Source: Streptomyces virus LukeCage
Taxonomy: Duplodnaviria; Heunggongvirae; Uroviricota; Caudoviricetes
IMG/VR virus record: IMGVR_UViG_2974629454_000001
Location: 59,119 to 123,118 of that record
Strand: one strand, 5' to 3'
DNA length: 64,000 nt
Shown here: positions 1 through 64,000 of the stretch, piece after piece
How positions within the stretch are numbered: position 1 is the first letter of the stretch
Layout: each line of letters begins with the position of its first letter
Notes under the pieces: generated by a model
Databases searched by the model: none
What the model was told of the DNA's origin: nothing
Seen by the model: the letters and a program-made list of their open reading frames with translations, nothing else
Made by a program: the position numbers and the translations under genes

Positions 1-2511
1 GCTGAGGAGCAGCGCAATGCATTCCTTGAGCAGGGTATTGATCGAACCGATATCATCACCAATACGAATCTCGTAGCGGACATGATCGGTGACTATCCTT
101 ACCACGCTGGTCTCGACCTTCTTCCTAAGCCGAAGAATGAAGATCCACAGGCGCTGCTTGAAAAGAAGGCTCGTGCTGGTCTAAAGAATCTTGGTCTTGA
201 TGGAGATGAGAAGTATGTCGCTCGTCTCGAAGAGGAACTGAGCATCATCAAGCAGAAGGACTTCTCTGTCTACTTCATCATTGTAGGCAACATGATCAAG
301 TGGGCTAAGGATCAGGGCATTCGTGTCGGTCCTGGCCGTGGTTCTGCCGCTGGAAGCCTTGTGTGCTACACACTGGGAATTACAGAAGTAGATCCGATCA
401 AGTGGGGCCTGCTGTTTTTCCGATTTATCGACATCGGCCGTGACGACTGGCCTGACATCGACGTTGACTTTGCTGACCGTGATCGTGATAAGGTTAAGCA
501 GTATCTTCGTCGTCAGTACAAGCACGTTGCTGAGATTGCTACGATTAACAAGTTCCAGGGCAAGGCTGCCGTAAAGGCTGCCGCTCGTGTATTCCGAGTC
601 CCGGTGGGAGAGGTCAACTCTGCTACTAAGGATGTGGATGCACCTGCTGATAAGCCTGACCTGTTCTTCGATCTGTTTGGCAAGTCTGATAAGGGAAAGA
701 AGTTCACAGAGAAGTATCCAGAGGTTCTTGAGCTTGCTCATCACCTCAGTGGTCGTATTCAGTCAATGGGTAAGCACCCTGCTGGTATCGTAGTAGCGAA
801 GGAAGAAATTGCTCGCTACGCTCCAATCGAGACGGCAAAGGACCCCAACGACGCAAATGCACCACGACTTCCTATCGTTGCGTACGACATGAATGAGGCA
901 GCGGACATTGGGCTGATTAAGCTCGACGCCCTTGGTCTAAAGACTCTGACTGTCATCGACGATGCTCTTGCGATGATCAAGGATCGTACTAGTAAGGATA
1001 TCGATCTGCACAAGATCAATCTGGAAGACCGAAGTGTATATCAGATGCTTGCAGATGGTTACACGCTCGGTGTATTCCAGGCAGAAGGAAATACCTTCAC
1101 CAAGTGGATTCTTGAGGCCGGTGCTAGTGAGTTCAACGATCTAGTCATTGGTACATCAATCGCCCGTCCTGGTCCTCTAAACACTGTTGGTGTTAGCTAC
1201 AAGGCTAGGAAGAAGGGCAAGGAGAAGGTTGAATATGACCACTTCATTATGAAGAGGCACACTGAGGAAACTCTTGGTCTCATCATTTATCAGGAGCAGG
1301 TCATGCTTGCGATGACTGAGCTTGCCGGAATGTCAATGACAGAGGCAAACAAGGTCCGTAAGATCATCGGTAAGAAGCGTGATGCAAAGGAATTCGAGCA
1401 GTACAAGGACAGGTTTATTGAGGGTGCCAGTACAAAGGTTCATCGAGCTGTAGCTGAAAAGCTATGGCACGACTTTGAGCAGCACGCTGGCTATTCATTC
1501 AATAAGTCTCACGCGGTTGTATACTCTATGATCACGTACTGGACTGCTTGGTTGAAGAAGCATTATCCTCTGGAGTTCATGTGCGCTCTGCTCAGGAACG
1601 AAAAGGACACAAGTAAGAAGACTTCAAAGCTGACTGACTATCTCATCGAAGCTAAGCGTCTGGGGATCAAGATCCTTCTTCCTCACGTGAACGCTTCTAA
1701 GGAGGAGTTCAGCATTGAAGAAAACGCAATCAGGTTCGGTATCACCAACGTAAAGTACATTCGTGGAAACACGGGTAAGAGGCTTTTGGAGCATGCTCCG
1801 TACGCCAACTACAAGGCACTCTACGATAAGGTGAACGAGAAGGGCAGTGGACTGACAGTCCGAGTGCTCACCGCCTTGAACGCTATCGGTGGTGCAGCCT
1901 TTGATGACAATCCGCGTACTGGACATGAGCGCGACAACTTCTACGAATATCTAATGATTCCGGCGTTCGGAACTCAGAAGGTCATTCCTAGGGTCATGAA
2001 TCAGTTCAGAACTTTGGACGAATATTCTGGCACTGGAGCCTTCCCTGTTCTTGCAATGGTCAAGGATGTTCGTAGAGGTGAAGGATGGGCACGGGTGGAA
2101 ATGGTTGATGAAACAGGTACGGCTGGTGTGTTCACCGATAAGGAAACTCCTATCGAAGCAGGCCAGATGTATGCTATCCTGGTATCTGACAACCGAGTCC
2201 ACAGGTATGCTACGATGGATGAGTTGATCGGAAAGATCGACACTCCGTTTGTCGAGTATCTGTACGCGAAGGACTACAGTGACATTCCTCCGGGCATGTA
2301 CAAGGTCTTGAGCTTTATGCCATACAAGACAAAGGCAGGAAAGATGATGGCCTACACAATTCTTGCAGATTCTGAAAAGGCTCTGCTTCCTGTGATGGCC
2401 TTCCCAACTACATTTCACAAGGCTTACGGAAAGTGCAAGCCTGGTGCAGTGATCGATCCTGTATTGAAGCAGACCCAAGAGGGCTCATTTTTCTACGACA
2501 ACATTCTCTAG
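1..2511 (+). CDS. dnaE: DNA polymerase III alpha subunit (DnaE/C-family), N-terminus truncated by the window start
   Basis: The reading frame is open from nt 1 with no upstream stop. The motif GPGRGSAAGSLVCYTLGITEVDP and the 809-aa body are typical of DnaE. Confidence 0.85.
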   Translation, partial: AEEQRNAFLEQGIDRTDIITNTNLVADMIGDYPYHAGLDLLPKPKNEDPQALLEKKARAGLKNLGLDGDEKYVARLEEELSIIKQKDFSVYFIIVGNMIKWAKDQGIRVGPGRGSAAGSLVCYTLGITEVDPIKWGLLFFRFIDIGRDDWPDIDVDFADRDRDKVKQYLRRQYKHVAEIATINKFQGKAAVKAAARVFRVPVGEVNSATKDVDAPADKPDLFFDLFGKSDKGKKFTEKYPEVLELAHHLSGRIQSMGKHPAGIVVAKEEIARYAPIETAKDPNDANAPRLPIVAYDMNEAADIGLIKLDALGLKTLTVIDDALAMIKDRTSKDIDLHKINLEDRSVYQMLADGYTLGVFQAEGNTFTKWILEAGASEFNDLVIGTSIARPGPLNTVGVSYKARKKGKEKVEYDHFIMKRHTEETLGLIIYQEQVMLAMTELAGMSMTEANKVRKIIGKKRDAKEFEQYKDRFIEGASTKVHRAVAEKLWHDFEQHAGYSFNKSHAVVYSMITYWTAWLKKHYPLEFMCALLRNEKDTSKKTSKLTDYLIEAKRLGIKILLPHVNASKEEFSIEENAIRFGITNVKYIRGNTGKRLLEHAPYANYKALYDKVNEKGSGLTVRVLTALNAIGGAAFDDNPRTGHERDNFYEYLMIPAFGTQKVIPRVMNQFRTLDEYSGTGAFPVLAMVKDVRRGEGWARVEMVDETGTAGVFTDKETPIEAGQMYAILVSDNRVHRYATMDELIGKIDTPFVEYLYAKDYSDIPPGMYKVLSFMPYKTKAGKMMAYTILADSEKALLPVMAFPTTFHKAYGKCKPGAVIDPVLKQTQEGSFFYDNIL

Positions 2512-2518
2512 GAGCGCA

Positions 2519-2716
2519 ATGGAAGAGGCAGTAAAGGCGGAGGATCTTCTCCGCCTTCTGCTCCTCGCAAAGGGTGATATCGTAATCACCGCAGAGGAGC
2601 TGGAAAGAGCGGTCAATGATCGCACACGTTATTCAGTGGGTCTGAGTCATGATCCGCTTAAGAAGGAATTCACCTTTCACCTGATTGGAAACAATGAACG
2701 ACCTGTCAATGACTGA
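2519..2716 (+). CDS. hypothetical protein
   Basis: ORF track; AGGAG Shine-Dalgarno sequence directly after the dnaE stop; same strand as neighbours. Confidence 0.45.
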   Translation: MEEAVKAEDLLRLLLLAKGDIVITAEELERAVNDRTRYSVGLSHDPLKKEFTFHLIGNNERPVND

Positions 2717-3044
2717 TTACCAGATGGCTGCTGCTGAAACTGGCATCTATCCTGGTCATGGCGAAGCCACCACCGAGGCCATCAATTACACCATTCTTGG
2801 CCTGGTGGGAGAGGCTGGTGAAATCGCCAACGGATTCAAGAAGTCAATCCGAGATGAGAATGGCGTAGTAACTGCTGAGAAGGCGCAAGCGCTAGCTGCT
2901 GAGCTGGGAGATGTGCTTTGGTACGTTGCCAATCTTGCCAGTGAGCTTGGGTATCCGCTTGAGCTAATCGCTAAGCAGAATCTCCAGAAGCTAAAGTCTC
3001 GGGCCGCCCGTGGAGTGATTTCAGGTAGCGGAGACAACCGATAA
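2685..3044 (+). CDS. mazG: MazG-like nucleoside triphosphate pyrophosphohydrolase
   Basis: EAGEIANGF...LGDVLWYVANLA is a MazG/HisE-type all-alpha NTP-PPase motif. Confidence 0.75.
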   Translation: METMNDLSMTDYQMAAAETGIYPGHGEATTEAINYTILGLVGEAGEIANGFKKSIRDENGVVTAEKAQALAAELGDVLWYVANLASELGYPLELIAKQNLQKLKSRAARGVISGSGDNR

Positions 3045-3060
3045 CTGATATACTTGCTCC

Positions 3061-3345
3061 ATGAGCACAGAAGCATATTTCCTCCGGGGAGTCGAAGAAG
3101 AACACCTATTGGTATTCCGAGGCGATGACCCGGAGGAAATTTTGTTTATCATTAAGCGGTTGGCCGCCTGCCGCGATAAGAAAATAAAGGCAATGGCAGA
3201 AAAACTTGAAGAGGAATGGAACCGAAGAGAATATGGAACTGGAAGAGGAGATCCTAGCAAAGCTAAGTCCCAAGGTGCTAGCGCGGGCGAAGATGGGCTC
3301 AGAAGTAATTCTTCAAAAGCAGCCGACCCCAAGCACAGGACTTAA
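3061..3345 (+). CDS. hypothetical protein (C-terminal part overlaps the RecA-like gene in another frame)
   Basis: ORF track; the first ~60 aa look protein-like but the tail is low complexity. Confidence 0.3.
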   Translation: MSTEAYFLRGVEEEHLLVFRGDDPEEILFIIKRLAACRDKKIKAMAEKLEEEWNRREYGTGRGDPSKAKSQGASAGEDGLRSNSSKAADPKHRT

Positions 3346-4237
3346 TGCTGCATTGCGTGGAGGTATCGGCTACGGTCGTCAGACGCTAATCTGGGGCAGT
3401 AAGTCAGCCGGTAAGTCAACCTTCTGCCTGGGAACGCTAGGTCTGGCGCAGGCTGCGGGTAAGAAGGTAGCGTTCATCGACTCAGAGCAGTCCTTTGATC
3501 CGTCATGGGCTGAAAGACTGGGAGTCGACACAAGAAAGTTGATCTATACAGACGTAAAGACGATTGAAGATATGGTTGGGGCCGGTGTCGAATTTATGAA
3601 GGCTGGCATCGATGTTGTAACTGTAGACTCAATCTCAGCCCTATTGTCATCTGCATATTTTGAGAAGGACAAGAAGGGCGATGAGCTAAAGGAACTTAGC
3701 GGAACTAAGCAGATTGGTTCAGAGGCTCGTGAGCTTGCAAATGGTGTAAAGATGCTTAACTACGCCAACAAGAATACAGCACTTCTATTGATCTCACAGG
3801 TGAGAAACAAGATCACAACTTATGGCGCAATGCATCAGGCTACTGGTGGACATGCTGTAGACTTCTTTAGCAGCACGGTTATCAAGCTATGGTCATCTGC
3901 ACGTGAGGCCGATCAGATTCAGGGGGAAGTCTACAATGGAGACATGATTCTTAAGGAGCCTATCGGACGTGAAGTCACCTGGAGCATTGATAAGAACAAG
4001 CTAGGTCCGCCAAACAAGACCGGAAGTTACAACCTATTCTACGATGGTTCATTCATCGGAATTGATAATCTTGGCGAAGCCATCGATCTGGCAATCGCTC
4101 TGGGAATTGTAGAAAAGAAGGGCAACTGGCTTTACTACCAGGACATTAAGGAAAATGGCAAGGCCGGATTCACTGCTGTTCTGAGGGCAAGCGAGGAGCT
4201 TTCCGCCAAGCTAATTGGGGAGGTGGAAAGTGCATAA
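3233..4237 (+). CDS. RecA-family ATPase (Sak4/RadA-like recombinase); start uncertain (TTG 3206, ATG 3233 or ATG 3296)
   Basis: Walker A GSKSAGKST followed by FIDSEQSFDP and a RecA-like core. Confidence 0.7.
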   Translation: MELEEEILAKLSPKVLARAKMGSEVILQKQPTPSTGLNAALRGGIGYGRQTLIWGSKSAGKSTFCLGTLGLAQAAGKKVAFIDSEQSFDPSWAERLGVDTRKLIYTDVKTIEDMVGAGVEFMKAGIDVVTVDSISALLSSAYFEKDKKGDELKELSGTKQIGSEARELANGVKMLNYANKNTALLLISQVRNKITTYGAMHQATGGHAVDFFSSTVIKLWSSAREADQIQGEVYNGDMILKEPIGREVTWSIDKNKLGPPNKTGSYNLFYDGSFIGIDNLGEAIDLAIALGIVEKKGNWLYYQDIKENGKAGFTAVLRASEELSAKLIGEVESA

Positions 4238-4427
4238 TCCTTTCGAAGAAACCCCGGCGCAAGAGAGGCCGATTCAGCCAGGCATTTTGATTGATGGAAG
4301 CTTCTCTTGTATGACCTGTGGTGAAGTGGTTGACGAAGCGGAGTATTTGCCAGTCGATAAGATTCTCGGTTGGCTGTGCTCAGAAGGACATAAGTCCTTG
4401 ATTGAAAACTTTAACCTAGGAGCGTAA
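4230..4427 (+). CDS. Zn-ribbon protein (GTG start)
   Basis: GGAGG Shine-Dalgarno 7 nt upstream of GTG; cysteine/histidine pattern CMTCGEV...CSEGH. Confidence 0.45.
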   Translation: MHNPFEETPAQERPIQPGILIDGSFSCMTCGEVVDEAEYLPVDKILGWLCSEGHKSLIENFNLGA

Positions 4428-4747
4428 TGACAGAGCTGAATGAGATTAAGAGAGACGGCGGAAAAGCTCAAAAGAATTCTGGCCGTGGAAAGATTCAAAA
4501 GGGCGATGCCAAGCTAGGTCCATTCTGTTACGACATCAAGGAGTATGCTAATTCCTTTAGTGTCTCTAAGGATGTTTGGGGGAAGGTTTGCACAGATGCC
4601 TTCCGATCTGGTAGGATGGTACCGGCACTCAAGCTAGTTCTTGGAGCTGGCGATGAGAAGACCCGAGTTTGGGTCATCGGAGACAATATGTTTCACGAGA
4701 TGCTAGAAGCATGGGAGGAGAAGTATGGCGAAGCTAATGAGAGTTGA
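4427..4747 (+). CDS. hypothetical protein
   Basis: ORF track; the ATG overlaps the upstream stop (TAATG). Confidence 0.5.
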   Translation: MTELNEIKRDGGKAQKNSGRGKIQKGDAKLGPFCYDIKEYANSFSVSKDVWGKVCTDAFRSGRMVPALKLVLGAGDEKTRVWVIGDNMFHEMLEAWEEKYGEANES

Positions 4748-4937
4748 GTTTATCCGTCGTGATAATGGCGGATGGATGGTTTACGAGAAGTTTGAAGATG
4801 GAGCTGAGCAGGGCGGCCCGGTGGGATATGAAGAAGCCCGTCACGTCCTTGCAAATGCCTTCGGTGAAACCAATACCGAACCATTCAATATGGATCTAGT
4901 TAAGGAATCAGATGAAGCTAGTAATAACGGTTCCTGA
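4725..4937 (+). CDS. hypothetical protein
   Basis: ORF track; same strand as neighbours. Confidence 0.45.
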   Translation: MAKLMRVEFIRRDNGGWMVYEKFEDGAEQGGPVGYEEARHVLANAFGETNTEPFNMDLVKESDEASNNGS

Positions 4938-5094
4938 ACAAGTATTCGAGTACGAGATTCCAGACTATGTTGCTGAACGCTATCGTGAAATGATGGCTGA
5001 GCCTCACGAAGAATGGGAGGAGCAGGACTTCTGGGATACTTGGACATCTGATACATGGCCCGAAACATATTTGGAGGTAGTTGATGACGACTGA
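4912..5094 (+). CDS. hypothetical acidic protein
   Basis: ORF track. Confidence 0.4.
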   Translation: MKLVITVPEQVFEYEIPDYVAERYREMMAEPHEEWEEQDFWDTWTSDTWPETYLEVVDDD

Positions 5095-5425
5095 GGAAAA
5101 CCCTCTCGTCCTCATTTCAAGGATTTCTGAGTTCCAAGAAGTTCATGAATTCATGGAAGACGAAGATCTTGACAGGGCTCTGCACTATGTGATCAAGTTG
5201 ATGATGAAGCCAGACGTAAAAAACCCGGTGGCAGCACAACAACTCATTATTCAACTACAAGCATATGCAGCCAAGTTTGCCATGATGGCTACGATCTATT
5301 CTACAATCAAGAAGGATCGTGGTGGAACAGTAAATGGAATGAAGAAGAACATCTACTATACAGCCGCAGCCGAACTGGATAAGGTTGTTCAGTCCTTGAA
5401 GTATTCATTCAAGACTCAAGTATGA
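5081..5425 (+). CDS. hypothetical protein
   Basis: ORF track. Confidence 0.5.
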   Translation: MMTTEENPLVLISRISEFQEVHEFMEDEDLDRALHYVIKLMMKPDVKNPVAAQQLIIQLQAYAAKFAMMATIYSTIKKDRGGTVNGMKKNIYYTAAAELDKVVQSLKYSFKTQV

Positions 5426-5448
5426 TACAATGATATTCGTTAAGAGAA

Positions 5449-6231
5449 ATGGATACTATGTCTACAGGACTAATCAAAACAGTGCGGCTAGGGAAGAAGC
5501 TGTCTTTCGACACTAAGAAGTTTCTTTCTATCGTTGAGCAGGCTTATGTCAACTCACGGCCGAAGAGTAAGTATTCCAAGAAGGTTTCCTTTTCTCCATC
5601 TTCTGTAGGCTATGGTGCTGGTACTTGTCCAAGGTACTGGTACCTAGCCTTTACAGGTGGAGAATTCGAGAATACCTTCGACGGACTAAGTGTCGCCAAT
5701 ATGGCTAATGGTACGGCAGCTCACGATAGAATCGAAAAGCTATTTGCTGACGCAGGCGTACTTGAAGAAGCAGAGCGTGAAATCACACATCAGAATCCCC
5801 CAATCAGGGGATTTGTTGATGTTATCGTGAACTTTGAGGGAAAGCGTGTAGTCGGAGAGTTTAAGACAACTCGACAGGAGTCTTACATTCATCGTGAGGC
5901 AACTGGAACGGCTATCGATTACCACAAGGTTCAGGTCCTTATTTATATGCGTGTCCTCGGTCTAGACGAGGGCTTTGTTCTTTATGAGAACAAGAACACG
6001 CAGGAGCTTTTCCTTGTGCCTGTAATCATGGACGAGGCAAATGCTGAATATACGGACTACATCTTCAACTGGATGAACGAAGTTCGAAAGCTGTGGGAAG
6101 AAGATAAGCTTCCTACGCGGCCATTCAGTCAGAAGAATAAGGCATGCAAGTCATGCGCGCTATTCAATCTGTGTTGGAACGAATCTCCAGAAGGCGACGT
6201 TACTAAGGCACCATTGGAGGTGAAGAAGTAA
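5449..6231 (+). CDS. Cas4-like PD-(D/E)XK exonuclease with a C-terminal Cys cluster
   Basis: GFVDVIVNFEG...EFKT fits a D...E.K nuclease core; C-terminal CKSCALFNLC fits an Fe-S/Cys module. Confidence 0.7.
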   Translation: MDTMSTGLIKTVRLGKKLSFDTKKFLSIVEQAYVNSRPKSKYSKKVSFSPSSVGYGAGTCPRYWYLAFTGGEFENTFDGLSVANMANGTAAHDRIEKLFADAGVLEEAEREITHQNPPIRGFVDVIVNFEGKRVVGEFKTTRQESYIHREATGTAIDYHKVQVLIYMRVLGLDEGFVLYENKNTQELFLVPVIMDEANAEYTDYIFNWMNEVRKLWEEDKLPTRPFSQKNKACKSCALFNLCWNESPEGDVTKAPLEVKK

Positions 6232-6513
6232 TTGATTTGCGCCTATGGAGAGTGCGGCAACATGTTTGAACCCAAGACTCATAATCAGAAGTTTTGTAGT
6301 TCAGCATGTTGCCGTAAGGCGACCAACGCACGAATTATGGAAAAGTATTACGCCAGACGTGATCGTAAACGAGGAAAAATACGAACATGCTCTGAGTGCC
6401 CGACTGTTCTTTCCCGATATAACAGCTCAGAAAAGTGCGAGGGTTGCCAGGGAAAGACGCGGCGGGATGAGAGGGCCGAACTTTTGGAGTTGATTGGTAG
6501 TGCCTCTTTCTGA
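6232..6513 (+). CDS. Cys-rich Zn-finger protein
   Basis: Multiple CxxC pairs. Confidence 0.5.
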   Translation: MICAYGECGNMFEPKTHNQKFCSSACCRKATNARIMEKYYARRDRKRGKIRTCSECPTVLSRYNSSEKCEGCQGKTRRDERAELLELIGSASF

Positions 6514-6541
6514 CCTTCACAAGACGAAGGCTCAGAAGGTA

Positions 6542-7069
6542 ATGGGTATCGACTGCTCAACTAAGTCTATTGCATTTACAATCTTCGATGGAGAAAACTT
6601 CTACAGATGTGGAGAGGTTAATTTCAACGGTGAAACAGTTTTTGACAGAACTTATGACGCTCACGTAAAGACTTTGGCACTATTCGAAGAGTTCACTCCT
6701 GACTTTGTAGCAATCGAAGCGGCGATTATGGTTCGAAGCACATCAGTAGCTATCAAGATGGCTTATGTGTTTGGTGCAGTGATCGCTGCATTGCTCAAGA
6801 ATGGAGCGAAGGTAATTGAAGTGCCTCCTATGAGCTGGCAGTCATTTATTGGAAACAAGATTTTGACTAAAGCTGAGAAGGATGCAATTAAGGCTGAGTT
6901 CCCCGGAAAGTCTGCAAGCTGGTATCAGAATAAGGGCAGACAAATCAGGAAGCAGCGAACCATCACCTTTGCCAAGGATAAATTTGGCATCGAGCTAGAA
7001 AGCGATAACGTGGCTGACTCACTAGGAATTGGCTGGTGGGCAGTACAGAACAAAACTAGAAGGAGCTAA
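6542..7069 (+). CDS. RuvC-like Holliday junction resolvase
   Basis: N-terminal MGIDCSTKSIAF matches the RuvC GID.S motif, with VAIEAA downstream; Shine-Dalgarno GAAGGT precedes the ATG. Confidence 0.65.
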   Translation: MGIDCSTKSIAFTIFDGENFYRCGEVNFNGETVFDRTYDAHVKTLALFEEFTPDFVAIEAAIMVRSTSVAIKMAYVFGAVIAALLKNGAKVIEVPPMSWQSFIGNKILTKAEKDAIKAEFPGKSASWYQNKGRQIRKQRTITFAKDKFGIELESDNVADSLGIGWWAVQNKTRRS

Positions 7070-7070
7070 C

Positions 7071-7535
7071 ATGATAGTAGCGGGAACTGGACATCGAGAT
7101 CTGAGGGACCGTGACTGGATTGCTGGCCAAATCGAGAAGGCCCTCATTGATATGGGGGCCTCTCTTGTTTACGTCGGCATGGCCTCTGGAGCTGATCTCC
7201 TAATGGCGAAAATCTCTTGGGGTCTAGGTATTCCATTCATTGCTGCAAAGCCGTGGAGGGGTCACAAGCCTCGCCAGGCCGATGAGTATGACTACGGTCG
7301 AGCGCTTCACTACGCAGACGAGGTTATCAATGTTACCAACTATGACAGCTACCCTGGTGCATGGGTGTACGAGGAGCGAAACCGGTACATGGTTGACAAC
7401 GCTGATGCCTATCTGGCAGTATTGGAAGCTGGTAGGACTGGTGGCACGTACAATTGCGTCAAGTACGCATCCCGCAAGGGCAAGTCAGGCATAATCATCG
7501 ACCCTCTGATGAGGGAGGTGACAAAGCTTGGCTAA
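7071..7535 (+). CDS. SLOG/DprA-like Rossmann-fold protein
   Basis: MIVAGTGHR, GMASGADLL and VLEAGRTGGT resemble DprA/YpsA-type motifs; AGGAG Shine-Dalgarno. Confidence 0.5.
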   Translation: MIVAGTGHRDLRDRDWIAGQIEKALIDMGASLVYVGMASGADLLMAKISWGLGIPFIAAKPWRGHKPRQADEYDYGRALHYADEVINVTNYDSYPGAWVYEERNRYMVDNADAYLAVLEAGRTGGTYNCVKYASRKGKSGIIIDPLMREVTKLG

Positions 7536-7677
7536 GCTATATGAGAGCAAGGCGTGGTTGCAGGAAAGATATCGCAGAAAGACTGCGGCTCAGATTGCTA
7601 AGATCTGTGGTGTCTCTGAAATGACGATCACTCGATGGCTCGCAAAACATAATATTCCAATCAGGAGGAGCCGATGA
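7528..7677 (+). CDS. small HTH DNA-binding protein (49 aa, TTG start)
   Basis: AAQIAKICGVSEMTITRWL is a helix-turn-helix motif; GGAGG Shine-Dalgarno; its stop overlaps the next ATG. It is not in the ORF track because it is under 60 aa. Confidence 0.45.
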   Translation: MAKLYESKAWLQERYRRKTAAQIAKICGVSEMTITRWLAKHNIPIRRSR

Positions 7678-8465
7678 GATATAATTCTCGTCAAGAAGTC
7701 GAACGCGCTGGAGAGCGCGGCGCAAAGAGTGAAACAGATGAGCGAGGCACGCGCTATTGGATGCTAGACAGCTTCTGGATGTATGCAGAAGATGATGACT
7801 ACGCAATGACTCCACATTTTGCAGCGGGCCGGTGCTATTGGGAATCATGGGTTACAGCCTATATTTCTCAAAGGGTAGAGCCAGACGCAGTATTTGTAGA
7901 TGTTGGTGCTAATCTGGGCTACTACTCCTTGTGGGCTGCGAAGCATGGATGCAACGTATTTGCGTATGAACCAAACCACGAATTGTGGATGAAGCTATTC
8001 AACGCAAAGAGACTAAACGATCTAAAGATCTATCAGGGTCACGTTGCCCTTGGCGATAGCTGGGAGCCGGTGGAAAAGATTCTTTACATTCCAGAAGGTC
8101 ATTCTGGCGGAGCCAATATGTATGGTGCCAGTGGTAATTACACAATGCAGCATATGTATGTACAGAGTTTCGATAACGCAGTTCCTATTCCACGAGATTA
8201 CGATGGCACAATCTATGTCAAGATAGATGCCGAGGGCGCTGAGCCAGAGATTTTCGCAGGAATGAAATGGTGCTGGAAGCAGAGATCAATGGTTCTATTC
8301 ATGGAATGGGATCTCACCCGATACGATAAGTCATTTGGTGAAAAGCTTCTTGACAGTGGTAAGGTCAGCCTGATAGAGTACGATGGTACAGCCAGAGAGC
8401 TAGATCTTGATGGTCTACTGAGCCTAAAGGAACTACGAATGATTGTGGTGGAAAACAACAAGTGA
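7674..8465 (+). CDS. FkbM-family methyltransferase
   Basis: VFVDVGANLGYYSLW is the FkbM SAM-binding motif. Confidence 0.75.
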   Translation: MRYNSRQEVERAGERGAKSETDERGTRYWMLDSFWMYAEDDDYAMTPHFAAGRCYWESWVTAYISQRVEPDAVFVDVGANLGYYSLWAAKHGCNVFAYEPNHELWMKLFNAKRLNDLKIYQGHVALGDSWEPVEKILYIPEGHSGGANMYGASGNYTMQHMYVQSFDNAVPIPRDYDGTIYVKIDAEGAEPEIFAGMKWCWKQRSMVLFMEWDLTRYDKSFGEKLLDSGKVSLIEYDGTARELDLDGLLSLKELRMIVVENNK

Positions 8466-9085
8466 TTAAGATCGGAATGACCGGTGCTCAAGGCACTGGA
8501 AAAACATCAATGGCTCAAGCCATGGCACAAAGCCCGGCGTTCAAGGATTTCGTCCTTGTTCCATCAACAGCTAGACAGATCAAGGAATACGGCTACCCAA
8601 TCAATAGGGAAGCGACAGAGCTAAGCCAACTCCTTGTTCCAGTTCTTCGAATGGTGGACGAGTGGGAAACCATGACCAGTCCACAAAACACTCTGTATAA
8701 GCAGGGAATCATTTCTGACAGAACACTGATCGATTCACTGGCATACACCTATTACCAGAATGAATACGTCTGGGAGGATGGTGCACTCATTGAGAATGTG
8801 ACCAGACGACTGACAGAGATGCACATGCAGTCATACCACTTCGTCCTATATTTCCCAGTGTATTGGGAAGCAGAAGAAGACGGTGTGAGAGATGCAGATG
8901 AATCATATAGGAATCGTATTGATGACTATGTCATTCAGTCTCTAGAAATGCTGAATGTTCCCTATCTGACAGTTCCAGATATCTCACCAGAGGATCGAGT
9001 AGAATGGTTCATTGGTGAAGTACAGGAGCTATATGCCGAAGCAGAGAAGCAGTACCTACGCCGATTCGGCAATGGTCTGCTATAA
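8462..9085 (+). CDS. P-loop NTPase (AAA_28/NadR-like kinase family)
   Basis: Walker A GMTGAQGTGKTS. Confidence 0.55.
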   Translation: MIKIGMTGAQGTGKTSMAQAMAQSPAFKDFVLVPSTARQIKEYGYPINREATELSQLLVPVLRMVDEWETMTSPQNTLYKQGIISDRTLIDSLAYTYYQNEYVWEDGALIENVTRRLTEMHMQSYHFVLYFPVYWEAEEDGVRDADESYRNRIDDYVIQSLEMLNVPYLTVPDISPEDRVEWFIGEVQELYAEAEKQYLRRFGNGLL

Positions 9086-9106
9086 TAATCTTGAAAGCGA
9101 GGAGAT

Positions 9107-9427
9107 ATGGGAACACCTACTAGAAGACGTTCCAAGGTAAAGAACCCGGATGCGTGGTGGCAGCAAGCCTACCTTGGAATTGATTACATCGTTCCCGCGT
9201 TTGAATTCGAGCTTGATGGAGAAGTGATCTTGCCAAAGGCACTCATCAAGTTTAAGAACACGCGAGGCACTTACAAGTTTCGATGCGTTGCTACAAATGT
9301 AAGGACTGGAAAGACCTGGATCGATTGCATTAATGCAGACACAGGGGAATGGAAGTCTTTCTATGTAGAGCGCCTAAAGGGACTGGTGAAGCCAAAGCGT
9401 TCACGTAGAAGGAGAAAGGTTGCCTAA
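9107..9427 (+). CDS. hypothetical basic protein
   Basis: ORF track; Shine-Dalgarno GAGGAG. Confidence 0.5.
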   Translation: MGTPTRRRSKVKNPDAWWQQAYLGIDYIVPAFEFELDGEVILPKALIKFKNTRGTYKFRCVATNVRTGKTWIDCINADTGEWKSFYVERLKGLVKPKRSRRRRKVA

Positions 9428-9944
9428 AGAACTAGCAGAGATTGACAGAATTGAGCGAATGAATGAAGTCGTAACTGCATACCTTAAGGGCGACAATCCT
9501 ACCCAGATTGCCAAGATCACTGGGCTTAAGCGCGCAGAGGTGCTTGAATATATTGAAGAATGGCGTGTAGTTGCGCAGAACAACAAGACTATTCAGGCAC
9601 GGGCCACTGAGGCATTGACCTCAATGGATGAGCATTACAATATGATCATCCGTGAACTATGGGAAACCATGGAGCAGGCCGACCTCAATAACGACTTCAA
9701 GCTAAAGGCAACAGTTCTAAAGTCTCTTGCAGATGTTGAAGGCAAGAGAGTCGATCTGCTACAAAAGGCAGGACTTCTCGACAACCAGCAAATTGGTGAT
9801 GAAGTTGTCGAGATGGAGAAGAAGCACGAAATCCTTATCGGAATTCTGCGAGAAGTAACCTCCGACTGTCCTCATTGCAAGGTCGAAGTTGCTAGAAGGC
9901 TTTCCAGAGTAACAGGCAAGACAGAAACAATTGTCGTTCCCTGA
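9420..9944 (+). CDS. HTH protein, possible terminase small subunit (TTG start)
   Basis: N-terminal HTH (IAKITGLKRAEVLEYI) followed by coiled coil; lies immediately upstream of the terminase large subunit. Confidence 0.35.
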   Translation: MPKELAEIDRIERMNEVVTAYLKGDNPTQIAKITGLKRAEVLEYIEEWRVVAQNNKTIQARATEALTSMDEHYNMIIRELWETMEQADLNNDFKLKATVLKSLADVEGKRVDLLQKAGLLDNQQIGDEVVEMEKKHEILIGILREVTSDCPHCKVEVARRLSRVTGKTETIVVP

Positions 9945-9945
9945 T

Positions 9946-10002
9946 CAATAATCCTATATCCTTTCATGATATACTATTCAATATGAAAGGATATAGGATT
10001 TT
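9946..10002 (+). terminator. 18-bp perfect inverted repeat followed by a T-run
   Basis: aatcctatatcctttcat ... atgaaaggatataggatt tttt. Confidence 0.6.
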
Positions 10003-11826
10003 TTGATGTCAACAGATTTCACCGAGTTCTTCAATGCACTCTCTGATGAGGACTTTGAAGAGATTCCAGTCGATATTGAAACATTCGTGCAGAGTCAAGA
10101 CTATTTGGGAATGCCTCATCTGTCCGAATATCAGTATCAGCTTATTCGTGCATCCAGTCAGATTTACAAGGAGAGCACTCTTTACAACATTTACGAAGCA
10201 CAAAAGGCCCGGCAGAGATGGGCAGAGACATGTAACGAAGTCATTGCCTGTCTAGGTAAGGGTAGCGGTAAGGACTTCACATCCACCATCGCTTGTGCGT
10301 ATATCGTATATCTATTGCTATGTCTACGTAATCCAGCTAAGTATTTTGGTAAGCCTGCTGGAGACTCCATTGACATTTTGAACATCGCCATCAACGCAGC
10401 GCAGGCCAACAACGTCTTCTTCAAGGGCTTCAAGAGCCGTATCGAGGGGTCACCATGGTTTGTAGGAAAGTTCACGACTAAGGCGGGTCACATCGCATTT
10501 GATAAAAACGTGAACGTTTACTCAGGCCACTCCGAGCGTGAAGCCTGGGAGGGCTACAACCTGATCTACTGTGTGCTTGACGAGATCTCTGGTTTTGCAC
10601 TAGACTCTACATCAGGTAACGAACAGGCTAAGACGGCCGATGCTGTCTATAAGATGTATCGAGCATCTGTAGACTCTCGATTCCCAGCAGAAGGAAAGGT
10701 AGTTCTTCTATCATTCCCTCGCTTCAAGAACGACTTTATCTCTCAGAGATATGAAGCTGTTGTCGCTGATAAGCAGGTAATCGAGCGTAGCCACACATTT
10801 AAGCTTGATCCAGACCTTCCTGATGAAATTGAAGAAAACAAGTTCTCCATCAGGTGGGAAGAGGATCATATTATTTCCTACAACATTCCACGTGTATATG
10901 CATTGAAGCGTCCTACGTGGGAAGTCAATCCTACTCGTAAGATTGAAGACTTTACCACTGCATTCTTCACTGATCCTGTCGACGCATTGTCTCGATTTGC
11001 ATGTATGCCACCTGACGCAATTGATGCCTTCTTCAAGGACAAGGAGAAGGTAGAAGCGGCATTTTGTCGCCAAAACCCAATTGATGAAGATGGAACATAC
11101 AGTCCTGATTTTGTGCCAAAGGAAGGCGTGCGCTACTACGTTCACGTTGACCTTGCGCAGAAGCATGACCGTTGTGCCGTAGCACTAGCACATGTGGAGA
11201 AGTTTGTCCAGAAGAAAATCGGTGGGCAACTAAACGAAGTCCTGCCTTTTGTTGTAGTTGATGCTGTAAGATGGTGGACACCGAAGCCAGGTCAAGACAT
11301 TGACTTTGCCGACGTTCGAGAGTATATTACAGGATTGAAGCGAAGAGGATTTGACCTCAGACTTGTCACCTTTGACCGATGGAACTCTAATGACCAGATG
11401 AAGTATCTGCGAGGAGTTGGAATCAACTCAGAGGTCTTGTCTGTGGCAAAGAAGCATTATGAAGACTTGAGCTGGGTTGTCTATGATCAAAGGCTTGTTG
11501 GTCCAGATGCTGGTGTTCTTCGCAGAGAGCTGCTACAGTTGAGAATCATGCCGAACGACAAGATTGATCACCCAAGAACTGGATCAAAGGACTTGGCGGA
11601 CGCGGTGTGTGGAGCAGTTCACAATGCAATTACATACACTCCTCGTGAAGAGAACGCTGTCATTGAAGTGCAAACTTATCAGACTCTTCGACGTGCTGAG
11701 ATTCAGGCTCGTCAGGAAGAGGTTGACAGCCAGCGAGAACGTGATAATGTAATTATAGCTCCTCGTGAGAGGCGTGAGATGCCTGATGACATTCAGGAAT
11801 ATCTCACAAGGCTAGAAATTATCTAA
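10003..11826 (+). CDS. terminase large subunit
   Basis: Walker-A-like GKGSGKDF; C-terminal RNaseH-like Asp motifs (VHVDLAQKHDRC, IDHPRTGSKDLADAV); HNH endonuclease immediately downstream. Confidence 0.65.
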   Translation: MMSTDFTEFFNALSDEDFEEIPVDIETFVQSQDYLGMPHLSEYQYQLIRASSQIYKESTLYNIYEAQKARQRWAETCNEVIACLGKGSGKDFTSTIACAYIVYLLLCLRNPAKYFGKPAGDSIDILNIAINAAQANNVFFKGFKSRIEGSPWFVGKFTTKAGHIAFDKNVNVYSGHSEREAWEGYNLIYCVLDEISGFALDSTSGNEQAKTADAVYKMYRASVDSRFPAEGKVVLLSFPRFKNDFISQRYEAVVADKQVIERSHTFKLDPDLPDEIEENKFSIRWEEDHIISYNIPRVYALKRPTWEVNPTRKIEDFTTAFFTDPVDALSRFACMPPDAIDAFFKDKEKVEAAFCRQNPIDEDGTYSPDFVPKEGVRYYVHVDLAQKHDRCAVALAHVEKFVQKKIGGQLNEVLPFVVVDAVRWWTPKPGQDIDFADVREYITGLKRRGFDLRLVTFDRWNSNDQMKYLRGVGINSEVLSVAKKHYEDLSWVVYDQRLVGPDAGVLRRELLQLRIMPNDKIDHPRTGSKDLADAVCGAVHNAITYTPREENAVIEVQTYQTLRRAEIQARQEEVDSQRERDNVIIAPRERREMPDDIQEYLTRLEII

Positions 11827-11839
11827 GGAAGGTCATGCC

Positions 11840-12367
11840 ATGCCTGCTTTAAAGCAGAACCGTAAGGAAATTGTCAAGGCTCTCCTAGTACGTGATGGTA
11901 ACCTGTGTCGTCACCCCGATTGCGGGTTGCCATTCACCAAGGAGAAGCCTGCTACTATTGACCACTGGTTACCATTGAGTGCTGGTGGAACGTGGGAGCT
12001 AACTAACCTAGTTCTCATGCACCAGAAGTGTAATGCCGCCAAGGGCGACAAGATCCCTCTTGACGACGGCACACTTCCTGTGGTACAAAAGAAGCAGAGG
12101 GTTGATCGCGCTGTGAAGCGTGCGGCTCGTCCAGTAGTTTGTGAGCGTTGCCAGTCTGGTAGACTGCTCGGTCCAGACGAAGAGTGCGAGCAGTGTGGAA
12201 GCGGTCCTATGCCGCCAACATACCCTCAATGGTCCAAGATGAAGCCAAATGAGTGTACGCACGAAGGCATCTGGTGGTGCTGGTGCTGCATGTCTGGTAT
12301 CATACAAAGACAACCAGCAAGTAAGTACGTCTTTAATGGCGGTGAGCCGGGTATAGATCCGGCGTGA
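11840..12367 (+). CDS. HNH endonuclease
   Basis: IDHWLPLSAGG...NLVLMHQKCNAAKGDK is an H-N-H motif. Confidence 0.75.
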   Translation: MPALKQNRKEIVKALLVRDGNLCRHPDCGLPFTKEKPATIDHWLPLSAGGTWELTNLVLMHQKCNAAKGDKIPLDDGTLPVVQKKQRVDRAVKRAARPVVCERCQSGRLLGPDEECEQCGSGPMPPTYPQWSKMKPNECTHEGIWWCWCCMSGIIQRQPASKYVFNGGEPGIDPA

Positions 12368-12376
12368 AAGGATTAA

Positions 12377-12997
12377 ATGTCTACTACCACAGCAATGTTG
12401 CTCATCCTTGACCGATCTGGTAGCATGTCTAGTATCCAGATGGAGGCAGAGCAAGCGCTGAATGACTTCCTGACTAAGCAGAAGGCTGTTGACGGTCGAT
12501 GTGGAGTCAAGGTTGTTCAGTTTGACAGCGAAGTAGAAGATCTATTTGGTCCAGTTTCTCTAGCTAACGCACCTGAGATCAAGATCGTCCCTCGCGGAAT
12601 GACAGCACTACTTGACGCAATCGGCAAGTCTGTGACAGAATTCAGAGAGACGATGGACCATATGCCGGTGGATAAGCGACTCGTCGTTATCCTGACGGAT
12701 GGTCTAGAGAATGTTTCTCGGGAGTGGGATCTAGAAGCAGTTAACAAGCTGATTAGCGAGTCAAGGGAGTTGGGCTACGAGTTCATCTTCCTTGCCGCTA
12801 ACCAGGATGCAATTGCAACTGGTGCTCAAATGGGTATTCCAACAGCTTCAAGTTTGACCTTTGCAGCTAGTCCGGCTGGTGTGCGTGGCATGGGAATGAC
12901 CATGGACATGTATGTCACCAACTATCGTGAGGGTAAGTCAGCAGAATTCACTGATCAGGACAGGGCAACAGCCTCTGGCTTGACAGACGAAGACTAA
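12377..12997 (+). CDS. von Willebrand factor A (vWA) domain protein
   Basis: Metal-ion-dependent adhesion site (MIDAS) DRSGSMSS, then TALLDAIG and ILTDGLEN. Confidence 0.75.
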   Translation: MSTTTAMLLILDRSGSMSSIQMEAEQALNDFLTKQKAVDGRCGVKVVQFDSEVEDLFGPVSLANAPEIKIVPRGMTALLDAIGKSVTEFRETMDHMPVDKRLVVILTDGLENVSREWDLEAVNKLISESRELGYEFIFLAANQDAIATGAQMGIPTASSLTFAASPAGVRGMGMTMDMYVTNYREGKSAEFTDQDRATASGLTDED

Positions 12998-13104
12998 GCT
13001 GATAAAGTAGTAAATGTGGGTCGAAGGGCTCGGTCGGTTATCTTACATTGGAAATAGAAAGGTCATTAAATTGGCCACCCGACTCCCAACACTTATCCAC
13101 ATAT

Positions 13105-13178
13105 GCGGATGTAGTTTAATGGTAAAACCCCTGCCTTCCAAGCAGACGACGGGAGTTCGATTCTCCTCATCCGCTCCA
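13105..13178 (+). tRNA. tRNA-Gly(UCC), CCA encoded
   Basis: Acceptor gcggatg/catccgc; D arm gttt/aaac; anticodon loop cttccaa; T arm gggagttcgattctcct; CCA present. Confidence 0.8.
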
Positions 13179-13297
13179 AAGACCCGGATTCGCCTCTGCC
13201 ATCTTTTGTGGCATGCTACCGGCGAAATGCAGTCTAGAATGTATTTCGGTATCTGACCCGGATATGTTATGAGAGCGCCAGGCTCTTTAACTGGCAG

Positions 13298-13368
13298 GGT
13301 AACACATTCCCCTTTGGTGTAACGGCAACACAACAGACTCTGAATCTGTAGTTCCTAGTTCGAATCTA
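13298..13368 (+). tRNA. tRNA-Gln(CUG) (acceptor base imperfect)
   Basis: Anticodon arm acaga-ctctgaa-tctgt; T arm cctagttcgaatctagg; U1-A72. Confidence 0.5.
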
Positions 13369-13609
13369 GGTTGGGGAGCTGGTCCGACTTTACGATATCG
13401 GCGGATAGAACGGAACCGGAACTCACATAATAACCATGGTAAAGGTGAGGAATGGCGAAGGGAAATATGCGGGAAGCGATGGGTAAAACCTCCTCGGACC
13501 GACAATTTGTGGCCTAGTTGCAGGCCAGAATAGAACAATGAATCTCCCTGGGTTAGGCGCTTACGCCGTTCATTGTTTAAATTCAAAGGGGTCACGCCCA
13601 AGCAACTAT

Positions 13610-13680
13610 ATGTCCTAAGTGTTACGGTAGCACGGAAGGCTCCAACCCTTCAAGCGTGGGTTCGACTCCTACAGGACATG
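13610..13680 (+). tRNA. tRNA-Trp(CCA)
   Basis: Acceptor atgtcct/aggacat; anticodon arm gaagg-ctccaac-ccttc; T arm gtgggttcgactcctac. Confidence 0.65.
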
Positions 13681-13696
13681 CTTTTATAATAGAAAA

Positions 13697-13721
13697 CCCC
13701 GGTGCTAAGGTGCCGGGGTTT
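13697..13721 (+). terminator. rho-independent terminator after the tRNA cluster
   Basis: ccccgg tgctaaggtg ccgggg ttt. Confidence 0.55.
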
Positions 13722-14184
13722 AGCATTAGGAGCGATATGGGATACTACACCTCGATACCATCTTGAGATCGTCAGAGACAGTGAGAGAGCTAAGGATCTC
13801 ATTGATAATGCTGATAATGTCACCATTCCTGGAAGCTACGAACTGAATCTATCTAGACTGCTCAACGACAACTATGATACGATGAAGTGGTACGACTGGG
13901 AAGACGACATGGCTAGCCTGTCTAGAGATTGGCCAAACGTTCTGTTTGCCCTGAGTGGTGAAGGAGAGGAGCCCGGTGATCTTTGGAAGGCTTGGGTAAG
14001 AAACGGCAAGGTCATTAAGGTAGAGGGCAGAATCGTTTACGATGTCCCGAACCTTGACAAGGTGCTTCCGATCAACGATACTGTAGAAGAGAAGTACAGA
14101 GCAGAGAAGAAGGCAGAGCTTCAAGCCACTATCAAGGATCTTGAGAACAGGCTACAGGAGCTTAAGGGTCTATCTAAGGATTGA
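13702..14184 (+). CDS. hypothetical protein; start unresolved
   Basis: Long ORF. The only in-frame start upstream is a GTG inside the terminator hairpin. A Shine-Dalgarno-supported ATG at 13737 is in the +1 frame and stops after 9 codons. Confidence 0.4.
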   Translation: MLRCRGLALGAIWDTTPRYHLEIVRDSERAKDLIDNADNVTIPGSYELNLSRLLNDNYDTMKWYDWEDDMASLSRDWPNVLFALSGEGEEPGDLWKAWVRNGKVIKVEGRIVYDVPNLDKVLPINDTVEEKYRAEKKAELQATIKDLENRLQELKGLSKD

Positions 14185-14185
14185 T

Positions 14186-14353
14186 ATGGCACTCACTGGA
14201 AACCGCGATACTTGTTGGTTTCAGCGATGTGGCAATAAACCAATCCATCGAATTAGGTACTACAACAAGACCGTAATGGTTTGCAACAAGCACAAGAATC
14301 TCGATGGAGCAGGTTGTGCGCCAAGTCGCAGAAAGCCAAAGGGTTCAGCTTGA
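14186..14353 (+). CDS. Cys4 Zn-ribbon protein
   Basis: Shine-Dalgarno AAGGA; CWFQRCGN...CNKH. Confidence 0.45.
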   Translation: MALTGNRDTCWFQRCGNKPIHRIRYYNKTVMVCNKHKNLDGAGCAPSRRKPKGSA

Positions 14354-14407
14354 CAGACGCTACTGGGTCTGTTAGTATTAAGTACAACGCAGCGACAAAG
14401 CTGCTAT

Positions 14408-14479
14408 CTGGCACGGGGAAGATGGTAATCCATTCGCTTTGGAAGCGTAAGAAACCCGGTTCGATTCCGGGGTGCCAGA
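14408..14479 (+). tRNA. tRNA-Pro(UGG), C1:G72
   Basis: Acceptor ctggcac/gtgccag; loop tttggaa; T arm cccggttcgattccggg. Confidence 0.6.
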
Positions 14480-14502
14480 CTTGGACTGCAAAAGCAGTCT
14501 AT

Positions 14503-14577
14503 CGGGATGTAGCTCAGCTTGGTCAGAGCGCGCCGTTTGGGGCGGTGAAGTCGCAGGTTCGAATCCTGTCATCCCGA
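14503..14577 (+). tRNA. tRNA-Pro(UGG)-like second copy, C1:G72
   Basis: Acceptor cgggatg/catcccg; D arm gctc/gagc; loop tttgggg; T arm gcaggttcgaatcctgt. Confidence 0.55.
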
Positions 14578-14740
14578 CAATTTGGGTCGAATGGGATACG
14601 GTTATCATTCAATGGATAATAGGTTCGATTCCTATCGCTGGGTTCGCCCGGTAGATACAAGTCATCTGAGATTGTGTGTGGTAGGATGACATTAAGGACT
14701 ACACACTATCCGTTCCCGCCTTATACCTAAAGGACTTATT

Positions 14741-15262
14741 ATGACGGTACTTCTTAGGACTATCCACGGAAGCCATCTATATGGCCTCGCTCACAAAGGC
14801 TCTGACAAGGACATTTACGAAGTAATTGCAACCAGTCGAACCAAGCGTAAGCGAAACATTAAGCAAACCATTGTGAATGGTGTTGACAAGACGACGGTAG
14901 ATATGTCAACATTTATGAATATGGTTGATGAATGCGTACCTCAAGCACTTGAAGCGCTATGGACGCCGGTCGCTGAGATCGATAAGATCCACGAATTCCG
15001 GACTCAATATCGAGTGAATCGCGCCAAGATGAAGGAAGTATACATTCGAACCGCTCTAAACTTCGCTAAAAATGATGGAGTAAAGCAGAGGCGACACGCT
15101 ATCCGCCTGCTTCTCAATCTCGGCGCAGCTTTGGAATACGGAAAGTTTAACCCTCAGCTCTCCAACATGGACAAGTTCATTCTTGAATCTTCTATGGGCG
15201 AGACTGGAGCATATGAGGATGTCTTCCTAGGCGTTCTCGATGAAGTACAAAAGTGGGTCTGA
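14741..15262 (+). CDS. nucleotidyltransferase-fold protein (MNT-like)
   Basis: HGSHLYGLAHKGSDKD fits the GS...DxD motif. Confidence 0.55.
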   Translation: MTVLLRTIHGSHLYGLAHKGSDKDIYEVIATSRTKRKRNIKQTIVNGVDKTTVDMSTFMNMVDECVPQALEALWTPVAEIDKIHEFRTQYRVNRAKMKEVYIRTALNFAKNDGVKQRRHAIRLLLNLGAALEYGKFNPQLSNMDKFILESSMGETGAYEDVFLGVLDEVQKWV

Positions 15263-15279
15263 AAGATGGCTCACGCCAC

Positions 15280-15356
15280 TGGGGCGTATACCCTCTGTCT
15301 GATAAACAGTTGAAAGGTTAAGTGGTCACATGTGGGTTCAACTCCCACCGTCCCAA
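15280..15356 (+). other. tRNA-like element (acceptor stem plus canonical T arm; internal arms non-canonical)
   Basis: tggggcg ... gtgggttcaactcccac cgtccca. Confidence 0.35.
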
Positions 15357-15395
15357 CTGGTCTCCTTGGTGAGACAGTAGCAGAAAAACTAAATC

Positions 15396-17207
15396 ATGGT
15401 GGATTTCGACAAGAAGCATTCAAAAGAACTTGTGAAACTCCCTGACTCAGACCTAGAGCTTAGCTCTAGGTCTTTTAGGCTTTCCAGTCAGGGAGCGCTT
15501 AAGCATGTCTCAGGAGGGGCACGCCTAAGCATGAAGAATCTGGTTGACTGGTTGACTGTCGCAGACTACAAGATTGAGATTGCTAAGGCTAGACACGAAG
15601 GTAATCATGAGAAGGCTCGCAAGCTCCGAATGGAACAACAGAAGCACGCACAACCACGCAGGAAGAGATTCTACATTTGCGTAGCGGCGTCTCTAGCGAT
15701 GACAGCATGGCTTACAAGTGCCTTCGGTGCTGTCACATTTGGCGCGGTGGCAGTCAGTCTCTTGATCGCCTTTGCCATAGTAGGAGTAACTAACAAGACT
15801 TACATCTTCGGCGAAGAAGCAGAAGATCGGGAAGAAGATGCTATGGCACCTTTCCCAATTGCAGATGCTCGTAACAGAGAAGAAGCGATTGAGTGTCTAC
15901 GCAGAGCATTGCTTGCAGAGGGAATCACTCCTCGAAATATCCTTGAACCAACTCGATACAATTGGGGTTGGGAATTTCCAGTCATTCTTCGTAAGGGCAC
16001 TCCTGATGATGTAATGGCTAAGACCAAGGATATGGAAACTTTGATGAGACTTCCTGCTGATGGAATGCTTGTTGCAGCTACCAGATTCCGAGCCGAAGTA
16101 ATTATTCGTCTTATGCAGTCCGACCCATTTGCTGACATGACTGGACAGGGCAGAGCTGAGCCTCTATCTCGTTCAATCAAAAACAAGTACAAGGTCGCCC
16201 AGCGTATGGACGGACAGTTCCTTGAAATGTCTCTTCTAAGAAATCACGCAGTCATCATCGCCGCGCCTGGTGGTGGTAAGTCTATGTTCATGAGAACACT
16301 AGCAGACATTACGACGAGTTGTCGTGACTGTGTAACTTGGGACATTGACCCCGGTGGAAATGGTCTTGAAGTATTCGGAGATGCTATTGCACGTAGAGGT
16401 AGAACAGAAGCTGAAATTGAGGAAATGCTCACCGAGGCTCTTGAGTACACTAAGATTCGTGCAAAGAAGCTGACAAAGCTTCGCATGGGAGATAACTGGC
16501 AGCCAACGAGGGAACACCCTGCATTGGTAATCTTCATTGATGAGTTTATTCAGCTCAGCAAGAAGTGCAAGGATCTCGCCGTAGACATCATCCGTAATGG
16601 ACGTAAGTCAGCAATCACAGTCATTCTAGCTGCACAGCAGGCAACCAAGGATCAGCTTGGAGCGGCCATTGCAGACGCTGTATCAATTAAGATAATGTTT
16701 GCCTCTCGTCATGCCGACGTTCCTTTGGTATTTGGAGAGGGAGCCCTAAGTCAGGGTTGGAGGCCAGATAAGCTACACCCTGCCTCTGGAGAAGATCCAG
16801 AGGACGCAGGTAAGTGCTACATTATGGGCGGTGGCTCAAGAGAGCCATATCTCTACAAGGCATTCCCGATTGATCCAGATGAAGCTATTGAGATTGGTGA
16901 TGAGCGAGCCGGTGAAGGAATTGTCGAACTGGATAAGGACACTTATCTAGACGTAACAGTCACAGATGTAACAGACAGGAGACTGCTCGAAGACATCATG
17001 GACATCTTTGAGAACTTTGACGAGCATGACTGGCTGCCTGCCAGCATCTTGACTAAGGAACTCCGAGGTTACGGACACACCTTGACAGCTCGTCAGCTCC
17101 ATGAGATTCTAGGTAACACCGGTCGGGAGAGCCGAGTATGGGAAGGCTCTAAGTACAAGGTTGCCGGTTACTTTAGGAAGAACATCGAGAAGCAACTGGA
17201 GCAATAA
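15396..17207 (+). CDS. FtsK/SpoIIIE-family DNA translocase ATPase with an N-terminal transmembrane segment
   Basis: Hydrophobic segment at residues ~95-125; Walker A AAPGGGKSMF; Walker B VIFIDEF. Confidence 0.7.
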   Translation: MVDFDKKHSKELVKLPDSDLELSSRSFRLSSQGALKHVSGGARLSMKNLVDWLTVADYKIEIAKARHEGNHEKARKLRMEQQKHAQPRRKRFYICVAASLAMTAWLTSAFGAVTFGAVAVSLLIAFAIVGVTNKTYIFGEEAEDREEDAMAPFPIADARNREEAIECLRRALLAEGITPRNILEPTRYNWGWEFPVILRKGTPDDVMAKTKDMETLMRLPADGMLVAATRFRAEVIIRLMQSDPFADMTGQGRAEPLSRSIKNKYKVAQRMDGQFLEMSLLRNHAVIIAAPGGGKSMFMRTLADITTSCRDCVTWDIDPGGNGLEVFGDAIARRGRTEAEIEEMLTEALEYTKIRAKKLTKLRMGDNWQPTREHPALVIFIDEFIQLSKKCKDLAVDIIRNGRKSAITVILAAQQATKDQLGAAIADAVSIKIMFASRHADVPLVFGEGALSQGWRPDKLHPASGEDPEDAGKCYIMGGGSREPYLYKAFPIDPDEAIEIGDERAGEGIVELDKDTYLDVTVTDVTDRRLLEDIMDIFENFDEHDWLPASILTKELRGYGHTLTARQLHEILGNTGRESRVWEGSKYKVAGYFRKNIEKQLEQ

Positions 17208-17422
17208 TGGAAATGTTGATGGTTGGCCCGGTGTTCCTTTGGGGTCTGGTCACTCTCTATCTAGTGAAGAAGAAGGGTAGGCAGTGGCCAGATCTAATTT
17301 GGGGAATTCTTGGCGGGCTCATTGTAGCCAAGCTATTTCCGCAAACCGTAGACAGCGTTTTTAACCTGTTCAGCGGTGCATGGGACGCCATTGTCAGTAT
17401 CTTCAACAGCGTCAGTGGTTGA
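17207..17422 (+). CDS. small membrane protein
   Basis: Two hydrophobic helices; ATG overlaps the upstream stop. Confidence 0.5.
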   Translation: MEMLMVGPVFLWGLVTLYLVKKKGRQWPDLIWGILGGLIVAKLFPQTVDSVFNLFSGAWDAIVSIFNSVSG

Positions 17423-17470
17423 CAGACTGTCTGACACGCTGTAAGCTGTAGCTAAAGGTCTTCGGACCGA

Positions 17471-17544
17471 GCGCCTGTAGCATATGTGGTTGATGCGCCA
17501 GTCTTATAAACTGGAGAAAGCGGGTTCAAATCCCGCCAGGCGTA
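17471..17544 (+). tRNA. tRNA-Ile(UAU)
   Basis: Acceptor gcgcctg/caggcgt (G1-U72); anticodon arm ccagt-cttataa-actgg; T arm gcgggttcaaatcccgc. Confidence 0.7.
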
Positions 17545-17570
17545 CTTTGTAATCAACCGAAGGGATAGAG

Positions 17571-17744
17571 ATGGCTCTATCAAAGCTGTTTCCCGTGGGG
17601 ACTCGGGTGAAGGTTACTCGTGGCTCTTACAAGAACAAGTACGGCAAGGTTGCACTTGTGGGCAACGATCATAAGATCGTTGTTCTTGAAAAGGAAGGCA
17701 CTCCGCTGTATGGTGTGAGTGACGAAATGGTTCAGAAGGCATGA
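17571..17744 (+). CDS. small KOW-like protein
   Basis: Shine-Dalgarno AAGGGA; VGTRVKVTRGSYKNKYGKV is KOW-like; its stop overlaps the next ATG. Under 60 aa, so not in the ORF track. Confidence 0.45.
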   Translation: MALSKLFPVGTRVKVTRGSYKNKYGKVALVGNDHKIVVLEKEGTPLYGVSDEMVQKA

Positions 17745-18055
17745 TGAATCTGAATGAGCTAATGAAGTGCAGACGTTGTCATCGACACGAGCCCTTGTGG
17801 TCACATGCCCTTGGAACATTTTGCACGGAATGCGCACATCTTGCAGACAAAATTATGGACGATGACTGCAAGATTCTTGCGTTTCTTGCTTATGAAGTTC
17901 ATGAGTTTGTCGAGGGAGATCTTGTCTGGGATCTTGAAACTGGAGATCATGGATACTTCTTCACCGAAGGATTGCAGTGCCATCATGTGCTAGTCGATGG
18001 TGAAATCCGTCAGTACAACAAGATGAACATCTATCTCTCAAACGTGGAGGTCTAA
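17741..18055 (+). CDS. hypothetical Cys/His-rich protein
   Basis: ORF track. Confidence 0.5.
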   Translation: MMNLNELMKCRRCHRHEPLWSHALGTFCTECAHLADKIMDDDCKILAFLAYEVHEFVEGDLVWDLETGDHGYFFTEGLQCHHVLVDGEIRQYNKMNIYLSNVEV

Positions 18056-18234
18056 TGGACAGCAAGAAGGGTCTTGAAGTCGGAACCAAGGTAATTGTTG
18101 GTTCCGACAAGAAGAAGGGTGAGATCTGGGAGCTTGGAACCAATCCAACTCTCGTTAAGGTTCTCATGAAGGAAGGCGCTTGGGAGGGACAGGTTATGCT
18201 TGTCGTCCTTAAGCAGGTCAAGCTTGACAAGTAA
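18055..18234 (+). CDS. small KOW-like protein
   Basis: GGAGG Shine-Dalgarno; VGTKVIVGSDKKKGEI. Confidence 0.45.
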   Translation: MDSKKGLEVGTKVIVGSDKKKGEIWELGTNPTLVKVLMKEGAWEGQVMLVVLKQVKLDK

Positions 18235-18262
18235 GCAGGGGGCCTGATACACTCAGGCTATT

Positions 18263-18347
18263 GGAAGGTAAGCGATTGGTTAGCGGGCGTCTTGGAAAGG
18301 CGCTAAGGGTGTTAAAGCCCAGCAGGGTTCAATTCCCTGGCCTTCCG
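18263..18347 (+). tRNA. tRNA-Ser(GGA), class II
   Basis: Acceptor ggaaggt/gccttcc; anticodon arm gcgtc-ttggaaa-ggcgc; long variable arm; T arm cagggttcaattccctg. Confidence 0.7.
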
Positions 18348-18358
18348 CTGGAGGTGCT

Positions 18359-18586
18359 ATGATTATCTGTGGCGACATGGTTCAAGTAAAGCACAACCGT
18401 GAGAATATTGATCCTGCTTATTACGGTAAGCGCGGTCGAGTTCACAAGCGTACTCGATTTCTCAAGAGGCTCGGTGCCGGTGAGTACGAAATTATGTTCT
18501 TCGAGAAGGGTCTCAATCATCCTATCATGGGTGTAATGGGAGGCTTCCTTGAGGAAGATCTAGAAGTTGTTGGCGGTAAGTGCTGA
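18359..18586 (+). CDS. small KOW-like protein
   Basis: GGAGG Shine-Dalgarno. Confidence 0.45.
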   Translation: MIICGDMVQVKHNRENIDPAYYGKRGRVHKRTRFLKRLGAGEYEIMFFEKGLNHPIMGVMGGFLEEDLEVVGGKC

Positions 18587-18595
18587 CAGCTTTAT

Positions 18596-18683
18596 GGAGG
18601 CGTTAACGTCGGCAGTGTGGAAGGTCTTTGAACGGCCTACGGTGTAGGGATACGCCGCGAGAGTTCGAATCTCTCCGCCTCCG
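18596..18683 (+). tRNA. tRNA-Ser(UGA), class II
   Basis: Acceptor ggaggcg/cgcctcc; anticodon arm aggtc-tttgaac-ggcct; T arm gagagttcgaatctctc. Confidence 0.7.
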
Positions 18684-18686
18684 CTT

Positions 18687-18716
18687 AGTCCGGTACATTC
18701 GTGTACCGGACTTTTT
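18687..18716 (+). terminator. rho-independent terminator
   Basis: gtccggtaca ttcg tgtaccggac ttttt. Confidence 0.65.
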
Positions 18717-18880
18717 CATAGGAGCATTATGCTAGGAAAAGGAAAGAAACAGAAGGACTGCTATCACGTCAATGTGAGAAAGATCTACGGAGACGAGATT
18801 ATTGCAGCCGGATTCAATAGGGCCTATTGCTATGATTGCAAGAGGTTTTTGCCAACACTTCCACCCGAAAGGACTAAATA

Positions 18881-19096
18881 ATGGCAATGAGCGATCAGGA
18901 AGAAGTTCGCTTTTACTACAAGCTTGTGCGTGAACTTCCTGAAAAGGAAAGAGTTTACAAGGAGATGCTTAAGAACATTCGTGGTCTTAAGGGTGCAGAA
19001 AAGGATAAGGCTTCAAGGAAGGCCCTTCCTTATGGCATGGAGATTGGTGGAATGAAGGAAACCATCAAGTCTCTCAAGAAGAAGCACAAGCTGTGA
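18881..19096 (+). CDS. hypothetical protein
   Basis: ORF track. Confidence 0.5.
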   Translation: MAMSDQEEVRFYYKLVRELPEKERVYKEMLKNIRGLKGAEKDKASRKALPYGMEIGGMKETIKSLKKKHKL

Positions 19097-19485
19097 ACGC
19101 TGTACTCATCGGCGTTCTACTGCATTTCGTTGGTGACTATCTAATCCAGACGGATTGGATGGCTCAATTGAAGACAAAGAGATGGGCACCGGCCATTCTT
19201 CACGGAGTGACTTATGGTGCTCCATTTCTTTTTGTCACGCAGTCATGGCTAGCTCTACTAGTCATCATTGGAACGCATATCATAATTGATCATTATCGTC
19301 TGGCTCGTCATGTAGTCTGGGCAAAAAACCAATTGGCTCCGCGCGAGTTTAGATACTCCTGGGCCGAAGGTAGCAAGACAGGATACAGAGATGACGCACC
19401 TGTGTGGCTTACCACGTGGCTGATGATCATTGCTGACAACACTATTCATATTGCTATCAATACACTAGCCATCCTCTACCTATGA
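19093..19485 (+). CDS. membrane protein (GTG start)
   Basis: Several hydrophobic helices. Confidence 0.5.
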   Translation: MNAVLIGVLLHFVGDYLIQTDWMAQLKTKRWAPAILHGVTYGAPFLFVTQSWLALLVIIGTHIIIDHYRLARHVVWAKNQLAPREFRYSWAEGSKTGYRDDAPVWLTTWLMIIADNTIHIAINTLAILYL

Positions 19486-19494
19486 GGGTGGCTT

Positions 19495-19640
19495 TTGTCA
19501 TGTCACGACTGTCATGACATCGAGGTGACATGTCACGGTGACAGTGACACTTTTGTCACGGCCTCTGTCACGCTGTCACGCATTGAACAATGTCACGGTG
19601 TCACTCTGTCACGTGACACTTTTCTGATTTGTCACGGGCG
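19495..19640. repeat. iteron-like array: 8 perfect TGTCACG heptamers plus variants and inverted GTGACA, followed by a very AT-rich tract (19700-19820)
   Basis: Seen directly in the sequence at 19501, 19531, 19554, 19566, 19574, 19591, 19607 and 19630. Confidence 0.7.
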
Positions 19641-19821
19641 CGGCGGGCCGGTGCGGAGGGGTTACGTCTTTGCGGTTCTCCATATATCTAAAGGATACAA
19701 GGAAGGAGTTGACAGAACGACAGAGACCTGTTAAGGTAAATTATACTGGGAAGAGAAAAGAAAAAGAGTAAGTGAAATCGGTTTAGAAATCGATACCAAA
19801 TAATAATATAGGATAGTATAT

Positions 19822-20106
19822 ATGAGACTGTTCGAACTACATAGAGACATTGACTCATCAGGAGTCAGCGGCACGGGCATCGTTGCTCAGGGCGTAGAGT
19901 TTGACAACGGACAGTGTGCTATGTCATGGTTGTCTCAGTGGACCTCAGTCGCCTTGTATCCAGACATTGAGACGCTGGAAGCGATTCATGGACACAACGG
20001 CAACACTCGTGTAGTATGGCTAGAGAGCGATTCGAAACTAACTTTCCACGTCCCCCTTGATTCAGAACTTTGGGCCGGACTTGTGGAAAAATACTCTAAG
20101 GATTGA
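19822..20106 (+). CDS. hypothetical protein
   Basis: ORF track. Confidence 0.5.
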   Translation: MRLFELHRDIDSSGVSGTGIVAQGVEFDNGQCAMSWLSQWTSVALYPDIETLEAIHGHNGNTRVVWLESDSKLTFHVPLDSELWAGLVEKYSKD

Positions 20107-20107
20107 T

Positions 20108-20272
20108 ATGTTCAACGGCTTCGGCGACTTCCTTGACATGGTTGACAGGAATATGGCACAGTGGGAAGCAGAACAAGAGAAGATCCGAGAAGCATTCGCT
20201 GAGGGTGTTACTGTCGAGTTTGATGACGGAGAAGTACGAGAGTACGGACCGTTTGACAAGCCCTCACCTTGA
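20108..20272 (+). CDS. hypothetical acidic protein
   Basis: ATG directly after the upstream stop; Shine-Dalgarno AAGGA. Confidence 0.4.
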   Translation: MFNGFGDFLDMVDRNMAQWEAEQEKIREAFAEGVTVEFDDGEVREYGPFDKPSP

Positions 20273-20386
20273 TGCTACTGTAGTTATAGGTGGTCAGTCG
20301 TAAGGGTTACAAAATCCGAATCGGCCCGCTACCTATGAGCAAGTTATTCCTACGCTTAGGCGGAGAATCCCTGCTTGCTCATTATT

Positions 20387-20463
20387 GGCCTCTGGGACTG
20401 CTAGGTTGTGGTCACTGCCCTGTCAAGGCAGACATCAGGCGGGTTCGATTCCCGTAGGGGTCG
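20387..20463 (+). tRNA. candidate tRNA-Asp(GUC) with an enlarged D loop and a 7-nt variable loop
   Basis: Acceptor ggcctct/aggggtc; anticodon arm ctgcc-ctgtcaa-ggcag; T arm gcgggttcgattcccgt. Confidence 0.4.
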
Positions 20464-20501
20464 CTTAAAAGATTAAAACAATAAGGTAATAGCGAGGTTT
20501 A

Positions 20502-20693
20502 ATGACCAAGCGAGAAGCTGCCATTGTGGCAGTATTCACGGGAATACTCATCGGTGATTTTGCCGATATGCACGAGTACATTGAAGAACTAGTTGATCGT
20601 CCAGTGTGGACGCATGAGCTAGCATCAGAGGAGTTTGCTGCCAAGCTTAAGGAACTAGCGAGGCCAGACTTTATGGAAATCGTTGTAGAGTAA
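20502..20693 (+). CDS. hypothetical protein
   Basis: ORF track; Shine-Dalgarno GAGGT. Confidence 0.5.
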   Translation: MTKREAAIVAVFTGILIGDFADMHEYIEELVDRPVWTHELASEEFAAKLKELARPDFMEIVVE

Positions 20694-20708
20694 CCAACAA
20701 AGGATATC

Positions 20709-20945
20709 ATGGCAGACAAGAATTGGAATGTCGAAGGTCATTACACCAAGGACGGTGTAAAGAAGTCTTTCGATAATGTTTATTCAGCTCCGAGCCCTTC
20801 AAGGGCGGAGAAGAAGGCCAAGGCTGATTTCACAAGCTATGTTGCTGCTAAGTACGAAAAGGGCAGCTTCGGTAAGCTTGTAGTTACTAAGGTCACTGAG
20901 TGGACCGAAAAGGATCGCCAGGCGCTTCTTAAGAGGATTAAGTAA
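20709..20945 (+). CDS. hypothetical Lys-rich protein (paralogue of the next gene)
   Basis: ORF track. Confidence 0.5.
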   Translation: MADKNWNVEGHYTKDGVKKSFDNVYSAPSPSRAEKKAKADFTSYVAAKYEKGSFGKLVVTKVTEWTEKDRQALLKRIK

Positions 20946-21163
20946 TGGGTGCGGGCAACAGGGCTAATTGGCAGGTTACTGGGAAGTACGACGTTAAGTA
21001 TCCTGATTCAAAGAAGGCCGTGACAGAGTCTTACAATCTAGCTTTCGATGCAAAGAGTAAGTCTGACGCCCTCAATAAGGCAAAGCAAGACTTCAAGGCA
21101 AACTCCAAGGTTAACGGAATCGTGTATTCTAATCTCCGTGATCTCCAGGCGAAGCCTATTTGA
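20945..21163 (+). CDS. hypothetical Lys-rich protein (paralogue of the previous gene)
   Basis: ORF track; a gcccttcggggc hairpin follows. Confidence 0.5.
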   Translation: MGAGNRANWQVTGKYDVKYPDSKKAVTESYNLAFDAKSKSDALNKAKQDFKANSKVNGIVYSNLRDLQAKPI

Positions 21164-21182
21164 TGTAGCCCTTCGGGGCAAA

Positions 21183-21253
21183 CCCGGCGTAGTGTAATGG
21201 AAACACGATACGTTGTCAGCGTATTATCGAGGGTTCGATTCCCTTCGTCGGGA
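21183..21253 (+). tRNA. tRNA-Asp(GUC)
   Basis: Acceptor cccggcg/cgtcggg; D arm gtgt-aatggaa-acac; anticodon arm atacg-ttgtcag-cgtat; T arm gagggttcgattccctt. Confidence 0.7.
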
Positions 21254-21255
21254 CT

Positions 21256-21330
21256 TTTGGGTCGAATGACTATCGGTTATCTGTCTATGAAACAGACCGA
21301 AACACGGTTCGAATCCGTGGATTGCTTTGG
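21256..21330 (+). ncRNA. tRNA-like module (candidate Y-RNA-like) with canonical T arm and anticodon-like hairpin but no pairing acceptor
   Basis: gggtcgaatgactatcggttatc ... gtct-atgaaac-agac ... cacggttcgaatccgtg. Confidence 0.4.
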
Positions 21331-21374
21331 CGCTAGGTTTACGGTCGATGTCAACAACTTACCCATACAACTTA

Positions 21375-21445
21375 ATTCGGGCCGAATGGAATCGGTTATC
21401 TTACACTGCAAATATAAGGTCGATTCCTACCAACTTGCCCGATCT
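21375..21445 (+). ncRNA. tRNA-like module (candidate Y-RNA-like)
   Basis: Terminal stem tcgggc/gcccga; D-like hairpin ccga-atggaa-tcgg; T-loop-like ggtcgattcc; shares the CGGTTATCTTACA...AAGGTCGATTCC box with 13027-13100 and 14588-14650. Confidence 0.4.
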
Positions 21446-21471
21446 TTTCATTTCTACGGAAGGATCAAAGG

Positions 21472-21807
21472 TTGGACACCGAAGCACGCATTGCGCGTTT
21501 CAAGGAGCTGTGGTCATCAGGCCAAAGCTATTGGGCAGAAGATATCGTTGATGAAATCAATGAAGAACTCGGTGAAGATGAGTTCAAGCTAAAGCATGTG
21601 GAAACAGTCGAAGAGGATACCTCTCGCTGGATGGATCACATGCTAGACATCGTTGAGATTGACGAAGGTGTCTTTGTCGGAGTACGCTGGGAAAGCGGTA
21701 AGACAGAGATGCAAGAGAATATGTATGAAGACGATGATGTCTATCTGCTAGAACGAGTAGAGAAGATCGTTACCACTGTTGAATGGAACGATGTAAAGAC
21801 TCTCTAA
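21472..21807 (+). CDS. hypothetical acidic protein (TTG start)
   Basis: ORF track. Confidence 0.45.
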   Translation: MDTEARIARFKELWSSGQSYWAEDIVDEINEELGEDEFKLKHVETVEEDTSRWMDHMLDIVEIDEGVFVGVRWESGKTEMQENMYEDDDVYLLERVEKIVTTVEWNDVKTL

Positions 21808-21843
21808 AACTAAATGCCCTACGAGGGCCGGAAAGGAAACAAA

Positions 21844-23472
21844 ATGTCCAACGCACTAACTAATGCCGCAAAGGCAACCAACAAGACTTCTCAGAAGCTG
21901 CCAGCAAAGGCAGGACAGGTCAAGAACAACGCTGGTGGATTCGTCTTCCAGGTTTCTGATCAGTCACGCCTTGAGCGCTTTCTGATTCTTGGAACCGATG
22001 GAGGAACGTATTACGTTTCTGAGGTTAACCACACTCAGTCAAACGTAACCTTCCTCAACGAGATGATTGAGCGAGACGAAGCCTCTGTACTGAACACAAT
22101 TGTTGATGTATCTGTCAATGGTCGTGCGTACAAGCAGTCTCCTGCCCTGTTCGCTCTAGCCTCTGTCATTGTCAACGGCAAGGATAAGCAGGCGGTCAAG
22201 GCGGTATTCAACAGGGTCGTAAGGACTGCTACTCACCTCTACGAGGTGGTTAACTACCTTAACGAGCTTGGTGGATGGGGTCGCGCAAAGCGAGAGATCG
22301 TAGCTGGCTGGTTCGACAAGGACGCTGATAAGCTTGCTTATCAGGCTGTCAAGTATCGTTCCCGCACGTTCGGTGGAAACACCTGGACGCTACGAGACGT
22401 AATGCGAAAGGCTCACCCACAGAACGTCAACACGTCTGTTGCTGATTTCGTCCTTGGCAAGGAGCACGCGGCTGTAGATGACCTCCGGGTTATCGAGGGC
22501 TTCAAGCTTATGCAGAAGGCGGAGTCTGTAGAGGCTGTTCACGCAGTTCTGCGGGATTACGAGATGCTTAGCTGGGAGACTATTCCAACGCAGTTCCTCA
22601 CGGATGCTAGCGTTTGGAAGCGACTCTTTGCTAATGGTCAGCTTCGTGGTCAGGCTGCTGTTCGAAACATCACTCGCCTCGCGCGTATTGGTGCTTTCAA
22701 GGACATGCGGTTCGCTGCGAACTTTGCTAGCCAGCTAGCGAATGAGGAAATGATTCGTCAGTCTCGACTGCACCCAATTAACTTCCTTAACGCTGCCGTT
22801 GTTTACGCAGAAGGCCAGGTGGATCGAAAGAACATCTGGGGCGGACGTGTAAAGAACTGGGAGACTGAGGCCGTTATTGTCGATGCAATCGATGAGGCGT
22901 TCCACAAGTCATTCAAGACCATTGAGCCAGCCGGTAAGAGGACGATGCTAGCCATCGACTGTTCCGGTTCAATGAGCACACAGGCTATGGGTCTCGACCT
23001 AAGCTGTGCGCAGGTTGCTGGTGCTATGGCAATGACCATTGCTCGTACTGAGCCAGCTCACATCATCCGTGGTTTCTCTTCACAGGGATACAACTGGCGT
23101 GATAGCGGTATGGCTGAACTAAAGATTACTGGTCGCAGCTCTCTTGCTCAGGCAATGAGTGCAATGCGTGCGGTAAACTGGGGAGGCACAGACTGCTCAC
23201 TGCCAATGACGTGGGCTCTTGAGAATGGTGTGGAAGTTGACACCTTCGTTGTTATCACTGATAACGAGACGTGGGCTGGCAAGATTCACCCATTCCAGGC
23301 TCTCAAGAACTATCGTAAGAGCACAGGTATTGATGCACGACTTGCTGTTCTAGGAGTCGCTTCAACTCCATTCACTATTGCTGATAGTTCCGACCGAGGG
23401 ATGATGGATTTCGTAGGGTTCGACAGCAATGCACCTCGTGTGCTCGCTGACTTCTCTGCGGGTCGCATCTGA
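21844..23472 (+). CDS. rsr: Ro60/Rsr orthologue (TROVE domain + C-terminal vWA)
   Basis: N-terminal RLERFLILGTDGGTYYVSE is the Ro60 signature; C-terminal metal-ion-dependent adhesion site (MIDAS) IDCSGSMS and VVITDNETWAG; length is typical of Ro60. Confidence 0.8.
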   Translation: MSNALTNAAKATNKTSQKLPAKAGQVKNNAGGFVFQVSDQSRLERFLILGTDGGTYYVSEVNHTQSNVTFLNEMIERDEASVLNTIVDVSVNGRAYKQSPALFALASVIVNGKDKQAVKAVFNRVVRTATHLYEVVNYLNELGGWGRAKREIVAGWFDKDADKLAYQAVKYRSRTFGGNTWTLRDVMRKAHPQNVNTSVADFVLGKEHAAVDDLRVIEGFKLMQKAESVEAVHAVLRDYEMLSWETIPTQFLTDASVWKRLFANGQLRGQAAVRNITRLARIGAFKDMRFAANFASQLANEEMIRQSRLHPINFLNAAVVYAEGQVDRKNIWGGRVKNWETEAVIVDAIDEAFHKSFKTIEPAGKRTMLAIDCSGSMSTQAMGLDLSCAQVAGAMAMTIARTEPAHIIRGFSSQGYNWRDSGMAELKITGRSSLAQAMSAMRAVNWGGTDCSLPMTWALENGVEVDTFVVITDNETWAGKIHPFQALKNYRKSTGIDARLAVLGVASTPFTIADSSDRGMMDFVGFDSNAPRVLADFSAGRI

Positions 23473-23517
23473 TCTCTGAGAATTGCCGAAAACCCATCTG
23501 TATGGTATCCTTATCAT

Positions 23518-24042
23518 ATGGATGGGTTTTTTGGTGGTCATAAGGCGGGCGAAGAAGTCGCCGGAAAGAGACTCGTGGCGTATGCTGGCATGAATAAGCA
23601 TCGCCATCATGCATGGACCTGGGAATGTATAAATTGTGGGCGAGTCTCTGGCCCATCTACTTACTCCCATTTGAAGAGGTCTATCAGATGTATCGGCTGT
23701 AACGTTGGAGAAAATAGCGGCCGGTGGAAGGGGTACAAAGAGCTGACTGGTGTATGGTTGGGTCAGTACGCCTATGGAGCAAAGAAGCGCGGAATCGAGT
23801 GGGATGTTACACCTGAACAACTATGGGATCTTTGGATATCCCAAGATGGTAAGTGTGCGTATACTGGAAGACAGCTCAAGCATGGTGTAGACACCTCTCT
23901 TGACAGGATTGATAATAGCAAGGGTTACATTCCAGGAAATATCCAATGGGTTCATCCAGATATCAATAGGATGAAGAGTGATTTCGATGCCTCATACTTT
24001 ATTAAACTATGTGAGGAGGTAAGTAGAAATCAGCAGAATTGA
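23518..24042 (+). CDS. HNH endonuclease
   Basis: Zn-ribbon CINCG...CIGCN followed by SLDRIDNSKGYIPGNIQWVHPDIN (HNH motif). Confidence 0.7.
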   Translation: MDGFFGGHKAGEEVAGKRLVAYAGMNKHRHHAWTWECINCGRVSGPSTYSHLKRSIRCIGCNVGENSGRWKGYKELTGVWLGQYAYGAKKRGIEWDVTPEQLWDLWISQDGKCAYTGRQLKHGVDTSLDRIDNSKGYIPGNIQWVHPDINRMKSDFDASYFIKLCEEVSRNQQN

Positions 24043-24055
24043 AGACGTTGCCGAG

Positions 24056-24199
24056 ATGTATAGAGAAAAGTACGAAAGATCTCTTGCCATTGTTGCTGTT
24101 AAGGATGCAGCAGCTAGAGCACTAGAGCTTGGTGCGGATACTGGTCTCGTTAATCAGGCAATTAATGAAGCATTTGCGCTTTTCAATAAGGAGGCGTGA
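24056..24199 (+). CDS. small hypothetical protein
   Basis: 47-aa ORF ending at a strong terminator. Confidence 0.3.
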   Translation: MYREKYERSLAIVAVKDAAARALELGADTGLVNQAINEAFALFNKEA

Positions 24200-24203
24200 G
24201 CAA

Positions 24204-24232
24204 AGCCCCTTCTTCGGAGGGGTTTTTTGCTA
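24204..24232 (+). terminator. rho-independent terminator
   Basis: cccct tcttcgg agggg ttttttg. Confidence 0.65.
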
Positions 24233-24414
24233 TACTTGACAGATGATTAGTAAAGAAGAACGAAAGCAATTAAAGCTAGCAAGATCAAAGGCAGAGCTAG
24301 TAAGAACTGTGACGAGTGTCTTTCAGATGATTATTGCATCTGTCACTCTCATCATCCTGGTGTACGTGAACTTCCTACGTTGACAAGCTGAGCCAGATGC
24401 GATAGCTTAGAGAC

Positions 24415-24600
24415 ATGAAAGAGGACGAGCCAGGAGTAACGCTCTCCAGTCTGTTCCACATGATCTTTCGTAGGTCTGTCAAGGAACGCCCGGCGACAGA
24501 AGAGTCTACTTGCGGCTATTGTAAGACTAAGTACAATGTCAATGTAGGGCATATGTGCCCATACATCAGAGAACTCTACTCCAAACTGGGGGAACAGTGA
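24415..24600 (+). CDS. small Cys-containing protein
   Basis: ORF track; preferred over the antisense ORF 24352-24636. Confidence 0.4.
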   Translation: MKEDEPGVTLSSLFHMIFRRSVKERPATEESTCGYCKTKYNVNVGHMCPYIRELYSKLGEQ

Positions 24601-24809
24601 ATTACGAAACTCGAACGTATCGATTTCCTGGCTCAATGAAGCTTGCGGATGAGATTGCTATGCTGGCAATTAAGTATCAGCTTCGAGTGAGCAAGCGTAC
24701 TACAACGGGAATTATCAAGAAGTCTCATTTCTTTGAGATCTTTGGCGACACCCCTGCCTTTGGTCGATTTGAGTCAGCCATGGACAGCACTAAGCGGAGG
24801 CTTAAGTGA
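24597..24809 (+). CDS. hypothetical protein (GTG start overlapping the upstream stop)
   Basis: GTGA overlap. Confidence 0.4.
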   Translation: MNYETRTYRFPGSMKLADEIAMLAIKYQLRVSKRTTTGIIKKSHFFEIFGDTPAFGRFESAMDSTKRRLK

Positions 24810-25177
24810 CATTTGAACAGAAGTTCAAGCAGGCTTTCAAGAATGTTCGTAAGGAAAGCGTTGCTGCTAAGATGCAGGTTCAGGAATGCTGTCGAGGCTG
24901 CATTGGTAGGGAAAAGCTAGGAATGGATTCTGACTCCGACCCGTATGTTTACACATACGCTGGTCAGGGTTCAAGGTTGAGGTTTGCGGGCGATTCAGTT
25001 ATTTACGCTGACACTCGCAATCCTGTTCCTCACATCTATGTCTATCATGGAAATGGCGGCGGCGAGAAGTTCGCAGAGGTTGCCAAGTCCCTTGGTCTTG
25101 ATGTAGAGTGGGATGGAAGCAAGTGGTCAGCAATCGTAGTAAAGGTGCCAAATGAAGGAATGCCCAATCTGCGGTAA
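24806..25177 (+). CDS. hypothetical protein
   Basis: ORF track. Confidence 0.5.
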   Translation: MTFEQKFKQAFKNVRKESVAAKMQVQECCRGCIGREKLGMDSDSDPYVYTYAGQGSRLRFAGDSVIYADTRNPVPHIYVYHGNGGGEKFAEVAKSLGLDVEWDGSKWSAIVVKVPNEGMPNLR

Positions 25178-25469
25178 TGAAAAGGAACTTGATGAGTTTG
25201 GCAGGCAGATCACTAATCCTGCCAAGTTCTACAAGTGGTGCCGAGACTGTAGGCTATCGATGGCCAGACGGAAGACAAACAACTTTGACGAAGGTCGAAC
25301 ACTCCGGTCAAAGACTGTTCAGCTAAGAAAGCTGACAGATTCTCAGGTGACTGAGGTCAAGCTTCTTGCTGAATGGAATACTCCGTATGTCGAGATTGCT
25401 GAACAGTATGGTGTTTCCGCAACTACAATTTCAAAGGTCGTAAACAGAGGATATGCAAACGTTTACTGA
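25152..25469 (+). CDS. Zn-ribbon + HTH DNA-binding protein
   Basis: CPICGN...CRDC followed by IAEQYGVSATTISKVV (HTH). Confidence 0.55.
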   Translation: MKECPICGNEKELDEFGRQITNPAKFYKWCRDCRLSMARRKTNNFDEGRTLRSKTVQLRKLTDSQVTEVKLLAEWNTPYVEIAEQYGVSATTISKVVNRGYANVY

Positions 25470-25692
25470 CATGACTGGTCGCCTGCTTAATGTGGGCGAT
25501 AAAGTCATTTTCGCTAGGCCGCGCGGTGGAAATTCAAACGGAGGAATACTGGACACTGGCACTATTGTTAAGATCAGTAGTGACTCAGGTGTAATTTCTA
25601 TTCGTGTTGACAACGGGCCTAAGTCAAAGTATGGTAGAAGAACGGTAGCCACTCCGTGGCACCAACGAAAGTTCTATAAGCTGGAGGACTGA
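25453..25692 (+). CDS. hypothetical protein
   Basis: ORF track. Confidence 0.45.
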   Translation: MQTFTDMTGRLLNVGDKVIFARPRGGNSNGGILDTGTIVKISSDSGVISIRVDNGPKSKYGRRTVATPWHQRKFYKLED

Positions 25693-26084
25693 TGTCTAAT
25701 AGCTGGTTTCATGCTGTAAGCAGCTCTCGTAAGTGGGGCGGAAAGCCAGAAGATTATCTAGCAATCCACGAATGGATTGACGGATCAAAGGCACATTTTG
25801 GTGATGCTCGTCACCGGGCTCTACGACATCACACCGAAGGGTGCTGGGAGGCTGAACGAGTCTTTGGACCGACCATCACAGTAATGAAGAAAAACGGCAC
25901 GGGCTCCCATCAGGTTCCTGTTAGAGAAATTGCAGAGCAGCACGTCTTCGAGGATCTAGGACGTATCCCTAGCCTTGCTGACTGGTTGGAGTGCATGACT
26001 CTCAAGACATGGATGGGTGGAAAGATTAAGAAGTTCCTAGGACGCGAGGACGTTCTAAACAATGTAGTTAAGGATGCTAAATGA
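25692..26084 (+). CDS. hypothetical protein
   Basis: ORF track. Confidence 0.5.
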   Translation: MSNSWFHAVSSSRKWGGKPEDYLAIHEWIDGSKAHFGDARHRALRHHTEGCWEAERVFGPTITVMKKNGTGSHQVPVREIAEQHVFEDLGRIPSLADWLECMTLKTWMGGKIKKFLGREDVLNNVVKDAK

Positions 26085-26120
26085 GCGAAAGAGAAGAAGT
26101 AACCGGACGCCCTATCACAG

Positions 26121-26633
26121 GTGATCGTCAGTATGCCTCAAGTCACATGGTTGAGCAGCGAGATCCATCGAGAATTCGTTGAGGCTATGGATGCCGTTCT
26201 TGCGCATCCTAACGTAGTCGCAGTACGCTGGTCTCAGTACACACCAGGCTTTAATGATGGAGAACCCTGCACCTTTGATGGTCACTCTCCAGAAGTTAGA
26301 CTTACTGGTTTTCCTAAGATCGATGAGGAAGCCGAACTTGAGCTTGAGTCTGGAGATTATCTAGGCGAAGACGAAGAGGGAACCTGGCTTTCAGAATACG
26401 ATCTGTATGAATATCGTAACGAGGCCGGTGAAAGAGATTACCGTAATGGTAGTAGAGTCTATGAAGTCGGTGGACTCGACACTACTGAAATCTCTAAGCT
26501 ACTTGGAGACTTCGAAGGTGTGGTAACTTCTGGCGCACATGATGTGTGGATGAACACCAATTTTGGTGATCCTGCGCAAGTTGTTGCTACCACAGAAGGA
26601 TTCGAGGTAGAATATTACGAGTGTGGTTACTGA
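26121..26633 (+). CDS. hypothetical acidic protein (start 26121 GTG or 26133 ATG)
   Basis: ORF track. Confidence 0.5.
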   Translation: MIVSMPQVTWLSSEIHREFVEAMDAVLAHPNVVAVRWSQYTPGFNDGEPCTFDGHSPEVRLTGFPKIDEEAELELESGDYLGEDEEGTWLSEYDLYEYRNEAGERDYRNGSRVYEVGGLDTTEISKLLGDFEGVVTSGAHDVWMNTNFGDPAQVVATTEGFEVEYYECGY

Positions 26634-26641
26634 GGAGCTAA

Positions 26642-26827
26642 ATGTCTGTTGATAAGATCGATGCTGAACGCATCCTAGACGTTCTGACCAGTCATGTTGA
26701 CGGAGACTGGAACGATGGTCTAGAGTGTTATGTGGGGGCAAGCCACGACGGTGAAACATTGAAGGTCACCGTTACTGACGATGATGAGAATAAGAAGGTT
26801 TTCTATCTCACACTCGAAAGTGACTGA
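26642..26827 (+). CDS. hypothetical protein
   Basis: ORF track; a large hairpin lies at 26828-26875. Confidence 0.45.
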   Translation: MSVDKIDAERILDVLTSHVDGDWNDGLECYVGASHDGETLKVTVTDDDENKKVFYLTLESD

Positions 26828-26881
26828 TCCTCTTTCATAATCATTAGTCATATATAATGGCTAATGAAAGAGAGGTGAAGC

Positions 26882-27154
26882 ATGGCTTACTACCAGATTT
26901 CTCAGTTCTACTACAACTCAGAGACAAACAACATTGTTGTTCAGTTCTCCCTAGTTGGTGAGCCACCAGAGTATGAAACAAACGCTGGTGACCTGCCTTA
27001 CGACGTTTATGAGGCTGAAATCTTCCTAGACGCAGGGCAGAACAAGGTGGGGCAGTACATTCCTGGATCTGCTGATGGAACAGTTCTTCCGCAGACACTT
27101 GGGCGTGACATTGGTCAGTCTCCTGCGGAGATTCCTGACAACCCACTACCTTGA
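26882..27154 (+). CDS. hypothetical protein
   Basis: ORF track. Confidence 0.5.
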   Translation: MAYYQISQFYYNSETNNIVVQFSLVGEPPEYETNAGDLPYDVYEAEIFLDAGQNKVGQYIPGSADGTVLPQTLGRDIGQSPAEIPDNPLP

Positions 27155-27155
27155 G

Positions 27156-27184
27156 TTGACAGAGCTTGAGGACTACGATAGACT
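27156..27184 (+). promoter_or_regulatory. sigma70-like promoter TTGACA-N17-TAGACT
   Basis: Perfect -35, 17-bp spacer, TAnnnT -10; lies upstream of tRNA-Glu. Confidence 0.55.
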
Positions 27185-27223
27185 AGCTATACAGCGCAGG
27201 ACGGAGCGCTTTAATCCGTTCAT

Positions 27224-27299
27224 GCCCCGGTAGGATAGTCCGGTCAAATCCGCCAGACTCTCAATCTGGAGAACACGGGTTCAAATCCCGTTCGGGGTA
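27224..27299 (+). tRNA. tRNA-Glu(CUC)
   Basis: Acceptor gccccgg/tcggggt; D arm ggat/atcc; anticodon arm ccaga-ctctcaa-tctgg; T arm acgggttcaaatcccgt. Confidence 0.7.
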
Positions 27300-27300
27300 C

Positions 27301-27549
27301 GTGCCAGCAAAGATACCAACCCAAATAGAAGCAAGAATAGTAGTGGCCATTCTTTCAGGAATTATCGGCGCACTACTTTCAAGCTTCCTGTTAATGGGAT
27401 GTATCACTGAGAGCAATGAAACAAGCAAGATGAAAGCTTGTGTTTCTAAGAATATGGAGTGGGTAAACGCGCCCGGTGGTCCGGAGTGCAGGAAGCCACT
27501 TGACAGACTACCAGAACCAAGCTACAGTAGTACAAGTAAGCCAGAGTAA
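27301..27549 (+). CDS. putative lipoprotein (LLMGC lipobox); start uncertain
   Basis: Hydrophobic N-terminus then Cys. Confidence 0.4.
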   Translation: MPAKIPTQIEARIVVAILSGIIGALLSSFLLMGCITESNETSKMKACVSKNMEWVNAPGGPECRKPLDRLPEPSYSSTSKPE

Positions 27550-27591
27550 ATCCTCACGAAGTCACATAAGAAGTTGACAAGAGGAGGCACA

Positions 27592-27831
27592 ATGGATACG
27601 ATGGAGTACATCGAGTACATCAAGCAGTTCCCGAAGTGCGAACGGTGTGAGAAGTACGCTTGTCCGCCACACGCATACAAGGATCGCTCAATTACTCGGT
27701 ACGATTACAGCATGGTTTGTGATGGGATTCCGACATGGGGTCCTGATCCATTCGCAGAAGAGATTCACGACGATCACTCTGACTACTTCATGTGTGATGG
27801 TGAGCGTTATGAATCTGGTCAGTGTATCTGA
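27592..27831 (+). CDS. Cys-rich protein
   Basis: AGGAGG Shine-Dalgarno 5 nt upstream of the ATG. Confidence 0.45.
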   Translation: MDTMEYIEYIKQFPKCERCEKYACPPHAYKDRSITRYDYSMVCDGIPTWGPDPFAEEIHDDHSDYFMCDGERYESGQCI

Positions 27832-27848
27832 CAGCCCGTAAGGGCAAT

Positions 27849-27923
27849 GCCCCGTTGGTCTAGTGGTTTAGGATACCGGACTTTCAATCCGTGTGAACGT
27901 CGGTTCGAATCCGACACGGGGTA
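27849..27923 (+). tRNA. tRNA-Glu(UUC)
   Basis: Acceptor gccccgt/acggggt (G1-U72); D region tggtctagtggtttagga is E. coli Glu-like; loop ctttcaa; T arm gtcggttcgaatccgac. Confidence 0.75.
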
Positions 27924-27991
27924 CGTGGGCCGTGACGCAACAAACTCTTTAGGAGAAAATCCTGTAGTGTACATGCAGGAACACGGCTTAT

Positions 27992-28064
27992 GCGGGTGTC
28001 GTCTAGCGGCAAAGGCTCCTGCCTTACAAGCAGGTAATCGGAGGTTCGAGTCCTCTCACCCGTA
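27992..28064 (+). tRNA. tRNA-Val(UAC)
   Basis: Acceptor gcgggtg/cacccgt (G1-U72); anticodon arm cctgc-cttacaa-gcagg; T arm ggaggttcgagtcctct. Confidence 0.7.
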
Positions 28065-28068
28065 CGCA

Positions 28069-28164
28069 GGAGAATTAAAAGTTCCGAAAAGTTGGTCACT
28101 CAGTAGGAACGTTTTACATGTGGGTCTAACCAGCCCGGTGCCGGGGTCGAATCCGGATTCTCCG
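28069..28164 (+). other. over-long (96 nt) tRNA-like gene, isotype unresolved
   Basis: Perfect 7-bp acceptor ggagaat/attctcc; T-like ccgg-ggtcgaat-ccgg; internal stem gttcc...ggaac encloses 19 nt. Confidence 0.35.
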
Positions 28165-28172
28165 TTAAGTTT

Positions 28173-28250
28173 GGGTCTGACAGGTGTGACGTTACTGAAA
28201 GCCGACAATGGACCGGTAACGGATAGTGGGTTCGACTCCCACCAGATCCA
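28173..28250 (+). other. tRNA-like gene (78 nt), internal arms unresolved
   Basis: Acceptor gggtctg/cagatcc; T arm gtgggttcgactcccac. Confidence 0.35.
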
Positions 28251-28271
28251 CAGATGATATATTCATCGTAT

Positions 28272-28345
28272 GCGCTCGTAGCCCAACGGCAGGAGGCACA
28301 AGGCTTAGACCCTTGGTAGTGTCGGTTCGAATCCGACCGGGCGTA
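28272..28345 (+). tRNA. class I tRNA with anticodon UAG (leucine codon CUA) but a short variable loop
   Basis: Acceptor gcgctcg/cgggcgt (G1-U72, A73); anticodon arm caagg-cttagac-ccttg; variable gtagt; T arm gtcggttcgaatccgac. Confidence 0.6.
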
Positions 28346-28358
28346 CGTAAGAATTGAT

Positions 28359-28439
28359 GGGCTCGTGGTGGAATGGTATACACGTTAGTCTTAGGAACTA
28401 ATGCCGAAAGGATTGTGAGTTCGAGTCTCACCGGGCCTA
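28359..28439 (+). tRNA. tRNA-Leu(UAG), class II
   Basis: Acceptor gggctcg/cgggcct; anticodon arm ttagt-cttagga-actaa; 12-13 nt variable arm; T arm gtgagttcgagtctcac. Confidence 0.65.
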
Positions 28440-28493
28440 CTTTGATGGTAAACGCGATATCATCAAATGCATATCAGGTCGCTCCTGATATGA

Positions 28494-28619
28494 GGAGTGT
28501 AGTTTAATTGGCAAAACCGCGAAATGCAATGTCGAACGGGAAGTGCTGCTGAGCTAAAGGCAGGTCTTACCTTAGTAGATATCAGAGTAGCAGTTGCGGG
28601 TTCGAGTCCCGTCACTCCG
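28494..28619 (+). other. 126-nt tRNA-like RNA: acceptor + D arm + T arm with about 50 nt inserted between the D and T regions
   Basis: ggagtg...cactcc acceptor; D arm gttt-aattggca-aaac; T arm gcgggttcgagtcccgt; two hairpins upstream (28441-28491). Confidence 0.3.
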
Positions 28620-28759
28620 CTAGCCTGAGATGACGATCCGATGTAGGTCCCCTAGGGCTTGCGCAGGCCCGAAGGGCATTCGGGAAAGGTGCCTAGCTAG
28701 GTCCGTCTACCAATAAGGTGAGAGTTTTTCACGGTTTTCCTCATAATTAAACCGTGTTT

Positions 28760-28832
28760 GGTCCTTTGGCAGAGATGGTAATGCACTCGGTTGAAGCCCG
28801 AGATATCTCAGTTCGATTCTGAGGGGGACCAC
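28760..28832 (+). tRNA. tRNA-Phe(GAA)
   Basis: Acceptor ggtcctt/ggggacc; loop ttgaagc; T arm ctcagttcgattctgag. Confidence 0.6.
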
Positions 28833-28835
28833 AAT

Positions 28836-28900
28836 GAATAAGCCAGGAACGGTTCGATTCCGTGTTACCTAGGTTGGTGTATGGCGCATAGGCTTATTCA
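28836..28900 (+). other. hairpin with a 9-bp stem enclosing a canonical T-arm motif (permuted tRNA-like)
   Basis: gaataagcc agga acggttcgattccgt ... aggcttattc. Confidence 0.4.
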
Positions 28901-28905
28901 GTAAT

Positions 28906-28976
28906 CCGCAGTGGTGAAATGGTATCATGCGACCTTGCCAAGGTTGTGGCGCGAGTTCGATTCTCGTCTGCGGGAC
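28906..28976 (+). tRNA. tRNA-Gly(GCC)
   Basis: cgaccttgccaaggttg and gcgagttcgattctcgt match the E. coli Gly(GCC) arms; acceptor tccgcag/ctgcggg. Confidence 0.7.
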
Positions 28977-28981
28977 TCTTG

Positions 28982-29054
28982 CCCCGGTAGCGTAGTGGAT
29001 AACGCGGCTGTCTTCTAAACAGTTATAGGCAGGTTCGATTCCTGTCCGGGGTAC
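28982..29054 (+). tRNA. tRNA-Arg(UCU)
   Basis: Acceptor gccccgg/ccggggt; D arm gcgt/acgc; anticodon arm gctgt-cttctaa-acagt; T arm gcaggttcgattcctgt. Confidence 0.65.
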
Positions 29055-29073
29055 TTTCTACATTGGAGGCAGC

Positions 29074-29259
29074 ATGCCTGTAACGATGACTGAGCTTTTT
29101 CTGGCCGGTGTGATTGAGCATCATGGCGTAGAGTCAAATGGCGAAGCTCTAGTGAAGATTAACTGGGATGTTCTTCGTGAATACAACTATGATCTCTATG
29201 TCCACATGAAGGCGGCGGAGATTGACGCCGACCTAGATGGTGATACAATGGAGCCATGA
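29074..29259 (+). CDS. hypothetical acidic protein
   Basis: ORF track. Confidence 0.4.
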   Translation: MPVTMTELFLAGVIEHHGVESNGEALVKINWDVLREYNYDLYVHMKAAEIDADLDGDTMEP

Positions 29260-29583
29260 ATACATACGAAGTAGCTGTAAGCCTATTGGTTACAGTGGAA
29301 GCACCCGATGAGTCAGATGCAAGAGAAGCTGTCCGCGATGCATTTGATGTTGGCGAGTTTTGCGGACTAGATGTCAAAGACGTAGAGGTTGAGATCCTTG
29401 AGTCTTGATTTCAATATGATCTCTAACATGGTTCAAGATGTAGAGTTCTTGCTTAAGTGTACATTCTGTCCAGAACCAGCAACTACAGAGTTGACAGTAG
29501 AAGTTGGACCTGATACAGTAGTACCAATGCCAAGCTGCGAAGCCTGTAAGGTTGCAGAGGCACAATGAGGCCGGAAGGCCAAT

Positions 29584-29655
29584 GGGCGATTAGTGTTAAT
29601 GGTAGCACGTCTGTTTTGCAAGCAGATAGAGGGGGTTCGAGTCCCCCATTGTCCA
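29584..29655 (+). tRNA. tRNA-Ala(UGC)
   Basis: Acceptor gggcgat/attgtcc with G3-U70; anticodon arm tctgt-tttgcaa-gcaga; T arm gggggttcgagtccccc. Confidence 0.75.
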
Positions 29656-29681
29656 CAACTTCCTGCGCAGGAGGTGTTAAC

Positions 29682-29756
29682 ATGAGTGTAGAACGAGTGC
29701 TCGTAGTAGTGATTCTAGTAGTTCTTGCAGCATGGCTTATCATGACGCTGCTGTAA
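29682..29756 (+). CDS. tiny hydrophobic peptide (24 aa)
   Basis: Perfect AGGAGG Shine-Dalgarno 6 nt upstream; MSVERVLVVVILVVLAAWLIMTLL. Confidence 0.3.
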   Translation: MSVERVLVVVILVVLAAWLIMTLL

Positions 29757-29819
29757 CAGAATTGGCTGGCCGATACGAACCCCATCGTATCCTTGCCCGA
29801 GGGTTAGGGACCAGCGCTT

Positions 29820-29894
29820 GCTCCAGTCGCACAATCTGGTCGTGCAACGGACTCTTAATCCGTGTGGATGTCGGTTCAAATCCGACCTGGAGTA
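29820..29894 (+). tRNA. tRNA-Lys(CUU)
   Basis: Acceptor gctccag/ctggagt; D arm gcac/gtgc; anticodon arm acgga-ctcttaa-tccgt; T arm gtcggttcaaatccgac. Confidence 0.7.
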
Positions 29895-29901
29895 CATAAA
29901 C

Positions 29902-29932
29902 CACCCTATTCCTTGTGAATAGGGTTTCTTTT
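29902..29932 (+). terminator. rho-independent terminator
   Basis: ccctattc cttgt gaataggg tttcttttt. Confidence 0.65.
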
Positions 29933-29951
29933 TATGCTACAATAGTTGTTA

Positions 29952-30505
29952 TGACTACACCAAAGAAGTACACACCAAAGCCCGGTGACATTGGGCTCAC
30001 TCGTATTGGTGGTCTCACAGGCATCCTAGTAGGTCTAGGGCAATTTATCATTAGAGACGCAAGCCGATACACTCATGTGTTTGTCGTATTGGACAACAAC
30101 GAGATCATCGAAGCTATGCCTGGCGGAGCCATCATCAGTCCAGTGGACAAGTATGCTGGAACTATGAAGTATGGCAGCCCACGCGCAGCCTACCTTGACA
30201 TCAAGTTGACAGCAGAGCAGCGAGCACGTATTGTAGAGGAAGCTAGACAGCTCGTAGGAACGCCTTACAGCTTTCTTGACTATGTTGCTCTAGCTCTGGA
30301 ACGATTTGGTTTCAATTGGAAGTGGCTAGAGAACTATGTCACATCTACCAAGCATATGATCTGCTCTCAGCTAGCTGATGAAGTATACAAGCGTGCTGGC
30401 GTTCACCTGTTTGAAGATGGTAGACTACCACAGAAGGTCACTCCTGGTGATCTTACCTACGTTGGAATGGACCAGCGATATGAAGAAGAACTGCCTGGGC
30501 TGTAA
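29952..30505 (+). CDS. permuted papain-fold peptidase/amidase (YiiX/NlpC-P60-like)
   Basis: GDIGLTR ... THVFVVL (His) ... ICSQLADEVYKRAG (Cys) occur in the order typical of a permuted papain fold. Confidence 0.5.
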
Positions 30506-30671
30506 GAAGGATAAGCCTGTCAGTGATTTTGGAAAGACTGGCATGGAGAAGGTCTTGTGCAAGAGCTGCCGACCTGCTAGAGTAGTTACCAGTGGAAAGA
30601 AGTCCGGTGGCAAGGGTATTGTTGATGCCATTGGTGACATCTTCGACGGGATCGGTGATCTGTTCTCTTGA
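30480..30671 (+). CDS. Zn-ribbon protein
   Basis: CLGCKKDK...CKSCRP. Confidence 0.45.
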   Translation: MKKNCLGCKKDKPVSDFGKTGMEKVLCKSCRPARVVTSGKKSGGKGIVDAIGDIFDGIGDLFS

Positions 30672-30861
30672 CAAGAACTAAGCTGCTTGCTATGCTGGAG
30701 AACAAAGCTAAGCTAGCAAAGAGGAAGATGTCAGAAGCCAATCAGCGTGATGATCGCATTGAGACTCGCGCCTATGCGGTAGAATTGACAGAAACAAATG
30801 CTTTTATACAAGCATTGAAGAGACTAACCAGTCTCAACTAGTAAGTGCCCGAAAGGGCTAT

Positions 30862-30938
30862 TCCCACGATACACCTGTGTGGCTCGGTGTAGCAGACTGT
30901 TAATCTGCCGGTCGCTGGTTCGACTCCAGCCGTGGGAG
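30862..30938 (+). tRNA. tRNA-Asn(GUU)
   Basis: Acceptor tcccacg/cgtggga (U1-A72, as in E. coli Asn); anticodon arm gcaga-ctgttaa-tctgc; T arm gctggttcgactccagc. Confidence 0.7.
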
Positions 30939-31473
30939 CTGGCCGCCAAAGCTTGAGGAGATAGCTACCTTGGGCAAGGATATGCATGGATGGTAACGTA
31001 AGTATTCTAGAACAGGCTTACGTGAGAGTAGATGCGAAACAGGGAGACAAGCCCTGCTACGGCCAACCACTTGACACACTAGCTATCACACACTAGGATG
31101 GAAACATGAACGAGATCGAAGCGTGGCTTCTTAATATCGAAGGTGTTCCTACCTGGAAGGGCCTCTATCGAGAAGAGGCTGTAGTAGTGAATAACGAAAT
31201 CTGGGTTTGGTTTAAGATTGACGAAGGGCAATGGGCTCTCCAGAAGCCACAATGGATCGTTATTCCTGACTGACTTAACTCACGGCACGTAGACTCTAAG
31301 ATCGAAGGGGTTTTACGTCTTTTCAAATCCCGGCGTCGAAGATGAAGAACAGTTTAGCGGCTGTACTTGTACAAGAGGAAGACGTTGAGTACAATCGTGC
31401 TAGAGTAAAAGAAGCTGACGGACAGCTTAGAGCAAGAGACCCGGCTCAAACGGGGAGTGCTGCATCCGACTAT

Positions 31474-31546
31474 GGCCTATAGCTTAATTGGCAGAGCGGT
31501 TGGTTGTTACCCAATCTGGTGCAGGTTCGAGTCCTGCTAGGTCAGC
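31474..31546 (+). tRNA. tRNA-Asn(GUU)-like second copy
   Basis: Acceptor tggccta/taggtca; D arm gctt/gagc; loop ttgttac; T arm gcaggttcgagtcctgc. Confidence 0.55.
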
Positions 31547-31573
31547 TCCAACAATGGCTAACAAAGGAAACAA

Positions 31574-32443
31574 ATGGCATATCTGGTATTCGCCATCATC
31601 ATGGTGGTAATTATCCTTGGCGGCGCAGCAGGTTATCTGTTCACTAAGGATAAGCTAGGTGTACTAGTAGCTGTTGGTGGCGTAGCGGTGCTAGGTGCTG
31701 TATCACTAATCTGGTCCATCACTAGCGTCGATAGTCGTAGCGTCGGTATCCAGACCTCATTTAATCGATACCAGGGAACACTTGACAGTGGTTTCCAGCT
31801 TACGGCTCCTTGGACAGAGCACGAAGACTTTACTACCCGCATTCAGTACCTCGATCTTGATGGTGAAAAGTGGTCCGATGGAGCACCTGTTACCTTTAAG
31901 GGCGGCGGTCGTGGTGTAGTCTTCGCAACCCCTCGCTGGAAGATCGATGAGGCTTCCGCTGGTAAGCTTTGGAACAAGTACAAGACTTTTGACAATGTTC
32001 AGGAGCAGCTTGTGCGTTCCTCAGTAAAGGATTCATTCCGAGCTGTGCTTACCGACTATACTCCGAATGAGGCTCGTGAGAATGTTCGTGAGATCACTGG
32101 AGCTGTTGAGAGGGATCTAGCCAAGACCCTTACTGATGATGGTATTAAGATCGACTCCATCAGCATTAAGGACATCAAGCTTGACGACCGCACTCAGGCT
32201 TCTCTGGACAAGATTGTTCAGGCCAACAACGATATTGAGCGTGCTCGTGCAGAGCAGGAGCGTGCAAAGATCGATGCTGAGACCTTGAAGATCAAGGAGA
32301 AGGCTGGTACTCTGTCTCAGTATGGTCAGTCAGACAAGTGTCTGACCATGATGGACAAGTGGGATGTCAAGAAGAACGGACATCTTCCGCCTGGCTTTAA
32401 TTGCAATGGTGGTCAGGTTCCGTTTACCGTCACTAACAAGTAA
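31574..32443 (+). CDS. SPFH/band-7 (stomatin/HflK-like) membrane protein
   Basis: N-terminal transmembrane helix followed by an SPFH-like core and a coiled-coil tail. Confidence 0.7.
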   Translation: MAYLVFAIIMVVIILGGAAGYLFTKDKLGVLVAVGGVAVLGAVSLIWSITSVDSRSVGIQTSFNRYQGTLDSGFQLTAPWTEHEDFTTRIQYLDLDGEKWSDGAPVTFKGGGRGVVFATPRWKIDEASAGKLWNKYKTFDNVQEQLVRSSVKDSFRAVLTDYTPNEARENVREITGAVERDLAKTLTDDGIKIDSISIKDIKLDDRTQASLDKIVQANNDIERARAEQERAKIDAETLKIKEKAGTLSQYGQSDKCLTMMDKWDVKKNGHLPPGFNCNGGQVPFTVTNK

Positions 32444-32446
32444 TGT

Positions 32447-32470
32447 CATGCCGCCCTTCGGGGCGGCTTT
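32447..32470 (+). terminator. rho-independent terminator
   Basis: gccgccc ttcg gggcggc ttttgg. Confidence 0.65.
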
Positions 32471-32499
32471 TGGCAGTTAGAGGCCCGGTGCAGAAGATG

Positions 32500-32528
32500 T
32501 TGACAGCACTCCCTGCCTCTAGTAGAGT
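32500..32528 (+). promoter_or_regulatory. sigma70-like promoter TTGACA-N17-TAGAGT(AGTA)
   Basis: Consensus -35, 17-bp spacer, conserved extended -10. Confidence 0.55.
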
Positions 32529-32590
32529 AGTAACTAAGCGAGCGAGGCAAAAGTATGGTATCCTTTAGTACACAATTAAAGGAGCCGTAT

Positions 32591-32758
32591 ATGCTTAAGT
32601 TTGCTAAGAGTCTAAAGCCTGGCGACGTAACGACGTATGGACGAATCGTTGCGAACCAGCTACTATGGACTAACAAGACTGTTCAGCTAACGATTGCTGA
32701 ACAGAGCGAGAACGTTTACCTGAAAAAGTATAAGATCGTTCGGACTAACAAGGGATAA
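32591..32758 (+). CDS. hypothetical protein
   Basis: AGGAG Shine-Dalgarno. Confidence 0.4.
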   Translation: MLKFAKSLKPGDVTTYGRIVANQLLWTNKTVQLTIAEQSENVYLKKYKIVRTNKG

Positions 32759-32761
32759 AAA

Positions 32762-33148
32762 TTGAGCATCGAAGACGACATTGCCAAGGAGATTGCGGGC
32801 GAGGCTGAGGCTGAGGCCGCTTCTGGTAAGTCATGGAAGAAGATTGCCGCTGAGGCAGCATGGAAGTTCTCAAAGGAAAAGGGCTATCCTGCATTCAAGG
32901 CTGGTGTAAAGTATCTTTACGCACAGGGTAAGGATATGAAGAACAAGCCTATGAAGCCCGGTGAGAAGAAGGCGTCAGCCCTTCGCCCTGGTGACATGAC
33001 TGTTCTTGGTCAGGTCTCAGAGGCTAAGCGAGACCCGATTCAGAAGAATAACTACCAGATCTCATTCATTTCCTCAACTGGGGTTAAGGTTGAGAGCGTG
33101 CCTGGCAACAAGAAGTTCGGCGTATTCGAGCGTCGAAGCATTCGTTGA
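32762..33148 (+). CDS. hypothetical Lys-rich protein (TTG start)
   Basis: ORF track; a ggccttcgggcc terminator hairpin follows. Confidence 0.45.
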   Translation: MSIEDDIAKEIAGEAEAEAASGKSWKKIAAEAAWKFSKEKGYPAFKAGVKYLYAQGKDMKNKPMKPGEKKASALRPGDMTVLGQVSEAKRDPIQKNNYQISFISSTGVKVESVPGNKKFGVFERRSIR

Positions 33149-33167
33149 TCGTCGGCCTTCGGGCCTA

Positions 33168-33239
33168 GTCTCCATAGTTTAATGGACAGAACGGTTGCCT
33201 CCTAAGCAACAGATTCCGGTTCGAATCCGGGTGGGGACA
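33168..33239 (+). tRNA. tRNA-Arg(CCU)
   Basis: Acceptor gtctcca/tggggac; anticodon arm gttgc-ctcctaa-gcaac; T arm tccggttcgaatccggg. Confidence 0.7.
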
Positions 33240-33241
33240 CG

Positions 33242-33270
33242 TTGACAGATCGGCCCGGTGAGGGTAGAGT
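33242..33270 (+). promoter_or_regulatory. sigma70-like promoter TTGACA-N17-TAGAGT(AGTT)
   Basis: Same family as the promoters at 32500 and 35742. Confidence 0.55.
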
Positions 33271-33321
33271 AGTTAACAGATCGAAGGTGAGCGTCTTGAA
33301 GCACACTACACTGGAGGTCAA

Positions 33322-33474
33322 ATGAAGGTTTGGGTTATCACCGAAGAGTGCGGATGTGGCTGGTACTCTGGAGAGGTGATCAAGGGTACATACTCTACGG
33401 AAGACAAGGCAAAGAAGGCGCTCGAAAAGATGGGCGACAGCTACCTTGAAATTCGTGAGTTGGAAGTAGAATAA
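33322..33474 (+). CDS. small Cys-containing protein (50 aa)
   Basis: GGAGG Shine-Dalgarno; ECGCGW. Confidence 0.45.
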   Translation: MKVWVITEECGCGWYSGEVIKGTYSTEDKAKKALEKMGDSYLEIRELEVE

Positions 33475-33489
33475 GCCCTTCGGGGTTAT

Positions 33490-33562
33490 GGGGTTGTAGC
33501 TCAATTGGAAGAGCATCTGCATGGCATGCAGAAGGTTGTGGGTTCGAGTCCCATCTTCTCCA
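33490..33562 (+). tRNA. tRNA-Ala(GGC) (two U-U mismatches in the acceptor)
   Basis: G3-U70 present; D arm gctc/gagc; anticodon arm tctgc-atggcat-gcaga; T arm gtgggttcgagtcccat. Confidence 0.5.
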
Positions 33563-33797
33563 CTCTTTTAATGGTTCTTCACAGAGGTGATAGTAACCAT
33601 GCGGGTCAGCTCTAGCAGGCTGATATTGGGTGCAAGGTAATAGCCCGTACACACCCCTTGCAGCAGACACACCACATGTGCTAGCATGGTCTGTAGATGG
33701 CAACGAGCTGGTAACTTGAAGCCATCGATTATTTCCCGAGGAACTGACGCGCTATGCGCTAAGCCTCTATTCGCTGTAAGGTACCTTGCAGCAACCA

Positions 33798-33870
33798 GCT
33801 CCGGTAGCTCAGTTGGTAGAGCAGTTGACTCTTAATCATCAGGTCCACGGTTCGAGTCCGTGTCGGAGTA
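33798..33870 (+). tRNA. tRNA-Lys(CUU)
   Basis: gcagttgactcttaatcatc resembles the E. coli Lys anticodon arm; acceptor gctccgg/tcggagt; T arm cacggttcgagtccgtg. Confidence 0.65.
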
Positions 33871-33883
33871 CAAAGCAAGGTTG

Positions 33884-33936
33884 CAAACTTGCTCAATCAT
33901 GTTGGGGTTCGATTCCCTCTGGTGAAACAACATGGT
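33884..33936 (+). other. structured element: nested inverted repeats enclosing a ggg-ttcgatt-ccc T-arm-like hairpin
   Basis: ctcaat catgttg gggttcgattccc ... caacatg ... attgag. Confidence 0.35.
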
Positions 33937-33995
33937 GTAATTGAGTAGGAAAAGGCGGCACCATTATGCGGTGCGCTGTCTAGCCTCTCTCTTAT

Positions 33996-34069
33996 GATCC
34001 AGTCGCACAATTGGCCGTGCAATGGGCTCTTAACCCTTGTGAATGTGAGTTCGAGTCTCACCTGGATCA
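33996..34069 (+). tRNA. tRNA-Lys(CUU) (paralogue of the 29820 gene)
   Basis: Acceptor gatccag/ctggatc; loop ctcttaa; T arm gtgagttcgagtctcac. Confidence 0.65.
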
Positions 34070-34253
34070 CGTTTGGAAGCAGGCAAGCATACGCCCCACG
34101 ACTAGCCCAGAAGCCTGTGTAAGCTAGTCCGGCATAGAAGCGGCGCAGACAAGGGAAGGGCCGCCAGGTGGGAGTACCGCTACAGTGTGGCGATTGTAGT
34201 AGGCACAAGGGATGAGACCACCAGCCAACATTAATTCAATTCTCTGGGGAGCT

Positions 34254-34424
34254 ATGGCTAACAACAAGGTATGGAAGGTCGGGGACAAAGTAAAGTCCAA
34301 CGACAACAAGTATAGTGGAACTGTCAGTAAGATCGTTGACGCCAATCATGTAAATGTTAACGTCAGTGGTCATGGAGATATGCAATTCCGTAACAGGGAG
34401 CTAAAGCGCCAGTTTGGTGGCTGA
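34254..34424 (+). CDS. small KOW-like protein
   Basis: Shine-Dalgarno GGGGAG; KVWKVGDKVKS. Confidence 0.45.
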   Translation: MANNKVWKVGDKVKSNDNKYSGTVSKIVDANHVNVNVSGHGDMQFRNRELKRQFGG

Positions 34425-34432
34425 GGCCCTAT

Positions 34433-34507
34433 GATTCCTTAGCTCAGTTGGTAGAGCACCAGACTTTTAATCTGTTGTGGTCCTCGGTTCGAGTCCGAGA
34501 GGAATCA
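34433..34507 (+). tRNA. tRNA-Lys(UUU)
   Basis: Perfect acceptor gattcct/aggaatc; D arm gctc/gagc; loop cttttaa; T arm ctcggttcgagtccgag. Confidence 0.7.
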
Positions 34508-34508
34508 C

Positions 34509-34655
34509 GTGAAGAATGGTGATATAGTCAAGATAACGGAAGGCCCGAATAAGGGTAAGTCGGGCATAATAGAAGGTAAGGCTGGTAAGACCTACATTGT
34601 TAGGACAAATTCAGGCACCTACTACGTTCACGAAAATCATGTAAAACCTGTTTGA
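34509..34655 (+). CDS. small KOW-domain protein (GTG start)
   Basis: KNGDIVKITEGPNKGKSGII is a classical KOW motif. Confidence 0.4.
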   Translation: MKNGDIVKITEGPNKGKSGIIEGKAGKTYIVRTNSGTYYVHENHVKPV

Positions 34656-34692
34656 CAGCAACACCATCTAGGAGTACAGTTACTTCTAGCTT

Positions 34693-34765
34693 CCCTCTGT
34701 GGCGCAACGGATAGCGCAGCGGTCTTCGAAGTCGTTGGTTGGGGGTTCGAATCCCTCCAGAGGGG
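34693..34765 (+). tRNA. tRNA-Arg(UCG) candidate (wobble-rich anticodon stem, C1:G72)
   Basis: Acceptor ccctctg/cagaggg; D arm gcgc/gcgc; loop cttcgaa; T arm gggggttcgaatccctc. Confidence 0.5.
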
Positions 34766-34945
34766 CAACCTCTCCAAGAGGTTCTTGACATAGCCAGAAT
34801 GGCATGTCATATTATAAGAGAGAGCACACGGACAAGGCTTAGGCGGATGAGGGATAAACAGGGGATGCCTGCTAACCAACAAGCCGGTGGGATGCGAGTG
34901 GTGATGCTCTCTCTTTCTAATATCCAATCCTAAACAAGGAGCACC

Positions 34946-35740
34946 ATGGGATTCCTTTCCCGTAAGATTAAGCCGACCTTCGTTCCGGCTAAGAATCTCT
35001 CAGCGAAGAAGACAGTAACCCTTACGCCGATTGTTTCTGGTCAGCCTGCTGCGAATGTCAGCCTGATCAAGCAGAATGGTGTCAGCTTCGAGAAGAAGGT
35101 CGAAAGCGCCGTCAAGCTCCAGAAGGACGCTGGCGTTGCAAGTCGATTCGATGTAATTGGTCTGGTGGATGAGTCCTACTCAATGGACTACATGTTCGCC
35201 AATGGTACTGTTCAGGCAATCACCGAACGAGTGCTTGCATGGACTGCCGGTGTGGATGCTGATGGCATGGCACCTGTTGGCGGATTTGCCAATGGCTTCC
35301 AGTGGCATGGTGAAATCGACCTGACAAATGTCATGGGTTGTGCATCAAGCTGGGGATGCTGGGGAGGCACTGACCTTGCAGCCGGTCTTCGAGAGGCTTT
35401 TGAGGTTGCTAAGGGTGCGGACAATCCTGTTTATCTGTTCATTGTCACCGATGGTGCGCCTAACGATCAGAAGGCTGTGATTGAGCTGGTTTCTCAGATG
35501 AGCGAATACCCGATCTTCATCAAGATTGTTCTTGTCGGTGATGATCCGTTCGGTAAGCGTTTCGTTGACTATCTGGACGACCTTGAGAAGCACGAGCCTG
35601 GCCGCCGTCTCTTTGACAACGTGGACACTCAGCACATCCGTGACGCTTCTCGTGTCAGCGATGACGATTTCAACAAGGCGATGACGGAGGAAGTTCCGTC
35701 AGCGATTGACGCAATGCGTCAGGTTGGTCTAGTCGTCTGA
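34946..35740 (+). CDS. vWA domain protein
   Basis: Metal-ion-dependent adhesion site (MIDAS) DESYSMD; LFIVTDGAPND. Confidence 0.65.
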   Translation: MGFLSRKIKPTFVPAKNLSAKKTVTLTPIVSGQPAANVSLIKQNGVSFEKKVESAVKLQKDAGVASRFDVIGLVDESYSMDYMFANGTVQAITERVLAWTAGVDADGMAPVGGFANGFQWHGEIDLTNVMGCASSWGCWGGTDLAAGLREAFEVAKGADNPVYLFIVTDGAPNDQKAVIELVSQMSEYPIFIKIVLVGDDPFGKRFVDYLDDLEKHEPGRRLFDNVDTQHIRDASRVSDDDFNKAMTEEVPSAIDAMRQVGLVV

Positions 35741-35741
35741 T

Positions 35742-35770
35742 TTGACAAGCCCTGCTTGATCCTGTAGAGT
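35742..35770 (+). promoter_or_regulatory. sigma70-like promoter TTGACA-N17-TAGAGT(AGTT)
   Basis: Lies upstream of the tRNA-Met pair. Confidence 0.55.
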
Positions 35771-35861
35771 AGTTACTACAAACCAGCTCATACTTGGCCG
35801 AATGGCCCGGTGGCGTTCAGGGAAGCTGGGTAGTGTGGTAGAGTGAACGTACCCACACAAT

Positions 35862-35934
35862 GGCTCGGTAGTGAAACTGGCTATCACGCTTCGCTCATAA
35901 CGAAGTATTTCGGGTTCGAGTCCCGGCTGAGCTA
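35862..35934 (+). tRNA. tRNA-Met(CAU) (elongator or Ile2-type)
   Basis: Acceptor ggctcgg/ctgagct; D arm gtga/tcac; anticodon arm cttcg-ctcataa-cgaag; T arm tcgggttcgagtcccgg. Confidence 0.7.
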
Positions 35935-35937
35935 CAA

Positions 35938-36005
35938 AGCGGATTAGTGAAACGGTATCACGCGAGGCTCATAATCTCGTATTCCTGTTCGAATCAGGGT
36001 CCGCC
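35938..36005 (+). tRNA. second CAU-anticodon tRNA with a 4-bp T stem and an A1-C72 mismatch
   Basis: D arm gtga/tcac; anticodon arm cgagg-ctcataa-tctcg; T arm cctg-ttcgaat-cagg. Confidence 0.5.
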
Positions 36006-36087
36006 CCCACGTGATAGTGAAAGGAAGCATCATACCGATGCGATACGACTAAACTCCTTCTACCGTTAAAAGTAGAAGGAGGTGCAA

Positions 36088-36207
36088 ATGCCAGGACCAA
36101 TGAGTCGCCCTGATGGCATTCGAGAGAATGCCGAACAGCGCAAAGAGCGCGGGCGCAAGATCATGACCGGTAAGCCTGTTAAGACAGGCAAGACTGCAAA
36201 GAAGTGA
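36088..36207 (+). CDS. small basic protein (39 aa)
   Basis: AAGGAGGT Shine-Dalgarno. Confidence 0.4.
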   Translation: MPGPMSRPDGIRENAEQRKERGRKIMTGKPVKTGKTAKK

Positions 36208-36213
36208 GGTGCT

Positions 36214-36399
36214 ATGCCACAACGCTTCGTCAAGGATCTTGGCGAGGCTAACAGTGAAGAACATGCTTGGGAAATCTGTGTAGAACTTCGACAGAATATG
36301 TCAAAGGGAGCAGTAGCGGAATTCAAGCGTAAGAATTATATCTTCAAGCCTCATAAGATCAAGAGCAGATGGCATGCCTGTCTGTTCCAGAACTACTGA
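36214..36399 (+). CDS. hypothetical protein
   Basis: ORF track; a ggccttcgggcc terminator follows. Confidence 0.45.
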   Translation: MPQRFVKDLGEANSEEHAWEICVELRQNMSKGAVAEFKRKNYIFKPHKIKSRWHACLFQNY

Positions 36400-36419
36400 T
36401 AAACGGCCTTCGGGCCTAA

Positions 36420-36501
36420 GCATGAGCGGCGAAGTTGGAGAGACGCGGTGGTCTGTAAAACCATTCCTTCGGGTGAGTCAGTTCGAATCTGACCTCATGC
36501 A
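36420..36501 (+). tRNA. tRNA-Tyr(GUA), class II
   Basis: Perfect acceptor gcatgag/ctcatgc; loop ctgtaaa; long variable arm; T arm gtcagttcgaatctgac. Confidence 0.7.
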
Positions 36502-36557
36502 CGTACAGTATAATAGAAAGAAGAGGTTGTAGCAGCTCCTCTGGAAAAGCTGCCTAT

Positions 36558-36629
36558 GCATGTAAGCCAGGGATAAGCTAGGCGGGCCTGTAAAGCCCTA
36601 CCTTGTTGGTTCGAATCCAACTACATGCA
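36558..36629 (+). tRNA. class I tRNA with anticodon GUA (Tyr-decoding) and no long variable arm
   Basis: Acceptor gcatgta/tacatgc; anticodon arm gggc-ctgtaaa-gccc; T arm gttggttcgaatccaac. Confidence 0.5.
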
Positions 36630-36631
36630 CT

Positions 36632-36704
36632 GTGACGTAAGCCGAGCGGTTAAGGCACTTGGTTGTGACCCAAGGTTTGGCGGGTTCGACTCCCGTACGT
36701 CACC
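36632..36704 (+). tRNA. tRNA-His(GUG), no encoded G-1, C73
   Basis: Acceptor gtgacgt/acgtcac; anticodon arm cttgg-ttgtgac-ccaag; T arm gcgggttcgactcccgt. Confidence 0.7.
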
Positions 36705-36735
36705 CTCTACACGTCCCTCTAACATTGGAACAAAC

Positions 36736-37113
36736 ATGGAAGACAAGTGGGGCAGGCAGGGTTTTCTCAATCCCGTAGACAGCCGTGATGACGGTTGGTA
36801 CAAGTTCGCTACTGAGTTCACCAAGGATGATCGTAAGATCTGTGTGAACACTCAGTTCACAATTTCAGACTGTTCAAACAAGGCTTATCTAGAGTTTGAT
36901 GTTCGATATCTCTACTTCGGTACAACTTCTCTGGACGAGATCTCTGAGCGCCAGAAGGAAATAAATGCCCGGCGCAAGAAGGTCAAGGAACTTCGTGATG
37001 CTGTAGCAGAATGGGCAGAAGAAACCCTCGCTATTTACGACAAATACGAGGATGCCCTAAAGAGCATCAAGAAGGAAGCCAAGAAGAATGGGAAAAAGAA
37101 GGGTAGCAAGTAG
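36736..37113 (+). CDS. hypothetical protein
   Basis: The ORF-track ORF 36625-37113 was trimmed to the first ATG downstream of tRNA-His. Confidence 0.5.
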   Translation: MEDKWGRQGFLNPVDSRDDGWYKFATEFTKDDRKICVNTQFTISDCSNKAYLEFDVRYLYFGTTSLDEISERQKEINARRKKVKELRDAVAEWAEETLAIYDKYEDALKSIKKEAKKNGKKKGSK

Positions 37114-37420
37114 TCTTGCGATCATGCTACTGAGTGTAGTAGCATGTAGTCGTGGGGAATCAGACTTCTCTACTAAAGACAAGGCTTTTCTCAAGACTGT
37201 GAGACAAGAGATCACAGCAAGTAGAGACATGTCTGATGGTCAATTGATTGAGTCTGCTAAGGCTGTTTGCAATATAGCAAAGGAAGAACAAAATTTCCTA
37301 GTTGTAGTTAGCAAAACACGCCCGGCGCTAGGATTCACCCCAAGTGATACTAGCTACTATGTAGGCGCATCAATTGCTGCTTACTGCCCTGAAAACAAAG
37401 ACATCATTCCTGGAGCATAA
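37088..37420 (+). CDS. lipoprotein
   Basis: Signal peptide with lipobox VVAC. Confidence 0.55.
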   Translation: MGKRRVASSLAIMLLSVVACSRGESDFSTKDKAFLKTVRQEITASRDMSDGQLIESAKAVCNIAKEEQNFLVVVSKTRPALGFTPSDTSYYVGASIAAYCPENKDIIPGA

Positions 37421-37421
37421 A

Positions 37422-37676
37422 ATGCAGATTGGTTTTGAATACATTGAGGGCAATGGTCCTTTCACAGTAGTAGGCTATATCGGAGACAGCTTCAATCCCT
37501 TGAAGCAGCCTTTCGAGCTTCACTATCATGATGGATTCGCAGAACTCATTATCATCACAGATGACTATGTAGTTCGTGCCACTGGAGAATACAACAGAGG
37601 CATTGGCGTTCTCAATGCTGGAGAAACTGGTCAGCTCATTTTTAACCTAGTCCATCAACTTGACAACGGGGACTAA
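37422..37676 (+). CDS. hypothetical protein
   Basis: ORF track, trimmed. Confidence 0.45.
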   Translation: MQIGFEYIEGNGPFTVVGYIGDSFNPLKQPFELHYHDGFAELIIITDDYVVRATGEYNRGIGVLNAGETGQLIFNLVHQLDNGD

Positions 37677-37695
37677 CTCCTGTAATGTAGTTAAT

Positions 37696-37771
37696 GGCGC
37701 TGTTGCAGATGGTTCTTCTGCCGATAGTCTGCAAAACTATTCGATAGAGGGTTCAATTCCCTCCAGTGCCT
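37696..37771 (+). tRNA. tRNA-Cys(GCA) candidate (extra nt near position 26, 6-nt variable loop)
   Basis: Acceptor ggcgctg/cagtgcc; anticodon arm atagt-ctgcaaa-actat; T arm gagggttcaattccctc. Confidence 0.5.
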
Positions 37772-37773
37772 CT

Positions 37774-37848
37774 GCCGGATTAGCTCATTTGGTGTAGAGC
37801 GGCTGTCTTGTAAACAGCAGGTGATCGGTTCGAAACCGATATCCGGCT
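37774..37848 (+). tRNA. tRNA-Thr(UGU)
   Basis: Perfect acceptor gccggat/atccggc; anticodon arm gctgt-cttgtaa-acagc; T arm atcggttcgaaaccgat. Confidence 0.7.
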
Positions 37849-37940
37849 CAATGGAGGACCAACCCAGGGAGAATGCAACCGAACTGGGCAATGGGAATTC
37901 AGGACGGTCTAGTACCTAGTTGCAGGGGAACGGCCTTTAT

Positions 37941-38012
37941 GCCCCCATAGTGCTAGTGGTAACACGGTATCTTGGTAAGATACTATCGTCAGTTCGATTC
38001 TGACTGGGGGAT
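37941..38012 (+). tRNA. tRNA-Thr(GGU) (G1-A72 mismatch)
   Basis: Anticodon arm gtatc-ttggtaa-gatac; T arm gtcagttcgattctgac. Confidence 0.6.
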
Positions 38013-38145
38013 CTGGAAAGGATGTGTTTTAATGAACACTCTTAAGCTAAGGGCAAAGGCACTATACCTAAAGGCCAAGCCTTACTTTCCACTGGCACTT
38101 GTCTGGTGGAATTCACGCAAGAAGAAGGCTAAGTAAGCCTTCCAT

Positions 38146-38218
38146 CTCTCTATAGGCTAATTGGATAAACCAAGGTGCTACGAACGCCTAATTGTCGGTT
38201 CGAGTCCGGCTAGAGAGA
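38146..38218 (+). tRNA. tRNA-Arg(ACG)
   Basis: Perfect acceptor ctctcta/tagagag; anticodon arm aggtg-ctacgaa-cgcct; T arm gtcggttcgagtccggc. Confidence 0.6.
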
Positions 38219-38219
38219 C

Positions 38220-38250
38220 TGGCCCCGATCTAATGATCGGGGCCTTAATT
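38220..38250 (+). terminator. rho-independent terminator
   Basis: ggccccgatc taat gatcggggcc ttaatt. Confidence 0.6.
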
Positions 38251-38270
38251 CATGTTAGGGATGATTTAAC

Positions 38271-38420
38271 ATGTGTGAAATCGAACGGTGGGAAAGTGAG
38301 GGAGGAAAGGCAACAAAGATTCCCTGCATTTTTCACGGAAAAGAATACAAACAACACGACTTCTACTACGGAGATCAATGTCGTAGATGTGGAGTCTGGA
38401 AAGATGAGGAACAAGATTGA
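38271..38420 (+). CDS. small Zn-ribbon protein (49 aa)
   Basis: C...C...CxxC; its stop overlaps the next start. Confidence 0.35.
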   Translation: MCEIERWESEGGKATKIPCIFHGKEYKQHDFYYGDQCRRCGVWKDEEQD

Positions 38421-38974
38421 AGATCTTTTATGACACTGAATTTTATGAAACTGGACCGGAAGAGCCTGTTAGGTTCATCAGTCTAGGAGCGGTGCGCGAG
38501 GATGGTGAGAGGCTGTATCTGATCACCAATAACCTCTACGTGCTCAACAGAGCAAATGAGAATGAGTGGATGAGGGAGAACGTCATCGCCCATTTGCCAG
38601 TAAAGCAGACGGCCACTGGAAGCCTCGCATGGGACACTCAGCATCCTGACTATGCAAGGGTGCTACCGAACGAAGCGATTGCTGGATTGTGGAGAGACTT
38701 CGTTTTGGACTACGATGAGGCACATGAGTTTGACAAGCCTGAGCTGTGGGCATACTATGGAGCCTATGACCATGTGGTTGTCAGCCAACTCTTTGGACGT
38801 ATGATTGACTTGCCAGATGGCATGCCAATGTATACGATGGATCTAAAGCAGCGGTGGCACAATGAGGGAAGACCTCCACTACCAAAGCAGGATGGCGGAG
38901 AGCACAACGCCCTTGACGATGCACTGTGGAATAAGATAGTATCAGAATATCTAGACGCCTACGGCGAGAGGTAA
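38417..38974 (+). CDS. DEDDh 3'-5' exonuclease (DnaQ/RNase T-like), TTG start
   Basis: N-terminal FYDTEFYETG matches exonuclease motif I (Exo I); C-terminal HNALDDALW matches exonuclease motif III (Exo III, H..D). Confidence 0.7.
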   Translation: MKIFYDTEFYETGPEEPVRFISLGAVREDGERLYLITNNLYVLNRANENEWMRENVIAHLPVKQTATGSLAWDTQHPDYARVLPNEAIAGLWRDFVLDYDEAHEFDKPELWAYYGAYDHVVVSQLFGRMIDLPDGMPMYTMDLKQRWHNEGRPPLPKQDGGEHNALDDALWNKIVSEYLDAYGER

Positions 38975-38976
38975 AA

Positions 38977-39147
38977 ATGGGTAATAACAGCGGCCTCAAT
39001 GAGTACGTTTGTCAGACATGCAATCTGTTTACCAATATAGCTGATCAAGGCAAGGCGAAGGCATTTCATCGTAAGTTCATCAAGGAGCACGCTCCCGATT
39101 TGGTAACAGTCGCAGAGTGGAACCGTAAGCTAGAGAAGGGCAAGTAA
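38977..39147 (+). CDS. small hypothetical protein (56 aa)
   Basis: Shine-Dalgarno GAGAGG; CxxC. Confidence 0.4.
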   Translation: MGNNSGLNEYVCQTCNLFTNIADQGKAKAFHRKFIKEHAPDLVTVAEWNRKLEKGK

Positions 39148-39542
39148 TGGGTGATCGCACCAATGTTGGCGTAGTTATGCGTGGAAGCAACGGGCAGGAG
39201 AAGCTTGGCATTCTGTGGGTTTACTCACATTGGGGTTTGCCTGGCATCACTGCTTCAATTGCAAAGGCTCTTGACAACGCCAAGGGCAGGTGGGATGATG
39301 ATATGTATGGACAGCGAATCTTCGTTCAGTCCATCATGGAGGCCGGTGGCATGGAAGGTGGTTCTGAGCTAGGAGGTGGCCTAAGCTTTAATTTCATTGC
39401 TGACAATGAGCATAAGCTTTGGGTTGCAGACTTCTACGATCAGACGATGTATCTCTTCCCTGAGTATAGCGGTGGTCTTGACACACCGGAGCCTCTTGTG
39501 GCAACATCATTTCAGAACTTCGTCACTAAGTATCTTAAGTGA
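39147..39542 (+). CDS. hypothetical protein
   Basis: ORF track; a gcccttcggggc hairpin follows. Confidence 0.5.
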   Translation: MGDRTNVGVVMRGSNGQEKLGILWVYSHWGLPGITASIAKALDNAKGRWDDDMYGQRIFVQSIMEAGGMEGGSELGGGLSFNFIADNEHKLWVADFYDQTMYLFPEYSGGLDTPEPLVATSFQNFVTKYLK

Positions 39543-39563
39543 CGTAAGCCCTTCGGGGCTCTA

Positions 39564-39841
39564 GGGGATGCCTTGGTTTCGACTGGGGTGGATGACTTTA
39601 GTTTGCAGCCTGACATTGAGGAGATGTCATTAAAAAGCCTCAAACCTATAAATGCCAACTCTAACGTTGCATCTGCCTACGCCCTAGCGGCGTGATGGCC
39701 GGGCGGCAACTGCCTAGGAACAGAAAGTTGCGAATGTTTGGCCCGGTGGGGATAAACACACGCAGTATCTGCTTGACACATGGCTGTGTATAGACTACTG
39801 TTTGAAGCATCAGGACGCGGGTTCGACTCCCGCCATCTCCA
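39564..39841 (+). ncRNA. ssrA: tmRNA (SsrA), compact about 278-nt form; tag peptide ANSNVASAYALAA
   Basis: The 5' end ggggatgccttggtttcgactgggg and the 3' end ggacgcgggttcgactcccgccatctcc align with the E. coli tmRNA termini. The acceptor ggggatg/catctcc carries G3-U70. The tag ORF gcc...tga at 39664-39705 ends in YALAA. Confidence 0.85.
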
Positions 39842-39854
39842 CTTAAGGATCAAA

Positions 39855-40169
39855 ATGAACTTGACAGGACGGTCTACCATGGTAGACTTTGATCTGACCG
39901 AGCAAGACGCCAGAACCATTCAGAAGAGTATGCGAACTGGCCCTGTGACTCTCAAGGTTACTAGAGTTCAGATCAGCTACACTTATGGCATGGTGCTGGT
40001 AGGTCTTGATCGGAATCCCGGTCCTCACTACAAGGTGAGAGTGTCAGGATATAGAATGAAGGCTGGTATGAAGCAACGCGATACTGTTGTTCAGCACAGC
40101 TATCTAAATCCTGATCTTCCTGACTGGCTAGAGCAAATGGTTGTTGACAACGCCCCCAACTGGTACTAG
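39855..40169 (+). CDS. hypothetical protein
   Basis: Trimmed to the first ATG after the tmRNA; Shine-Dalgarno AAGGA. Confidence 0.5.
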   Translation: MNLTGRSTMVDFDLTEQDARTIQKSMRTGPVTLKVTRVQISYTYGMVLVGLDRNPGPHYKVRVSGYRMKAGMKQRDTVVQHSYLNPDLPDWLEQMVVDNAPNWY

Positions 40170-40178
40170 GATGTAAAC

Positions 40179-40403
40179 ATGCCGAAATGGATGCGACTTC
40201 CGGGAACGGACAAGCACAACAGCCTTGGTTACAGGGTTGGATCTGCTTTCGAAAATGGTTATGGCGATGAAGGGCCTCTGGCCAAGGGAATCGTCGTAGG
40301 AGGATGCGTCTTTCTTCCTCTTCTCATCGCTGCTGGTGCCCTTGGTGGTGCTGGTTATGGACTGTGGAGGCTTGCCGAATGGCTCTGGACTATGATAGCC
40401 TGA
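40179..40403 (+). CDS. small membrane-anchored protein
   Basis: C-terminal hydrophobic helix. Confidence 0.45.
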   Translation: MPKWMRLPGTDKHNSLGYRVGSAFENGYGDEGPLAKGIVVGGCVFLPLLIAAGALGGAGYGLWRLAEWLWTMIA

Positions 40404-40448
40404 TGAAGAAGTGGATGGAAACCATCCGAAGAATTGAAGGGCAAAGAA

Positions 40449-40628
40449 ATGACTGAGGCTTTCATCGTTTATTATCGAGACGCCAATTCATGGAACTCAG
40501 TGAATGAGTTGCCCAAGGCGATCTTCCTTGACAGAGAATCAGCCGAAGAGTATGCTGGTAAGCAGCCAGGATACGGATTGAATCAAGATTGGTTCGTAGA
40601 GGCGAGACCTCTTAACCCAAAGGACTAA
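40449..40628 (+). CDS. hypothetical protein
   Basis: ORF track, trimmed. Confidence 0.4.
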   Translation: MTEAFIVYYRDANSWNSVNELPKAIFLDRESAEEYAGKQPGYGLNQDWFVEARPLNPKD

Positions 40629-40629
40629 C

Positions 40630-41034
40630 GTGCGTACCAAAACAGTTACCAAGCTGGTGCGTAATCTCACGCAAAAAGAGTACAGCCAATGCAAGTCTCT
40701 GAACTTCCGCTATGATGGCTGTATGATGTATGATCTTCCCTGGTCTAAGAAGGCTTTCCCAAGGCAGGCCAGGGTGGTCATGATCAAGGATGCTGAGACT
40801 GACATGCTTATTGCATGGTGTCTAGCATATCCAAACAATGCGGGTGACAATTTCATCACTCAGTATTACACTAGAGTGAAGTTCCGCAACATGGGCTACG
40901 GAAGCCGTCTGATTTACCATGTCAGAAAGTTCGCTCCCAGTCCTGTAGTAATGCCGCACGATCCAAATAGTCGTGCATTCTTCCGTAAGCACGAAGACAA
41001 GATCACTGTCCGTGCTTCTCACTCTCTTTACTGA
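40630..41034 (+). CDS. GNAT-family acetyltransferase (GTG start)
   Basis: FRNMGYGSRLI matches the acetyl-CoA-binding motif A. Confidence 0.55.
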   Translation: MRTKTVTKLVRNLTQKEYSQCKSLNFRYDGCMMYDLPWSKKAFPRQARVVMIKDAETDMLIAWCLAYPNNAGDNFITQYYTRVKFRNMGYGSRLIYHVRKFAPSPVVMPHDPNSRAFFRKHEDKITVRASHSLY

Positions 41035-41044
41035 AAGGCCCAAA

Positions 41045-41260
41045 ATGGCTAAGCGTGTTAAGGCTGTCGAGCTTCGTTCCACCGACCGTTCCAACTTCTC
41101 CAACCTGTATGTTGCTGGTAATTGGATCGGTCTTGTCGAGACCAGCAAGGTTGGCCGAAGGACTAACTACCGACTGCACCACGGCAAGCGTAACTTCGAG
41201 GACTTTCTTGGCACCAAGAAGGACTTCGAGGCTTTTGCCAAGGAGCGCTTCACCAAGTGA
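41045..41260 (+). CDS. hypothetical basic protein
   Basis: Shine-Dalgarno AAAGG; the C-terminal part of ORF 40973-41260. Confidence 0.45.
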   Translation: MAKRVKAVELRSTDRSNFSNLYVAGNWIGLVETSKVGRRTNYRLHHGKRNFEDFLGTKKDFEAFAKERFTK

Positions 41261-41264
41261 GGTA

Positions 41265-41513
41265 ATGATGTTTGACAGGGTTGTCAAGAGTTACGACTAC
41301 TCCTGCTACGCCTGTCCGGTAATTGTAGATGGCTTCCTTAAGTCTGGGGAGCCATTCTATTTCCGCCTTCGTCATGGTGTCGCCAGGCTCGTTCTGGAGG
41401 ATACAAAACGCGCGGCGGTGATGGAAGCAATTGACGGTCTAGACGGCACATGTAGCGATGAGCAGTTCAAGCAAATGTTCAATCGTCTGTACCTTGAAAT
41501 CGTAATGGGCTGA
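41265..41513 (+). CDS. hypothetical protein
   Basis: Shine-Dalgarno GAGGT; the protein-like C-terminal part of ORF 41055-41513. Confidence 0.45.
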   Translation: MMFDRVVKSYDYSCYACPVIVDGFLKSGEPFYFRLRHGVARLVLEDTKRAAVMEAIDGLDGTCSDEQFKQMFNRLYLEIVMG

Positions 41514-41523
41514 AAGGCCCTAA

Positions 41524-41594
41524 TGCTACGTAGCTTAATATGGCAAAGCAACTCTTGGCCAGAGTGTCATGTGGTTCGAATCCCATCGTAGCAG
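41524..41594 (+). other. tRNA-like gene with a degenerate T stem (possible pseudo-tRNA)
   Basis: Perfect acceptor tgctacg/cgtagca; D arm gctt/aagc; ggttcgaatcc T loop but only 2-3 bp of T stem. Confidence 0.4.
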
Positions 41595-41673
41595 CCATAT
41601 CAATTAGACTTCATAATCTCTCTCCTGCTATACTATAGATGCCTAATTCATCAGAGGCAGGAGGATTGATTAT

Positions 41674-42114
41674 ATGGATTTTGTAGAACATCTGGGCTAC
41701 CAATACCTCACTGACCTTCTGACGGAAATCCGCGTAGGCCAGCAGGGATTGGAGGAAAGAATGGCAGACCTAACAACTGAGGTTGCAAACCTCCGTGAGG
41801 CAGTAAGCGGTGTTAGCGCACGTGTAGATGCTCTTGTTGGTCCACTAACGGATGCCGTTAGAGAGGCACAGGATGCACTAGCAGCCGAGCGTCAGGCAGC
41901 AGCAGATCTTGCAGCAGCCGAAGATGCAGAGGACGTAGCGCAGAACCAGGCTCTTGCAGATGCGCAGGCTGCAACAGATGCCGCACTTGCAAACGCTCAG
42001 ACAGCAGCCGACGAGATCAGTGCAGAAACTGCACGTCTTAACGAGGTTGCAAAGCCAGCCGAGGAACCTACTCCAGAGCCAGAGCAGCCATCTGGTCCAG
42101 TAGTAGAAGGTTGA
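41674..42114 (+). CDS. Ala-rich coiled-coil protein
   Basis: Shine-Dalgarno CAGGAGGA; low-complexity Ala/Asp/Gln repeats. Confidence 0.5.
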   Translation: MDFVEHLGYQYLTDLLTEIRVGQQGLEERMADLTTEVANLREAVSGVSARVDALVGPLTDAVREAQDALAAERQAAADLAAAEDAEDVAQNQALADAQAATDAALANAQTAADEISAETARLNEVAKPAEEPTPEPEQPSGPVVEG

Positions 42115-42125
42115 TAAAAAAGGAG

Positions 42126-42155
42126 TTGACAGCCCCTATAGGTCTCTAGTAGACT
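42126..42155 (+). promoter_or_regulatory. sigma70-like promoter TTGACA-N18-TAGACT
   Basis: Lies upstream of the long tRNA-like element. Confidence 0.45.
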
Positions 42156-42170
42156 AGCTGTCATAAGCAT

Positions 42171-42298
42171 GGCCCCAAAGAGTCACTAGCGGTCTACGGT
42201 AGCGCTGCCGCCCGTTAGACTCCATGCGGCACCAGGCTTGTGCAACCGACGGGTTGAGAACATAAGCAAAGGGGAGGGTTCGAATCCCTCTGGGGTCC
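42171..42298 (+). other. 128-nt tRNA-like RNA: acceptor + canonical T arm + a D stem with a 32-nt loop
   Basis: Acceptor ggcccca/tggggtc; D-like stem gagtc...gactc; T arm gagggttcgaatccctc. Confidence 0.35.
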
Positions 42299-42369
42299 AC
42301 TATGATTATAAACTATGACCCTGGTTAAGTAGCTTGACAAGCTACACTACAACAACTAGGATGTGATGT

Positions 42370-42666
42370 ATGGCTACCATCAAGGAACGCGGCACCGACA
42401 AGTGGAACATGAGCAAGGCGACTCGTCGCAGCGCTCGCAACTTTGTCGAGCGGGAGAAGGTTGGCAAGGCTAAGAAGAAGAACACTCGCAAGTGGTGCAA
42501 GGGCAAGGAAGGACGTAAGCACACTCTCGCCCTTTACAACAAGTACACTTGGCGTCACGGCTACAAGTGCCTCAAGTGCAGCAAGGAGTTCTACTTCCCC
42601 ATCAGCCGCGAGGACTTCGACTTCGTTGAGCGCAAGTGGGAAGATGACTACAACTGGGGCAACTGA
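42370..42666 (+). CDS. basic Zn-finger-like protein
   Basis: ORF track; CKGKEGRKH...CLKC. Confidence 0.5.
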   Translation: MATIKERGTDKWNMSKATRRSARNFVEREKVGKAKKKNTRKWCKGKEGRKHTLALYNKYTWRHGYKCLKCSKEFYFPISREDFDFVERKWEDDYNWGN

Positions 42667-42851
42667 TGCAGCTTAAGATGTACGCTATTGCCTGTGATCA
42701 AGCAGAAGCTATCAAAAACTGCTACACAGGCAAGTACACAAATCAACCATTCTGGCCAGAGCATAAGACTCTGGTTCCATATCTAGAAAGAGCCAGGGAA
42801 GAAAACCCTGATCTTCAACTCAAGATCTTTGTCATTAAGGTGAGCGGATGA
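42666..42851 (+). CDS. hypothetical protein
   Basis: ORF track. Confidence 0.45.
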   Translation: MQLKMYAIACDQAEAIKNCYTGKYTNQPFWPEHKTLVPYLERAREENPDLQLKIFVIKVSG

Positions 42852-43003
42852 TTTTTTACGCAATTGCCAAAGATGAGTCTCGCGCACTTCGTAGCGATTT
42901 TCGTTTCTCCAGCAAGGAAGAAACAAAGAAGAAGTGTGCAGAGATCAATGAGAAGACGGATGGCGGATACTTCGTATTCGAACTAACTGTTAAGAAGGTG
43001 TAA
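42848..43003 (+). CDS. small hypothetical protein (51 aa)
   Basis: ATGA overlap with the upstream stop; preferred over the antisense ORF 42856-43314. Confidence 0.35.
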   Translation: MIFYAIAKDESRALRSDFRFSSKEETKKKCAEINEKTDGGYFVFELTVKKV

Positions 43004-43005
43004 AA

Positions 43006-43269
43006 TTGGCCGGTAACAAGAACAGCCGTAAGAAGTGGCTTTGTCTTGACTGCGGTGTTGACACTGGTAGGATTGGCGAACACTTCTTTCTGATCAACGA
43101 TGTCTGGTCCTTGACAGGGCTTGGACACAAGGGTATGCTCTGTGTAGAGCACGTTGAGAAGCGCATCGGCAGGCGTCTTGTTCCGGCCGATTTTGCTTCT
43201 GTATGGATTAATGGACCGCGAGGCGGAACGAAGAGTCAGCGCCTTGCCAATCGATTGGGATATAAATGA
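43006..43269 (+). CDS. Zn-finger protein
   Basis: CLDCG...CVEH. Confidence 0.5.
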   Translation: MAGNKNSRKKWLCLDCGVDTGRIGEHFFLINDVWSLTGLGHKGMLCVEHVEKRIGRRLVPADFASVWINGPRGGTKSQRLANRLGYK

Positions 43270-43490
43270 GTGCTGGTCTTCGCACAGTTGACATCTTCGA
43301 TGAGATGCGTGCAAAGTCTAAGGGTGAATATGTAGAGACTGTCAACGGATTTGAAATCTGGGATGTTGGCACGCATGGTCACAGCACATACATGCTTTTT
43401 AAGCGGCGGGGCAAGCAGATGTTCATGTCTACAGGCTCCTTCTCCCCTTTGAGTTATGCTCAAAGGTTGGCAAGAGAAACAAAGCTGTGA
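43266..43490 (+). CDS. hypothetical protein
   Basis: ORF track. Confidence 0.45.
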   Translation: MSAGLRTVDIFDEMRAKSKGEYVETVNGFEIWDVGTHGHSTYMLFKRRGKQMFMSTGSFSPLSYAQRLARETKL

Positions 43491-43666
43491 AGTCTCTAGG
43501 CATTAAAGTTGGCGATACAGTCTGTGACTGTCGCTTCCTTCACCTAAAGGTCTTGAAGATCTGGCCCGATGGTGATACAGTGTCACTAGAAGATGGATCA
43601 AGTTGCTCCATCAGACATTGCTTGGATGCCGCTGATCACGAATGGCAGCATCCAGAAAACTACTAA
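43487..43666 (+). CDS. small KOW-like protein (GTG start)
   Basis: GIKVGDTV; GTGA overlap with the upstream stop. Confidence 0.35.
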   Translation: MKSLGIKVGDTVCDCRFLHLKVLKIWPDGDTVSLEDGSSCSIRHCLDAADHEWQHPENY

Positions 43667-43678
43667 CCTGGAGGACCG

Positions 43679-44755
43679 ATGAAGTTCACCAAGATCTTCT
43701 CACAGGAGTTGCTTGACGAGATGATCTCAGAGGGCTATGTCCGGGCGCAGTTTCATCCGGTCCTGCCTCTCAAGATTCTCAACTACTCTGAGAAGACTCA
43801 GTTCGCTGGAAAGTGGAACGACTGCACGCTTAACTGTCGTGGGTTGATCGTTGATCTCGACGGCAACTTGATTGCTCGTCCTTTCATGAAGTTCTTCAAC
43901 TTGGGTGATTCTCAGTCCGCACAACTTGACTGGGACGCTCCGGTTGAGGTTACGGACAAGAAGGACGGATCAATGGGAGTCCTGTACTCCTATGGTGGTC
44001 AGTTGGCGATTGCTACTCGTGGATCATTCATGTCAGATCAGGCAATCCACGGTACTCGTATTCTTAACGAGCGCTACAGCCACATTCAGTTCGTCTCAGA
44101 CTACACATTTATCTTCGAGATCGTTTACCCTGAGAACAGGATTGTTCTGGACTACGGTTCAATGGACGACCTGATTCTTCTGGGTGCGGTTCACAAGGAA
44201 TACGGTTACGTTTGTGGTCCTCTGGAGGCTCAGGCAATTGTAGATTGGGACGGGCCGGTGACGGAGGTCTTCAATTACAGCTCATTGCGTGAGGCGTCTG
44301 GAGCGCAGTACAGGAAGAACGCAGAGGGTTTCGTAGTCCGCTCTGGCAACAAGATGGTCAAGATCAAGCAGGCAGATTACGTTGAGCTGCACCGCATGAT
44401 CTCCATGCTTTCAGAGCGTTCCGTATGGAGTCAGCTTACCGAGGGCAAGACGATTCTTGAGATTTGTGAGGCACTGCCTGACGAGTTCCACGGATTTGTC
44501 AAGGACGTTGGTGGCAAGCTCCTTGAGGACTACGAGCGCATTGAGGTTGAGGTTTATGGTATCTACCAGAACCTTCTAACTTCTCTGGGCGAGGGCTTCA
44601 CGCGACGTGATTTCGCAATGGCTGCAAACCGAATTGATCTCTACAGGTCTCACATGTTCAACCTGCTTGACGGGAAGAGCATCAATGAGCTAATCTGGAA
44701 GCAGATCAGGCCGGAAGCCAAGCGAGAGGACGTACACCCTACCAATGCGGGCTAA
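43679..44755 (+). CDS. ATP-dependent RNA ligase, Rnl2-like nucleotidyltransferase
   Basis: Motif I TDKKDGSMG (KxDG), motif IV NAEGFVVRS (EGFVV) and motif V MVKIKQADY; Shine-Dalgarno GGAGGA. Confidence 0.7.
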   Translation: MKFTKIFSQELLDEMISEGYVRAQFHPVLPLKILNYSEKTQFAGKWNDCTLNCRGLIVDLDGNLIARPFMKFFNLGDSQSAQLDWDAPVEVTDKKDGSMGVLYSYGGQLAIATRGSFMSDQAIHGTRILNERYSHIQFVSDYTFIFEIVYPENRIVLDYGSMDDLILLGAVHKEYGYVCGPLEAQAIVDWDGPVTEVFNYSSLREASGAQYRKNAEGFVVRSGNKMVKIKQADYVELHRMISMLSERSVWSQLTEGKTILEICEALPDEFHGFVKDVGGKLLEDYERIEVEVYGIYQNLLTSLGEGFTRRDFAMAANRIDLYRSHMFNLLDGKSINELIWKQIRPEAKREDVHPTNAG

Positions 44756-45035
44756 CGAGGAATGGCGTAAAGATCCTCGTCGTAGGTCACTGGCCGAGCA
44801 CCTTTGCAAGAAGCGTGCTCGGCTGTACCTTATGATGATCGAAGATCTTGAGCGCGCACAAAGAAGTCTCCGAATGATTCAGGAGACTAAAGAAGAGATT
44901 CCGAATGCCGCCAACGGATATCGAGCAATGAATTTCGCTTTCGATATCGAAGAGGCCCGGCGCAAGTACAATCACTACAACAACCCCACAGAAACCCTAA
45001 TAGGCAACATGGCTGCCTTCGGAGAGGGAGCATAA
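44745..45035 (+). CDS. hypothetical protein
   Basis: ORF track. Confidence 0.45.
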   Translation: MRANEEWRKDPRRRSLAEHLCKKRARLYLMMIEDLERAQRSLRMIQETKEEIPNAANGYRAMNFAFDIEEARRKYNHYNNPTETLIGNMAAFGEGA

Positions 45036-45093
45036 TGAACGAGTTTATTGCTAAGCACCCTGTTGCATTCGCTGTCACATTCTTTGTGATCGG

Positions 45094-45300
45094 ATGGATT
45101 ATCGGGTGAATGAAGCAAGAAGGAAGGCACAAGCAGCAGTTGGCAAGGGCAAGTGTGTAAGTCTTGCTGGTCTTCCAATAGGATGCGGAGCGTCAGTCTC
45201 AGAAAATGATTTCCGAGACGAACTCTCCAAGAGGGAGTATAAGATCTCTGGTCTCTGCCAGTCTTGTCAAGACAGATTTGAGGCGATGCTTGATGAGTGA
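45094..45300 (+). CDS. hypothetical Cys-containing protein
   Basis: ORF track. Confidence 0.4.
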   Translation: MDYRVNEARRKAQAAVGKGKCVSLAGLPIGCGASVSENDFRDELSKREYKISGLCQSCQDRFEAMLDE

Positions 45301-45391
45301 AAAGAACTTCGTCTGCATGGATTGCGGAACTCCGTTTCCAAATCATCAGCCCACGTGCCCTTGGCACCCTAACAACCTAGGCAAGAAGTGA
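45206..45391 (+). CDS. small Zn-ribbon protein (likely starts at ATG 45294)
   Basis: CMDCG...CPWH. Confidence 0.35.
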   Translation: MISETNSPRGSIRSLVSASLVKTDLRRCLMSEKNFVCMDCGTPFPNHQPTCPWHPNNLGKK

Positions 45392-45503
45392 TCGCACTGA
45401 CAGCAGGTCTCGTTATCGGGACCTGCGTCTTTGTTTACGGACTCATAGATGGGTTGACAGACAGAGGCAGGCGCGATAGTCTGGTTACAGATCGAACGAA
45501 GGA

Positions 45504-46400
45504 GTGAAGATGCAGCTTCTCATCCTCCGGGGAATTCCCGGTTGTGGTAAGAGCACTTGGGCGCATGATGTGTGGCTCAAGGAAAACCCGAATGGTGTTC
45601 GAGTCAATCGTGATGACATTCGTATGCAGCTCTTTGGCCGGGAGACCGGAGTAGACGAGGAGCTTGTTACTCGAATTGAGCACGGAATGGTGGATGGGGC
45701 TCTGTCAAAGGGCTACTCTGTCGTTGTCGATGACACGAACATTCGACACAAGTACATCAAGGAATTCGTCAAGATCGGTCAGCGCCATGGTGCTAGTGTT
45801 TCAGTTAAGCAGTTTGACGTTTCACTTGAGACGGCAATTCAGCGAAACACTGTTCGTGCTGCACTCGGTGGTCGAGACGTTCCTGAGTCTGTCATTCGCA
45901 AGATGCACCAGTCCATGAAGTCTAGTGGAGTTTTCACTGACTTCCACACAAGCGTTACGGCTGTTCGTCCTTACGATCGTCCCGAAGGTGCAGAGAAGGT
46001 TTACCTCTTTGACATTGATGGCACGCTTGCTGAGATGAACACTCGTGATCCTTTCTACTGGAAGGGTGTTGGCGAGGACGATCCGCGACGACAGGTGATC
46101 ATCACTGCTCAGGCTCATGCTAAGGCAGGATACAAGATCATCGTTATGAGCGGTCGAGATGGCTCATGCCGCAATGAAACAATCGCTTGGCTGGAACTCT
46201 ACGACATTCCTTTCTCAGAATTGCACATGCGTGCTGAGGGGGACATGCGTAAGGACTCTGTCGTCAAGCAAGAGCTGTTCGATGAGCACATTCGTGACAT
46301 CTATGATGTTGTGGCTGTGTACGATGATCGTCAGCAGGTTGTTGACATGTGGCGTGCGATGGGCATAGACTGTTTCCAGGTAGCACCCGGAAACTTCTGA
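45504..46400 (+). CDS. polynucleotide 5'-kinase/3'-phosphatase (T4 Pnk-like)
   Basis: N-terminal P-loop GIPGCGKST; C-terminal HAD motifs VYLFDIDGTLAE, IIVMSGRD and AVYDDRQQ. Confidence 0.8.
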   Translation: MKMQLLILRGIPGCGKSTWAHDVWLKENPNGVRVNRDDIRMQLFGRETGVDEELVTRIEHGMVDGALSKGYSVVVDDTNIRHKYIKEFVKIGQRHGASVSVKQFDVSLETAIQRNTVRAALGGRDVPESVIRKMHQSMKSSGVFTDFHTSVTAVRPYDRPEGAEKVYLFDIDGTLAEMNTRDPFYWKGVGEDDPRRQVIITAQAHAKAGYKIIVMSGRDGSCRNETIAWLELYDIPFSELHMRAEGDMRKDSVVKQELFDEHIRDIYDVVAVYDDRQQVVDMWRAMGIDCFQVAPGNF

Positions 46401-46432
46401 CAAAAGGGAGCTTCGGCTCCCTTTTGTTGTTT
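46401..46432 (+). terminator. rho-independent terminator
   Basis: aaagggagc ttcg gctcccttt tgttgttt. Confidence 0.65.
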
Positions 46433-46441
46433 GGAGAATAA

Positions 46442-46630
46442 ATGGAAATTGTAGGAATAATTGCAGTCACCCTGATATTCGGATACCTTGCTCTCATTGG
46501 TATTGCAATCAATTTCATTCCTGCCGAAATGAATGCGTATCAAAGATTGATTGCTCTGGCATGGTCTGCTGCATGGGTGTGGCTCTGGTGGATAGTTGTA
46601 GGATCTGACATACATGTGACGGTGAACTGA
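46442..46630 (+). CDS. small membrane protein
   Basis: Two hydrophobic helices. Confidence 0.45.
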   Translation: MEIVGIIAVTLIFGYLALIGIAINFIPAEMNAYQRLIALAWSAAWVWLWWIVVGSDIHVTVN

Positions 46631-46836
46631 TGTTGCCAAACCCCGAGAAGTACACTAACATCTATACATACCAGACCAGAGAATGGGTAGTCCTTGGGAC
46701 GGATGGGTATCGTCCTGAAACTATTAAGTCTGGCTTCAAGAGCCAAGAGCTTGCAGAAGCCTGGATGAGAGTGTATCTTGAGAACTACGTCAAGCAGAAT
46801 ATGTTGCGCGGCGACGAAGAGTACGAACTGTCTTGA
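46630..46836 (+). CDS. hypothetical protein
   Basis: ORF track. Confidence 0.45.
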   Translation: MLPNPEKYTNIYTYQTREWVVLGTDGYRPETIKSGFKSQELAEAWMRVYLENYVKQNMLRGDEEYELS

Positions 46837-46861
46837 CAGCAACACTCCAGCACGATAGAGT
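46833..46861 (+). promoter_or_regulatory. sigma70-like promoter TTGACA-N17-TAGAGT(AGTA)
   Basis: Same family as the promoters at 32500, 33242 and 35742. Confidence 0.55.
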
Positions 46862-46890
46862 AGTATCAACAACAACGACGAAGGGTCGAA

Positions 46891-47322
46891 ATGAAGACTA
46901 AGCTTATCCCGTCCGTTATCGCTGGTGCGGTTGTCAGTGCAGTTGTGCTGACAGGCTGCAAGGAAGCGAGCAACGAATTTAAGCAGGACTGCAAGCAGCG
47001 CGGCGGCAAGGTTGTTCGTGAGGACGACTTCGAGGGCGAATACCTCGGTATGGCTCCGATGGCTTTTGGTCTGCCGAAGCCTCCTGCTCCCGTCAAGCCT
47101 GCTGCTCCAAAGGTTCCGAAGGCACCGAAGGTTGACAAGCTTCCCAAGAATGATGCTCCGAAGCCTGCAAAGCCGAAGACTTCTAAGCCTGACACTGTAA
47201 ACGGAAACGATCTGGCCTTTGGTGACACTACAAAGCCGAAGAAGGCCAAGAAGCCGAAGAAGGACGACAACGACTTCCTTTGCGTGAAGAATGGCGAAGT
47301 GCTGTTCGAAGAAGACGAGTAA
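46891..47322 (+). CDS. lipoprotein with Pro/Lys-rich PKxP repeats
   Basis: Lipobox LTGC; repeats PKPPAPVKPAAPKVPKAPK; the antisense 262-aa ORF is judged spurious. Confidence 0.6.
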   Translation: MKTKLIPSVIAGAVVSAVVLTGCKEASNEFKQDCKQRGGKVVREDDFEGEYLGMAPMAFGLPKPPAPVKPAAPKVPKAPKVDKLPKNDAPKPAKPKTSKPDTVNGNDLAFGDTTKPKKAKKPKKDDNDFLCVKNGEVLFEEDE

Positions 47323-47348
47323 GATCAACTACTAACGAAAGCTGATCA

Positions 47349-47747
47349 ATGGGACTAATGGATTTCCTCACCGGAGTTGGTAATCCCCTAAGTGCGACTT
47401 CACGCGCTGGGCGAAAGCTAGAAAATGAAGCGCTCCGGTGGGCGTGTAATCGATGCAAGCTGCACACTCCATATTATGTCCGAGCTGAGATTGCTGATCG
47501 GCATAAGGCTACTTATGCTGGCACTAATCCTGACGGATATGTCTACATGGAGTATGTATTCACCAAGAAGAGTCTGGTTCATAAGATTCCGATGACTGAT
47601 TACGGAACCCGTGCGAATCAGATCTATTACTACTACAATGGTGAAATTACTGACAAGCGGCCGAAGAACTATCTGACAAAGAAGCAGCTTCGGGACCTTG
47701 AGGCTCGCATCATGAAGGAGTGTCAGGAAGGTTTCACCTTCGACTGA
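47349..47747 (+). CDS. hypothetical protein
   Basis: ORF track. Confidence 0.5.
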   Translation: MGLMDFLTGVGNPLSATSRAGRKLENEALRWACNRCKLHTPYYVRAEIADRHKATYAGTNPDGYVYMEYVFTKKSLVHKIPMTDYGTRANQIYYYYNGEITDKRPKNYLTKKQLRDLEARIMKECQEGFTFD

Positions 47748-47908
47748 TGGCAAAGTACACAGAGGGCGATAAGGTTGAATTCATCCGAGGTCGCCTGGAT
47801 GGTAAAAAGGGTAAGGTCAAGTTCGTCACCGCTCACGGCAAGTTGCTTGTTGACTTGAATGAGGGTGGGGATGTATACTGTAACCCAGAAGATGTTAAGC
47901 CTGCGTAA
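47747..47908 (+). CDS. small KOW-domain protein
   Basis: EGDKVEFIRGRLDGKKGKVKFV is a KOW motif; a hairpin follows. Confidence 0.45.
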   Translation: MAKYTEGDKVEFIRGRLDGKKGKVKFVTAHGKLLVDLNEGGDVYCNPEDVKPA

Positions 47909-47917
47909 GCAGGCCCC

Positions 47918-47999
47918 GCGCCCATGGTGGAATGGCAGACACACTAGGCTGAGACCCTAGGCTCGAATGAGCGTCCGAGTTCGATTCTCGGTGGGCGTA
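47918..47999 (+). tRNA. tRNA-Leu(GAG), class II
   Basis: Acceptor gcgccca/tgggcgt; anticodon arm ctagg-ctgagac-cctag; variable-arm hairpin gctc-gaat-gagc; T arm ccgagttcgattctcgg. Confidence 0.7.
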
Positions 48000-48000
48000 C

Positions 48001-48204
48001 ATGGCAAGATACAGAGTGGGTCAGCAAATTGTTGTAACACAATTTGTTCAAAAGGGCGTTGAGTATGCTGGACGCCGGGGCTTTGTTGAGATTGTAGAGA
48101 GCCGAGGACGCTATACGGTTCTTCTTTATGAAACAGAGTACAATGGGATTAAGGTCCCTGAATGCACTATCGATGTCAGGGAAAACAATATCCGAAAAGC
48201 TTAA
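48001..48204 (+). CDS. small KOW-like protein
   Basis: ORF track. Confidence 0.45.
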   Translation: MARYRVGQQIVVTQFVQKGVEYAGRRGFVEIVESRGRYTVLLYETEYNGIKVPECTIDVRENNIRKA

Positions 48205-48339
48205 GGAAGTAAAATGAGCTGGTGGGCAATCGTTCTCATTACGCTTGGCTGCGTGGCATCAGTCGGCATTGGTTTGTTTGTATACGCAATGATCCGGATC
48301 ACTAAGTCTCCCGGCAACTGGGGACTCTGAAAGGATAAA

Positions 48340-48561
48340 ATGAACACCGATTTCAAGAAGTTCGTAGAGGCTGGGAAGATCCTCGGCACGATGGTTCTTG
48401 ATGTTGCTGAACTTGTTCTTCTTGCTCGTAAGGCTGACATTGCACAGCGCAAGGCGGCTGAGGCGTACATGAGCGCTTACGAGGAGCAAAAGGGTAAGGT
48501 CAAGAACAAGGAGGACTGGACCGTCTTCTACAATGGCGTGAAGAAGCGTCTGACGGTTTGA
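48340..48561 (+). CDS. hypothetical protein
   Basis: ORF track. Confidence 0.45.
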   Translation: MNTDFKKFVEAGKILGTMVLDVAELVLLARKADIAQRKAAEAYMSAYEEQKGKVKNKEDWTVFYNGVKKRLTV

Positions 48562-48587
48562 ACAATGGGAGTGGCAACACTCCACCA

Positions 48588-48658
48588 ACCCGCTTAGTTC
48601 AATGGTAGAGCGCCTGCTCGACACGCAGGGGACGGGAGTTCGATTCTCCCAGTGGGTA
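48588..48658 (+). tRNA. tRNA-Val(GAC)
   Basis: Acceptor acccgct/agtgggt; anticodon arm cctgc-tcgacac-gcagg; T arm gggagttcgattctccc. Confidence 0.65.
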
Positions 48659-48680
48659 CTCCATCGACCGAAGGGTTTCA

Positions 48681-49118
48681 ATGAATCTCATTCGAGCCGA
48701 GCGCCTTGCGCGCGACCTTATGTGGGAATTCGACCTCTTCACTAGAGGTTGGGATTTTGGTTGGAATCGTATGGTGAAGACATACGGAACGACTTACCAC
48801 GTCCAGAAGATGATTAAGCTGTCAAAGACCTGCACTCCGAATCTTACGGAAGATCAGGTTGACAACGTAATCCGACATGAAATTGCACACGCTCTGGTTG
48901 GGCCGGGGCATGGTCACAATGCAATTTGGCGGGCAAAGGCAATCGAGATTGGTTGCACGGGAAATACCTGTGAAAACTACACTCCTGCTACGCCAAAGTG
49001 GAAGGCTGTTTGTCCTAATGGGCATACTGCTGGAACACGTTACCGACGACCGGCGCGAGGTAGAATCCTTGTTTGTGCCGTTCATCGCAAGCAAGTTGAT
49101 TGGGTAGCTAATGGATAA
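48681..49118 (+). CDS. SprT-like Zn metalloprotease with a C-terminal Zn ribbon
   Basis: HEIAHAL matches HExxH; CPNGH...CAVH. Confidence 0.65.
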   Translation: MNLIRAERLARDLMWEFDLFTRGWDFGWNRMVKTYGTTYHVQKMIKLSKTCTPNLTEDQVDNVIRHEIAHALVGPGHGHNAIWRAKAIEIGCTGNTCENYTPATPKWKAVCPNGHTAGTRYRRPARGRILVCAVHRKQVDWVANG

Positions 49119-49311
49119 GAACGAAGTAAAGGTCGCTCTCATTGTTGCGTCAGTGTTCATTGCACTGTTTGCAACAATCGGAATCGCTGTCAACTACAAT
49201 GATTACCTAAAGAATCAGACCATTCAGAAGTGTATTGCTTCTGACAAGGTCTGGGGCGAAGGCTCCTGTGTTGACAACGTAGAAGATCTCAAGTATATTG
49301 ATAATGACTGA
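49111..49311 (+). CDS. small membrane protein
   Basis: N-terminal transmembrane helix. Confidence 0.45.
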   Translation: MDKNEVKVALIVASVFIALFATIGIAVNYNDYLKNQTIQKCIASDKVWGEGSCVDNVEDLKYIDND

Positions 49312-49579
49312 ACACGACAACGTTAGGAACAGCATGCATTCCTCTGAACACCCTCTTGCTCGCACGACTGTGACTGTTAAGTCTGGTCCTTATGCTGGCA
49401 AGCAGTACGAGATTGAAGACTGGTTTGACCGTGTCGTGGGTACCTCATGGAAGAATCTTGTTTTCCGTGGACATGGCGCTGCGATGCAATACGAGATGTC
49501 AGGACAGACTAAGGATGATGAAGTTCTCTATGGAAAGATTGGTGGCTTCGGCTACGCAATCAACGTAGAGCACATCTGA
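49298..49579 (+). CDS. hypothetical protein
   Basis: ORF track; a ggccgaaaggcc hairpin follows. Confidence 0.45.
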   Translation: MIMTEHDNVRNSMHSSEHPLARTTVTVKSGPYAGKQYEIEDWFDRVVGTSWKNLVFRGHGAAMQYEMSGQTKDDEVLYGKIGGFGYAINVEHI

Positions 49580-49599
49580 TAAAAGGCCGAAAGGCCGAT

Positions 49600-49673
49600 G
49601 GCCCTGTAGCAGAATGGTATATGCGGCGGTCTCAAAAACCGCGTCAATGTGGGTTCGAGTCCCATCAGGGCTA
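49600..49673 (+). tRNA. class I tRNA with anticodon CAA (leucine codon UUG), short variable loop
   Basis: Acceptor ggccctg/cagggct (G1-U72, A73); perfect anticodon arm gcggt-ctcaaaa-accgc; T arm gtgggttcgagtcccat. Confidence 0.55.
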
Positions 49674-49674
49674 C

Positions 49675-49902
49675 ATGGCATATACAATAGGTAAGGCACC
49701 GAAGGGTTACGAATGGACACTTGAATCTGCTGACGGAGATCCAATGTTCATGAATCGTAAAGGCAAGACTTGGGGAATTCTTGTAACCAAGGATGGCAAG
49801 TTTGTAGAACGTCGAGGGGTATTTGTTCCAGCCGATCGAGAAAAGGAAACGCAATCCTTTATCACCGCAATGGAAGAAAGCCTTCGTCAGTCTCTTAAGT
49901 GA
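49675..49902 (+). CDS. hypothetical protein
   Basis: Trimmed to the ATG after the tRNA; a terminator hairpin gtctc-ttaagt-gagac follows. Confidence 0.45.
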   Translation: MAYTIGKAPKGYEWTLESADGDPMFMNRKGKTWGILVTKDGKFVERRGVFVPADREKETQSFITAMEESLRQSLK

Positions 49903-49908
49903 GACATT

Positions 49909-49999
49909 GGAAGTGTGGCTGAGTCCGGTTTAAGGCGCATCACTGCTAATGATGTGAGTGAATCAAGTAGCTCCGCAGGTTCGAATCCTGTCACTTCCG
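49909..49999 (+). tRNA. tRNA-Ser(GCU), class II
   Basis: ggaagtgtggctgag... resembles E. coli Ser; anticodon arm catca-ctgctaa-tgatg; T arm gcaggttcgaatcctgt. Confidence 0.75.
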
Positions 50000-50017
50000 C
50001 AATGATATAATCTTCAC

Positions 50018-50311
50018 ATGGAGATTAATCGTCATAGAAAAGAGGGGAGCTTTGTTAGGCGTCATAGTCTTTCACTAGCTCTCCTCTTTGTTTTTGTTTT
50101 GCAGTCTGTCATCGTATGGTTCTCAGGATATGAAGACTGGGCCGGTGATCAGATGGCCCACAAGCAACCTGTTGACATCTGGCCTGGTTACCTGATACAT
50201 TGGGTCTATGAAATGGCAGTCAGCCTGGTAGCTGACACATACGGCGCACTCGTGTTGGTCCTCTTTGCTAAATGGTTTTATGAACAGGGTAGCCCAGAGA
50301 GCGAGGATTAA
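50018..50311 (+). CDS. membrane protein
   Basis: Three hydrophobic helices. Confidence 0.5.
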   Translation: MEINRHRKEGSFVRRHSLSLALLFVFVLQSVIVWFSGYEDWAGDQMAHKQPVDIWPGYLIHWVYEMAVSLVADTYGALVLVLFAKWFYEQGSPESED

Positions 50312-50425
50312 TGTTTTATTTGAACTGTAGTCGCTGTGGTCCCCACTATAGCGACGATGACTACATGGAAAACGGAGTGTGCGCCCCGTGTATCCTTGTA
50401 GAGATTACTGAGGAGTTGGGACTAT

Positions 50426-50632
50426 ATGAGAAAGACGAAGTGGATTAAGCCTGGCAATCGTGTGATGGACCGGGCTTATATGTATGACAAGAGTGGCAAT
50501 GTCCACACTGGTGAAGCTCTACTGCTAGCGCTACTCCTGCATGCCAAGGGAAGAACTAAGCGCGGCGAGAAAGAGCTTCTAGAAGTAAGCAAGATTATGA
50601 AGGACCCGAATCTACCAAAGGATAAGAAGTGA
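50426..50632 (+). CDS. hypothetical protein
   Basis: ORF track. Confidence 0.45.
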   Translation: MRKTKWIKPGNRVMDRAYMYDKSGNVHTGEALLLALLLHAKGRTKRGEKELLEVSKIMKDPNLPKDKK

Positions 50633-51012
50633 TTCAGAGCAAGCTTCCTGAACTTGTTACTCGCTACGAGTGGCACTACATTGACATGGAAGAGTTTATT
50701 CAGGAACTTTGGGGTCAAAAGTGGGAAGGCGGTGCTGCAATGGGTTTTCCTGCGCAGGATACCTACCACGACTTTGAGGTAACCGGTGGCTATATCGGCG
50801 AAGGAATTGACTCAGAGGGCAACACTCTCACCACCCGATGGATGGATGAAGAGTACACCTATGATCAGGCCAAGGAGCTGATCGAGAAGTTCAAGGTTGA
50901 CGGCATGCCCCGCGAGGAGTATGCTAATCCTGGAGCTGAACTTCTGCTCAACTGGCTGGCATTCGAAGGCCACATTCCCACTGGAAACTACCGTATTATC
51001 GTTTGGTGGTGA
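50629..51012 (+). CDS. hypothetical protein
   Basis: ORF track. Confidence 0.5.
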   Translation: MIQSKLPELVTRYEWHYIDMEEFIQELWGQKWEGGAAMGFPAQDTYHDFEVTGGYIGEGIDSEGNTLTTRWMDEEYTYDQAKELIEKFKVDGMPREEYANPGAELLLNWLAFEGHIPTGNYRIIVWW

Positions 51013-51278
51013 CAATGTTTCATCCGAAGCGTGAAGTGTATTACACCATTGAGGCGTTCGATCTGAATGAGCTTGTTGAGGGCGAGTTTGGATTTGCTTG
51101 GGATTTCGTTGCTGCGGAAGAGTGCAGTAATGATAGCGCTCATGTCATTCATCCTGATCTTAATGGTCTCGAAGAGGATGATGAGATTCAGTATGTTCCC
51201 GCTCGAACCATCATTGGTGAACTTGTGAAGCGAGAGATTCTTCCTTCTGGTAAGTATCTCGTGGAGGTGTGCTGGTAA
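51003..51278 (+). CDS. hypothetical acidic protein
   Basis: ORF track. Confidence 0.5.
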   Translation: MVVTMFHPKREVYYTIEAFDLNELVEGEFGFAWDFVAAEECSNDSAHVIHPDLNGLEEDDEIQYVPARTIIGELVKREILPSGKYLVEVCW

Positions 51279-51511
51279 TGGGTTGGGGATCAGGAACAAG
51301 TTACTTTGACGTGCCTCTAGATCTCATGCTAGAGTATGTCCCAGAAGACAAGCGCAAGGAAGTGGTTGAGGCTCTTTACAATCACGTGCGTGACGGAGAC
51401 TGGGATACAGTTGACGAGTCCGCATACTGGGATTTGCTTGTCGAATATGACATTGACGGCTACGGAAAGTACGCGGATGAACTTCACGACGAAGCAGAAG
51501 AACCTTGGTAA
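51269..51511 (+). CDS. hypothetical acidic protein
   Basis: ORF track. Confidence 0.5.
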   Translation: MLVMGWGSGTSYFDVPLDLMLEYVPEDKRKEVVEALYNHVRDGDWDTVDESAYWDLLVEYDIDGYGKYADELHDEAEEPW

Positions 51512-51884
51512 GTGTAGGTGTGGCCGTAACAAGCTAACGGGAAACCTTCGCACCTATAATGGATATGACAAGAATCTCTGTCCGCAGTGCAATGCTGAAA
51601 GAATCATTTATGAAATCACGGGTCGCACTGCTGCTGACCATCTTGATAGCAATCGGAGCGCTGGGGAATCTGGCGTTGATGATGGCGCTGAATGAGGCAG
51701 AGCAGCAATTCGTAAAGGAAATAAATGAGATACAGTGATATGCGCGAAGATATGCCAATCAAGCATAGCGAGACTGGCAGGACGGCAGTAATTGCTAAGA
51801 TCAAGAACGGTAAGTTCCAGATCGTAGACAGCAAGGGTCACCCTGAAACACTTGACAGGTATTACGCTGGTGAGTGGGAGCGCA

Positions 51885-52253
51885 ATGGCTAACGGAGAAT
51901 CGACCGGTCTTTCTAAGAAGGACCGGTCATTCCTGTCTCTCGCAATGGAGTTGTCTGCCAACTCTAACATGAAGCAGAAGCATGGAGCTGTTATTGTTAG
52001 GTCTGGCAGGGTTCTGGCGCGAGGCTGGAACACGTTGAAGAACGATCCTAGTAATGTCAGTGATGAGCACATTGAGCGTTTCTGCTCTGTGCATGCCGAA
52101 GCAATGGCCATTGCCCGGTGCAAGAAGGCCGCTGGAGCAATTATTTATATCGCACGCAATAAGGACGGCCAGCCGGTTTTCTCAAAGCCCTGTGACGCTT
52201 GTGACAAGGCGATCAGGTTTGCTGGGATCAAGCGTGTTGTGTACACATGTTGA
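51885..52253 (+). CDS. CMP/dCMP-type zinc deaminase
   Basis: HAEAMAI (H.E) and PCDACDKAI (PCxxC) are the Zn-binding motifs. Confidence 0.75.
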   Translation: MANGESTGLSKKDRSFLSLAMELSANSNMKQKHGAVIVRSGRVLARGWNTLKNDPSNVSDEHIERFCSVHAEAMAIARCKKAAGAIIYIARNKDGQPVFSKPCDACDKAIRFAGIKRVVYTC

Positions 52254-52307
52254 CGAAGTGATCAGCACTGTGTTAATGTTGTACTAACAACGAACGAAAG
52301 GAACGAC

Positions 52308-53078
52308 ATGGCAAAGATCATGATCGCTGGTGACTGGCATGGTGATACAGTTCATGCCCGTAAGACTGTCCGACGTGCGGATGCCATGGGTGTTCGTAAG
52401 ATCATGCAGGTTGGTGACTTCGGTTACTGGGAGCATGACGAGGACGGTGTCACGTACCTTGATGCTCTGAATGAGGAGTGTCGGAAGTACGGAATCAAGG
52501 TTTATTTCGTTGCTGGTAACCATGAGAATTGGGATCGACTCGACTGGCTTGAGAAGAACAATCCCAAGACTTACAATGGTCTGACAATCATCCGAAGCCA
52601 TATCCGCTACACTGGACGAGTGAACCGGTGGCGTTTCGATGATCGTTGGTTCCAGGCTGTAGGCGGCGCGGTGTCAATTGACAAGAATCGTCGTAAGCTG
52701 GGTAAGACTTGGTGGGCTCAGGAGGCTGTTCCGGAGAGAGTTGTTAAGAATCTTGAGATTCATGGCAACCAGTCCGACATTCTTCTTACTCATGACTGTC
52801 CGACTCATGCACCATTTGGTTTCCGGTTGAAGGATGATCCTGATTCAACGGCTCATCGTCAGCTCATGGACAGGGTTGGTCGAGTTGTTCGGCCTACATT
52901 GTGGTTTCACGGTCACTATCACACATGGATGGAGAATTATCCATTCGCTCATCAGCTTGGTGAGGCCAGCGTTTATGGCCTTGAGATGAACGGGATGTTC
53001 TACAACTACTGTGTTCTTGACACGGATAACCTGTCTGTCCAGACTGCCACCGGAAAGGTCAACCATCTGCTTGCTTGA
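52308..53078 (+). CDS. calcineurin-like metallophosphoesterase
   Basis: GDWHGD, GDFGYW and GNHEN motifs. Confidence 0.8.
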   Translation: MAKIMIAGDWHGDTVHARKTVRRADAMGVRKIMQVGDFGYWEHDEDGVTYLDALNEECRKYGIKVYFVAGNHENWDRLDWLEKNNPKTYNGLTIIRSHIRYTGRVNRWRFDDRWFQAVGGAVSIDKNRRKLGKTWWAQEAVPERVVKNLEIHGNQSDILLTHDCPTHAPFGFRLKDDPDSTAHRQLMDRVGRVVRPTLWFHGHYHTWMENYPFAHQLGEASVYGLEMNGMFYNYCVLDTDNLSVQTATGKVNHLLA

Positions 53079-53164
53079 TCCGCCTTATAAACAAGTCTGT
53101 GCTATTCTTTTAGAGAATTCTTCAAGAATGCGCAGACTTGAAGACAAGGAGGTGAAAGTAAAAG

Positions 53165-53512
53165 ATGGCAGATAACAAGGATTACCAGTACAAGTCTTCA
53201 CAGGACGTAGTTGCTCCACATCTTGACCCGCTAGCGGGCGAGGATGCAAAGCGTGCTGAGGAAGCCGGTGTAAAGGACTCCGCATACGTTGACTACGAAG
53301 AGGCTCTAAAGAACTACGAATCCCGTCCAGACGTTGAAACCCTAGCGGCTCGACGTGCTCGTGAGGGTGGTTGGAAGTTTGAAGATGCTGCATTCCGTCG
53401 TTCCGCAAAGGACGACGAACTAACCGGTGGTGGCGTTGTAACTTCTGATGATGCAACTTCTAAGGAAGCAGAGCAGAAGTCAGCTACTACCGCTCGTAAG
53501 TCAAGCAAGTAA
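53165..53512 (+). CDS. hypothetical acidic protein
   Basis: ORF track. Confidence 0.5.
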   Translation: MADNKDYQYKSSQDVVAPHLDPLAGEDAKRAEEAGVKDSAYVDYEEALKNYESRPDVETLAARRAREGGWKFEDAAFRRSAKDDELTGGGVVTSDDATSKEAEQKSATTARKSSK

Positions 53513-53527
53513 TCAGACTTTGTAGTA

Positions 53528-53567
53528 CAATTGAACAGGAGGGAATGTTTCCTTCCTGTTCTTTTGT
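53528..53567 (+). terminator. rho-independent terminator
   Basis: aacaggaggga atgtt tccttcctgtt cttttgt. Confidence 0.65.
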
Positions 53568-53603
53568 ATCTTACAAACAAATAAGCACTATCTAAGGAAA
53601 AAC

Positions 53604-53843
53604 ATGTCTGTTGTTCTGGATTACAATTCAGCCGATACGTTCGTCAATGAGCAGCGCAAGCTAAACAACGACGTTCGATGGGAAGGTTGGACACTAGTAT
53701 TCTTCCGCAAGAGTCGTAAGAATCTCGGTTGGAACAAGCGTGAAGGCGCTTACCGAAATGGCAACTGGGGCTTTGAGACTCGCGTAGCGGTGGACAATGA
53801 TGGGAAGTGGAGGGTACCTTCTCGCAATGTCCGGAATTCTTGA
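53604..53843 (+). CDS. hypothetical protein
   Basis: ORF track. Confidence 0.45.
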   Translation: MSVVLDYNSADTFVNEQRKLNNDVRWEGWTLVFFRKSRKNLGWNKREGAYRNGNWGFETRVAVDNDGKWRVPSRNVRNS

Positions 53844-54138
53844 ACAGAGGGGCATAAGTCCGGATGAAGTACAGTGGGAAGACTTGGCTCTGTGTCGTGG
53901 TCTTCCCACTTCCTTCTTCTTCGAGACTTACGAAGAGGATAAAATCTCTGCCCGATACGTAGATGAAATGTGCCTTCGCTGTCCTGTCATGAAACAATGT
54001 GCAATGGCAGCCAAGGAGAACTCAGGCTTCGGAGTTTGGGGCGGCGTTTATTGGAACGCTGCTAGAGTAGACAAGTATCGTAATGCTCACAAGACTCCGG
54101 AAACATGGGAGAGAATCAAGGAAAGGCTGAGTGAATGA
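53827..54138 (+). CDS. whiB: WhiB-like (Wbl) Fe-S transcription regulator
   Basis: Four Cys arranged C-Xn-C-X2-C-X5-C (LCRG...MCLRCPVMKQC) plus the GVWGG turn motif. Confidence 0.7.
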   Translation: MSGILEQRGISPDEVQWEDLALCRGLPTSFFFETYEEDKISARYVDEMCLRCPVMKQCAMAAKENSGFGVWGGVYWNAARVDKYRNAHKTPETWERIKERLSE

Positions 54139-54443
54139 GCGTAGAGAACGCCTTTGCGCTCATGGCCATAGACAACGCTAGGAAGGCGTTCAGGGAATTC
54201 AGGTTTGAGTCTGGCACAGGATTCACGTGTGACCTTGTTCAATACCCTGCAACGCAGCATGACGTTCCTAACTTTGCTCTGCGAGCCTATAGCAGCACCT
54301 TTGATCACCTCTCTGAACACAACAGGATGTTGATCACCGAGCAGATCAGCGACCTGATTAAAAAGATCCGTTCTCTTGGTGTAAACTGTATTTTGGAGGT
54401 CCATGATGCACCGGGAAAGCCAAGTGGTTCTGGTAGTCAGTGA
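54135..54443 (+). CDS. hypothetical protein
   Basis: ORF track. Confidence 0.45.
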   Translation: MSVENAFALMAIDNARKAFREFRFESGTGFTCDLVQYPATQHDVPNFALRAYSSTFDHLSEHNRMLITEQISDLIKKIRSLGVNCILEVHDAPGKPSGSGSQ

Positions 54444-54578
54444 AGGTGTCTACGGAATAATCACCGAAGTTCATAGTTATATGTGCAAGGTCAAGTATTC
54501 TGTAGGCGGAATCGAATTCAACGAGTATTTCGATAACGATGATCTTGAGGTCATCGGAGAGATTGGATATGAAGAGGA

Positions 54579-54809
54579 GTGAGCGAACTGGTTTGTCAGA
54601 TTTGTGACAAGCAAAGAAATTCACTGGTGAATTACAAGTCACGGCTCAATCCATCCATGGATTTCGTGGTTTGCTCCGAATGCGCGGCAAACGAACGTGA
54701 GCCTAGATGGCTTATAATTCTGATGGCTCGTTCAGGCACCAACGTAGACAGATGGCGAAACGATAGACTCTACGTTGGTGGAGACATCACCGATGAACAT
54801 TTGAATTAA
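54579..54809 (+). CDS. Zn-ribbon protein
   Basis: CQICDKQ...CSECAAN. Confidence 0.45.
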   Translation: MSELVCQICDKQRNSLVNYKSRLNPSMDFVVCSECAANEREPRWLIILMARSGTNVDRWRNDRLYVGGDITDEHLN

Positions 54810-54880
54810 GCCATCAGGCCGGGTATACTAGCCAAGACTAGGGAACTATGGGGTTCGAATCCCTACCGGCCGCAATAAAT
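54810..54880 (+). other. mini tRNA-like element (acceptor-like stem plus canonical T arm; too short for a full tRNA)
   Basis: ggccgg ... tggggttcgaatcccta ccggcc. Confidence 0.3.
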
Positions 54881-54898
54881 CCCCTTGACGGGAGGATA

Positions 54899-55147
54899 AT
54901 GTACTTTGATGACGAGTATTCAACAGCAGAATGCATAAAGGATCTCACAAAAAGCATCTGGATCACCATTAAGCTTGTATTGAGATCAGAAGCAACTCCG
55001 GAAGAAATCTCCGGTGCTGCTGAAAAGGCCCAATTTCTGCGTCTATACATCACTAGGTATCACAACAAGAGAATGACAGCGTTGACTGATACTGAAATTT
55101 GGCTGGCACAAGAAGTGGCCGAGGCTGTTGAGGACTTGATTGATTGA
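54899..55147 (+). CDS. hypothetical protein
   Basis: Shine-Dalgarno GGGAGGA; trimmed from ORF 54848-55147. Confidence 0.45.
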   Translation: MYFDDEYSTAECIKDLTKSIWITIKLVLRSEATPEEISGAAEKAQFLRLYITRYHNKRMTALTDTEIWLAQEVAEAVEDLID

Positions 55148-55172
55148 CTTTTAACTCATCAATGATTACAAT

Positions 55173-55580
55173 TTGCATATGTCCAAGATATCAGCAGTTC
55201 TAGTCAAAGCTTACGCACATCCCCTCGTGATTATCGAGGTGATTATAGCTGTTGGTCTTTTGGTCTCCGGATTGTATGCGATGAGTTGGTTGTATCAGCC
55301 TAGCGCCACGACACCTTTGGGGCAGGCAATTGATTCAACTTACGTGAGAATGACTATAGGGGCTTTCTATGCTTCCGCTTCATTGGCGATTATAGCCGGT
55401 GCTAAAAGAGGTAGCATGGTACTAGAGTCAACTGGTCTATTTATGGCATCATTGAGCTACGGTTTCATGACACTGCTCAGATGGCTAACAATTGGGTTCG
55501 TACCTTTGACATGGGTATTCAGCCTTACTCTTATGCTCATCGTGGCATTCCTATACTTTAGGATAAGGTTGCTGAGATGA
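55173..55580 (+). CDS. polytopic membrane protein
   Basis: Four predicted transmembrane helices. Confidence 0.55.
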   Translation: MHMSKISAVLVKAYAHPLVIIEVIIAVGLLVSGLYAMSWLYQPSATTPLGQAIDSTYVRMTIGAFYASASLAIIAGAKRGSMVLESTGLFMASLSYGFMTLLRWLTIGFVPLTWVFSLTLMLIVAFLYFRIRLLR

Positions 55581-55879
55581 TGCCCGAGATGACTACGGCT
55601 TGGATTGCCCTTTTGGGAACAGTGCTGGGTGGGGTTGGACTTAAGTTTGTCGAACACTGGCTCAGTCGTAGCAAGGTTCGGGATGATACTGCCGCTCAGC
55701 TTAGAAATGAGCTAAGGACTGAAATTCAGGGCCTCAAGCAAGAGCTGAACAATGTTGAAGCCGACCTAGACAAGTGGCGCGGAAAGTATTACGAATTGAT
55801 GGACAACTTCATCAAGGTAAAGAGTGAGCTAGAAGCAGCCATGAGGCAGCTACAAAACAATCAACCCCCTAGCCCATAA
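55577..55879 (+). CDS. membrane-anchored coiled-coil protein
   Basis: N-terminal transmembrane helix then coiled coil; a terminator ccctagc-ccataa-gctaggg follows. Confidence 0.5.
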   Translation: MMPEMTTAWIALLGTVLGGVGLKFVEHWLSRSKVRDDTAAQLRNELRTEIQGLKQELNNVEADLDKWRGKYYELMDNFIKVKSELEAAMRQLQNNQPPSP

Positions 55880-55910
55880 GCTAGGGGTGTTGTGCTAAGT
55901 AAGGAGCACT

Positions 55911-56102
55911 ATGCAAACAGTTGCGGAACGTCCGCTAAGGAAGACAGAAGACCGTTGCGACAAGTGCAACGCTCAGGCATTCGTAATTGCAGAAAAGGGA
56001 GATCTGGCCCTTCTCTTCTGCGGGCATCATGGCAAGCAATACAAGCAATCACTTGAAGTAAAGGGATGGAGTCTACTAGACTTCACAGACGAGATCGGAT
56101 GA
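55911..56102 (+). CDS. Zn-ribbon protein
   Basis: CDKCN...CGHH. Confidence 0.45.
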   Translation: MQTVAERPLRKTEDRCDKCNAQAFVIAEKGDLALLFCGHHGKQYKQSLEVKGWSLLDFTDEIG

Positions 56103-56105
56103 TCA

Positions 56106-56327
56106 ATGGGTTACATCGAAGTATGGGTAGATGAAGAGGAATTCGAGGAAGGGTTCCTTGACGCACTACGCGACGGAGAGTATGATGAACATGTGAAGAG
56201 AAGGGCTGAGGCTCTAGGTCTAGACTTCTCAATTGCTCAGACATATCATGAGATTCTGCATCCACAGGGTGTGTTGACAGTGGGCCGGTGCAGAGAGTAT
56301 CCTTGTAATCAAGTCGAGGAGGACTGA
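56106..56327 (+). CDS. hypothetical acidic protein
   Basis: ORF track. Confidence 0.45.
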   Translation: MGYIEVWVDEEEFEEGFLDALRDGEYDEHVKRRAEALGLDFSIAQTYHEILHPQGVLTVGRCREYPCNQVEED

Positions 56328-56509
56328 TGGAACAGTATCCACGAACAAGGGCGCTCTGCCGAGATGACTATGAGCGAAAGTTCTTTGATGGACTCTTGAC
56401 CATGGTCAATTGTGATTATGCCAAATATCATCACACATACTGGCAAGCAGCTCATGATGCTCTGAACAACTACATGGAAATGCTGCTCAATCGAGAGGTT
56501 CGAAAGTGA
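56327..56509 (+). CDS. hypothetical protein
   Basis: ORF track. Confidence 0.45.
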   Translation: MEQYPRTRALCRDDYERKFFDGLLTMVNCDYAKYHHTYWQAAHDALNNYMEMLLNREVRK

Positions 56510-56940
56510 ACGTTGGAGACGTCGTAATTCTCAAGAATGACCCCGATGCTGGTACTGGCTGGGAAGGTCTGCGATGCAGGGTTGTTGAGAACGATGCAAA
56601 GCCAGGATACATGTGGGTTCAGCCGCTGTCTGATCGTCCCGATGGATTTGCAACTTCTCGATTCTTCTGGAAGACGCGACTCATGGAGATCGAAGGTGTA
56701 ACCAGTACTCAGCCTGCCGGGGACTCCTTGCCAGTTGGCACACGGGTGATGATTGTCAACACTTACGAAGAAGTTCTCCAGAAGCCATTTCTTGAGAAGT
56801 GGCAAGGTCTCATCGGTCGAACAACTGGAAAGCCTTTCAATGGTAAGGTTCGCATAAGGCTGGATGGTCCTCGTCCTGACGGGATTGACAACGATTCAAA
56901 TGATTTCTTCTGGAATCTAACTGGTCTGATGACTGATTGA
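56506..56940 (+). CDS. hypothetical protein (GTG start)
   Basis: ORF track; a gcccttcggggc hairpin follows. Confidence 0.5.
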   Translation: MNVGDVVILKNDPDAGTGWEGLRCRVVENDAKPGYMWVQPLSDRPDGFATSRFFWKTRLMEIEGVTSTQPAGDSLPVGTRVMIVNTYEEVLQKPFLEKWQGLIGRTTGKPFNGKVRIRLDGPRPDGIDNDSNDFFWNLTGLMTD

Positions 56941-56961
56941 TCCAGTGCCCTTCGGGGCTAT

Positions 56962-57041
56962 TCCCCAGTTGCTCTGTTTGGCAGGGGCCGCCTGACTTTG
57001 AATCAGGATTAGCGACGTAGGTTCGAATCCTACCTGGGGAG
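56962..57041 (+). tRNA. tRNA-Gln(UUG) with an enlarged D loop and a 9-nt variable region
   Basis: Perfect acceptor tccccag/ctgggga (U1-A72, as in E. coli Gln); anticodon arm cctga-ctttgaa-tcagg; T arm gtaggttcgaatcctac. Confidence 0.6.
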
Positions 57042-57068
57042 CTTCCAATTCCAATACGAGGGGTATCA

Positions 57069-57314
57069 ATGGCTGCTGTATTCAGCTTTAATGATCCAAA
57101 GAAGAAGCCAGTAAATAAGGTTGATTTCGTAAAGGTAAAGGGTGCTCCGCGAGGACTCAAGAAGTGGAACAACGTCATCTGTATGGTGATGAGTGTGCCT
57201 CTTCCTGATGGCACAGTGCTTCTGTCAATTGAGAAGAACAAGCCAGCGGATTATGATCAGAGGATTGTTTACATTCCAACTCAGTACCTTTATCTTCACG
57301 AGAAGAGGACTTGA
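57069..57314 (+). CDS. hypothetical protein
   Basis: ORF track. Confidence 0.45.
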   Translation: MAAVFSFNDPKKKPVNKVDFVKVKGAPRGLKKWNNVICMVMSVPLPDGTVLLSIEKNKPADYDQRIVYIPTQYLYLHEKRT

Positions 57315-57324
57315 TTTGAAAGAC

Positions 57325-57519
57325 ATGGCTGGCAACACTCTTTATGGCAACAGCACAGTAGAGCTGTATCACGACGGACCTTGGAGTGGCTTCCGAGCTA
57401 AAGTATTAAATAAGCGTGGGGAAAACCTCGTGTGGCTTTCTCCATTAGCTCCTAGGCCCGATGGGAACGGTATGAACAAGTTCGTATGGCCACTAAACAG
57501 TTTGACGGTGGTCGGATAA
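57325..57519 (+). CDS. hypothetical protein
   Basis: Trimmed from ORF 57193-57519. Confidence 0.4.
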   Translation: MAGNTLYGNSTVELYHDGPWSGFRAKVLNKRGENLVWLSPLAPRPDGNGMNKFVWPLNSLTVVG

Positions 57520-57551
57520 TCAACTACTATAGAGGTAGTTGAAAGGAAGAC

Positions 57552-57761
57552 ATGGACGAATACAGATTGACTGTGGAAGGAGCGGTTCTAGACTCAGACA
57601 AGGCTGCGATTGCAAGTCTTAATAAGGGTTTCGGACTGCTTCTTTCTATTTTGACAGAGCAGATCGAAGATCCAGATCATTACACTCAACAGGCATTCAT
57701 TGTGTCAGCACAACTGCATGACGCTGTGGCTATGTATCTTGAGAGACATGGTGAATGGTGA
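57552..57761 (+). CDS. hypothetical protein
   Basis: ORF track. Confidence 0.45.
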   Translation: MDEYRLTVEGAVLDSDKAAIASLNKGFGLLLSILTEQIEDPDHYTQQAFIVSAQLHDAVAMYLERHGEW

Positions 57762-58018
57762 CAGAACTTGCTGAGGAAATCAAGAAGCTTTTCGATGAGA
57801 AGCAATATCGCTGGAGAGTAAACGGAAGGCTTAAGAAGCCAACACTGCGCGACTTGACAGACGCCCTTGAAAAGATTCAGGATAAGCTCAAGGACGAGCC
57901 GTTGGGCTCATGGGTTTATGTTGGCCGTCTGATTGTCGTAAAAGATGTGGAGGGCAAGCTGGACGTTTATGTTCATCACGGAACAATTGAAGAGGAAAAT
58001 GCGAACGCTGATCAATAA
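57755..58018 (+). CDS. hypothetical protein
   Basis: ORF track. Confidence 0.45.
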   Translation: MVTELAEEIKKLFDEKQYRWRVNGRLKKPTLRDLTDALEKIQDKLKDEPLGSWVYVGRLIVVKDVEGKLDVYVHHGTIEEENANADQ

Positions 58019-58048
58019 GCTTCGCAAAGTCATCTACGAAGGAATTAA

Positions 58049-58468
58049 ATGAACAAATACGAGTTCCCTTACACCGATCACTTCACCGCAAACAGCAGCG
58101 TAATTGACGCTGTGTATTTCAACAAGAGCGAGCAGAAGCTAGCTGTCCTTTTCAATCGTGGTGATGTTCAGGTTTATAGCGGTGTGAGTGCAGATGAGTT
58201 CAGTCGTATGCATTCAGCTCTGAGTGTTGGCGTTTACTACAACAGCAAAATTCGTGGGCGATACAATTCAGAAGGCTGGGGAGATAGGGTCAAGTTCTAC
58301 AAGCTGGTAGACAAGAAGCCGCTTGAGATGCATCCTGAGTTCAACACTGTTGAAGAGAAGTCCGGCGACGTTCATGTAACTGTTAACATTTACGTCAATG
58401 GTAATCCGGAGGACATTGCAAAGGCTGTCGAGCGCCTTGCTCCGTCATTCCGAGCTATGAGGAGGTAA
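58049..58468 (+). CDS. hypothetical protein
   Basis: ORF track. Confidence 0.5.
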   Translation: MNKYEFPYTDHFTANSSVIDAVYFNKSEQKLAVLFNRGDVQVYSGVSADEFSRMHSALSVGVYYNSKIRGRYNSEGWGDRVKFYKLVDKKPLEMHPEFNTVEEKSGDVHVTVNIYVNGNPEDIAKAVERLAPSFRAMRR

Positions 58469-58477
58469 GATATTCTA

Positions 58478-58774
58478 GTGAATGTTGCCTCTCCTTCTGC
58501 ATTGGAGGAGCAGGTAAAGGAAAGAGCACTGGTTGTCTTTTCTGCCCCAGCGTGGTGTGCGCCTTGTCGTGCACTTGCGCCACATGTCATTGCACTAAGC
58601 GAAGAAGTTGACTATCCTATCGTTTATGTGGACATCGATGAGGCTGAGGCAATTAGAGTAATGTACGATGTCATGTCAGTGCCGCGTATTTATGAATTCG
58701 TCAACGGCGAACCTACACGCGAACTAAAGGGCCGTACGATTCTAGCTCTACGAACGGAATTGGCCGCTGAGTAA
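58478..58774 (+). CDS. thioredoxin
   Basis: WCAPC active site within a thioredoxin-sized protein. Confidence 0.75.
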   Translation: MNVASPSALEEQVKERALVVFSAPAWCAPCRALAPHVIALSEEVDYPIVYVDIDEAEAIRVMYDVMSVPRIYEFVNGEPTRELKGRTILALRTELAAE

Positions 58775-59152
58775 TCAGCGGCCTTTGCCGTACCTTGACA
58801 GATAATCTGCACGAGAGTATGGTTTAACCATGAACGTTTACATAGCACAGGTAATTGGTTTGATTCTGGGCGTTGTCGGAGTGATTATAGGTCACTACTC
58901 ATATGAGTTGACAAGCCGTATAACTGATTCGAAGGGGATGATCATATGACGTGTGCTGCGTGTGGTGGTGAGTGCGACGAAACTATTTGTTTCGAAACAT
59001 TTGGCGACAAGATGAGACGGTTCTTCTTCTGTAGTATCTCACATCGTGCCGCCTGGTTCTTCGGATGGATGGTATGAGAATTATTTTAATAGGAGGGGTC
59101 ATAGTATGGCTCCTTCTTATTCTTTTTATTTGTAGGTGGTTCTACGTAATCA

Positions 59153-59650
59153 GTGAGAGGCGAGAACGTGAGGGTAAGTCCGATCGTGAAGTTCGTTGGT
59201 GAGGATTACTACCTCTCCAATTTCTATTCAGCTCCAGTAAAGCTAGGCAATCTCACATTCAAGACTAATGAGGCTGCCTTTCAGGCGTCTAAGTATCGGG
59301 CGATGACTGGCACACAGCAAGAGCAGTACGCATATATTGCTGCAATTCTTGATTGTGAAAAGCCTGGTGAGACTAAGAAGCTTGGCAAGCAAGTAGCAAT
59401 AGACCTTGACAAATGGGAGCAAATCAAGGTACGTTGTATGAGAGACATTGTACGAGCGAAGTTCGATCAGAACCAAGATCTAAAGACTAAGCTCATGGCA
59501 ACAGGTGCAGCTCTACTAGTTGAAGGTAATGACTGGGGAGATACATTTTGGGGCCGGTGCAACGGTAAGGGTGGTAATGTCCTTGGCTCCATACTAATGG
59601 AACTAAGAGGCTTCTACTACTGGTCAGAGATGGATTCAGTTAACTTCTGA
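59153..59650 (+). CDS. NADAR/YbiA-like (DUF1768) domain protein
   Basis: NFYSAPVKLGNLTFKTNEAAFQASKY fits the NADAR signature. Confidence 0.6.
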   Translation: MRGENVRVSPIVKFVGEDYYLSNFYSAPVKLGNLTFKTNEAAFQASKYRAMTGTQQEQYAYIAAILDCEKPGETKKLGKQVAIDLDKWEQIKVRCMRDIVRAKFDQNQDLKTKLMATGAALLVEGNDWGDTFWGRCNGKGGNVLGSILMELRGFYYWSEMDSVNF

Positions 59651-59653
59651 GAG

Positions 59654-60151
59654 GTGCTAATGGCACTAATGAACGATCTCGTTCGCATGAGTGATGCCGA
59701 GATCTCAAACAAGTTTAAGGGCCTTGTCGAGGGCTATGCCAAGGATCTTGCTAAGAGCAACAAGAGCAAGGGCGACCCTGGAACAGCTTCTATCGCCTCT
59801 GTGCGAGTCGGTAAGGTAAAGAGAAAGAAGGGGCAGCTAATCCCCTCACAGATCCTTCTTGCAATGCGTGCAGCCATCTGGAAGATGGGATGGGCACAAG
59901 GTGTTCTTCAAGACGAAGAGGGAAAGCTGTGTCTTCGTGGAGCAATGGTGTGGCTCTATCGTAAGGGCTATTTCCATCAGGAAGACGGCGACATTGCTGC
60001 ACAGTGGCTTCACGATGAAGTTCGCAGGAAGAATGGCGATGCGCAGAAGTACAATTTCATTTACTGGAACAATGATCCCCGCCGCACCCTTGCAGAGATT
60101 CTAAAGATTCTGGAGGATGCAGGTAATCGTGCCAAGCTGGCAGGAGAGTGA
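59654..60151 (+). CDS. hypothetical protein
   Basis: ORF track. Confidence 0.5.
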   Translation: MLMALMNDLVRMSDAEISNKFKGLVEGYAKDLAKSNKSKGDPGTASIASVRVGKVKRKKGQLIPSQILLAMRAAIWKMGWAQGVLQDEEGKLCLRGAMVWLYRKGYFHQEDGDIAAQWLHDEVRRKNGDAQKYNFIYWNNDPRRTLAEILKILEDAGNRAKLAGE

Positions 60152-60563
60152 CTGGGAGCTAGCTGGATATCTATCCGCTGAGGATTTTCAGCTAGCTCAG
60201 GTACAATGGGAAAGAGTAGCGGAGGAGCTGGTAACGCTACGAGATCGAATGCGAGAAATAGGCCCGGTGGCAGAGGCTGCCTCTATTTCTCTCAATGCAT
60301 TCAGAGAGGCACAGGATATGGCAGTGGACATTCGACACAGCGAATACCCAATGCGTGATGGTTATGGAACCTATTGGTATGACCCAAGTGGTTTCCATGG
60401 TGATCACGAAGAGAATTGTTTCATCTGTGGGGAGTTCACCAACAGAGTAGACATTGATTATCATGGCTACTTCTGCAATTCAGACGAGTGCAACGAAGTC
60501 ATTCGTAAGGATCTTGAACGTCTGAACGGTGGTCCGGAGGAAACAAATGAAAATCGGGATTGA
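60117..60563 (+). CDS. hypothetical Cys-containing protein
   Basis: ORF track; CFICGEF...CNSDEC. Confidence 0.45.
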   Translation: MQVIVPSWQESDWELAGYLSAEDFQLAQVQWERVAEELVTLRDRMREIGPVAEAASISLNAFREAQDMAVDIRHSEYPMRDGYGTYWYDPSGFHGDHEENCFICGEFTNRVDIDYHGYFCNSDECNEVIRKDLERLNGGPEETNENRD

Positions 60564-60774
60564 GATCAAGACGCTCAACAAGAACATGTTCTTCTCAGAC
60601 TTGCTAGACTTGTCAGACAAGACAGAGGATGAGCGAGAGCAGGTTGTCAACACTATCGAAGATGTTCTAGATGGTGTTGCCTCCGGTTCAGGAATCGGCA
60701 TTAAGGTAGAGGGAAAGCACATCGCCATCCCTTCTAGCGCAATTGAATACGCAACAACCTACGAAGCTGATTGA
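60547..60774 (+). CDS. hypothetical protein
   Basis: GGAGGA Shine-Dalgarno. Confidence 0.45.
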   Translation: MKIGIEIKTLNKNMFFSDLLDLSDKTEDEREQVVNTIEDVLDGVASGSGIGIKVEGKHIAIPSSAIEYATTYEAD

Positions 60775-60809
60775 CAAATCCATATGTTCTGATCTAGCAT
60801 AAGAACATT

Positions 60810-61046
60810 ATGAGATATACAATTGTAAAGGAGTCTCTGAAAAGAGGCAGAGTGGTGGAAGGCTACAACTACTGCATCCTTGATACCAAGGTAGACAGAG
60901 TAGTCTTTCGCCATTCATCCGAATTCAAAGCTGAGTTCATCAAGGACTCTTTCAATGAGGCAAACGTCAGTAGCCGATTCGAGTATGAATTGCCAGGCAA
61001 CGAGAGCATTGAAGATCTAGATGATTCAGCATTTCAAGGGGAATAA
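60810..61046 (+). CDS. hypothetical protein
   Basis: ORF track. Confidence 0.45.
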   Translation: MRYTIVKESLKRGRVVEGYNYCILDTKVDRVVFRHSSEFKAEFIKDSFNEANVSSRFEYELPGNESIEDLDDSAFQGE

Positions 61047-61325
61047 ATGCTGGAGAAAATGGCCTGGCGATATCTGGCCCGGCGCATGGAGTCCCATCGT
61101 AAAGCAGGTAGACATCACGATGCAGATCACATCAGAGCAGCCCTTGCAACTAGACCACAGAAGCAATGCGCCCTCTGCTGCATAATGGAGAATACAGACT
61201 GGCTTGCATGGGCATCACGGTTTGATCCGTCCTTTAACATGGACGAAGACAAGGAACTGTATGGAAGTGCTACTAGTAATGCCGCCCGGTTTAGAGATGT
61301 GGTTCGGAGAAGTGGACTGGACTGA
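61047..61325 (+). CDS. hypothetical protein
   Basis: ORF track; terminator hairpin ggactacc-gattt-ggtagtcc ttttcc at 61349-61382. Confidence 0.45.
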   Translation: MLEKMAWRYLARRMESHRKAGRHHDADHIRAALATRPQKQCALCCIMENTDWLAWASRFDPSFNMDEDKELYGSATSNAARFRDVVRRSGLD

Positions 61326-61380
61326 CGAATACTGGGACGAGGACGAGGACTACCGATTTGGTAGTCCTTTTCCGTTTTCC

Positions 61381-61446
61381 TGGATTTTTAGTCAACGACT
61401 GATTTTTTAGTCACGAACTGATTGGCCAGATTTTTAGTCACAAAAA
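61381..61446. repeat. three direct repeats of GATTTTT(T)AGTCA(C)
   Basis: Seen at 61385, 61403 and 61431. Confidence 0.6.
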
Positions 61447-61693
61447 GCCCGGTGGCTAGAGTTCCCCCATACATATAAGACTCATAAGACATAACCATAT
61501 AAGACTAGACAATCAAGACAGAGCAGACAGAAGGCTTCATACGCCTTTGTAATAAAGAAGGCATAGTCAGACACGTCAATCAATTAAAGCAATGCGAGAA
61601 GCGAACGTAGGCATGCTGACAGCCTTGTTGAGAGACTGATGTGAGATGGCAGTAGACAGGGGAATAAGCAGAGTATCTTGATGTCGAGCTAAG

Positions 61694-61726
61694 TTATCCA
61701 CAGGTAGATGCACAGGTTGTGGATAA
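61694..61726. promoter_or_regulatory. inverted pair of perfect DnaA-box consensus nonamers (TTATCCACA ... TGTGGATAA), 15 bp apart
   Basis: Exact match to the E. coli-type DnaA box in both orientations, inside a 1.3-kb gene-free divergent region. Confidence 0.5.
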
Positions 61727-62089
61727 CTTTTGAAGATTCATATTTAATCTTCTATTGAGACACTAACTAAAAGATAGTGTGTAATGGTGCAGGTAATCGA
61801 AAGGTTTCGTAAGCACATTTCCTTCATTTCTAAGGTCAGAAGGGGGTTCCAGCCTTCAATATGCAGCCAACATAGCCAGCCAGCCTAATAAAGTATCGAT
61901 TCAAGGGTGTAGACGGCCTCTAAAAACCAGCAAAAATAGCCCCAAAACCTGCCAAATCTGCCAATAATCGGCCCAAATCCTTCGAAAACACAGTATTTCC
62001 CCGAGATTTTACACTCATTCGTAAAGCCGAAGGCAGATAGACCTTAGAATCATAGGTCAGATTGTCTATTTAGCCTTAGATTCACAGCC

Positions 62090-62170
62090 AGACTACTCAA
62101 TTGATCAATCAGCCTACTATGACAGCCAAAGTATGCAGCCATGGCTATACAGCCTGCATACTCAGCCAAG
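62090..62170. repeat. six (A/T)CAGCC repeats at about 13-bp period
   Basis: acagcca, tcagcct, acagcca, gcagcca, acagcct, tcagcca. Confidence 0.55.
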
Positions 62171-62184
62171 ACAGATTGATTGTG

Positions 62185-62360
62185 TTGTGTCTTATATGTA
62201 GAATTGACCCGGTGGAGTATTGGTTGGCTCTCTATGTCTTATATACAAGGACACCTAATGCCACCGGCCAACAATCTCTCCTTGTCCTATGTCTTATATC
62301 AGAAAACAGAAGAAGCCTCCCAAAAAGCGGGAGGCTTTGTTTCATGTCTTATATAAGACA
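62185..62360. repeat. four copies of ATGTCTTATAT at 45-55 bp spacing; the inverse motif TATAAGAC occurs three times at 61470-61510
   Basis: Seen at 62191, 62236, 62289 and 62344. Confidence 0.6.
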
Positions 62361-62684
62361 GACCGAACTAGCAATCAGAATCTTCCGCAGATTTTAGAGC
62401 CATTCGTAAATGCGCTTCGATGATCTTTGTCAGATCTTCCGGGAATTTCAGGCCCATTCGTAAAGGGCGAAAACTCGGACATGTAGGACAAATCAAAAAT
62501 CAGACTGGTAGTCATTGTGTTAGTTAGGCTAAGCAATGAACCGGGGCGGTTAAATTGAAAGGTCCCTGGGTTGCAGCCGACCATCTGCTATTTAACCCCT
62601 TGCCCGAATGGACTGATAGGGGACCCAGGAACACACCTTATGACCTCACTACAATAGTGTAACAAGGTCATTGCTCTGTGTCAA

Positions 62685-62927
62685 TCACCACTGCAATTCG
62701 TCAGTGACGTTGTAGTGCGAGACGAACGGCACGACCCAACGGGAATTCAGGAGCTTTCCCTTCTCCTCCCACAGAGTGAGAGTGCCAGTCTTGACATCGA
62801 ACTCGATGCCATTGTCCATGATGCCTGTGAACTCCAGCTCCCTTCGAACACCCTCTTCGAGAACGATCACAGTCACAGTGCGAGTCATGTTCTGTCCCTT
62901 CGTTGATACTAGTCTAACAGAGTACAA
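62685..62927 (-). CDS. hypothetical protein (first - strand gene after the divergent region)
   Basis: ORF track. Confidence 0.5.
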   Translation of the reverse strand: MYSVRLVSTKGQNMTRTVTVIVLEEGVRRELEFTGIMDNGIEFDVKTGTLTLWEEKGKLLNSRWVVPFVSHYNVTDELQW

Positions 62928-62959
62928 GGGAGCTGTCTACCACCGGGCCAAAATAACCG

Positions 62960-62992
62960 GGGCGGCCAAAAGCCCCCGCCTAAGCGGGGGCC
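62960..62992 (-). terminator. rho-independent terminator for the upstream - strand gene
   Basis: On the - strand, a gcccccgc-ttag-gcgggggc hairpin followed by ttttggcc. Confidence 0.55.
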
Positions 62993-62998
62993 GTTGAC

Positions 62999-64000
62999 TC
63001 AGGCAGCCAGGGAGTAACCCAGGACGACCTTACGGATCTTGTTCTTCTCGGTGTTCGTGACCGGGTCGAATCCGGAAGCGGCGGCGAACAGGTTGTCCAC
63101 CTCACCCTTACGCGGCATACGGTACCAGTCCTTGAACTCAGTGAAGGCGTTCAGCGCACCGGCCATGGTACCGGCCAGAGACTGAGTGGTCTTAGGACCG
63201 TCGCCCGTGTCGGTGAAGATGCCCATGTGCAGATCACGCTTGTTGTCCCACTTGACCTGAGAACCCTTGACGTTCTCCTTGGGACGCTCACCGTAGATCG
63301 CAGCGAACATCTCATCGAACTTGTCCTTCGTGCACTGCACGCGGAACAGCTCGTTCATCTCACGCTCGAACTCATCCGCGTACGTGAACGTGATGCTCAG
63401 TGCCTCACGCGCGGCGGCCATGCGACCCTCGATGGTCTGAGTGTGGCGCATCTTGAACTGCTGCTTCACACCGTTACGGAGTGCGAAGTTCAGCGTGTTC
63501 TGACACACGACACGGACCGGAGTGACGCTCACCTGAACAGCGAGAGAACCATCGTGGGAGGTGTTCACGAGCAGATACATGTTCGTGACATCCTCGTCAC
63601 CGACCAGCACCTCACGACCGATACGCAGAGATCCGAAGACCTGCGTACCATCCTTGATAGAACCAGCCGTCTCCCAGACGCCACCACCCGCAAGGATGCC
63701 GTCACCGAATGCGAACAGCTCCTCATTCTGGACGACCTTATACCGCTCCGCGACGATACCAAGGCTGTCAGCCTCACCATCGAACGGGTTGGTACGGATC
63801 ACCTCGAAGGCACTCTTCTTGGCGCGACCCTTACGCTCCAACAGCTCCAACCGAACATTCCAGTCGGAAAGGTGGGCGAGTCGCAGCATCTCAGAGGTGG
63901 TGAGTTCCCCGTCGAAGACGGTGCCAAGCTGGTGCCATGCGGGCTCCAGACGAGAGGCGAACGCGACCTGACCACGGGAACCGATTTCGAGACCGTGCAT
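62999..64000 (-). CDS. DUF932-like phage/plasmid-family protein, N-terminus possibly beyond the window end
   Basis: 333-aa ORF running to the window edge; the segment LRLAHLSDWNVRLELL resembles DUF932/TIGR03299 family N-termini. This is a recalled similarity, not a confirmed one. Confidence 0.4.
   Translation of the reverse strand: MHGLEIGSRGQVAFASRLEPAWHQLGTVFDGELTTSEMLRLAHLSDWNVRLELLERKGRAKKSAFEVIRTNPFDGEADSLGIVAERYKVVQNEELFAFGDGILAGGGVWETAGSIKDGTQVFGSLRIGREVLVGDEDVTNMYLLVNTSHDGSLAVQVSVTPVRVVCQNTLNFALRNGVKQQFKMRHTQTIEGRMAAAREALSITFTYADEFEREMNELFRVQCTKDKFDEMFAAIYGERPKENVKGSQVKWDNKRDLHMGIFTDTGDGPKTTQSLAGTMAGALNAFTEFKDWYRMPRKGEVDNLFAAASGFDPVTNTEKNKIRKVVLGYSLAA

What the first reader, a model, noticed from the sequence alone, without database searches (positions are those of the whole stretch)
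21160..23472. Ro60/Rsr orthologue directly downstream of a tRNA-Asp gene and two tRNA-like (Y-RNA-like) modules
The 21844-23472 protein carries the Ro60 signature (FVFQV...RFLILGTDGGTYY) and a C-terminal vWA domain with a metal-ion-dependent adhesion site (MIDAS).

In bacteria, rsr genes are normally adjacent to Y RNA genes, whose effector domain mimics a tRNA.

The 600 bp immediately upstream hold a bona fide tRNA-Asp plus two modules (21256-21330 and 21375-21445). Each module has a canonical GGTTCGAATCC-type T arm and D- or anticodon-like hairpins, but no standard cloverleaf.

This is the arrangement expected for a phage-borne Rsr-Y RNA ribonucleoprotein. It may act together with the RNA-repair genes further downstream.
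Basis: partly seen in the sequence, partly recalled or inferred. Interest (0 to 1): 0.85.

Follow-up and report, generated by a model that had tools for sequence, protein, structure and literature searches.

The report
Phage Ro60 gene with Y RNAs
This Streptomyces phage carries a Ro60-type RNA-binding protein gene preceded by small unannotated partner RNA genes (Y RNAs), with two more copies hidden in its tRNA gene cluster; this kind of system is already known from other phages and bacteria.

Summary
The window is Streptomyces phage LukeCage (100% identity). ORF 21844-23472 is a full-length Ro60/Rsr orthologue (TROVE + Ro60 vWA, intact MIDAS), already annotated as "Ro-like RNA binding protein".

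- Module 1 spans 21257-21366. It has a terminal stem, a GUCGAAUG motif, a second stem, a V hairpin and a true T arm, but no D arm or acceptor-like stem.
- Module 2 spans 21377-21442. It is a short stem-bulge Y RNA with no T arm; its "GGTCGATTCC" is one strand of a helix.

Rfam's YrlA model finds neither module, but it also scores a published phage YrlA far below threshold. A covariance model I built from rsr-linked modules of other phages finds exactly four significant sites in the window: these two, plus 13016-13100 and 14582-14730 in the tRNA array. The helices covary strongly.

Three of the four modules lie 2-4 nt from a tRNA gene, which suggests release by tRNA-processing enzymes.

Phage Rsr-Y RNA systems are already published, so this is a new member of a known kind. 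The proposed link to RNA-repair genes, which lie 20 kb away, is unsupported.

The parts
21183..21254 (+). tRNA-Asp(GTC). Its 3' end lies 2-3 nt before Y RNA module 1.
   Evidence: ARAGORN; Rfam tRNA 60.6 bits. The same tRNA-Asp to module 1 spacing of 2-3 nt is seen in Tomas, Naboo, NootNoot, Evy, Bmoc, Anedea, L030, L129 and L132.
21257..21366 (+). Y RNA module 1, the kind with a T arm.
- H1: UGGGU 21258-62 / ACCCA 21361-65
- GNCGAAN0-1G motif: GUCGAAUG 21261-68
- H2a: GAC 21268-70 / GUC 21350-52
- H2b: AUCGG 21272-76 / UCGAU 21345-49
- UUAUC: 21277-81
- V hairpin: UCUGU 21280-84 / ACAGA 21292-96, with a 7-nt loop
- T arm: 21303-21319
- A roughly 25-nt weakly structured segment, 21320-21344

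There is no D arm and no acceptor-like stem.
   Evidence: The R1 covariance model gives 35.9 bits, E 2.5e-6; this module was not in the training set. The MFE fold shows the same architecture. H1 and the T stem covary in 14 relatives. The module is 96% identical to Wofford and Genie2, where rsr is 85-91% identical.
21377..21442 (+). Y RNA module 2, a short stem-bulge (YrlB-like) type.
- H1: UCGGGC 21377-82 / GCCCGA 21437-42
- Motif: GCCGAAUG
- H2: GGAAUCG 21388-94 / CGAUUCC 21421-27
- Apical hairpin
- Followed by UCUUUUC, 21443-49
   Evidence: MFE -19.9 kcal/mol, z = -2.9. H1 and H2 covary across 23 short modules: 89% of cells paired versus 31-47% in slid controls. There are compensatory H2 changes in Wofford, Genie2 and Tomas. 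Full-length but sub-threshold matches to Rfam RF01656 (nematode sRNA ceN72-3_ceN74-2; 32.1 bits, cutoff 38) and to RF00019 Y_RNA (16.5 bits).
21472..21807 (+). gp128, a 111-aa protein of unknown function that lies between the Y RNAs and rsr.
   Evidence: No Pfam hit. Matches phrog_13073, unknown function. Homologues are found only in BE-cluster relatives among all loci fetched.
21844..23472 (+). rsr (Ro60 orthologue; GenBank gp129, 'Ro-like RNA binding protein').
   Evidence: Pfam TROVE plus vWA_Ro60. PDB 2NVO 1.7e-98, 9NEN 1.1e-84, 1YVP 2.8e-82, all full length, with MIDAS conserved. phrog_850.
23491..23533 (+). Intrinsic terminator after rsr: a long hairpin followed by U6.
   Evidence: Fold of 23486-23536: -27.4 kcal/mol, z = -6.9, 0 of 200 shuffles as stable.
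13016..13100 (+). Y RNA module A, a paralogue that ends 4 nt before tRNA-Gly (13105).
- H1: GUGGGU / AUCCAC
- Motif: GUCGAAGG
- H2: GGG..GUCGG / CCGAC.CCC
- UUAUC

The hairpin in the T-arm position lacks the T-loop sequence.
   Evidence: R1 gives 34.7 bits, E 4.8e-6; not in the training set. The MFE fold shows the architecture. The module is intergenic in GenBank and conserved in BE-like contigs. A promoter-like site lies at 12980-13008.
14582..14730 (+). Y RNA module B, a paralogue that starts 3 nt after tRNA-Pro (ends 14578) and finishes at the Shine-Dalgarno sequence of the RlaP-like nucleotidyltransferase gp109.
- H1: UUGGGU / ACCUAA
- Motif: GUCGAAUG
- H2: GGGA.ACGG / CCGU.UCCC
- T arm: AUAGG-UUCGAUU-CCUAU
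- A UUCG hairpin
- Two overlapping helices, either a pseudoknot or alternative folds
   Evidence: R1 gives 22.7 bits, E 0.0033, but with a shorter 3' end. The long version is supported by H2 covariation (GAGA/UCUC in L044, L064, L089, L099) and by the MFE fold.

Best explanation
The region is the rsr locus of Streptomyces phage LukeCage: a Ro60/Rsr ring protein gene preceded, on the same strand, by two unannotated Y RNA genes.
- Module 1 is a reduced YrlA/YrlB-like RNA with a T arm.
- Module 2 is a short stem-bulge Y RNA that keeps both strands of the metazoan-type Ro-binding helix.
- Two further paralogous Y RNA modules sit 7-9 kb upstream, inside the tRNA array.

Proposed mechanism, with shown and inferred steps marked:
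1. Inferred. The modules are transcribed rightward together with the tRNA genes. They are cut out by the tRNA-processing enzymes (RNase P at tRNA 5' ends, RNase Z or 3' trimming at tRNA 3' ends), because three of the four lie 2-4 nt from a tRNA gene.
2. Inferred by homology. Rsr binds the conserved GGNCGAA / CAACUUNCCC bulged helix formed by the 5' and 3' ends of each RNA.
3. Inferred from D. radiodurans, Salmonella and Thermus phage phiLo. The Y RNA tethers Rsr to a host 3'-5' exoribonuclease such as PNPase, so that structured or misfolded RNAs are threaded through the ring and degraded or trimmed during infection.

What is shown here: the protein family, the RNA motifs, the covarying helices, the conservation, and the genomic linkage.
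For: Protein: TROVE plus Ro60-vWA domains, and a full-length match to solved Rsr and Ro60 structures with MIDAS intact.

RNA motifs and fold: all four modules carry GNCGAAN0-1G and the following UUAU(C), as published for YrlA and YrlB. All fold into H1, an asymmetric internal loop and H2.

Covariance model: R1 was built from 23 short rsr-linked modules. It finds exactly these four sites in the window at E < 0.01, all on the + strand and all intergenic. It finds none in another 60 kb of the genome. The published ET08 YrlA scores 32 bits with R1, against 36 and 35 bits for module 1 and module A.

Covariation:
- A2: 89% of cells paired versus 31-47% in slid controls; covariation score 0.60 versus 0.23 in shuffles; 0 of 500 shuffles reach it.
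- A3 (89 modules): 92% paired, score 0.62 versus 0.23.
- The T stem shows 3-4 pair types per position.

Motif linkage to rsr: the 16-base 5' motif alone retrieves about 30 viral contigs that carry an Rsr homologue (31-94% identity) in the fetched locus. It also retrieves actinobacterial rsr loci.

Conservation: module 1 is 96% identical where rsr is 85-91% identical. The whole RNA region is 97-98% identical in relatives whose 2.4 kb locus is about 91% identical.

Precedent:
- In M. smegmatis, YrlA and YrlB lie upstream of rsr, are processed from one precursor, and YrlB has a T arm.
- In Thermus phage phiLo, Ro60 binds two phage-encoded Yrl RNAs and host PNPase in vitro.

tRNA abutment: 26 of 56 modules in tRNA-containing loci lie 7 nt or less from a same-strand tRNA. 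Gordonia phage Forza has a strictly alternating tRNA-Y array.
Against: - No Rfam family reaches its gathering score. YrlA (RF02553) gives no hit on any LukeCage module, even with the laxest filters.
- No module has the D arm and acceptor-like stem that define the YrlA tRNA-like domain. The third hairpin seen in Samistivirus relatives is degenerate in LukeCage.
- The MFE z-scores of module 1, module A and module B are unremarkable (-0.5 to -1.1).
- R1's training set was partly collected with a motif taken from LukeCage itself, and A3 is fitted to the model, so those statistics lean toward the structure.
- There is no transcript, end-mapping or Rsr-binding evidence for this phage or its relatives. 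PNPase recruitment is extrapolated from other systems.
Confidence: 0.75

Rival explanations
1. The modules are cis-acting RNA structures rather than trans-acting Rsr partners. Module 2's GC-rich closing stem plus the UCUUUUC tract would act as a terminator or attenuator ahead of gp128-rsr. Module B would be a 5' leader controlling translation of the RlaP-like nucleotidyltransferase. Modules 1 and A would be processing spacers in tRNA operons.
For: - Module 2 is followed at once by a U-rich tract and by a 29-nt spacer that is 97-100% conserved in Karimacvirus relatives (90% in Tomas) and contains the gp128 ribosome-binding site.
- Module B's H1 3' strand abuts the Shine-Dalgarno sequence AAAGGA of gp109 in every relative.
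- Modules A and B lie 7-9 kb from rsr and touch tRNA genes.
Against: - The same motifs and helices occur next to rsr in many phages and actinobacteria with no tRNA or comparable ORF nearby.
- The 5' motif matches the Ro-contact sequence conserved from bacteria to vertebrates.
- A cis role and a trans role are not mutually exclusive.
Confidence: 0.12
2. The modules are decayed tRNA genes or tRNA fragments left behind in a tRNA-rich region, with no function of their own.
For: - Modules 1 and B contain canonical T arms and lie in a region with 43 tRNA genes.
- Other odd tRNA-like relics exist in the window, at 15280-15356 and 28493-28620.
- In Forza, GenBank annotates one such module as tRNA-Gln and ARAGORN calls a tRNA-Leu over another.
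Against: - Compensatory substitutions maintain helices H1 and H2, which have no counterpart in tRNA.
- The modules are better conserved than the neighbouring protein genes.
- Modules 2 and A have no tRNA-like sequence at all.
- The GNCGAA...UUAUC signature is shared with rsr-linked RNAs in genomes whose fetched loci lack tRNA genes.
Confidence: 0.05
3. They are genuine Y RNAs, but they act on the host's Rsr or other tRNA-binding proteins as decoys or anti-defence RNAs, rather than forming an exoribonuclease-tethering particle with the phage Rsr.
For: - The phiLo authors propose that hijacking PNPase is an anti-CRISPR strategy.
- The function of the tRNA-like domains is unknown even in bacteria.
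- Four paralogues per genome is more than one ring protein would seem to need.
Against: - Tight, conserved linkage of modules to a phage-encoded rsr across very divergent phages argues for a cognate pair.
- No evidence either way was obtainable here.
Confidence: 0.08

Closest known systems
YrlA and YrlB of Mycobacterium smegmatis and Salmonella Typhimurium (Chen et al. 2014, PMC4201824; Rfam RF02553)
   Same: - They lie upstream of rsr on the same strand.
- They have the GNCGAAN0-1G motif near the 5' end, followed by YUAY.
- One longer RNA with a T arm is followed by a shorter one.
- In M. smegmatis both are processed from a single precursor, and YrlB also has a T arm.
   Different: - No LukeCage module has the D arm plus acceptor-like stem of YrlA, and none matches RF02553.
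- There are four paralogues, two of them 7-9 kb from rsr.
- Three of them abut tRNA genes.
- A cluster-specific ORF separates the RNAs from rsr.
- There is no rtcBA operon context.
Mycobacteriophage (cluster C, e.g. ET08) Rsr and YrlA
   Same: - A large, tRNA- and tmRNA-rich actinobacteriophage.
- Rsr is 40% identical.
- Several Y-like modules lie immediately upstream of rsr. ET08 has three: L001 2059-2127, 2157-2296 and 2335-2400.
- They share the UCGGUUAYC motif.
   Different: - The middle ET08 module is a full YrlA with D arm and acceptor-like stem. It gives a weak RF02553 hit of 37 bits.
- The ET08 modules are not adjacent to tRNA genes in the fetched locus.
Thermus phage phiLo Ro60 with Yrl1 and Yrl2 (NAR 2025, PMC12135203)
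   Same: - A phage-encoded Ro60 with two unannotated Y RNA-like sequences just upstream.
- Those RNAs were recognised by the CGAA motif and a stem-bulge-stem fold.
- This is the experimental precedent for phage Ro60 binding such RNAs and assembling with host PNPase.
   Different: - Different host phylum.
- Binding and structure were shown there, and nothing has been shown for LukeCage.
- No tRNA-array embedding is reported in the passages I read.
Deinococcus radiodurans Rsr-Yrn1-PNPase particle
   Same: - The closest solved protein (2NVO, 1.7e-98).
- Like module 2, its Y RNA keeps both strands of the Ro-binding helix.
- Like module 1, Yrn1 has a T arm but no full D arm.
   Different: - A cellular, stress-induced system.
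- Yrn1 has a different order of arms.
- The PNPase tethering shown there is only inferred here.
Metazoan Y RNAs (RF00019) and nematode sRNAs ceN72-3/ceN74-2 (RF01656)
   Same: Module 2 aligns over the full length of both models. It shares UCGGNCCGA...GGUUAUC on the 5' strand and ACCAACUUGNCCG on the 3' strand, and is followed by UCUUUU.
   Different: - Both scores are below the gathering thresholds (32.1 and 16.5 bits, against 38 for each).
- The transcription machinery is bacterial rather than Pol III.
- The similarity reflects the conserved Ro-binding helix, not membership of those families.
- That RF01656 contains nematode stem-bulge Y RNA homologues is my own recollection. It was not checked here.

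Membership tests
Ro60/Rsr (TROVE) protein family | An N-terminal TROVE (HEAT-repeat ring) domain followed by a Ro60-type vWA domain. | tested here: met
   PF05731 at 3.7e-35 (residues 26-318) and PF25045 at 2e-59 (residues 366-537). Full-length alignment to 2NVO, 9NEN and 1YVP.
Ro60/Rsr (TROVE) protein family | A MIDAS motif (DxSxS ... T ... D) in the vWA domain. | tested here: met
   DCSGSMS, GGTDC and TDNET align with DVSGSMT, GGTDC and TDNET of D. radiodurans Rsr.
Ro60/Rsr (TROVE) protein family | Binds Y RNA and misfolded RNA. | not testable with these tools
   Needs immunoprecipitation or EMSA.
Bacterial and phage Y RNA (YrlA/YrlB sense of Chen et al. 2014) | Encoded near rsr (within about 4 kb) on the same strand. 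| tested here: met
   Modules 1 and 2 lie 478-587 nt and 402-467 nt upstream of the rsr start, on the + strand. Modules A and B lie 8.7 and 7.1 kb upstream, outside the 4 kb criterion.
Bacterial and phage Y RNA (YrlA/YrlB sense of Chen et al. 2014) | A GNCGAAN0-1G motif near the 5' end. | tested here: met
   GUCGAAUG (modules 1 and B), GCCGAAUG (module 2) and GUCGAAGG (module A).
Bacterial and phage Y RNA (YrlA/YrlB sense of Chen et al. 2014) | The 5' and 3' ends pair into a stem that flanks an internal loop or bulge carrying the motif, supported by covariation. | tested here: met
   H1 is 98-99% paired, with 4-5 of its 6 pairs showing double changes. H2 also covaries. The MFE folds agree.
Bacterial and phage Y RNA (YrlA/YrlB sense of Chen et al. 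2014) | Bound by Rsr in vivo and present as a discrete small RNA. | not testable with these tools
   No expression or binding data for LukeCage or any BE-cluster phage was found in the literature searched.
YrlA (Rfam RF02553) | Reaches the family's gathering score of 69 bits. | tested here: not met
   No RF02553 hit at E <= 10 on 20300-24000, 21250-21455 or 12990-14745. Control: the published ET08 YrlA scores 37.4 bits and Comrade scores 28.2 bits.
YrlA (Rfam RF02553) | A tRNA-like domain with a T arm. | tested here: met
   Module 1 has CACGG-UUCGAAU-CCGUG at 21303-21319, and the stem covaries in relatives. Module B has AUAGG-UUCGAUU-CCUAU. Modules 2 and A lack it.
YrlA (Rfam RF02553) | [quoted passage not shown] | tested here: not met
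   After the T arm, module 1 has only about 25 nt with no stable hairpin (-1.3 kcal/mol). Samistivirus relatives have one 4-bp hairpin with a 7-nt GG-containing loop. Comrade, ET08 and Nonomuraea YrlA have both arms.
Metazoan Y RNA (RF00019) / nematode sRNA ceN72-3_ceN74-2 (RF01656) | Reaches the gathering score of 38 bits that each family sets. | tested here: not met
   Module 2 scores 16.5 bits (E 0.55) against RF00019 and 32.1 bits (E 3.9e-5 in a 206-nt search) against RF01656. Both alignments are full length.

The most novel reading that the evidence does not exclude
In tRNA-rich actinobacteriophages, Y RNAs may be integral members of tRNA operons. They would be arranged as alternating tRNA-Y-tRNA polycistrons whose Y RNA ends are made by RNase P and RNase Z. 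The several paralogous Y RNAs would then direct the phage Rsr toward surveillance or protection of the phage's own tRNA pool, for example against host tRNA-targeting nucleases. One paralogue, module B, would double as an Rsr-responsive 5' leader for an RlaP-like RNA-repair nucleotidyltransferase.
Probability: 0.2. Interest if true: 0.6.

Novelty: new member of a known kind. Interest (0 to 1): 0.35.

Why it matters
Ro60-Y RNA particles are conserved from bacteria to humans, yet their function in phages is barely explored. Only one phage system (phiLo) has been studied biochemically.

This analysis adds about four unannotated Y RNA genes per genome to a large family of Streptomyces phages (92 records share the locus). 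Many of these phages grow on standard Streptomyces laboratory hosts (S. griseus ATCC 10137, S. lividans).

It shows that Rfam's YrlA model misses these RNAs. It provides a simple motif and a covariance model that recover them, and arrays of 3-6 such modules, in many uncultivated phages.

The close abutment to tRNA genes gives a concrete, testable hypothesis for how phage Y RNAs are matured. It also flags likely tRNA mis-annotations.

None of this overturns current understanding. It extends a known system.

Tried and rejected
- **Rfam searches.** I searched at gathering threshold on the whole window and at E <= 10 on 20300-24000. Neither gave a Y RNA family hit. Only a 206-nt search gave sub-threshold Y_RNA and RF01656 hits for module 2. 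I rejected 'no Rfam hit means not a Y RNA' after the ET08 positive control scored 37 bits against a cutoff of 69.\n- **RNAalifold on a MAFFT alignment of module 1 relatives.** It recovered only H1 and the T arm and proposed a spurious CGA/UCG helix, because MAFFT misregisters the 3' strand of H2 and the V loop. I used single-sequence folds and the covariance-model alignment instead.\n- **gp128 as a general Rsr/Y RNA partner.** Rejected. Homologues occur only in BE-cluster relatives, and the protein has no Pfam family.\n- **Functional coupling to RNA ligase and PNK by adjacency.** Rejected. These genes are real (RNA_lig_T4_1 at 7e-17, HAD_PNKP at 2e-51), but they lie 20-22 kb downstream with dozens of genes in between.\n- **Further modules elsewhere in the genome.** None were found in record 1-50000 or 123000-133195. 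The best score was 20 bits, inside a CDS. Record 50001-59118 was not scanned.\n- **Relaxed regex plus 6-bp complement scan.** The background is about 2 hits per shuffled window, so only the strict motif and the covariance-model hits were kept.\n- **Motif scan of bacterial genomes.** It was mostly chance matches; only 7 of 120 loci carried rsr. It is useful only for showing that the motif also occurs at actinobacterial rsr loci.\n- **Residue-level check of Y RNA-contact residues in Rsr.** Dropped. The one paper held did not confirm my recollection of which mutants affect Y RNA binding.\n- **Two reviews on bacterial Y RNAs.** Neither was in the library.

Full report
**Identity of the window**

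The 2.4 kb around the finding is 100% identical to Streptomyces phage LukeCage (MH590597; Stanwilliamsviridae, Karimacvirus; host S. griseus). Window position 21100 corresponds to record position 80218. The window holds 43 tRNA genes and a tmRNA gene, all on the + strand.

GenBank annotates tRNA-Asp (gp127), a hypothetical protein (gp128) and a "Ro-like RNA binding protein" (gp129). It annotates nothing between tRNA-Asp and gp128.

**The protein**

ORF 21844-23472 matches Pfam TROVE (3.7e-35) and the Ro60 vWA domain (2e-59). It aligns over its full length with three solved structures:
- D. radiodurans Rsr (2NVO, 1.7e-98)
- human RO60 (9NEN, 1.1e-84)
- Xenopus Ro60 (1YVP, 2.8e-82)

The MIDAS residues are conserved. 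A strong intrinsic terminator follows the gene: -27.4 kcal/mol, z = -6.9, then U6. This part of the finding is correct, and it is already in the public annotation.

**The RNA modules: what is there**

Read against the published Y RNA features (Chen et al. 2014), the gap contains two modules. Both begin with a nearly identical 5' strand:
- module 1: UUGGGUCGAAUGACUAUCGGUUAUC (from 21257)
- module 2: UCGGGCCGAAUGGAAUCGGUUAUC (from 21377)

In each module the first 5-6 nt pair with a 3' strand:
- module 1: ...CAACAACUUACCCA, ending at 21365
- module 2: ...ACCAACUUGCCCGA, ending at 21442

These pairs form a terminal stem (H1). An asymmetric internal loop follows, and then a second helix (H2).

*Module 1 (21257-21366).* H2 closes a multi-branch junction. 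The junction carries a 5-bp hairpin with a 7-nt loop in the position of the YrlA V arm. It also carries a canonical T arm, CACGG-UUCGAAU-CCGUG at 21303-21319, and about 25 nt without a stable hairpin.

*Module 2 (21377-21442).* This is a simple stem-bulge RNA.

**Rfam test and its control**

Rfam contains YrlA (RF02553, gathering score 69). No LukeCage module matches it at E <= 10, even when only 206 nt are searched.

The control shows this is weak evidence:
- the published YrlA of mycobacteriophage ET08 scores only 37.4 bits
- a complete YrlA in Streptomyces phage Comrade, with D arm and acceptor-like stem, scores 28.2 bits

In the 206-nt search, module 2 aligns over the full length of two models:
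- metazoan Y_RNA: 16.5 bits, E 0.55
- RF01656, "Nematode sRNA ceN72-3_ceN74-2": 32.1 bits (cutoff 38), E 3.9e-5

Both strands of the helix match, and so does the trailing UCUUUU. From memory, RF01656 contains nematode stem-bulge RNAs regarded as Y RNA homologues. I did not verify that here.

**Independent model and covariation**

A scan of viral contigs for GGGTCGAA-N(3-12)-CGGTTATC returned 120 loci. About 30 of them carry an Rsr homologue of 31-94% identity inside the fetched locus. Often 3-6 modules sit in tandem.

I aligned 23 short modules from rsr loci. These included ET08, Comrade and many uncultivated phages with 31-40% identical Rsr. I then tested a two-helix structure on the alignment:
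- 89% of cells form pairs, against 31-47% when partners are slid
- the covariation score is 0.60, against 0.23 in shuffles, and 0 of 500 shuffles reach it
- 11 of 15 pairs show double substitutions

The covariance model built from this alignment (R1) was run on the window with filters off. It gives exactly four hits with E < 0.01, all on the + strand.

| Site | Bits | E-value | Note |
|---|---|---|---|
| 21377-21442 (module 2) | 65.6 | 2.4e-13 | in the training set |
| 21257-21366 (module 1) | 35.9 | 2.5e-6 | not in the training set |
| 13016-13100 (module A) | 34.7 | 4.8e-6 | not in the training set |
| 14582-14669 (module B) | 22.7 | 0.0033 | model picks a short 3' end |

The published ET08 YrlA scores 32.1 bits with the same model. 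Across 89 aligned hits, 92% of cells pair and the covariation score is 0.62, against 0.23 in shuffles. That alignment is fitted to the model, so this number leans toward the structure.

In the module 1 family (14 distinct sequences):
- H1 shows U-A, C-G and A-U at one position
- four of the five T-stem pairs show compensatory double changes, with up to three or four pair types per position
- H2 changes are compensatory: GUCGG/CCGAC, UUCGG/CCGAA and AUCGG/CCGAU; also GAC/GUC, GAU/AUC, GAAG/CUUC and GAG/CUC

Module 1 is 96% identical between LukeCage and Wofford or Genie2, where rsr is 85-91% and gp128 85-86% identical. Module 2 differs from those relatives mostly by paired changes in H2.

**Two further modules**

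*Module A (13016-13100).* It ends 4 nt before tRNA-Gly.

*Module B.* It starts 3 nt after tRNA-Pro. Its full extent is most likely 14582-14730. The H2 of the long version, GGGA.ACGG / CCGU.UCCC, becomes GAGA.ACGG / CCGU.UCUC in relatives, and the MFE fold uses it.

Both modules are intergenic and conserved in BE-like contigs.

R1 finds nothing convincing in another 60 kb of the LukeCage genome. Record 50001-59118 was not scanned.

**Relation to tRNA genes**

Three of the four LukeCage modules lie 2-4 nt from a tRNA gene on the same strand. Among R1 hits in loci that contain tRNA genes, 26 of 56 lie 7 nt or less from one. This holds in several unrelated phage lineages.

Gordonia phage Forza shows a strictly alternating array with 3-8 nt spacers: tmRNA, Y, tRNA-Arg, Y, tRNA-Gln, Y, tRNA-Ile, Y, tRNA-Met. 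GenBank calls one of these Y modules "tRNA-Gln", and ARAGORN calls a "tRNA-Leu" over another.

This makes co-transcription with tRNAs, followed by release by RNase P and RNase Z-type processing, the most economical maturation model. It is an inference. In M. smegmatis, YrlA and YrlB are processed from one precursor and YrlA is an RNase P substrate.

**How it likely works**

Shown here:
- the protein family
- the RNA motifs
- the covarying helices
- the conservation
- the genomic linkage

Inferred:
- Rsr binds the GGNCGAA-containing helix.
- The resulting particle recruits a host 3'-5' exoribonuclease.

The precedents for the inferred steps are the D. radiodurans and Salmonella Rsr-Y RNA-PNPase complexes. 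There is also the in vitro Ro60-Yrl-PNPase complex of Thermus phage phiLo. The role of the T arm is unknown even in the model systems.

**RNA-repair link**

The RNA ligase (window 43679-44755) and PNK-phosphatase (45510-46400) genes are genuine. They are 20-22 kb away and are not in an rsr operon.

The only repair-type gene adjacent to a module is gp109 (14741-15262). It is an RlaP-like nucleotidyltransferase: PF10127 at 22.3 bits, just under the cutoff of 23, and phrog_388. Its Shine-Dalgarno sequence directly follows module B in all relatives.

**Comparison and novelty**

Phage-encoded Rsr with adjacent Y RNAs was reported for 22 phages in 2014 and studied biochemically for phiLo in 2025. 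The Rsr of BE-cluster Streptomyces phages is routinely annotated.

I found no report or annotation of Y RNAs in these phages.

The LukeCage RNAs satisfy the general Y RNA criteria. They fail the YrlA-specific ones: D arm, acceptor-like stem and Rfam score. The closest resemblances are:
- Module 1 resembles the T-arm-bearing YrlB of M. smegmatis and a T-arm-only module next to a full YrlA in Nonomuraea.
- Module 2 resembles D. radiodurans and metazoan Y RNAs, in that it keeps both helix strands.

I therefore class this as a new member of a known kind. Two organisational features appear unreported in the library I could search. One is that the paralogues are dispersed through the tRNA array. The other is that they abut tRNA genes.

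**Verdict**

The finding is real and its core interpretation is right. Its anatomy needed correcting, and the system is not new in kind. Interest is moderate to low (0.35).

Noticed in passing
window 13016-13100 and 14582-14730: Two additional Y RNA-like modules lie in the tRNA array, 7-9 kb upstream of rsr. Module A ends 4 nt before tRNA-Gly. Module B starts 3 nt after tRNA-Pro. Both are unannotated in GenBank and conserved in BE-like phage contigs.
   Followed up: yes
window 14640-14741: Module B contains two overlapping helices: GUCAUC/GAUGAC and GUGU.GGUAG/CUACACAC. They form either an H-type pseudoknot or alternative folds. The first helix covaries (GCCAUCC/GGAUGGC in L089). The module's 3' strand runs straight into the Shine-Dalgarno sequence (AAAGGA) of gp109, an RlaP-like RNA-repair nucleotidyltransferase, in every relative. 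A cis-regulatory role is possible.
   Followed up: partly
window 15280-15356: An unannotated tRNA-like element (Rfam tRNA 30.3 bits) with acceptor, anticodon (loop CUGAUAA) and T arms. Only 4 nt stand in place of the D arm, and the variable region is 18 nt. It lies between gp109 and gp110, and ARAGORN does not call it.
   Followed up: partly
window 28493-28620: An unannotated tRNA-like element (Rfam tRNA 32.5 bits). Its acceptor, D and T arms are intact, but a 71-nt insertion replaces the anticodon arm. It lies in the 320-nt gap between tRNA-Leu and tRNA-Phe.
   Followed up: partly
L017 (Gordonia phage Forza MK814760) 3423-4541: Downstream of rsr, tRNA genes and Y RNA-like modules alternate strictly with 3-8 nt spacers: tmRNA, Y, tRNA-Arg, Y, tRNA-Gln, Y, tRNA-Ile, Y, tRNA-Met. 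The GenBank 'tRNA-Gln' at 3974-4041 covers the 5' part of a Y module. ARAGORN calls a spurious tRNA-Leu (4160-4248) over another.
   Followed up: partly
L007 (Streptomyces phage Genie2) 268-978: A 468-nt ORF (gp129) is inserted between tRNA-Asp and module 1. A remnant, 'CUUUUGUUCGGUUAUC', sits right after the tRNA. Peebs and EGole also have ORFs at this junction. The tRNA-Y junction looks like an insertion hot spot.
   Followed up: no
window 12980-13008: A sigma-70-like promoter match (TTGACA, 17 nt, TAAAGT, with an extended -10 TG) ends 7 nt before the first base of module A. Module A's 5' end could therefore be a primary transcript start. This is a consensus match only.
   Followed up: no
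window 21443-21471: The 29-nt spacer after module 2 (UCUUUUCAUUUCUACGGAAGGAUCAAAGG) is 97-100% conserved in the Karimacvirus relatives Wofford and Genie2 (90% in Tomas), although flanking genes are 75-91% identical. Module 2's GC-rich closing stem plus the U tract could act as a leaky terminator ahead of gp128-rsr.
   Followed up: no
IMG/VR loci L058, L047, L096, L032, L035, L084, L088: Uncultivated phage contigs that encode Rsr homologues of 31-41% identity carry tandem arrays of 3-6 Y RNA-like modules next to rsr. Some of the modules are full YrlA types and some are short.
   Followed up: partly
window 20387-20464 and 21183-21254: There are two tRNA-Asp(GTC) genes 720 nt apart. They differ in length (78 versus 72 nt). 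Only the second is followed by a Y RNA module. The same pair occurs in Tomas, NootNoot and Wofford.
   Followed up: no

Follow-up and report, generated by a model that had tools for sequence, protein, structure and literature searches.

Conserved tRNA-like RNAs lacking a usable anticodon arm in the tRNA array of Streptomyces phage LukeCage

The tRNA array of Streptomyces phage LukeCage (cluster BE) encodes structured RNAs that retain parts of the tRNA scaffold and have no usable anticodon arm. Three of these elements, of 96, 126 and 128 nt (E96, E126 and E128), are unannotated in LukeCage. Each has conserved counterparts in related phages, in between 13 and 80 genomes, and both the number of genomes and the compensatory base changes in the helices place them far beyond chance. 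On balance we favour the view that these three and a fourth element, E80, are non-decoding small RNAs on a tRNA scaffold, which would undergo tRNA-like processing and display binding modules. Most probably they are regulatory or decoy RNAs that are processed as tRNAs are, and not intron-bearing tRNAs. The elements constitute new RNA families, of a general kind that is already known. Their positions in the window (the whole stretch of 64,000 nucleotides that was analysed) are listed in Table 1.

Between 27849 and 29054, ARAGORN and Rfam identify tRNAs Glu(ttc), Val(tac), Leu(tag) (twice), Phe(gaa), Gly(gcc) and Arg(tct), in agreement with the canonical tRNAs named in a preliminary description of this DNA. 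Of the checks that it proposed, ARAGORN in intron mode, Rfam models and a comparison of related phages were applied; the elements proved to be real and their coordinates were confirmed. That description had overlooked E80, the two-hairpin leader of E126, and both the Ro60 gene and the Y RNAs that go with it. The LukeCage array comprises 43 tRNA genes, and a complete, separate tmRNA lies at 39564-39842; cluster BE Streptomyces phages are annotated with 39-48 tRNAs and one tmRNA.

Table 1. Positions of the tRNA-like elements and associated features in the window
Feature	Position	Strand	Basis
Y3 and Y4, two unannotated Y-like RNAs directly 5′ of Ro	21258..21448	+	Rfam (Y4), conservation
Ro60 orthologue gene, candidate partner	21844..23472	+	GenBank label, Pfam
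E96, four-helix cloverleaf RNA	28069..28164	+	sequence, per-sequence folds, covariation
Invariant E96 loop, GAAAAGUUGGUCACUCAGUA	28086..28105	+	100% identity in relatives
E80, tRNA-like RNA, 78 nt	28173..28250	+	pair count over 13 sequences
E126 leader (L1 hairpin 28441-28467, L2 hairpin 28470-28492)	28441..28492	+	conservation, covariation
E126, tRNA-like body with anticodon arm replaced	28493..28620	+	Rfam tRNA 32.5 bits, alignments A6 and A8
E126 central domain, 5′ strand GUCGAA	28531..28536	+	GYCGAA invariant
E126 central domain, 3′ strand AGUAGAUAUCAGAGUAGC	28574..28591	+	conservation
Promoter-like TTGACA-N18-TAGACT directly 5′ of E128	42126..42155	+	sequence, conservation
E128, tRNA-like RNA	42171..42298	+	covariation, conservation

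The principal evidence for RNA structure is covariation, measured as the percentage of paired cells and compared with a control in which the pairing partners were slid. The compared sequences are kin, so that shuffle statistics overstate their independence; the slid-partner control is free of that problem. Across E96, E126 and E128, 97-98% of cells are paired, as against 25-51% when slid, and 8-17 base pairs per element have changed on both sides. The individual values are 97.0% (slid, 39-51%) for E96, in an alignment fitted to its own model, with changes on both sides in 17 of 29 pairs; 98.3% (36-45%) for E126, with 16 of 40; and 97.9% (25-48%) for E128, with 8 of 42. E80 gives 96.2% (35-56%), with 10 of its 20 pairs changed on both sides over 13 sequences, a set that takes in four unrelated phage contigs. 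Half of the pairs of the E126 leader (9 of 18) have likewise changed on both sides, and within E126 the alignment pair 93-141 is UA in 11 sequences and CG in 2. A model of E96 built from one subgroup alone (R1) retrieves the other subgroups at 60-67 bits. The covariation thus supports one of the options raised in the preliminary description, that of novel structured RNAs.

The elements share the tRNA scaffold to different extents. A 7-bp acceptor stacked on a T arm of the tRNA type (5-bp stem, T-loop TTCRANY) is found in E126, E80 and E128 and in part in E96, and a tRNA D arm with A14 and G18G19 is found in E126, other structures occupying its place in E96, E80 and E128. All four lack the combination of a 5-bp anticodon stem, a 7-nt loop and a conserved anticodon. 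The Rfam tRNA model (RF00005) leaves E96, E80 and E128 unmatched even at E <= 5-10.

E96, which begins 4 nt past the discriminator of tRNA-Val, has the perfect acceptor pairing described earlier (7 bp, GGAGAAT/ATTCTCC). The GTTCC/GGAAC stem within it is also real, and encloses 20 nt, not the 19 originally counted. This stem belongs to a bipartite 10-bp hairpin (P1) that is capped by the 20-nt loop. A second hairpin of 8-9 bp (P2) carries the 7-nt loop CUAACCA, in which position 37 is C. There is also a T-like hairpin, short (4-5 bp) and of the form CCGG-8 nt-CCGG. Because neither the T-loop nor the D-loop is conserved, E96 is unable to form a standard tRNA elbow. ARAGORN, intron mode included, makes no tRNA call for it, and no Rfam family matches. 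The element is missing from some close relatives (StarPlatinum and Yaboi) and is therefore dispensable.

The 20-nt loop of E96 is identical in all BE relatives that carry the element. At its base are GAA...AGUA, and an inner AGU/ACU mini-helix presenting UGGUC is possible. The same loop is found on unrelated stems in other phage contigs, L132 (GC 0.28) and L174-L177 and L180 (GC 0.55-0.58), and has no match in 185,579 bacterial and archaeal species genomes. In the unrelated contigs examined, no shared gene for a partner protein was found beside it: the overlap with L132 is limited to an RNA ligase and a single small protein, and that with L175 to a large replication-type protein. The loop could pair over 8 nt with the CCAACUU strand of the Y-like RNA Y4; 8-mer complements occur in the window at chance level, and so we draw no conclusion from this pairing. 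The E96 model, applied to non-BE phages, found no relatives beside Ro.

E80 has an acceptor of GGGUCUG/CAGAUCC with A73 and with G3.U70 in 13 of 13 sequences, and a canonical T arm. A D stem is missing, and a conserved 16-nt loop, AAAGCCGACAAUGGAC, sits on a stem of 8 bp. When this exact 16-mer was used as a search anchor, most matches were chance occurrences in coding sequence, and matches were kept only if a T arm followed downstream. In other phages E80 adjoins tRNA-Ala genes. The acceptor with G3.U70 and A73, the canonical T arm and the missing D stem liken it to the tRNA-like domain of tmRNA and to tRNA-Ala minihelices, and its homologues in other phages begin with GGGGCUGAAAGG, which resembles tmRNA. 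Unlike tmRNA, E80 is only 78 nt long, with a single hairpin and without pseudoknots; inspection of the sequences by eye revealed no conserved tag reading frame or stop, and tmRNA models give only trivial partial matches of 11.7 bits (permuted tmRNA, RF04321) and 9.4 bits (beta_tmRNA). The earlier idea of tmRNA-like RNAs thus holds for the overlooked E80, through its G3.U70 acceptor, and not otherwise.

In E126 the acceptor, D and T arms follow one another in tRNA order, as had been reported, although the better register begins one base earlier, at 28493. In this register the tRNA model matches the full length of 28493-28620 at 32.5 bits (gathering score 29), with 71 nt where the model has 15 positions, and the extra sequence is therefore about 55 nt and not about 50. 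The acceptor has a conserved A1.G72 mismatch with C73; the D arm (U8, A14, G18G19, A21) and the T arm are canonical. In place of the anticodon arm is a central domain of the form GCGAAAUGCAAUGUC-GAA-(variable hairpin of 16-35 nt)-KAGUA-GAUAU-CAGAGUAGC, in which GAUA pairs with UGUC, with one compensatory UGCC/GGUA variant. The leader accompanies E126 in every relative, including Coruscant, where the body is a 72-nt short form with the 6-nt loop GUCGAA. The L2 hairpin has an invariant UCGCU loop and abuts position 1 of the body, where it might block RNase P, so that E126 may keep a 5′ extension. E126 is present in 80 phage records and is annotated in only one of these, as tRNA-Tyr.

E128 has an invariant acceptor, GGCCCCA/UGGGGUC, with G2.U71. 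Its T arm is canonical and covaries, and the D and anticodon arms give way to three internal hairpins. The 128-nt element is real, as first described, but its supposed 32-nt D loop is a nested hairpin. It occurs in 58 phage records and is unannotated save for a tRNA-OTHER label in Mildred21.

How these RNAs would be made and what they would do may be envisaged as follows. E96, E80 and E126 would be transcribed within a polycistronic tRNA precursor: a promoter scan shows strong promoters just upstream of the cluster, at 27500 and 27574, and no promoter or terminator signals inside 27849-29054. E128 would be transcribed from its own promoter. The promoter-like stretch in front of it is conserved upstream of E128 in L182 and L184-L187 and has the consensus of the promoters scanned near the tRNA cluster, which suggests that E128 is a separate transcription unit. 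The minihelix of acceptor and T arm would be a substrate for RNase P at the 5′ end, for 3′ trimming and for CCA addition, and as such would lead to the excision of the elements from the precursor and their persistence as stable RNAs of about 80-130 nt. Processing of the tRNA type is plausible because the elements have 7-bp acceptors, T arms (T-like in E96), spacers of merely 4-21 nt to the adjoining tRNAs, and no internal promoter or terminator. The anticodon part would be replaced by a display module of invariant sequence, each binding a protein or RNA partner; candidates for such modules are the 20-nt loop of E96, the GUCGAA and AGUAGAUA internal loops of E126 and the 16-nt loop of E80. E80, by its G3.U70 pair, is probably charged with alanine. 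We infer that the likeliest setting is what the phage itself encodes for RNA surveillance and repair, namely Ro60 and its Y RNAs, Pnkp and RNA ligase 1, together with the translation and tRNA machinery of the host.

The Ro60 orthologue of LukeCage is recognized by Pfam (TROVE, 3.7e-35; vWA_Ro60, 2e-59) and has homologues in 358 phage records; LukeCage also encodes Rnl1 (RNA ligase 1), Pnkp and a borderline RlaP. Four Y-like RNAs are encoded, at 13017, 14583, 21258 and 21375. The last two, Y3 (approximately 21258-21365, with a T arm at 21303) and Y4 (21375-21448, UCGGGCCGAAUGGAAUCGGUUAUC...CCAACUUGCCCGA-UCUUUU), are conserved in close relatives, and the whole of Y4 aligns with two families of Y-RNA homologues, RF01656 (32.1 bits, E 4.6e-5) and RF00019. 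Ro60 is on the same strand and in the same array as the elements, 5 kb from E96 and E126 and 19 kb from E128, and Y3 and Y4 adjoin it. The bacterial Y RNA YrlA (RF02553) resembles the elements in being a small RNA with a tRNA-like part and a separate binding module in a Ro60-bearing genome, and tRNA enzymes act on its tRNA-like domain, modifying it, cleaving it (RNase P) and adding CCA (PMC4201824). YrlA, as in the true example in L038, ends in a long Ro-binding stem of its 5′ and 3′ ends and has a loop-closed acceptor, whereas the acceptors of E126, E96, E80 and E128 are open and the parts stand in normal tRNA order; the internal loop and strand polarity of E126 also differ from those of the Y module. 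Built like E126 are RNAs beside Ro in two other phages (L224, 9565-9816; L230, 7309-7724), which score as over-long tRNAs with the Rfam tRNA model. They share with E126 an open acceptor, a D arm (almost identical to that of E126 in the L230 RNA at 7604), a domain of 50-70 nt replacing the anticodon arm, and a T arm. The domain at their centre can be recognized as a Y module (GCCGAAUG...GUUAUC, facing UAACUAUU), and Ro is their immediate neighbour, whereas the conserved domain of E126 is another one and Ro is 5 kb from it.

It could be argued from this setting that E126, and perhaps E96 and E128, are themselves Y RNAs in tRNA order, that is, Ro60 ligands that gate Ro60 or tether it, for example to PNPase. 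We consider this rather unlikely. The upstream Ro60 gene on the same strand speaks for it, as do the invariant GYCGAA of E126 and the GUCGAAG of the Coruscant loop, which fits the Rsr-recognition motif GNCGAAN0-1G (Chen et al. 2014, PMC4201824). However, chance alone makes the hexamer common, the plus strand of the window having about 70 copies, and we dismissed it as proof of Ro binding; the GUCGAACG of E126 matches the motif but lies on the D-arm strand with a different opposing strand, whereas the strand with the motif runs on into the T arm in YrlA, L224 and L230, and E96, E80 and E128 have no conserved copy. The loop of E126 is GAA/UAGUA, as against CGAAU/CAACUU in Y RNAs, and GGUUAUC is absent. 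Also in favour of this reading, the tRNA-ordered RNAs with Y modules of distant Ro phages are picked up by the E126 and Rfam tRNA models, a YrlA beside Ro in L205 has CCCGAAUGCAAUAAC past its D arm (compare GCGAAAUGCAAUGUC in E126), and an element adjoining it has CCGAAAGUUGGCGAC (compare the E96 loop). Outside BE, though, the E126 model is not discriminating as a detector, because ordinary tRNAs score 20-41 bits with it. The YrlA model itself has no match on the elements at E <= 10 in the cluster, where it gives just one row, a partial match of 18.9 bits that covers tRNA-Gly/Arg, nor any match at E <= 5 across 12500-58000. All E126 carriers also carry Ro, but this co-occurrence follows from phylogeny, and four better Y candidates exist, two of them adjoining Ro. 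Descent of E126 from YrlA, by way of a 23-nt string of T arm and acceptor common to the L038 YrlA, was considered and rejected: the string is generic tRNA-Asp-like sequence, also found in the tRNA-Asp genes, or the 3′ halves of such genes, of about 35 further viral contigs. The D arm of E126 is not specific to YrlA either; it recurs in LukeCage's own tRNA-Gly and is therefore generic. The earlier suggestion of Y-RNA-like mimics is thus borne out in that Ro60 and true Y-like RNAs are encoded, the latter elsewhere, and in the architecture of E126, but not in the loop or by the YrlA model.

The remaining readings concern tRNA itself. That the elements are ordinary decoding tRNAs with removable insertions or introns, as the preliminary description had proposed among its options, is scarcely credible. 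E126 does exceed the Rfam tRNA threshold, ARAGORN in intron mode forces it into a Cys(gca) with a 41-nt intron, and GenBank annotates the Mildred21 homologue as Tyr(gta), but these identities clash with one another and with the OTHER label, and E96, E80 and E128 have no credible tRNA call at all. The would-be anticodon of E126 is GCA or GCG depending on the genome, and no anticodon stem is possible around it; the invariant bases sit inside the supposed insert, variation being confined to its tip; and the 6-nt loop of the Coruscant form does not have the make-up of an anticodon loop. Among the Rfam families, neither a group I intron nor any other intron matches the elements, and to our knowledge bacteria have no protein-dependent tRNA splicing. 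Decaying tRNA pseudogenes, for which a tRNA array with its expected duplication and decay would be the natural place, or sequences that act as DNA sites or as a small protein-coding gene and not at the RNA level, are very improbable. Every helix is maintained by compensatory changes, loops are invariant while stems change, and the elements are conserved in 58-80 genomes; E80 and the loop of E96 extend to unrelated phages as well. Coding potential is limited to mechanical open reading frames such as one of 136 aa (27847-28257) that overlaps E96 and E80, but this frame also crosses two genuine tRNA genes, the differences in element length are not multiples of three, and the order of E96 and E80 is swapped between genomes. 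Alternatively, the elements could be decoys or sponges for host defences that target tRNAs (anticodon nucleases, acceptor-modifying toxins), sparing the real phage tRNAs. The classical tRNA-repair pair of Pnkp and Rnl1 and the 43-gene array imply pressure on tRNAs, the acceptor and T-arm features known to tRNA-binding enzymes are retained, E80 keeps the alanine identity pair, and E96 is patchy among close relatives, as arms-race genes would be. Yet anticodon nucleases read anticodon loops, which the elements lack, mimicry of any tRNA does not account for loops that are invariant and foreign to tRNAs, such as the 20-mer of E96, and no defence system or target was identified in this analysis; a decoy function of this kind is in our judgement distinctly unlikely.

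For the favoured reading, that of non-decoding RNAs on a tRNA scaffold, there are precedents of a general sort. Species 1 and 2 of phage T4 (rnaC and rnaD) are stable non-tRNA RNAs that are encoded in the T4 tRNA cluster and derive from tRNA precursors. We know of no function assigned to them after decades; they resemble the LukeCage elements by genomic setting alone. Host and phage family differ, and so, presumably, do the folds. Irregular tRNAs or allo-tRNAs, with other than 7/5 acceptor/T geometry, are odd cloverleaves in bacterial and phage tRNA polycistrons, and some have been proposed to be regulatory non-coding RNAs (Mukai et al. 2017, PMC5389517). In contrast to the LukeCage elements, allo-tRNAs keep a normal anticodon arm and can decode. 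A literature search on the loop sequences, on non-canonical tRNA-like RNAs in phage arrays and on expression found nothing relevant.

Finally, we raise a bolder idea, tentative but in our view a serious possibility. GAAAAGUUGGUCACUCAGUA may be a portable RNA module that is traded among unrelated phages (GC 0.28-0.58) and binds one conserved factor of translation or RNA surveillance. E126 and E128 would then be further members and E80 an alanine-accepting one, and together with Ro60, the Y RNAs, Pnkp/Rnl1 and tmRNA they would form an unannotated phage RNA-control system; large phages with tRNA arrays would hide tRNA-scaffolded effector RNAs. The small size of the elements, the presence of the phages and hosts in culture collections and the existence of genetic tools make the question directly testable. 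If the elements are processed like tRNAs yet act as binding platforms, the YrlA principle of a tRNA-like handle with an effector module would extend to several new folds, a short, invariant, phage-specific RNA loop would serve as direct bait for its partner, and there would be a concrete entry point to the role of phage-encoded Ro60. The arrays of cluster BE phages hold, besides their tRNAs, four Y-like RNAs and no fewer than four conserved structured RNAs, which are unannotated or mislabelled (tRNA-Tyr, tRNA-OTHER), and, on the reading proposed here, tRNA counts and tRNA-OTHER calls in large phages would need to be re-examined.

The sequence matches Streptomyces phage LukeCage (cluster BE, genus Karimacvirus; MH590597.1) at 100% identity; subtracting 59118 from a record position gives the window position. 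ARAGORN finds 42 tRNAs and one tmRNA in the window, every one on the + strand; the canonical tRNAs of 27849-29054 are, by ARAGORN and Rfam, those of the preliminary description (Glu, Val, two Leu(tag), Phe, Gly and Arg). The published literature on BE phages consists of genome announcements, which report 39-48 tRNAs and one tmRNA and do not mention other RNAs. GenBank leaves three unannotated gaps in the cluster (28066-28271, 28441-28759 and 28833-28904), and a scan for perfect T-arm motifs outside the ARAGORN calls gave eight orphans on the + strand (14619, 15332, 21303, 28226, 28596, 36605, 42274 and 54849). The elements E96, E80, E126 and E128 are conserved folds with tRNA-type ends, no decoding arms and invariant display loops. 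In the cluster, spacers of 4-21 nt set the elements off from adjacent tRNAs. Homologues of E96, E126 and E128 are unannotated in almost all phage records.

Positions of the elements and of the Ro-related features in LukeCage and in two contigs of distant phages (L224, L230)
Feature	Position	Strand	Remarks
E96	28069-28164	+	tRNA-like element with perfect 7-bp closing stem
E80	28173-28250	+	fourth tRNA-like element in the flagged interval, from an orphan T arm; missed by the preliminary description
E126	28493-28620	+	Rfam tRNA model, full-length, 32.5 bits (threshold 29)
E128	42171-42298	+	canonical T arm, 7-bp acceptor
Y-like RNAs, unannotated	13017-13103, 14583-14680, 21258-21365, 21375-21448		start GGGYCGAAKG...CGGUUAUC, 3′ strand CAAC(A)CUU
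Ro60 orthologue gene	21844-23472		TROVE 3.7e-35, Ro60-vWA 2e-59
Over-long tRNA-ordered RNAs	L224 9565-9816		directly upstream of Ro
Over-long tRNA-ordered RNAs	L230 7309-7724		~2.3 kb upstream of Ro

Among the readings offered beforehand, that of novel structured RNAs is borne out: in alignments of homologues, all four elements have conserved folds with pair changes on both sides. Shuffle controls overstate significance here, the genomes in the comparison being related; more weight falls on the slid-partner controls and on how many independent pair types occur. For E96 (13 distinct sequences, aligned by covariance model), 97.0% of cells pair, as against 39-51% with the 3′ partners slid; both sides have changed in 17 of 29 pairs, and the covariation score is 0.61 versus 0.10-0.18. 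A plain MAFFT alignment of 13 E126 sequences pairs in 98.3% of cells (36-45% slid), with both-side changes in 16 of 40 pairs. E80 is 96.2% paired (35-56% slid) and changed on both sides in 10 of 20 pairs across 13 sequences, of which four come from unrelated phage contigs. The tRNA-like element described at 42171-42298 is likewise present: ten E128 homologues of 128-129 nt are 97.9% paired (25-48% slid), with eight pairs altered on both sides. In the phage collection, E128 occurs in 58 records, E126 with its leader in 80, and E96 in 13 when sought at the sensitivity of BLAST, with further records recovered through its loop.

E128 has its own upstream promoter-like TTGACA-N18-TAGACT. In Wofford, NootNoot, EGole, Lululemon and Teutsch, an extra tRNA-like element absent from LukeCage lies upstream of E128 (~1-140 of loci L188-L192); it has a T arm GGAGGTTCGATTCCTCC, a TTGACA-N17-TAGGAT promoter-like stretch and GAUGACAGAGUAG, similar to GAUAACAGAGUAG of E126.

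In E96, the perfect pairing of the closing stem is confirmed, and the GTTCC/GGAAC stem noted previously encloses 20 nt rather than 19. Relatives fall into two sequence subgroups plus Coruscant. A covariance model trained on the LukeCage type alone retrieves both Coruscant and the Mildred21-type subgroup over their full length, scoring 60-67 bits. Folded singly, nearly all give the same four-helix cloverleaf without unpaired junction bases. The closing and hairpin stems vary by compensatory changes, and the 20-nt loop GAAAAGUUGGUCACUCAGUA is identical throughout. One 7-nt loop, CUAACCA, does place a U where U33 would be, but it stands on an 8-9 bp stem with C at 37, and the molecule has no conserved D- or T-loop; decoding by E96 is on these grounds very unlikely.

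In 185,579 bacterial and archaeal species, each represented by a single genome, the exact 20-mer has no copy. Outside BE phages it occurs in the viral contigs L132, L174-L177 and L180. In L132, an AT-rich 364-kb contig with a jumbo-phage tRNA array that also encodes a tmRNA and an RNA ligase homologous to LukeCage's, it occupies the matching array position: Glu(ttc), Val(tac), module, Leu(tag). In L174-L177, which are GC-rich contigs of 130-256 kb, it forms two tandem hairpins 52 nt apart. In every non-BE case the closing stems are unrelated yet complementary sequences. The loop is a putative portable module. Invariance of a loop on changing stems is what marks a sequence-specific binding site; no neighbour gene shared by the non-BE loop contigs indicates its partner. 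The loop (28086-28105) also includes AAGUUGGU, which could pair with ACCAACUU of the fourth Y-like RNA (3′ strand, 21430-21437), although such complementary 8-mers occur in the window at chance level; its UGGU is likewise complementary to ACCA of the second E96 loop.

E80 has G3.U70 in 13 of 13 sequences; its homologues in unrelated phages adjoin tRNA-Ala genes and have a tmRNA-like start (GGGGCUGAAAGG). With G3.U70 and A73, E80 is predicted, on the established rules of alanine identity, to be a substrate of alanyl-tRNA synthetase.

E126 has acceptor, D and T arms in tRNA order with extra nucleotides between the D and T arms, as previously described and as the Rfam tRNA alignment confirms: all three parts are canonical (in the D arm U8, A14, G18G19 and A21), and the place of the anticodon arm is taken by 71 nt. 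A 52-nt two-hairpin leader always accompanies it, the second hairpin abutting position 1. The central strands (GCGAAAUGC..UGYCGAA and AGUAGRUAWCAGAGUAGC) are nearly invariant, with a hairpin of 16 to 35 nt between them; a single compensatory replacement, of UGUC/GAUA by UGCC/GGUA, backs the inner stem. All forms keep an A1.G72 mismatch and, after it, C73, including Coruscant's 72-nt short form, where a 6-7 bp stem with loop GUCGAA replaces the long domain.

Could these be tRNAs with insertions or mini-introns, as first proposed? ARAGORN in intron mode and a Rfam search were among the checks put forward. For E126 the former yields nothing but tRNA-Cys(gca) with a 41-nt intron, and it gives no call on E96; the latter matches no group I intron or other family. 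The identities are inconsistent: GenBank has the Mildred21 homologue as tRNA-Tyr(gta) and Coruscant's as tRNA-OTHER, and the would-be anticodon is GCA or GCG by genome. No anticodon stem flanks it, and the "intron" is the conserved part, holding invariant bases with variation confined to its tip. Introns, pseudogenes and coding sequence are each very improbable. The mechanical ORFs that overlie the elements lack credibility, since one crosses two real tRNA genes.

A general mechanism of tRNA-processed, partner-binding RNAs is the reading toward which we lean, if narrowly. The elements would be freed by RNase P and 3′ processing and then CCA-tailed; the tRNA-like minihelix would stabilise them, and the display modules would act by binding partners. 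The setting is a genome rich in RNA-surveillance and repair genes, including a T4-type RNA ligase 1, a bifunctional Pnkp and a borderline RlaP nucleotidyltransferase. That the elements are instead decoys for tRNA-targeting defences we consider quite improbable.

It is also conceivable, though unlikely, that Ro60 is the specific partner of E126. Two Y-like RNAs (21258 and 21375) lie directly upstream of the Ro60 gene, the latter matching the sbRNA/Y_RNA homologue models RF01656 (32 bits, E 4.6e-5) and RF00019 full-length but below threshold, and orphan T arms 14619 and 21303 are parts of two such RNAs. In bacterial Y RNAs the Rsr-recognition motif is GNCGAAN0-1G, and the tRNA-like domain of YrlA is modified, cut by RNase P and CCA-tailed (Chen et al., PMC4201824). 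E126 has GUCGAACG with GYCGAA invariant, a motif type common by chance; a link to YrlA through a common 23-mer was rejected, the string being generic tRNA-Asp sequence. Across 39 Ro-encoding viral loci, the E96 model has no match outside BE, and the E126 model does not separate targets from ordinary tRNAs. It did turn up over-long tRNA-ordered RNAs in two loci of distant phages (L224 and L230, Ro at 10001 in both), in tandem units of 118-145 nt that carry, in the anticodon-arm place, a complete Y module as central domain, with a small loop closing it. They score 36-49 bits with the Rfam tRNA model, and the YrlA model spans the junction of neighbouring units. The tRNA with its anticodon arm swapped for a binding module is therefore a class that really exists next to Ro genes of phages. 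The L224 and L230 RNAs amount to a circularly permuted, tRNA-ordered YrlA form, of which we found no description.

The Y-RNA-like reading survives in part. E126 shares the build of these RNAs but departs from them in three ways: the internal loop reads GAA/UAGUA instead of CGAAU/CAACUU, GUCGAA sits on the strand joined to the D arm instead of the strand that runs into the T arm, and GGUUAUC is missing. A further locus, L205, whose Ro is 62% identical, has a classical YrlA and an adjoining tRNA-like RNA immediately upstream of that gene; short stretches in them look like the E126 strand and the E96 loop, a resemblance that is suggestive, not decisive, as a link to Ro.

Some genomes have E96 before E80 and others the reverse, so the array has been rearranged module by module; among relatives (StarPlatinum, Wipeout, JimJam, Mildred21 and Wofford), several have HNH endonuclease genes inserted between tRNA genes of the cluster. 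The order Asp, Asp, Glu, Glu, Val, E96-loop module, Val, Leu(tag) at 450-2130 of L132 is common to BE phages, a sign that phages of very different kinds may have exchanged segments of their arrays. Immediately 5′ of 27849-29054 are strong TTGACA-N17 promoters; this is the interval within which a scan for promoter- and terminator-like sites found none except a weak promoter-like match (28718, 9/12) and a spurious terminator-like call spanning the junction of E126 with its second leader hairpin. The 139 nt from E126 to tRNA-Phe (28621-28759), with GC-rich hairpins and that weak site, are 75-99% conserved in several relatives and missing from others. Spacers 27925-27991 and 28833-28904 have hairpins stabler than shuffles (z = -3.6 and -2.9, respectively) and are kept in close relatives; the latter has a T-arm-like GGAACGGTTCGATTCCGT. 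Elsewhere, 15280-15356 is an unannotated weak match to the Rfam tRNA model (30.3 bits), 36558-36629 (35.3 bits) is missed by ARAGORN and is a second tRNA-Tyr in GenBank, and 54816-54873 is weakly tRNA-like, its orphan T arm 54849 being found by a second covariance model (R2). For 47918-48000, 48588-48659, 49600-49674 and 56962-57042 (record genes 216, 220, 224 and 249), GenBank gives anticodons ctc, gtc, ttg and caa and ARAGORN gag, gac, caa and ttg; the GenBank anticodons appear to be listed reversed.

Finally, no Rfam 15 family covers E96, E80 or E128, and E126 is a marginal tRNA match only; the loop sequences are not reported in the searchable literature. The general kind, a tRNA-like handle with an effector module, is known from YrlA. 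T4 species 1 and 2 RNAs are stable non-tRNA RNAs within a phage tRNA cluster. We therefore rate E96, E80, E126 and E128 as comprising several new RNA families that are variants on a known theme.
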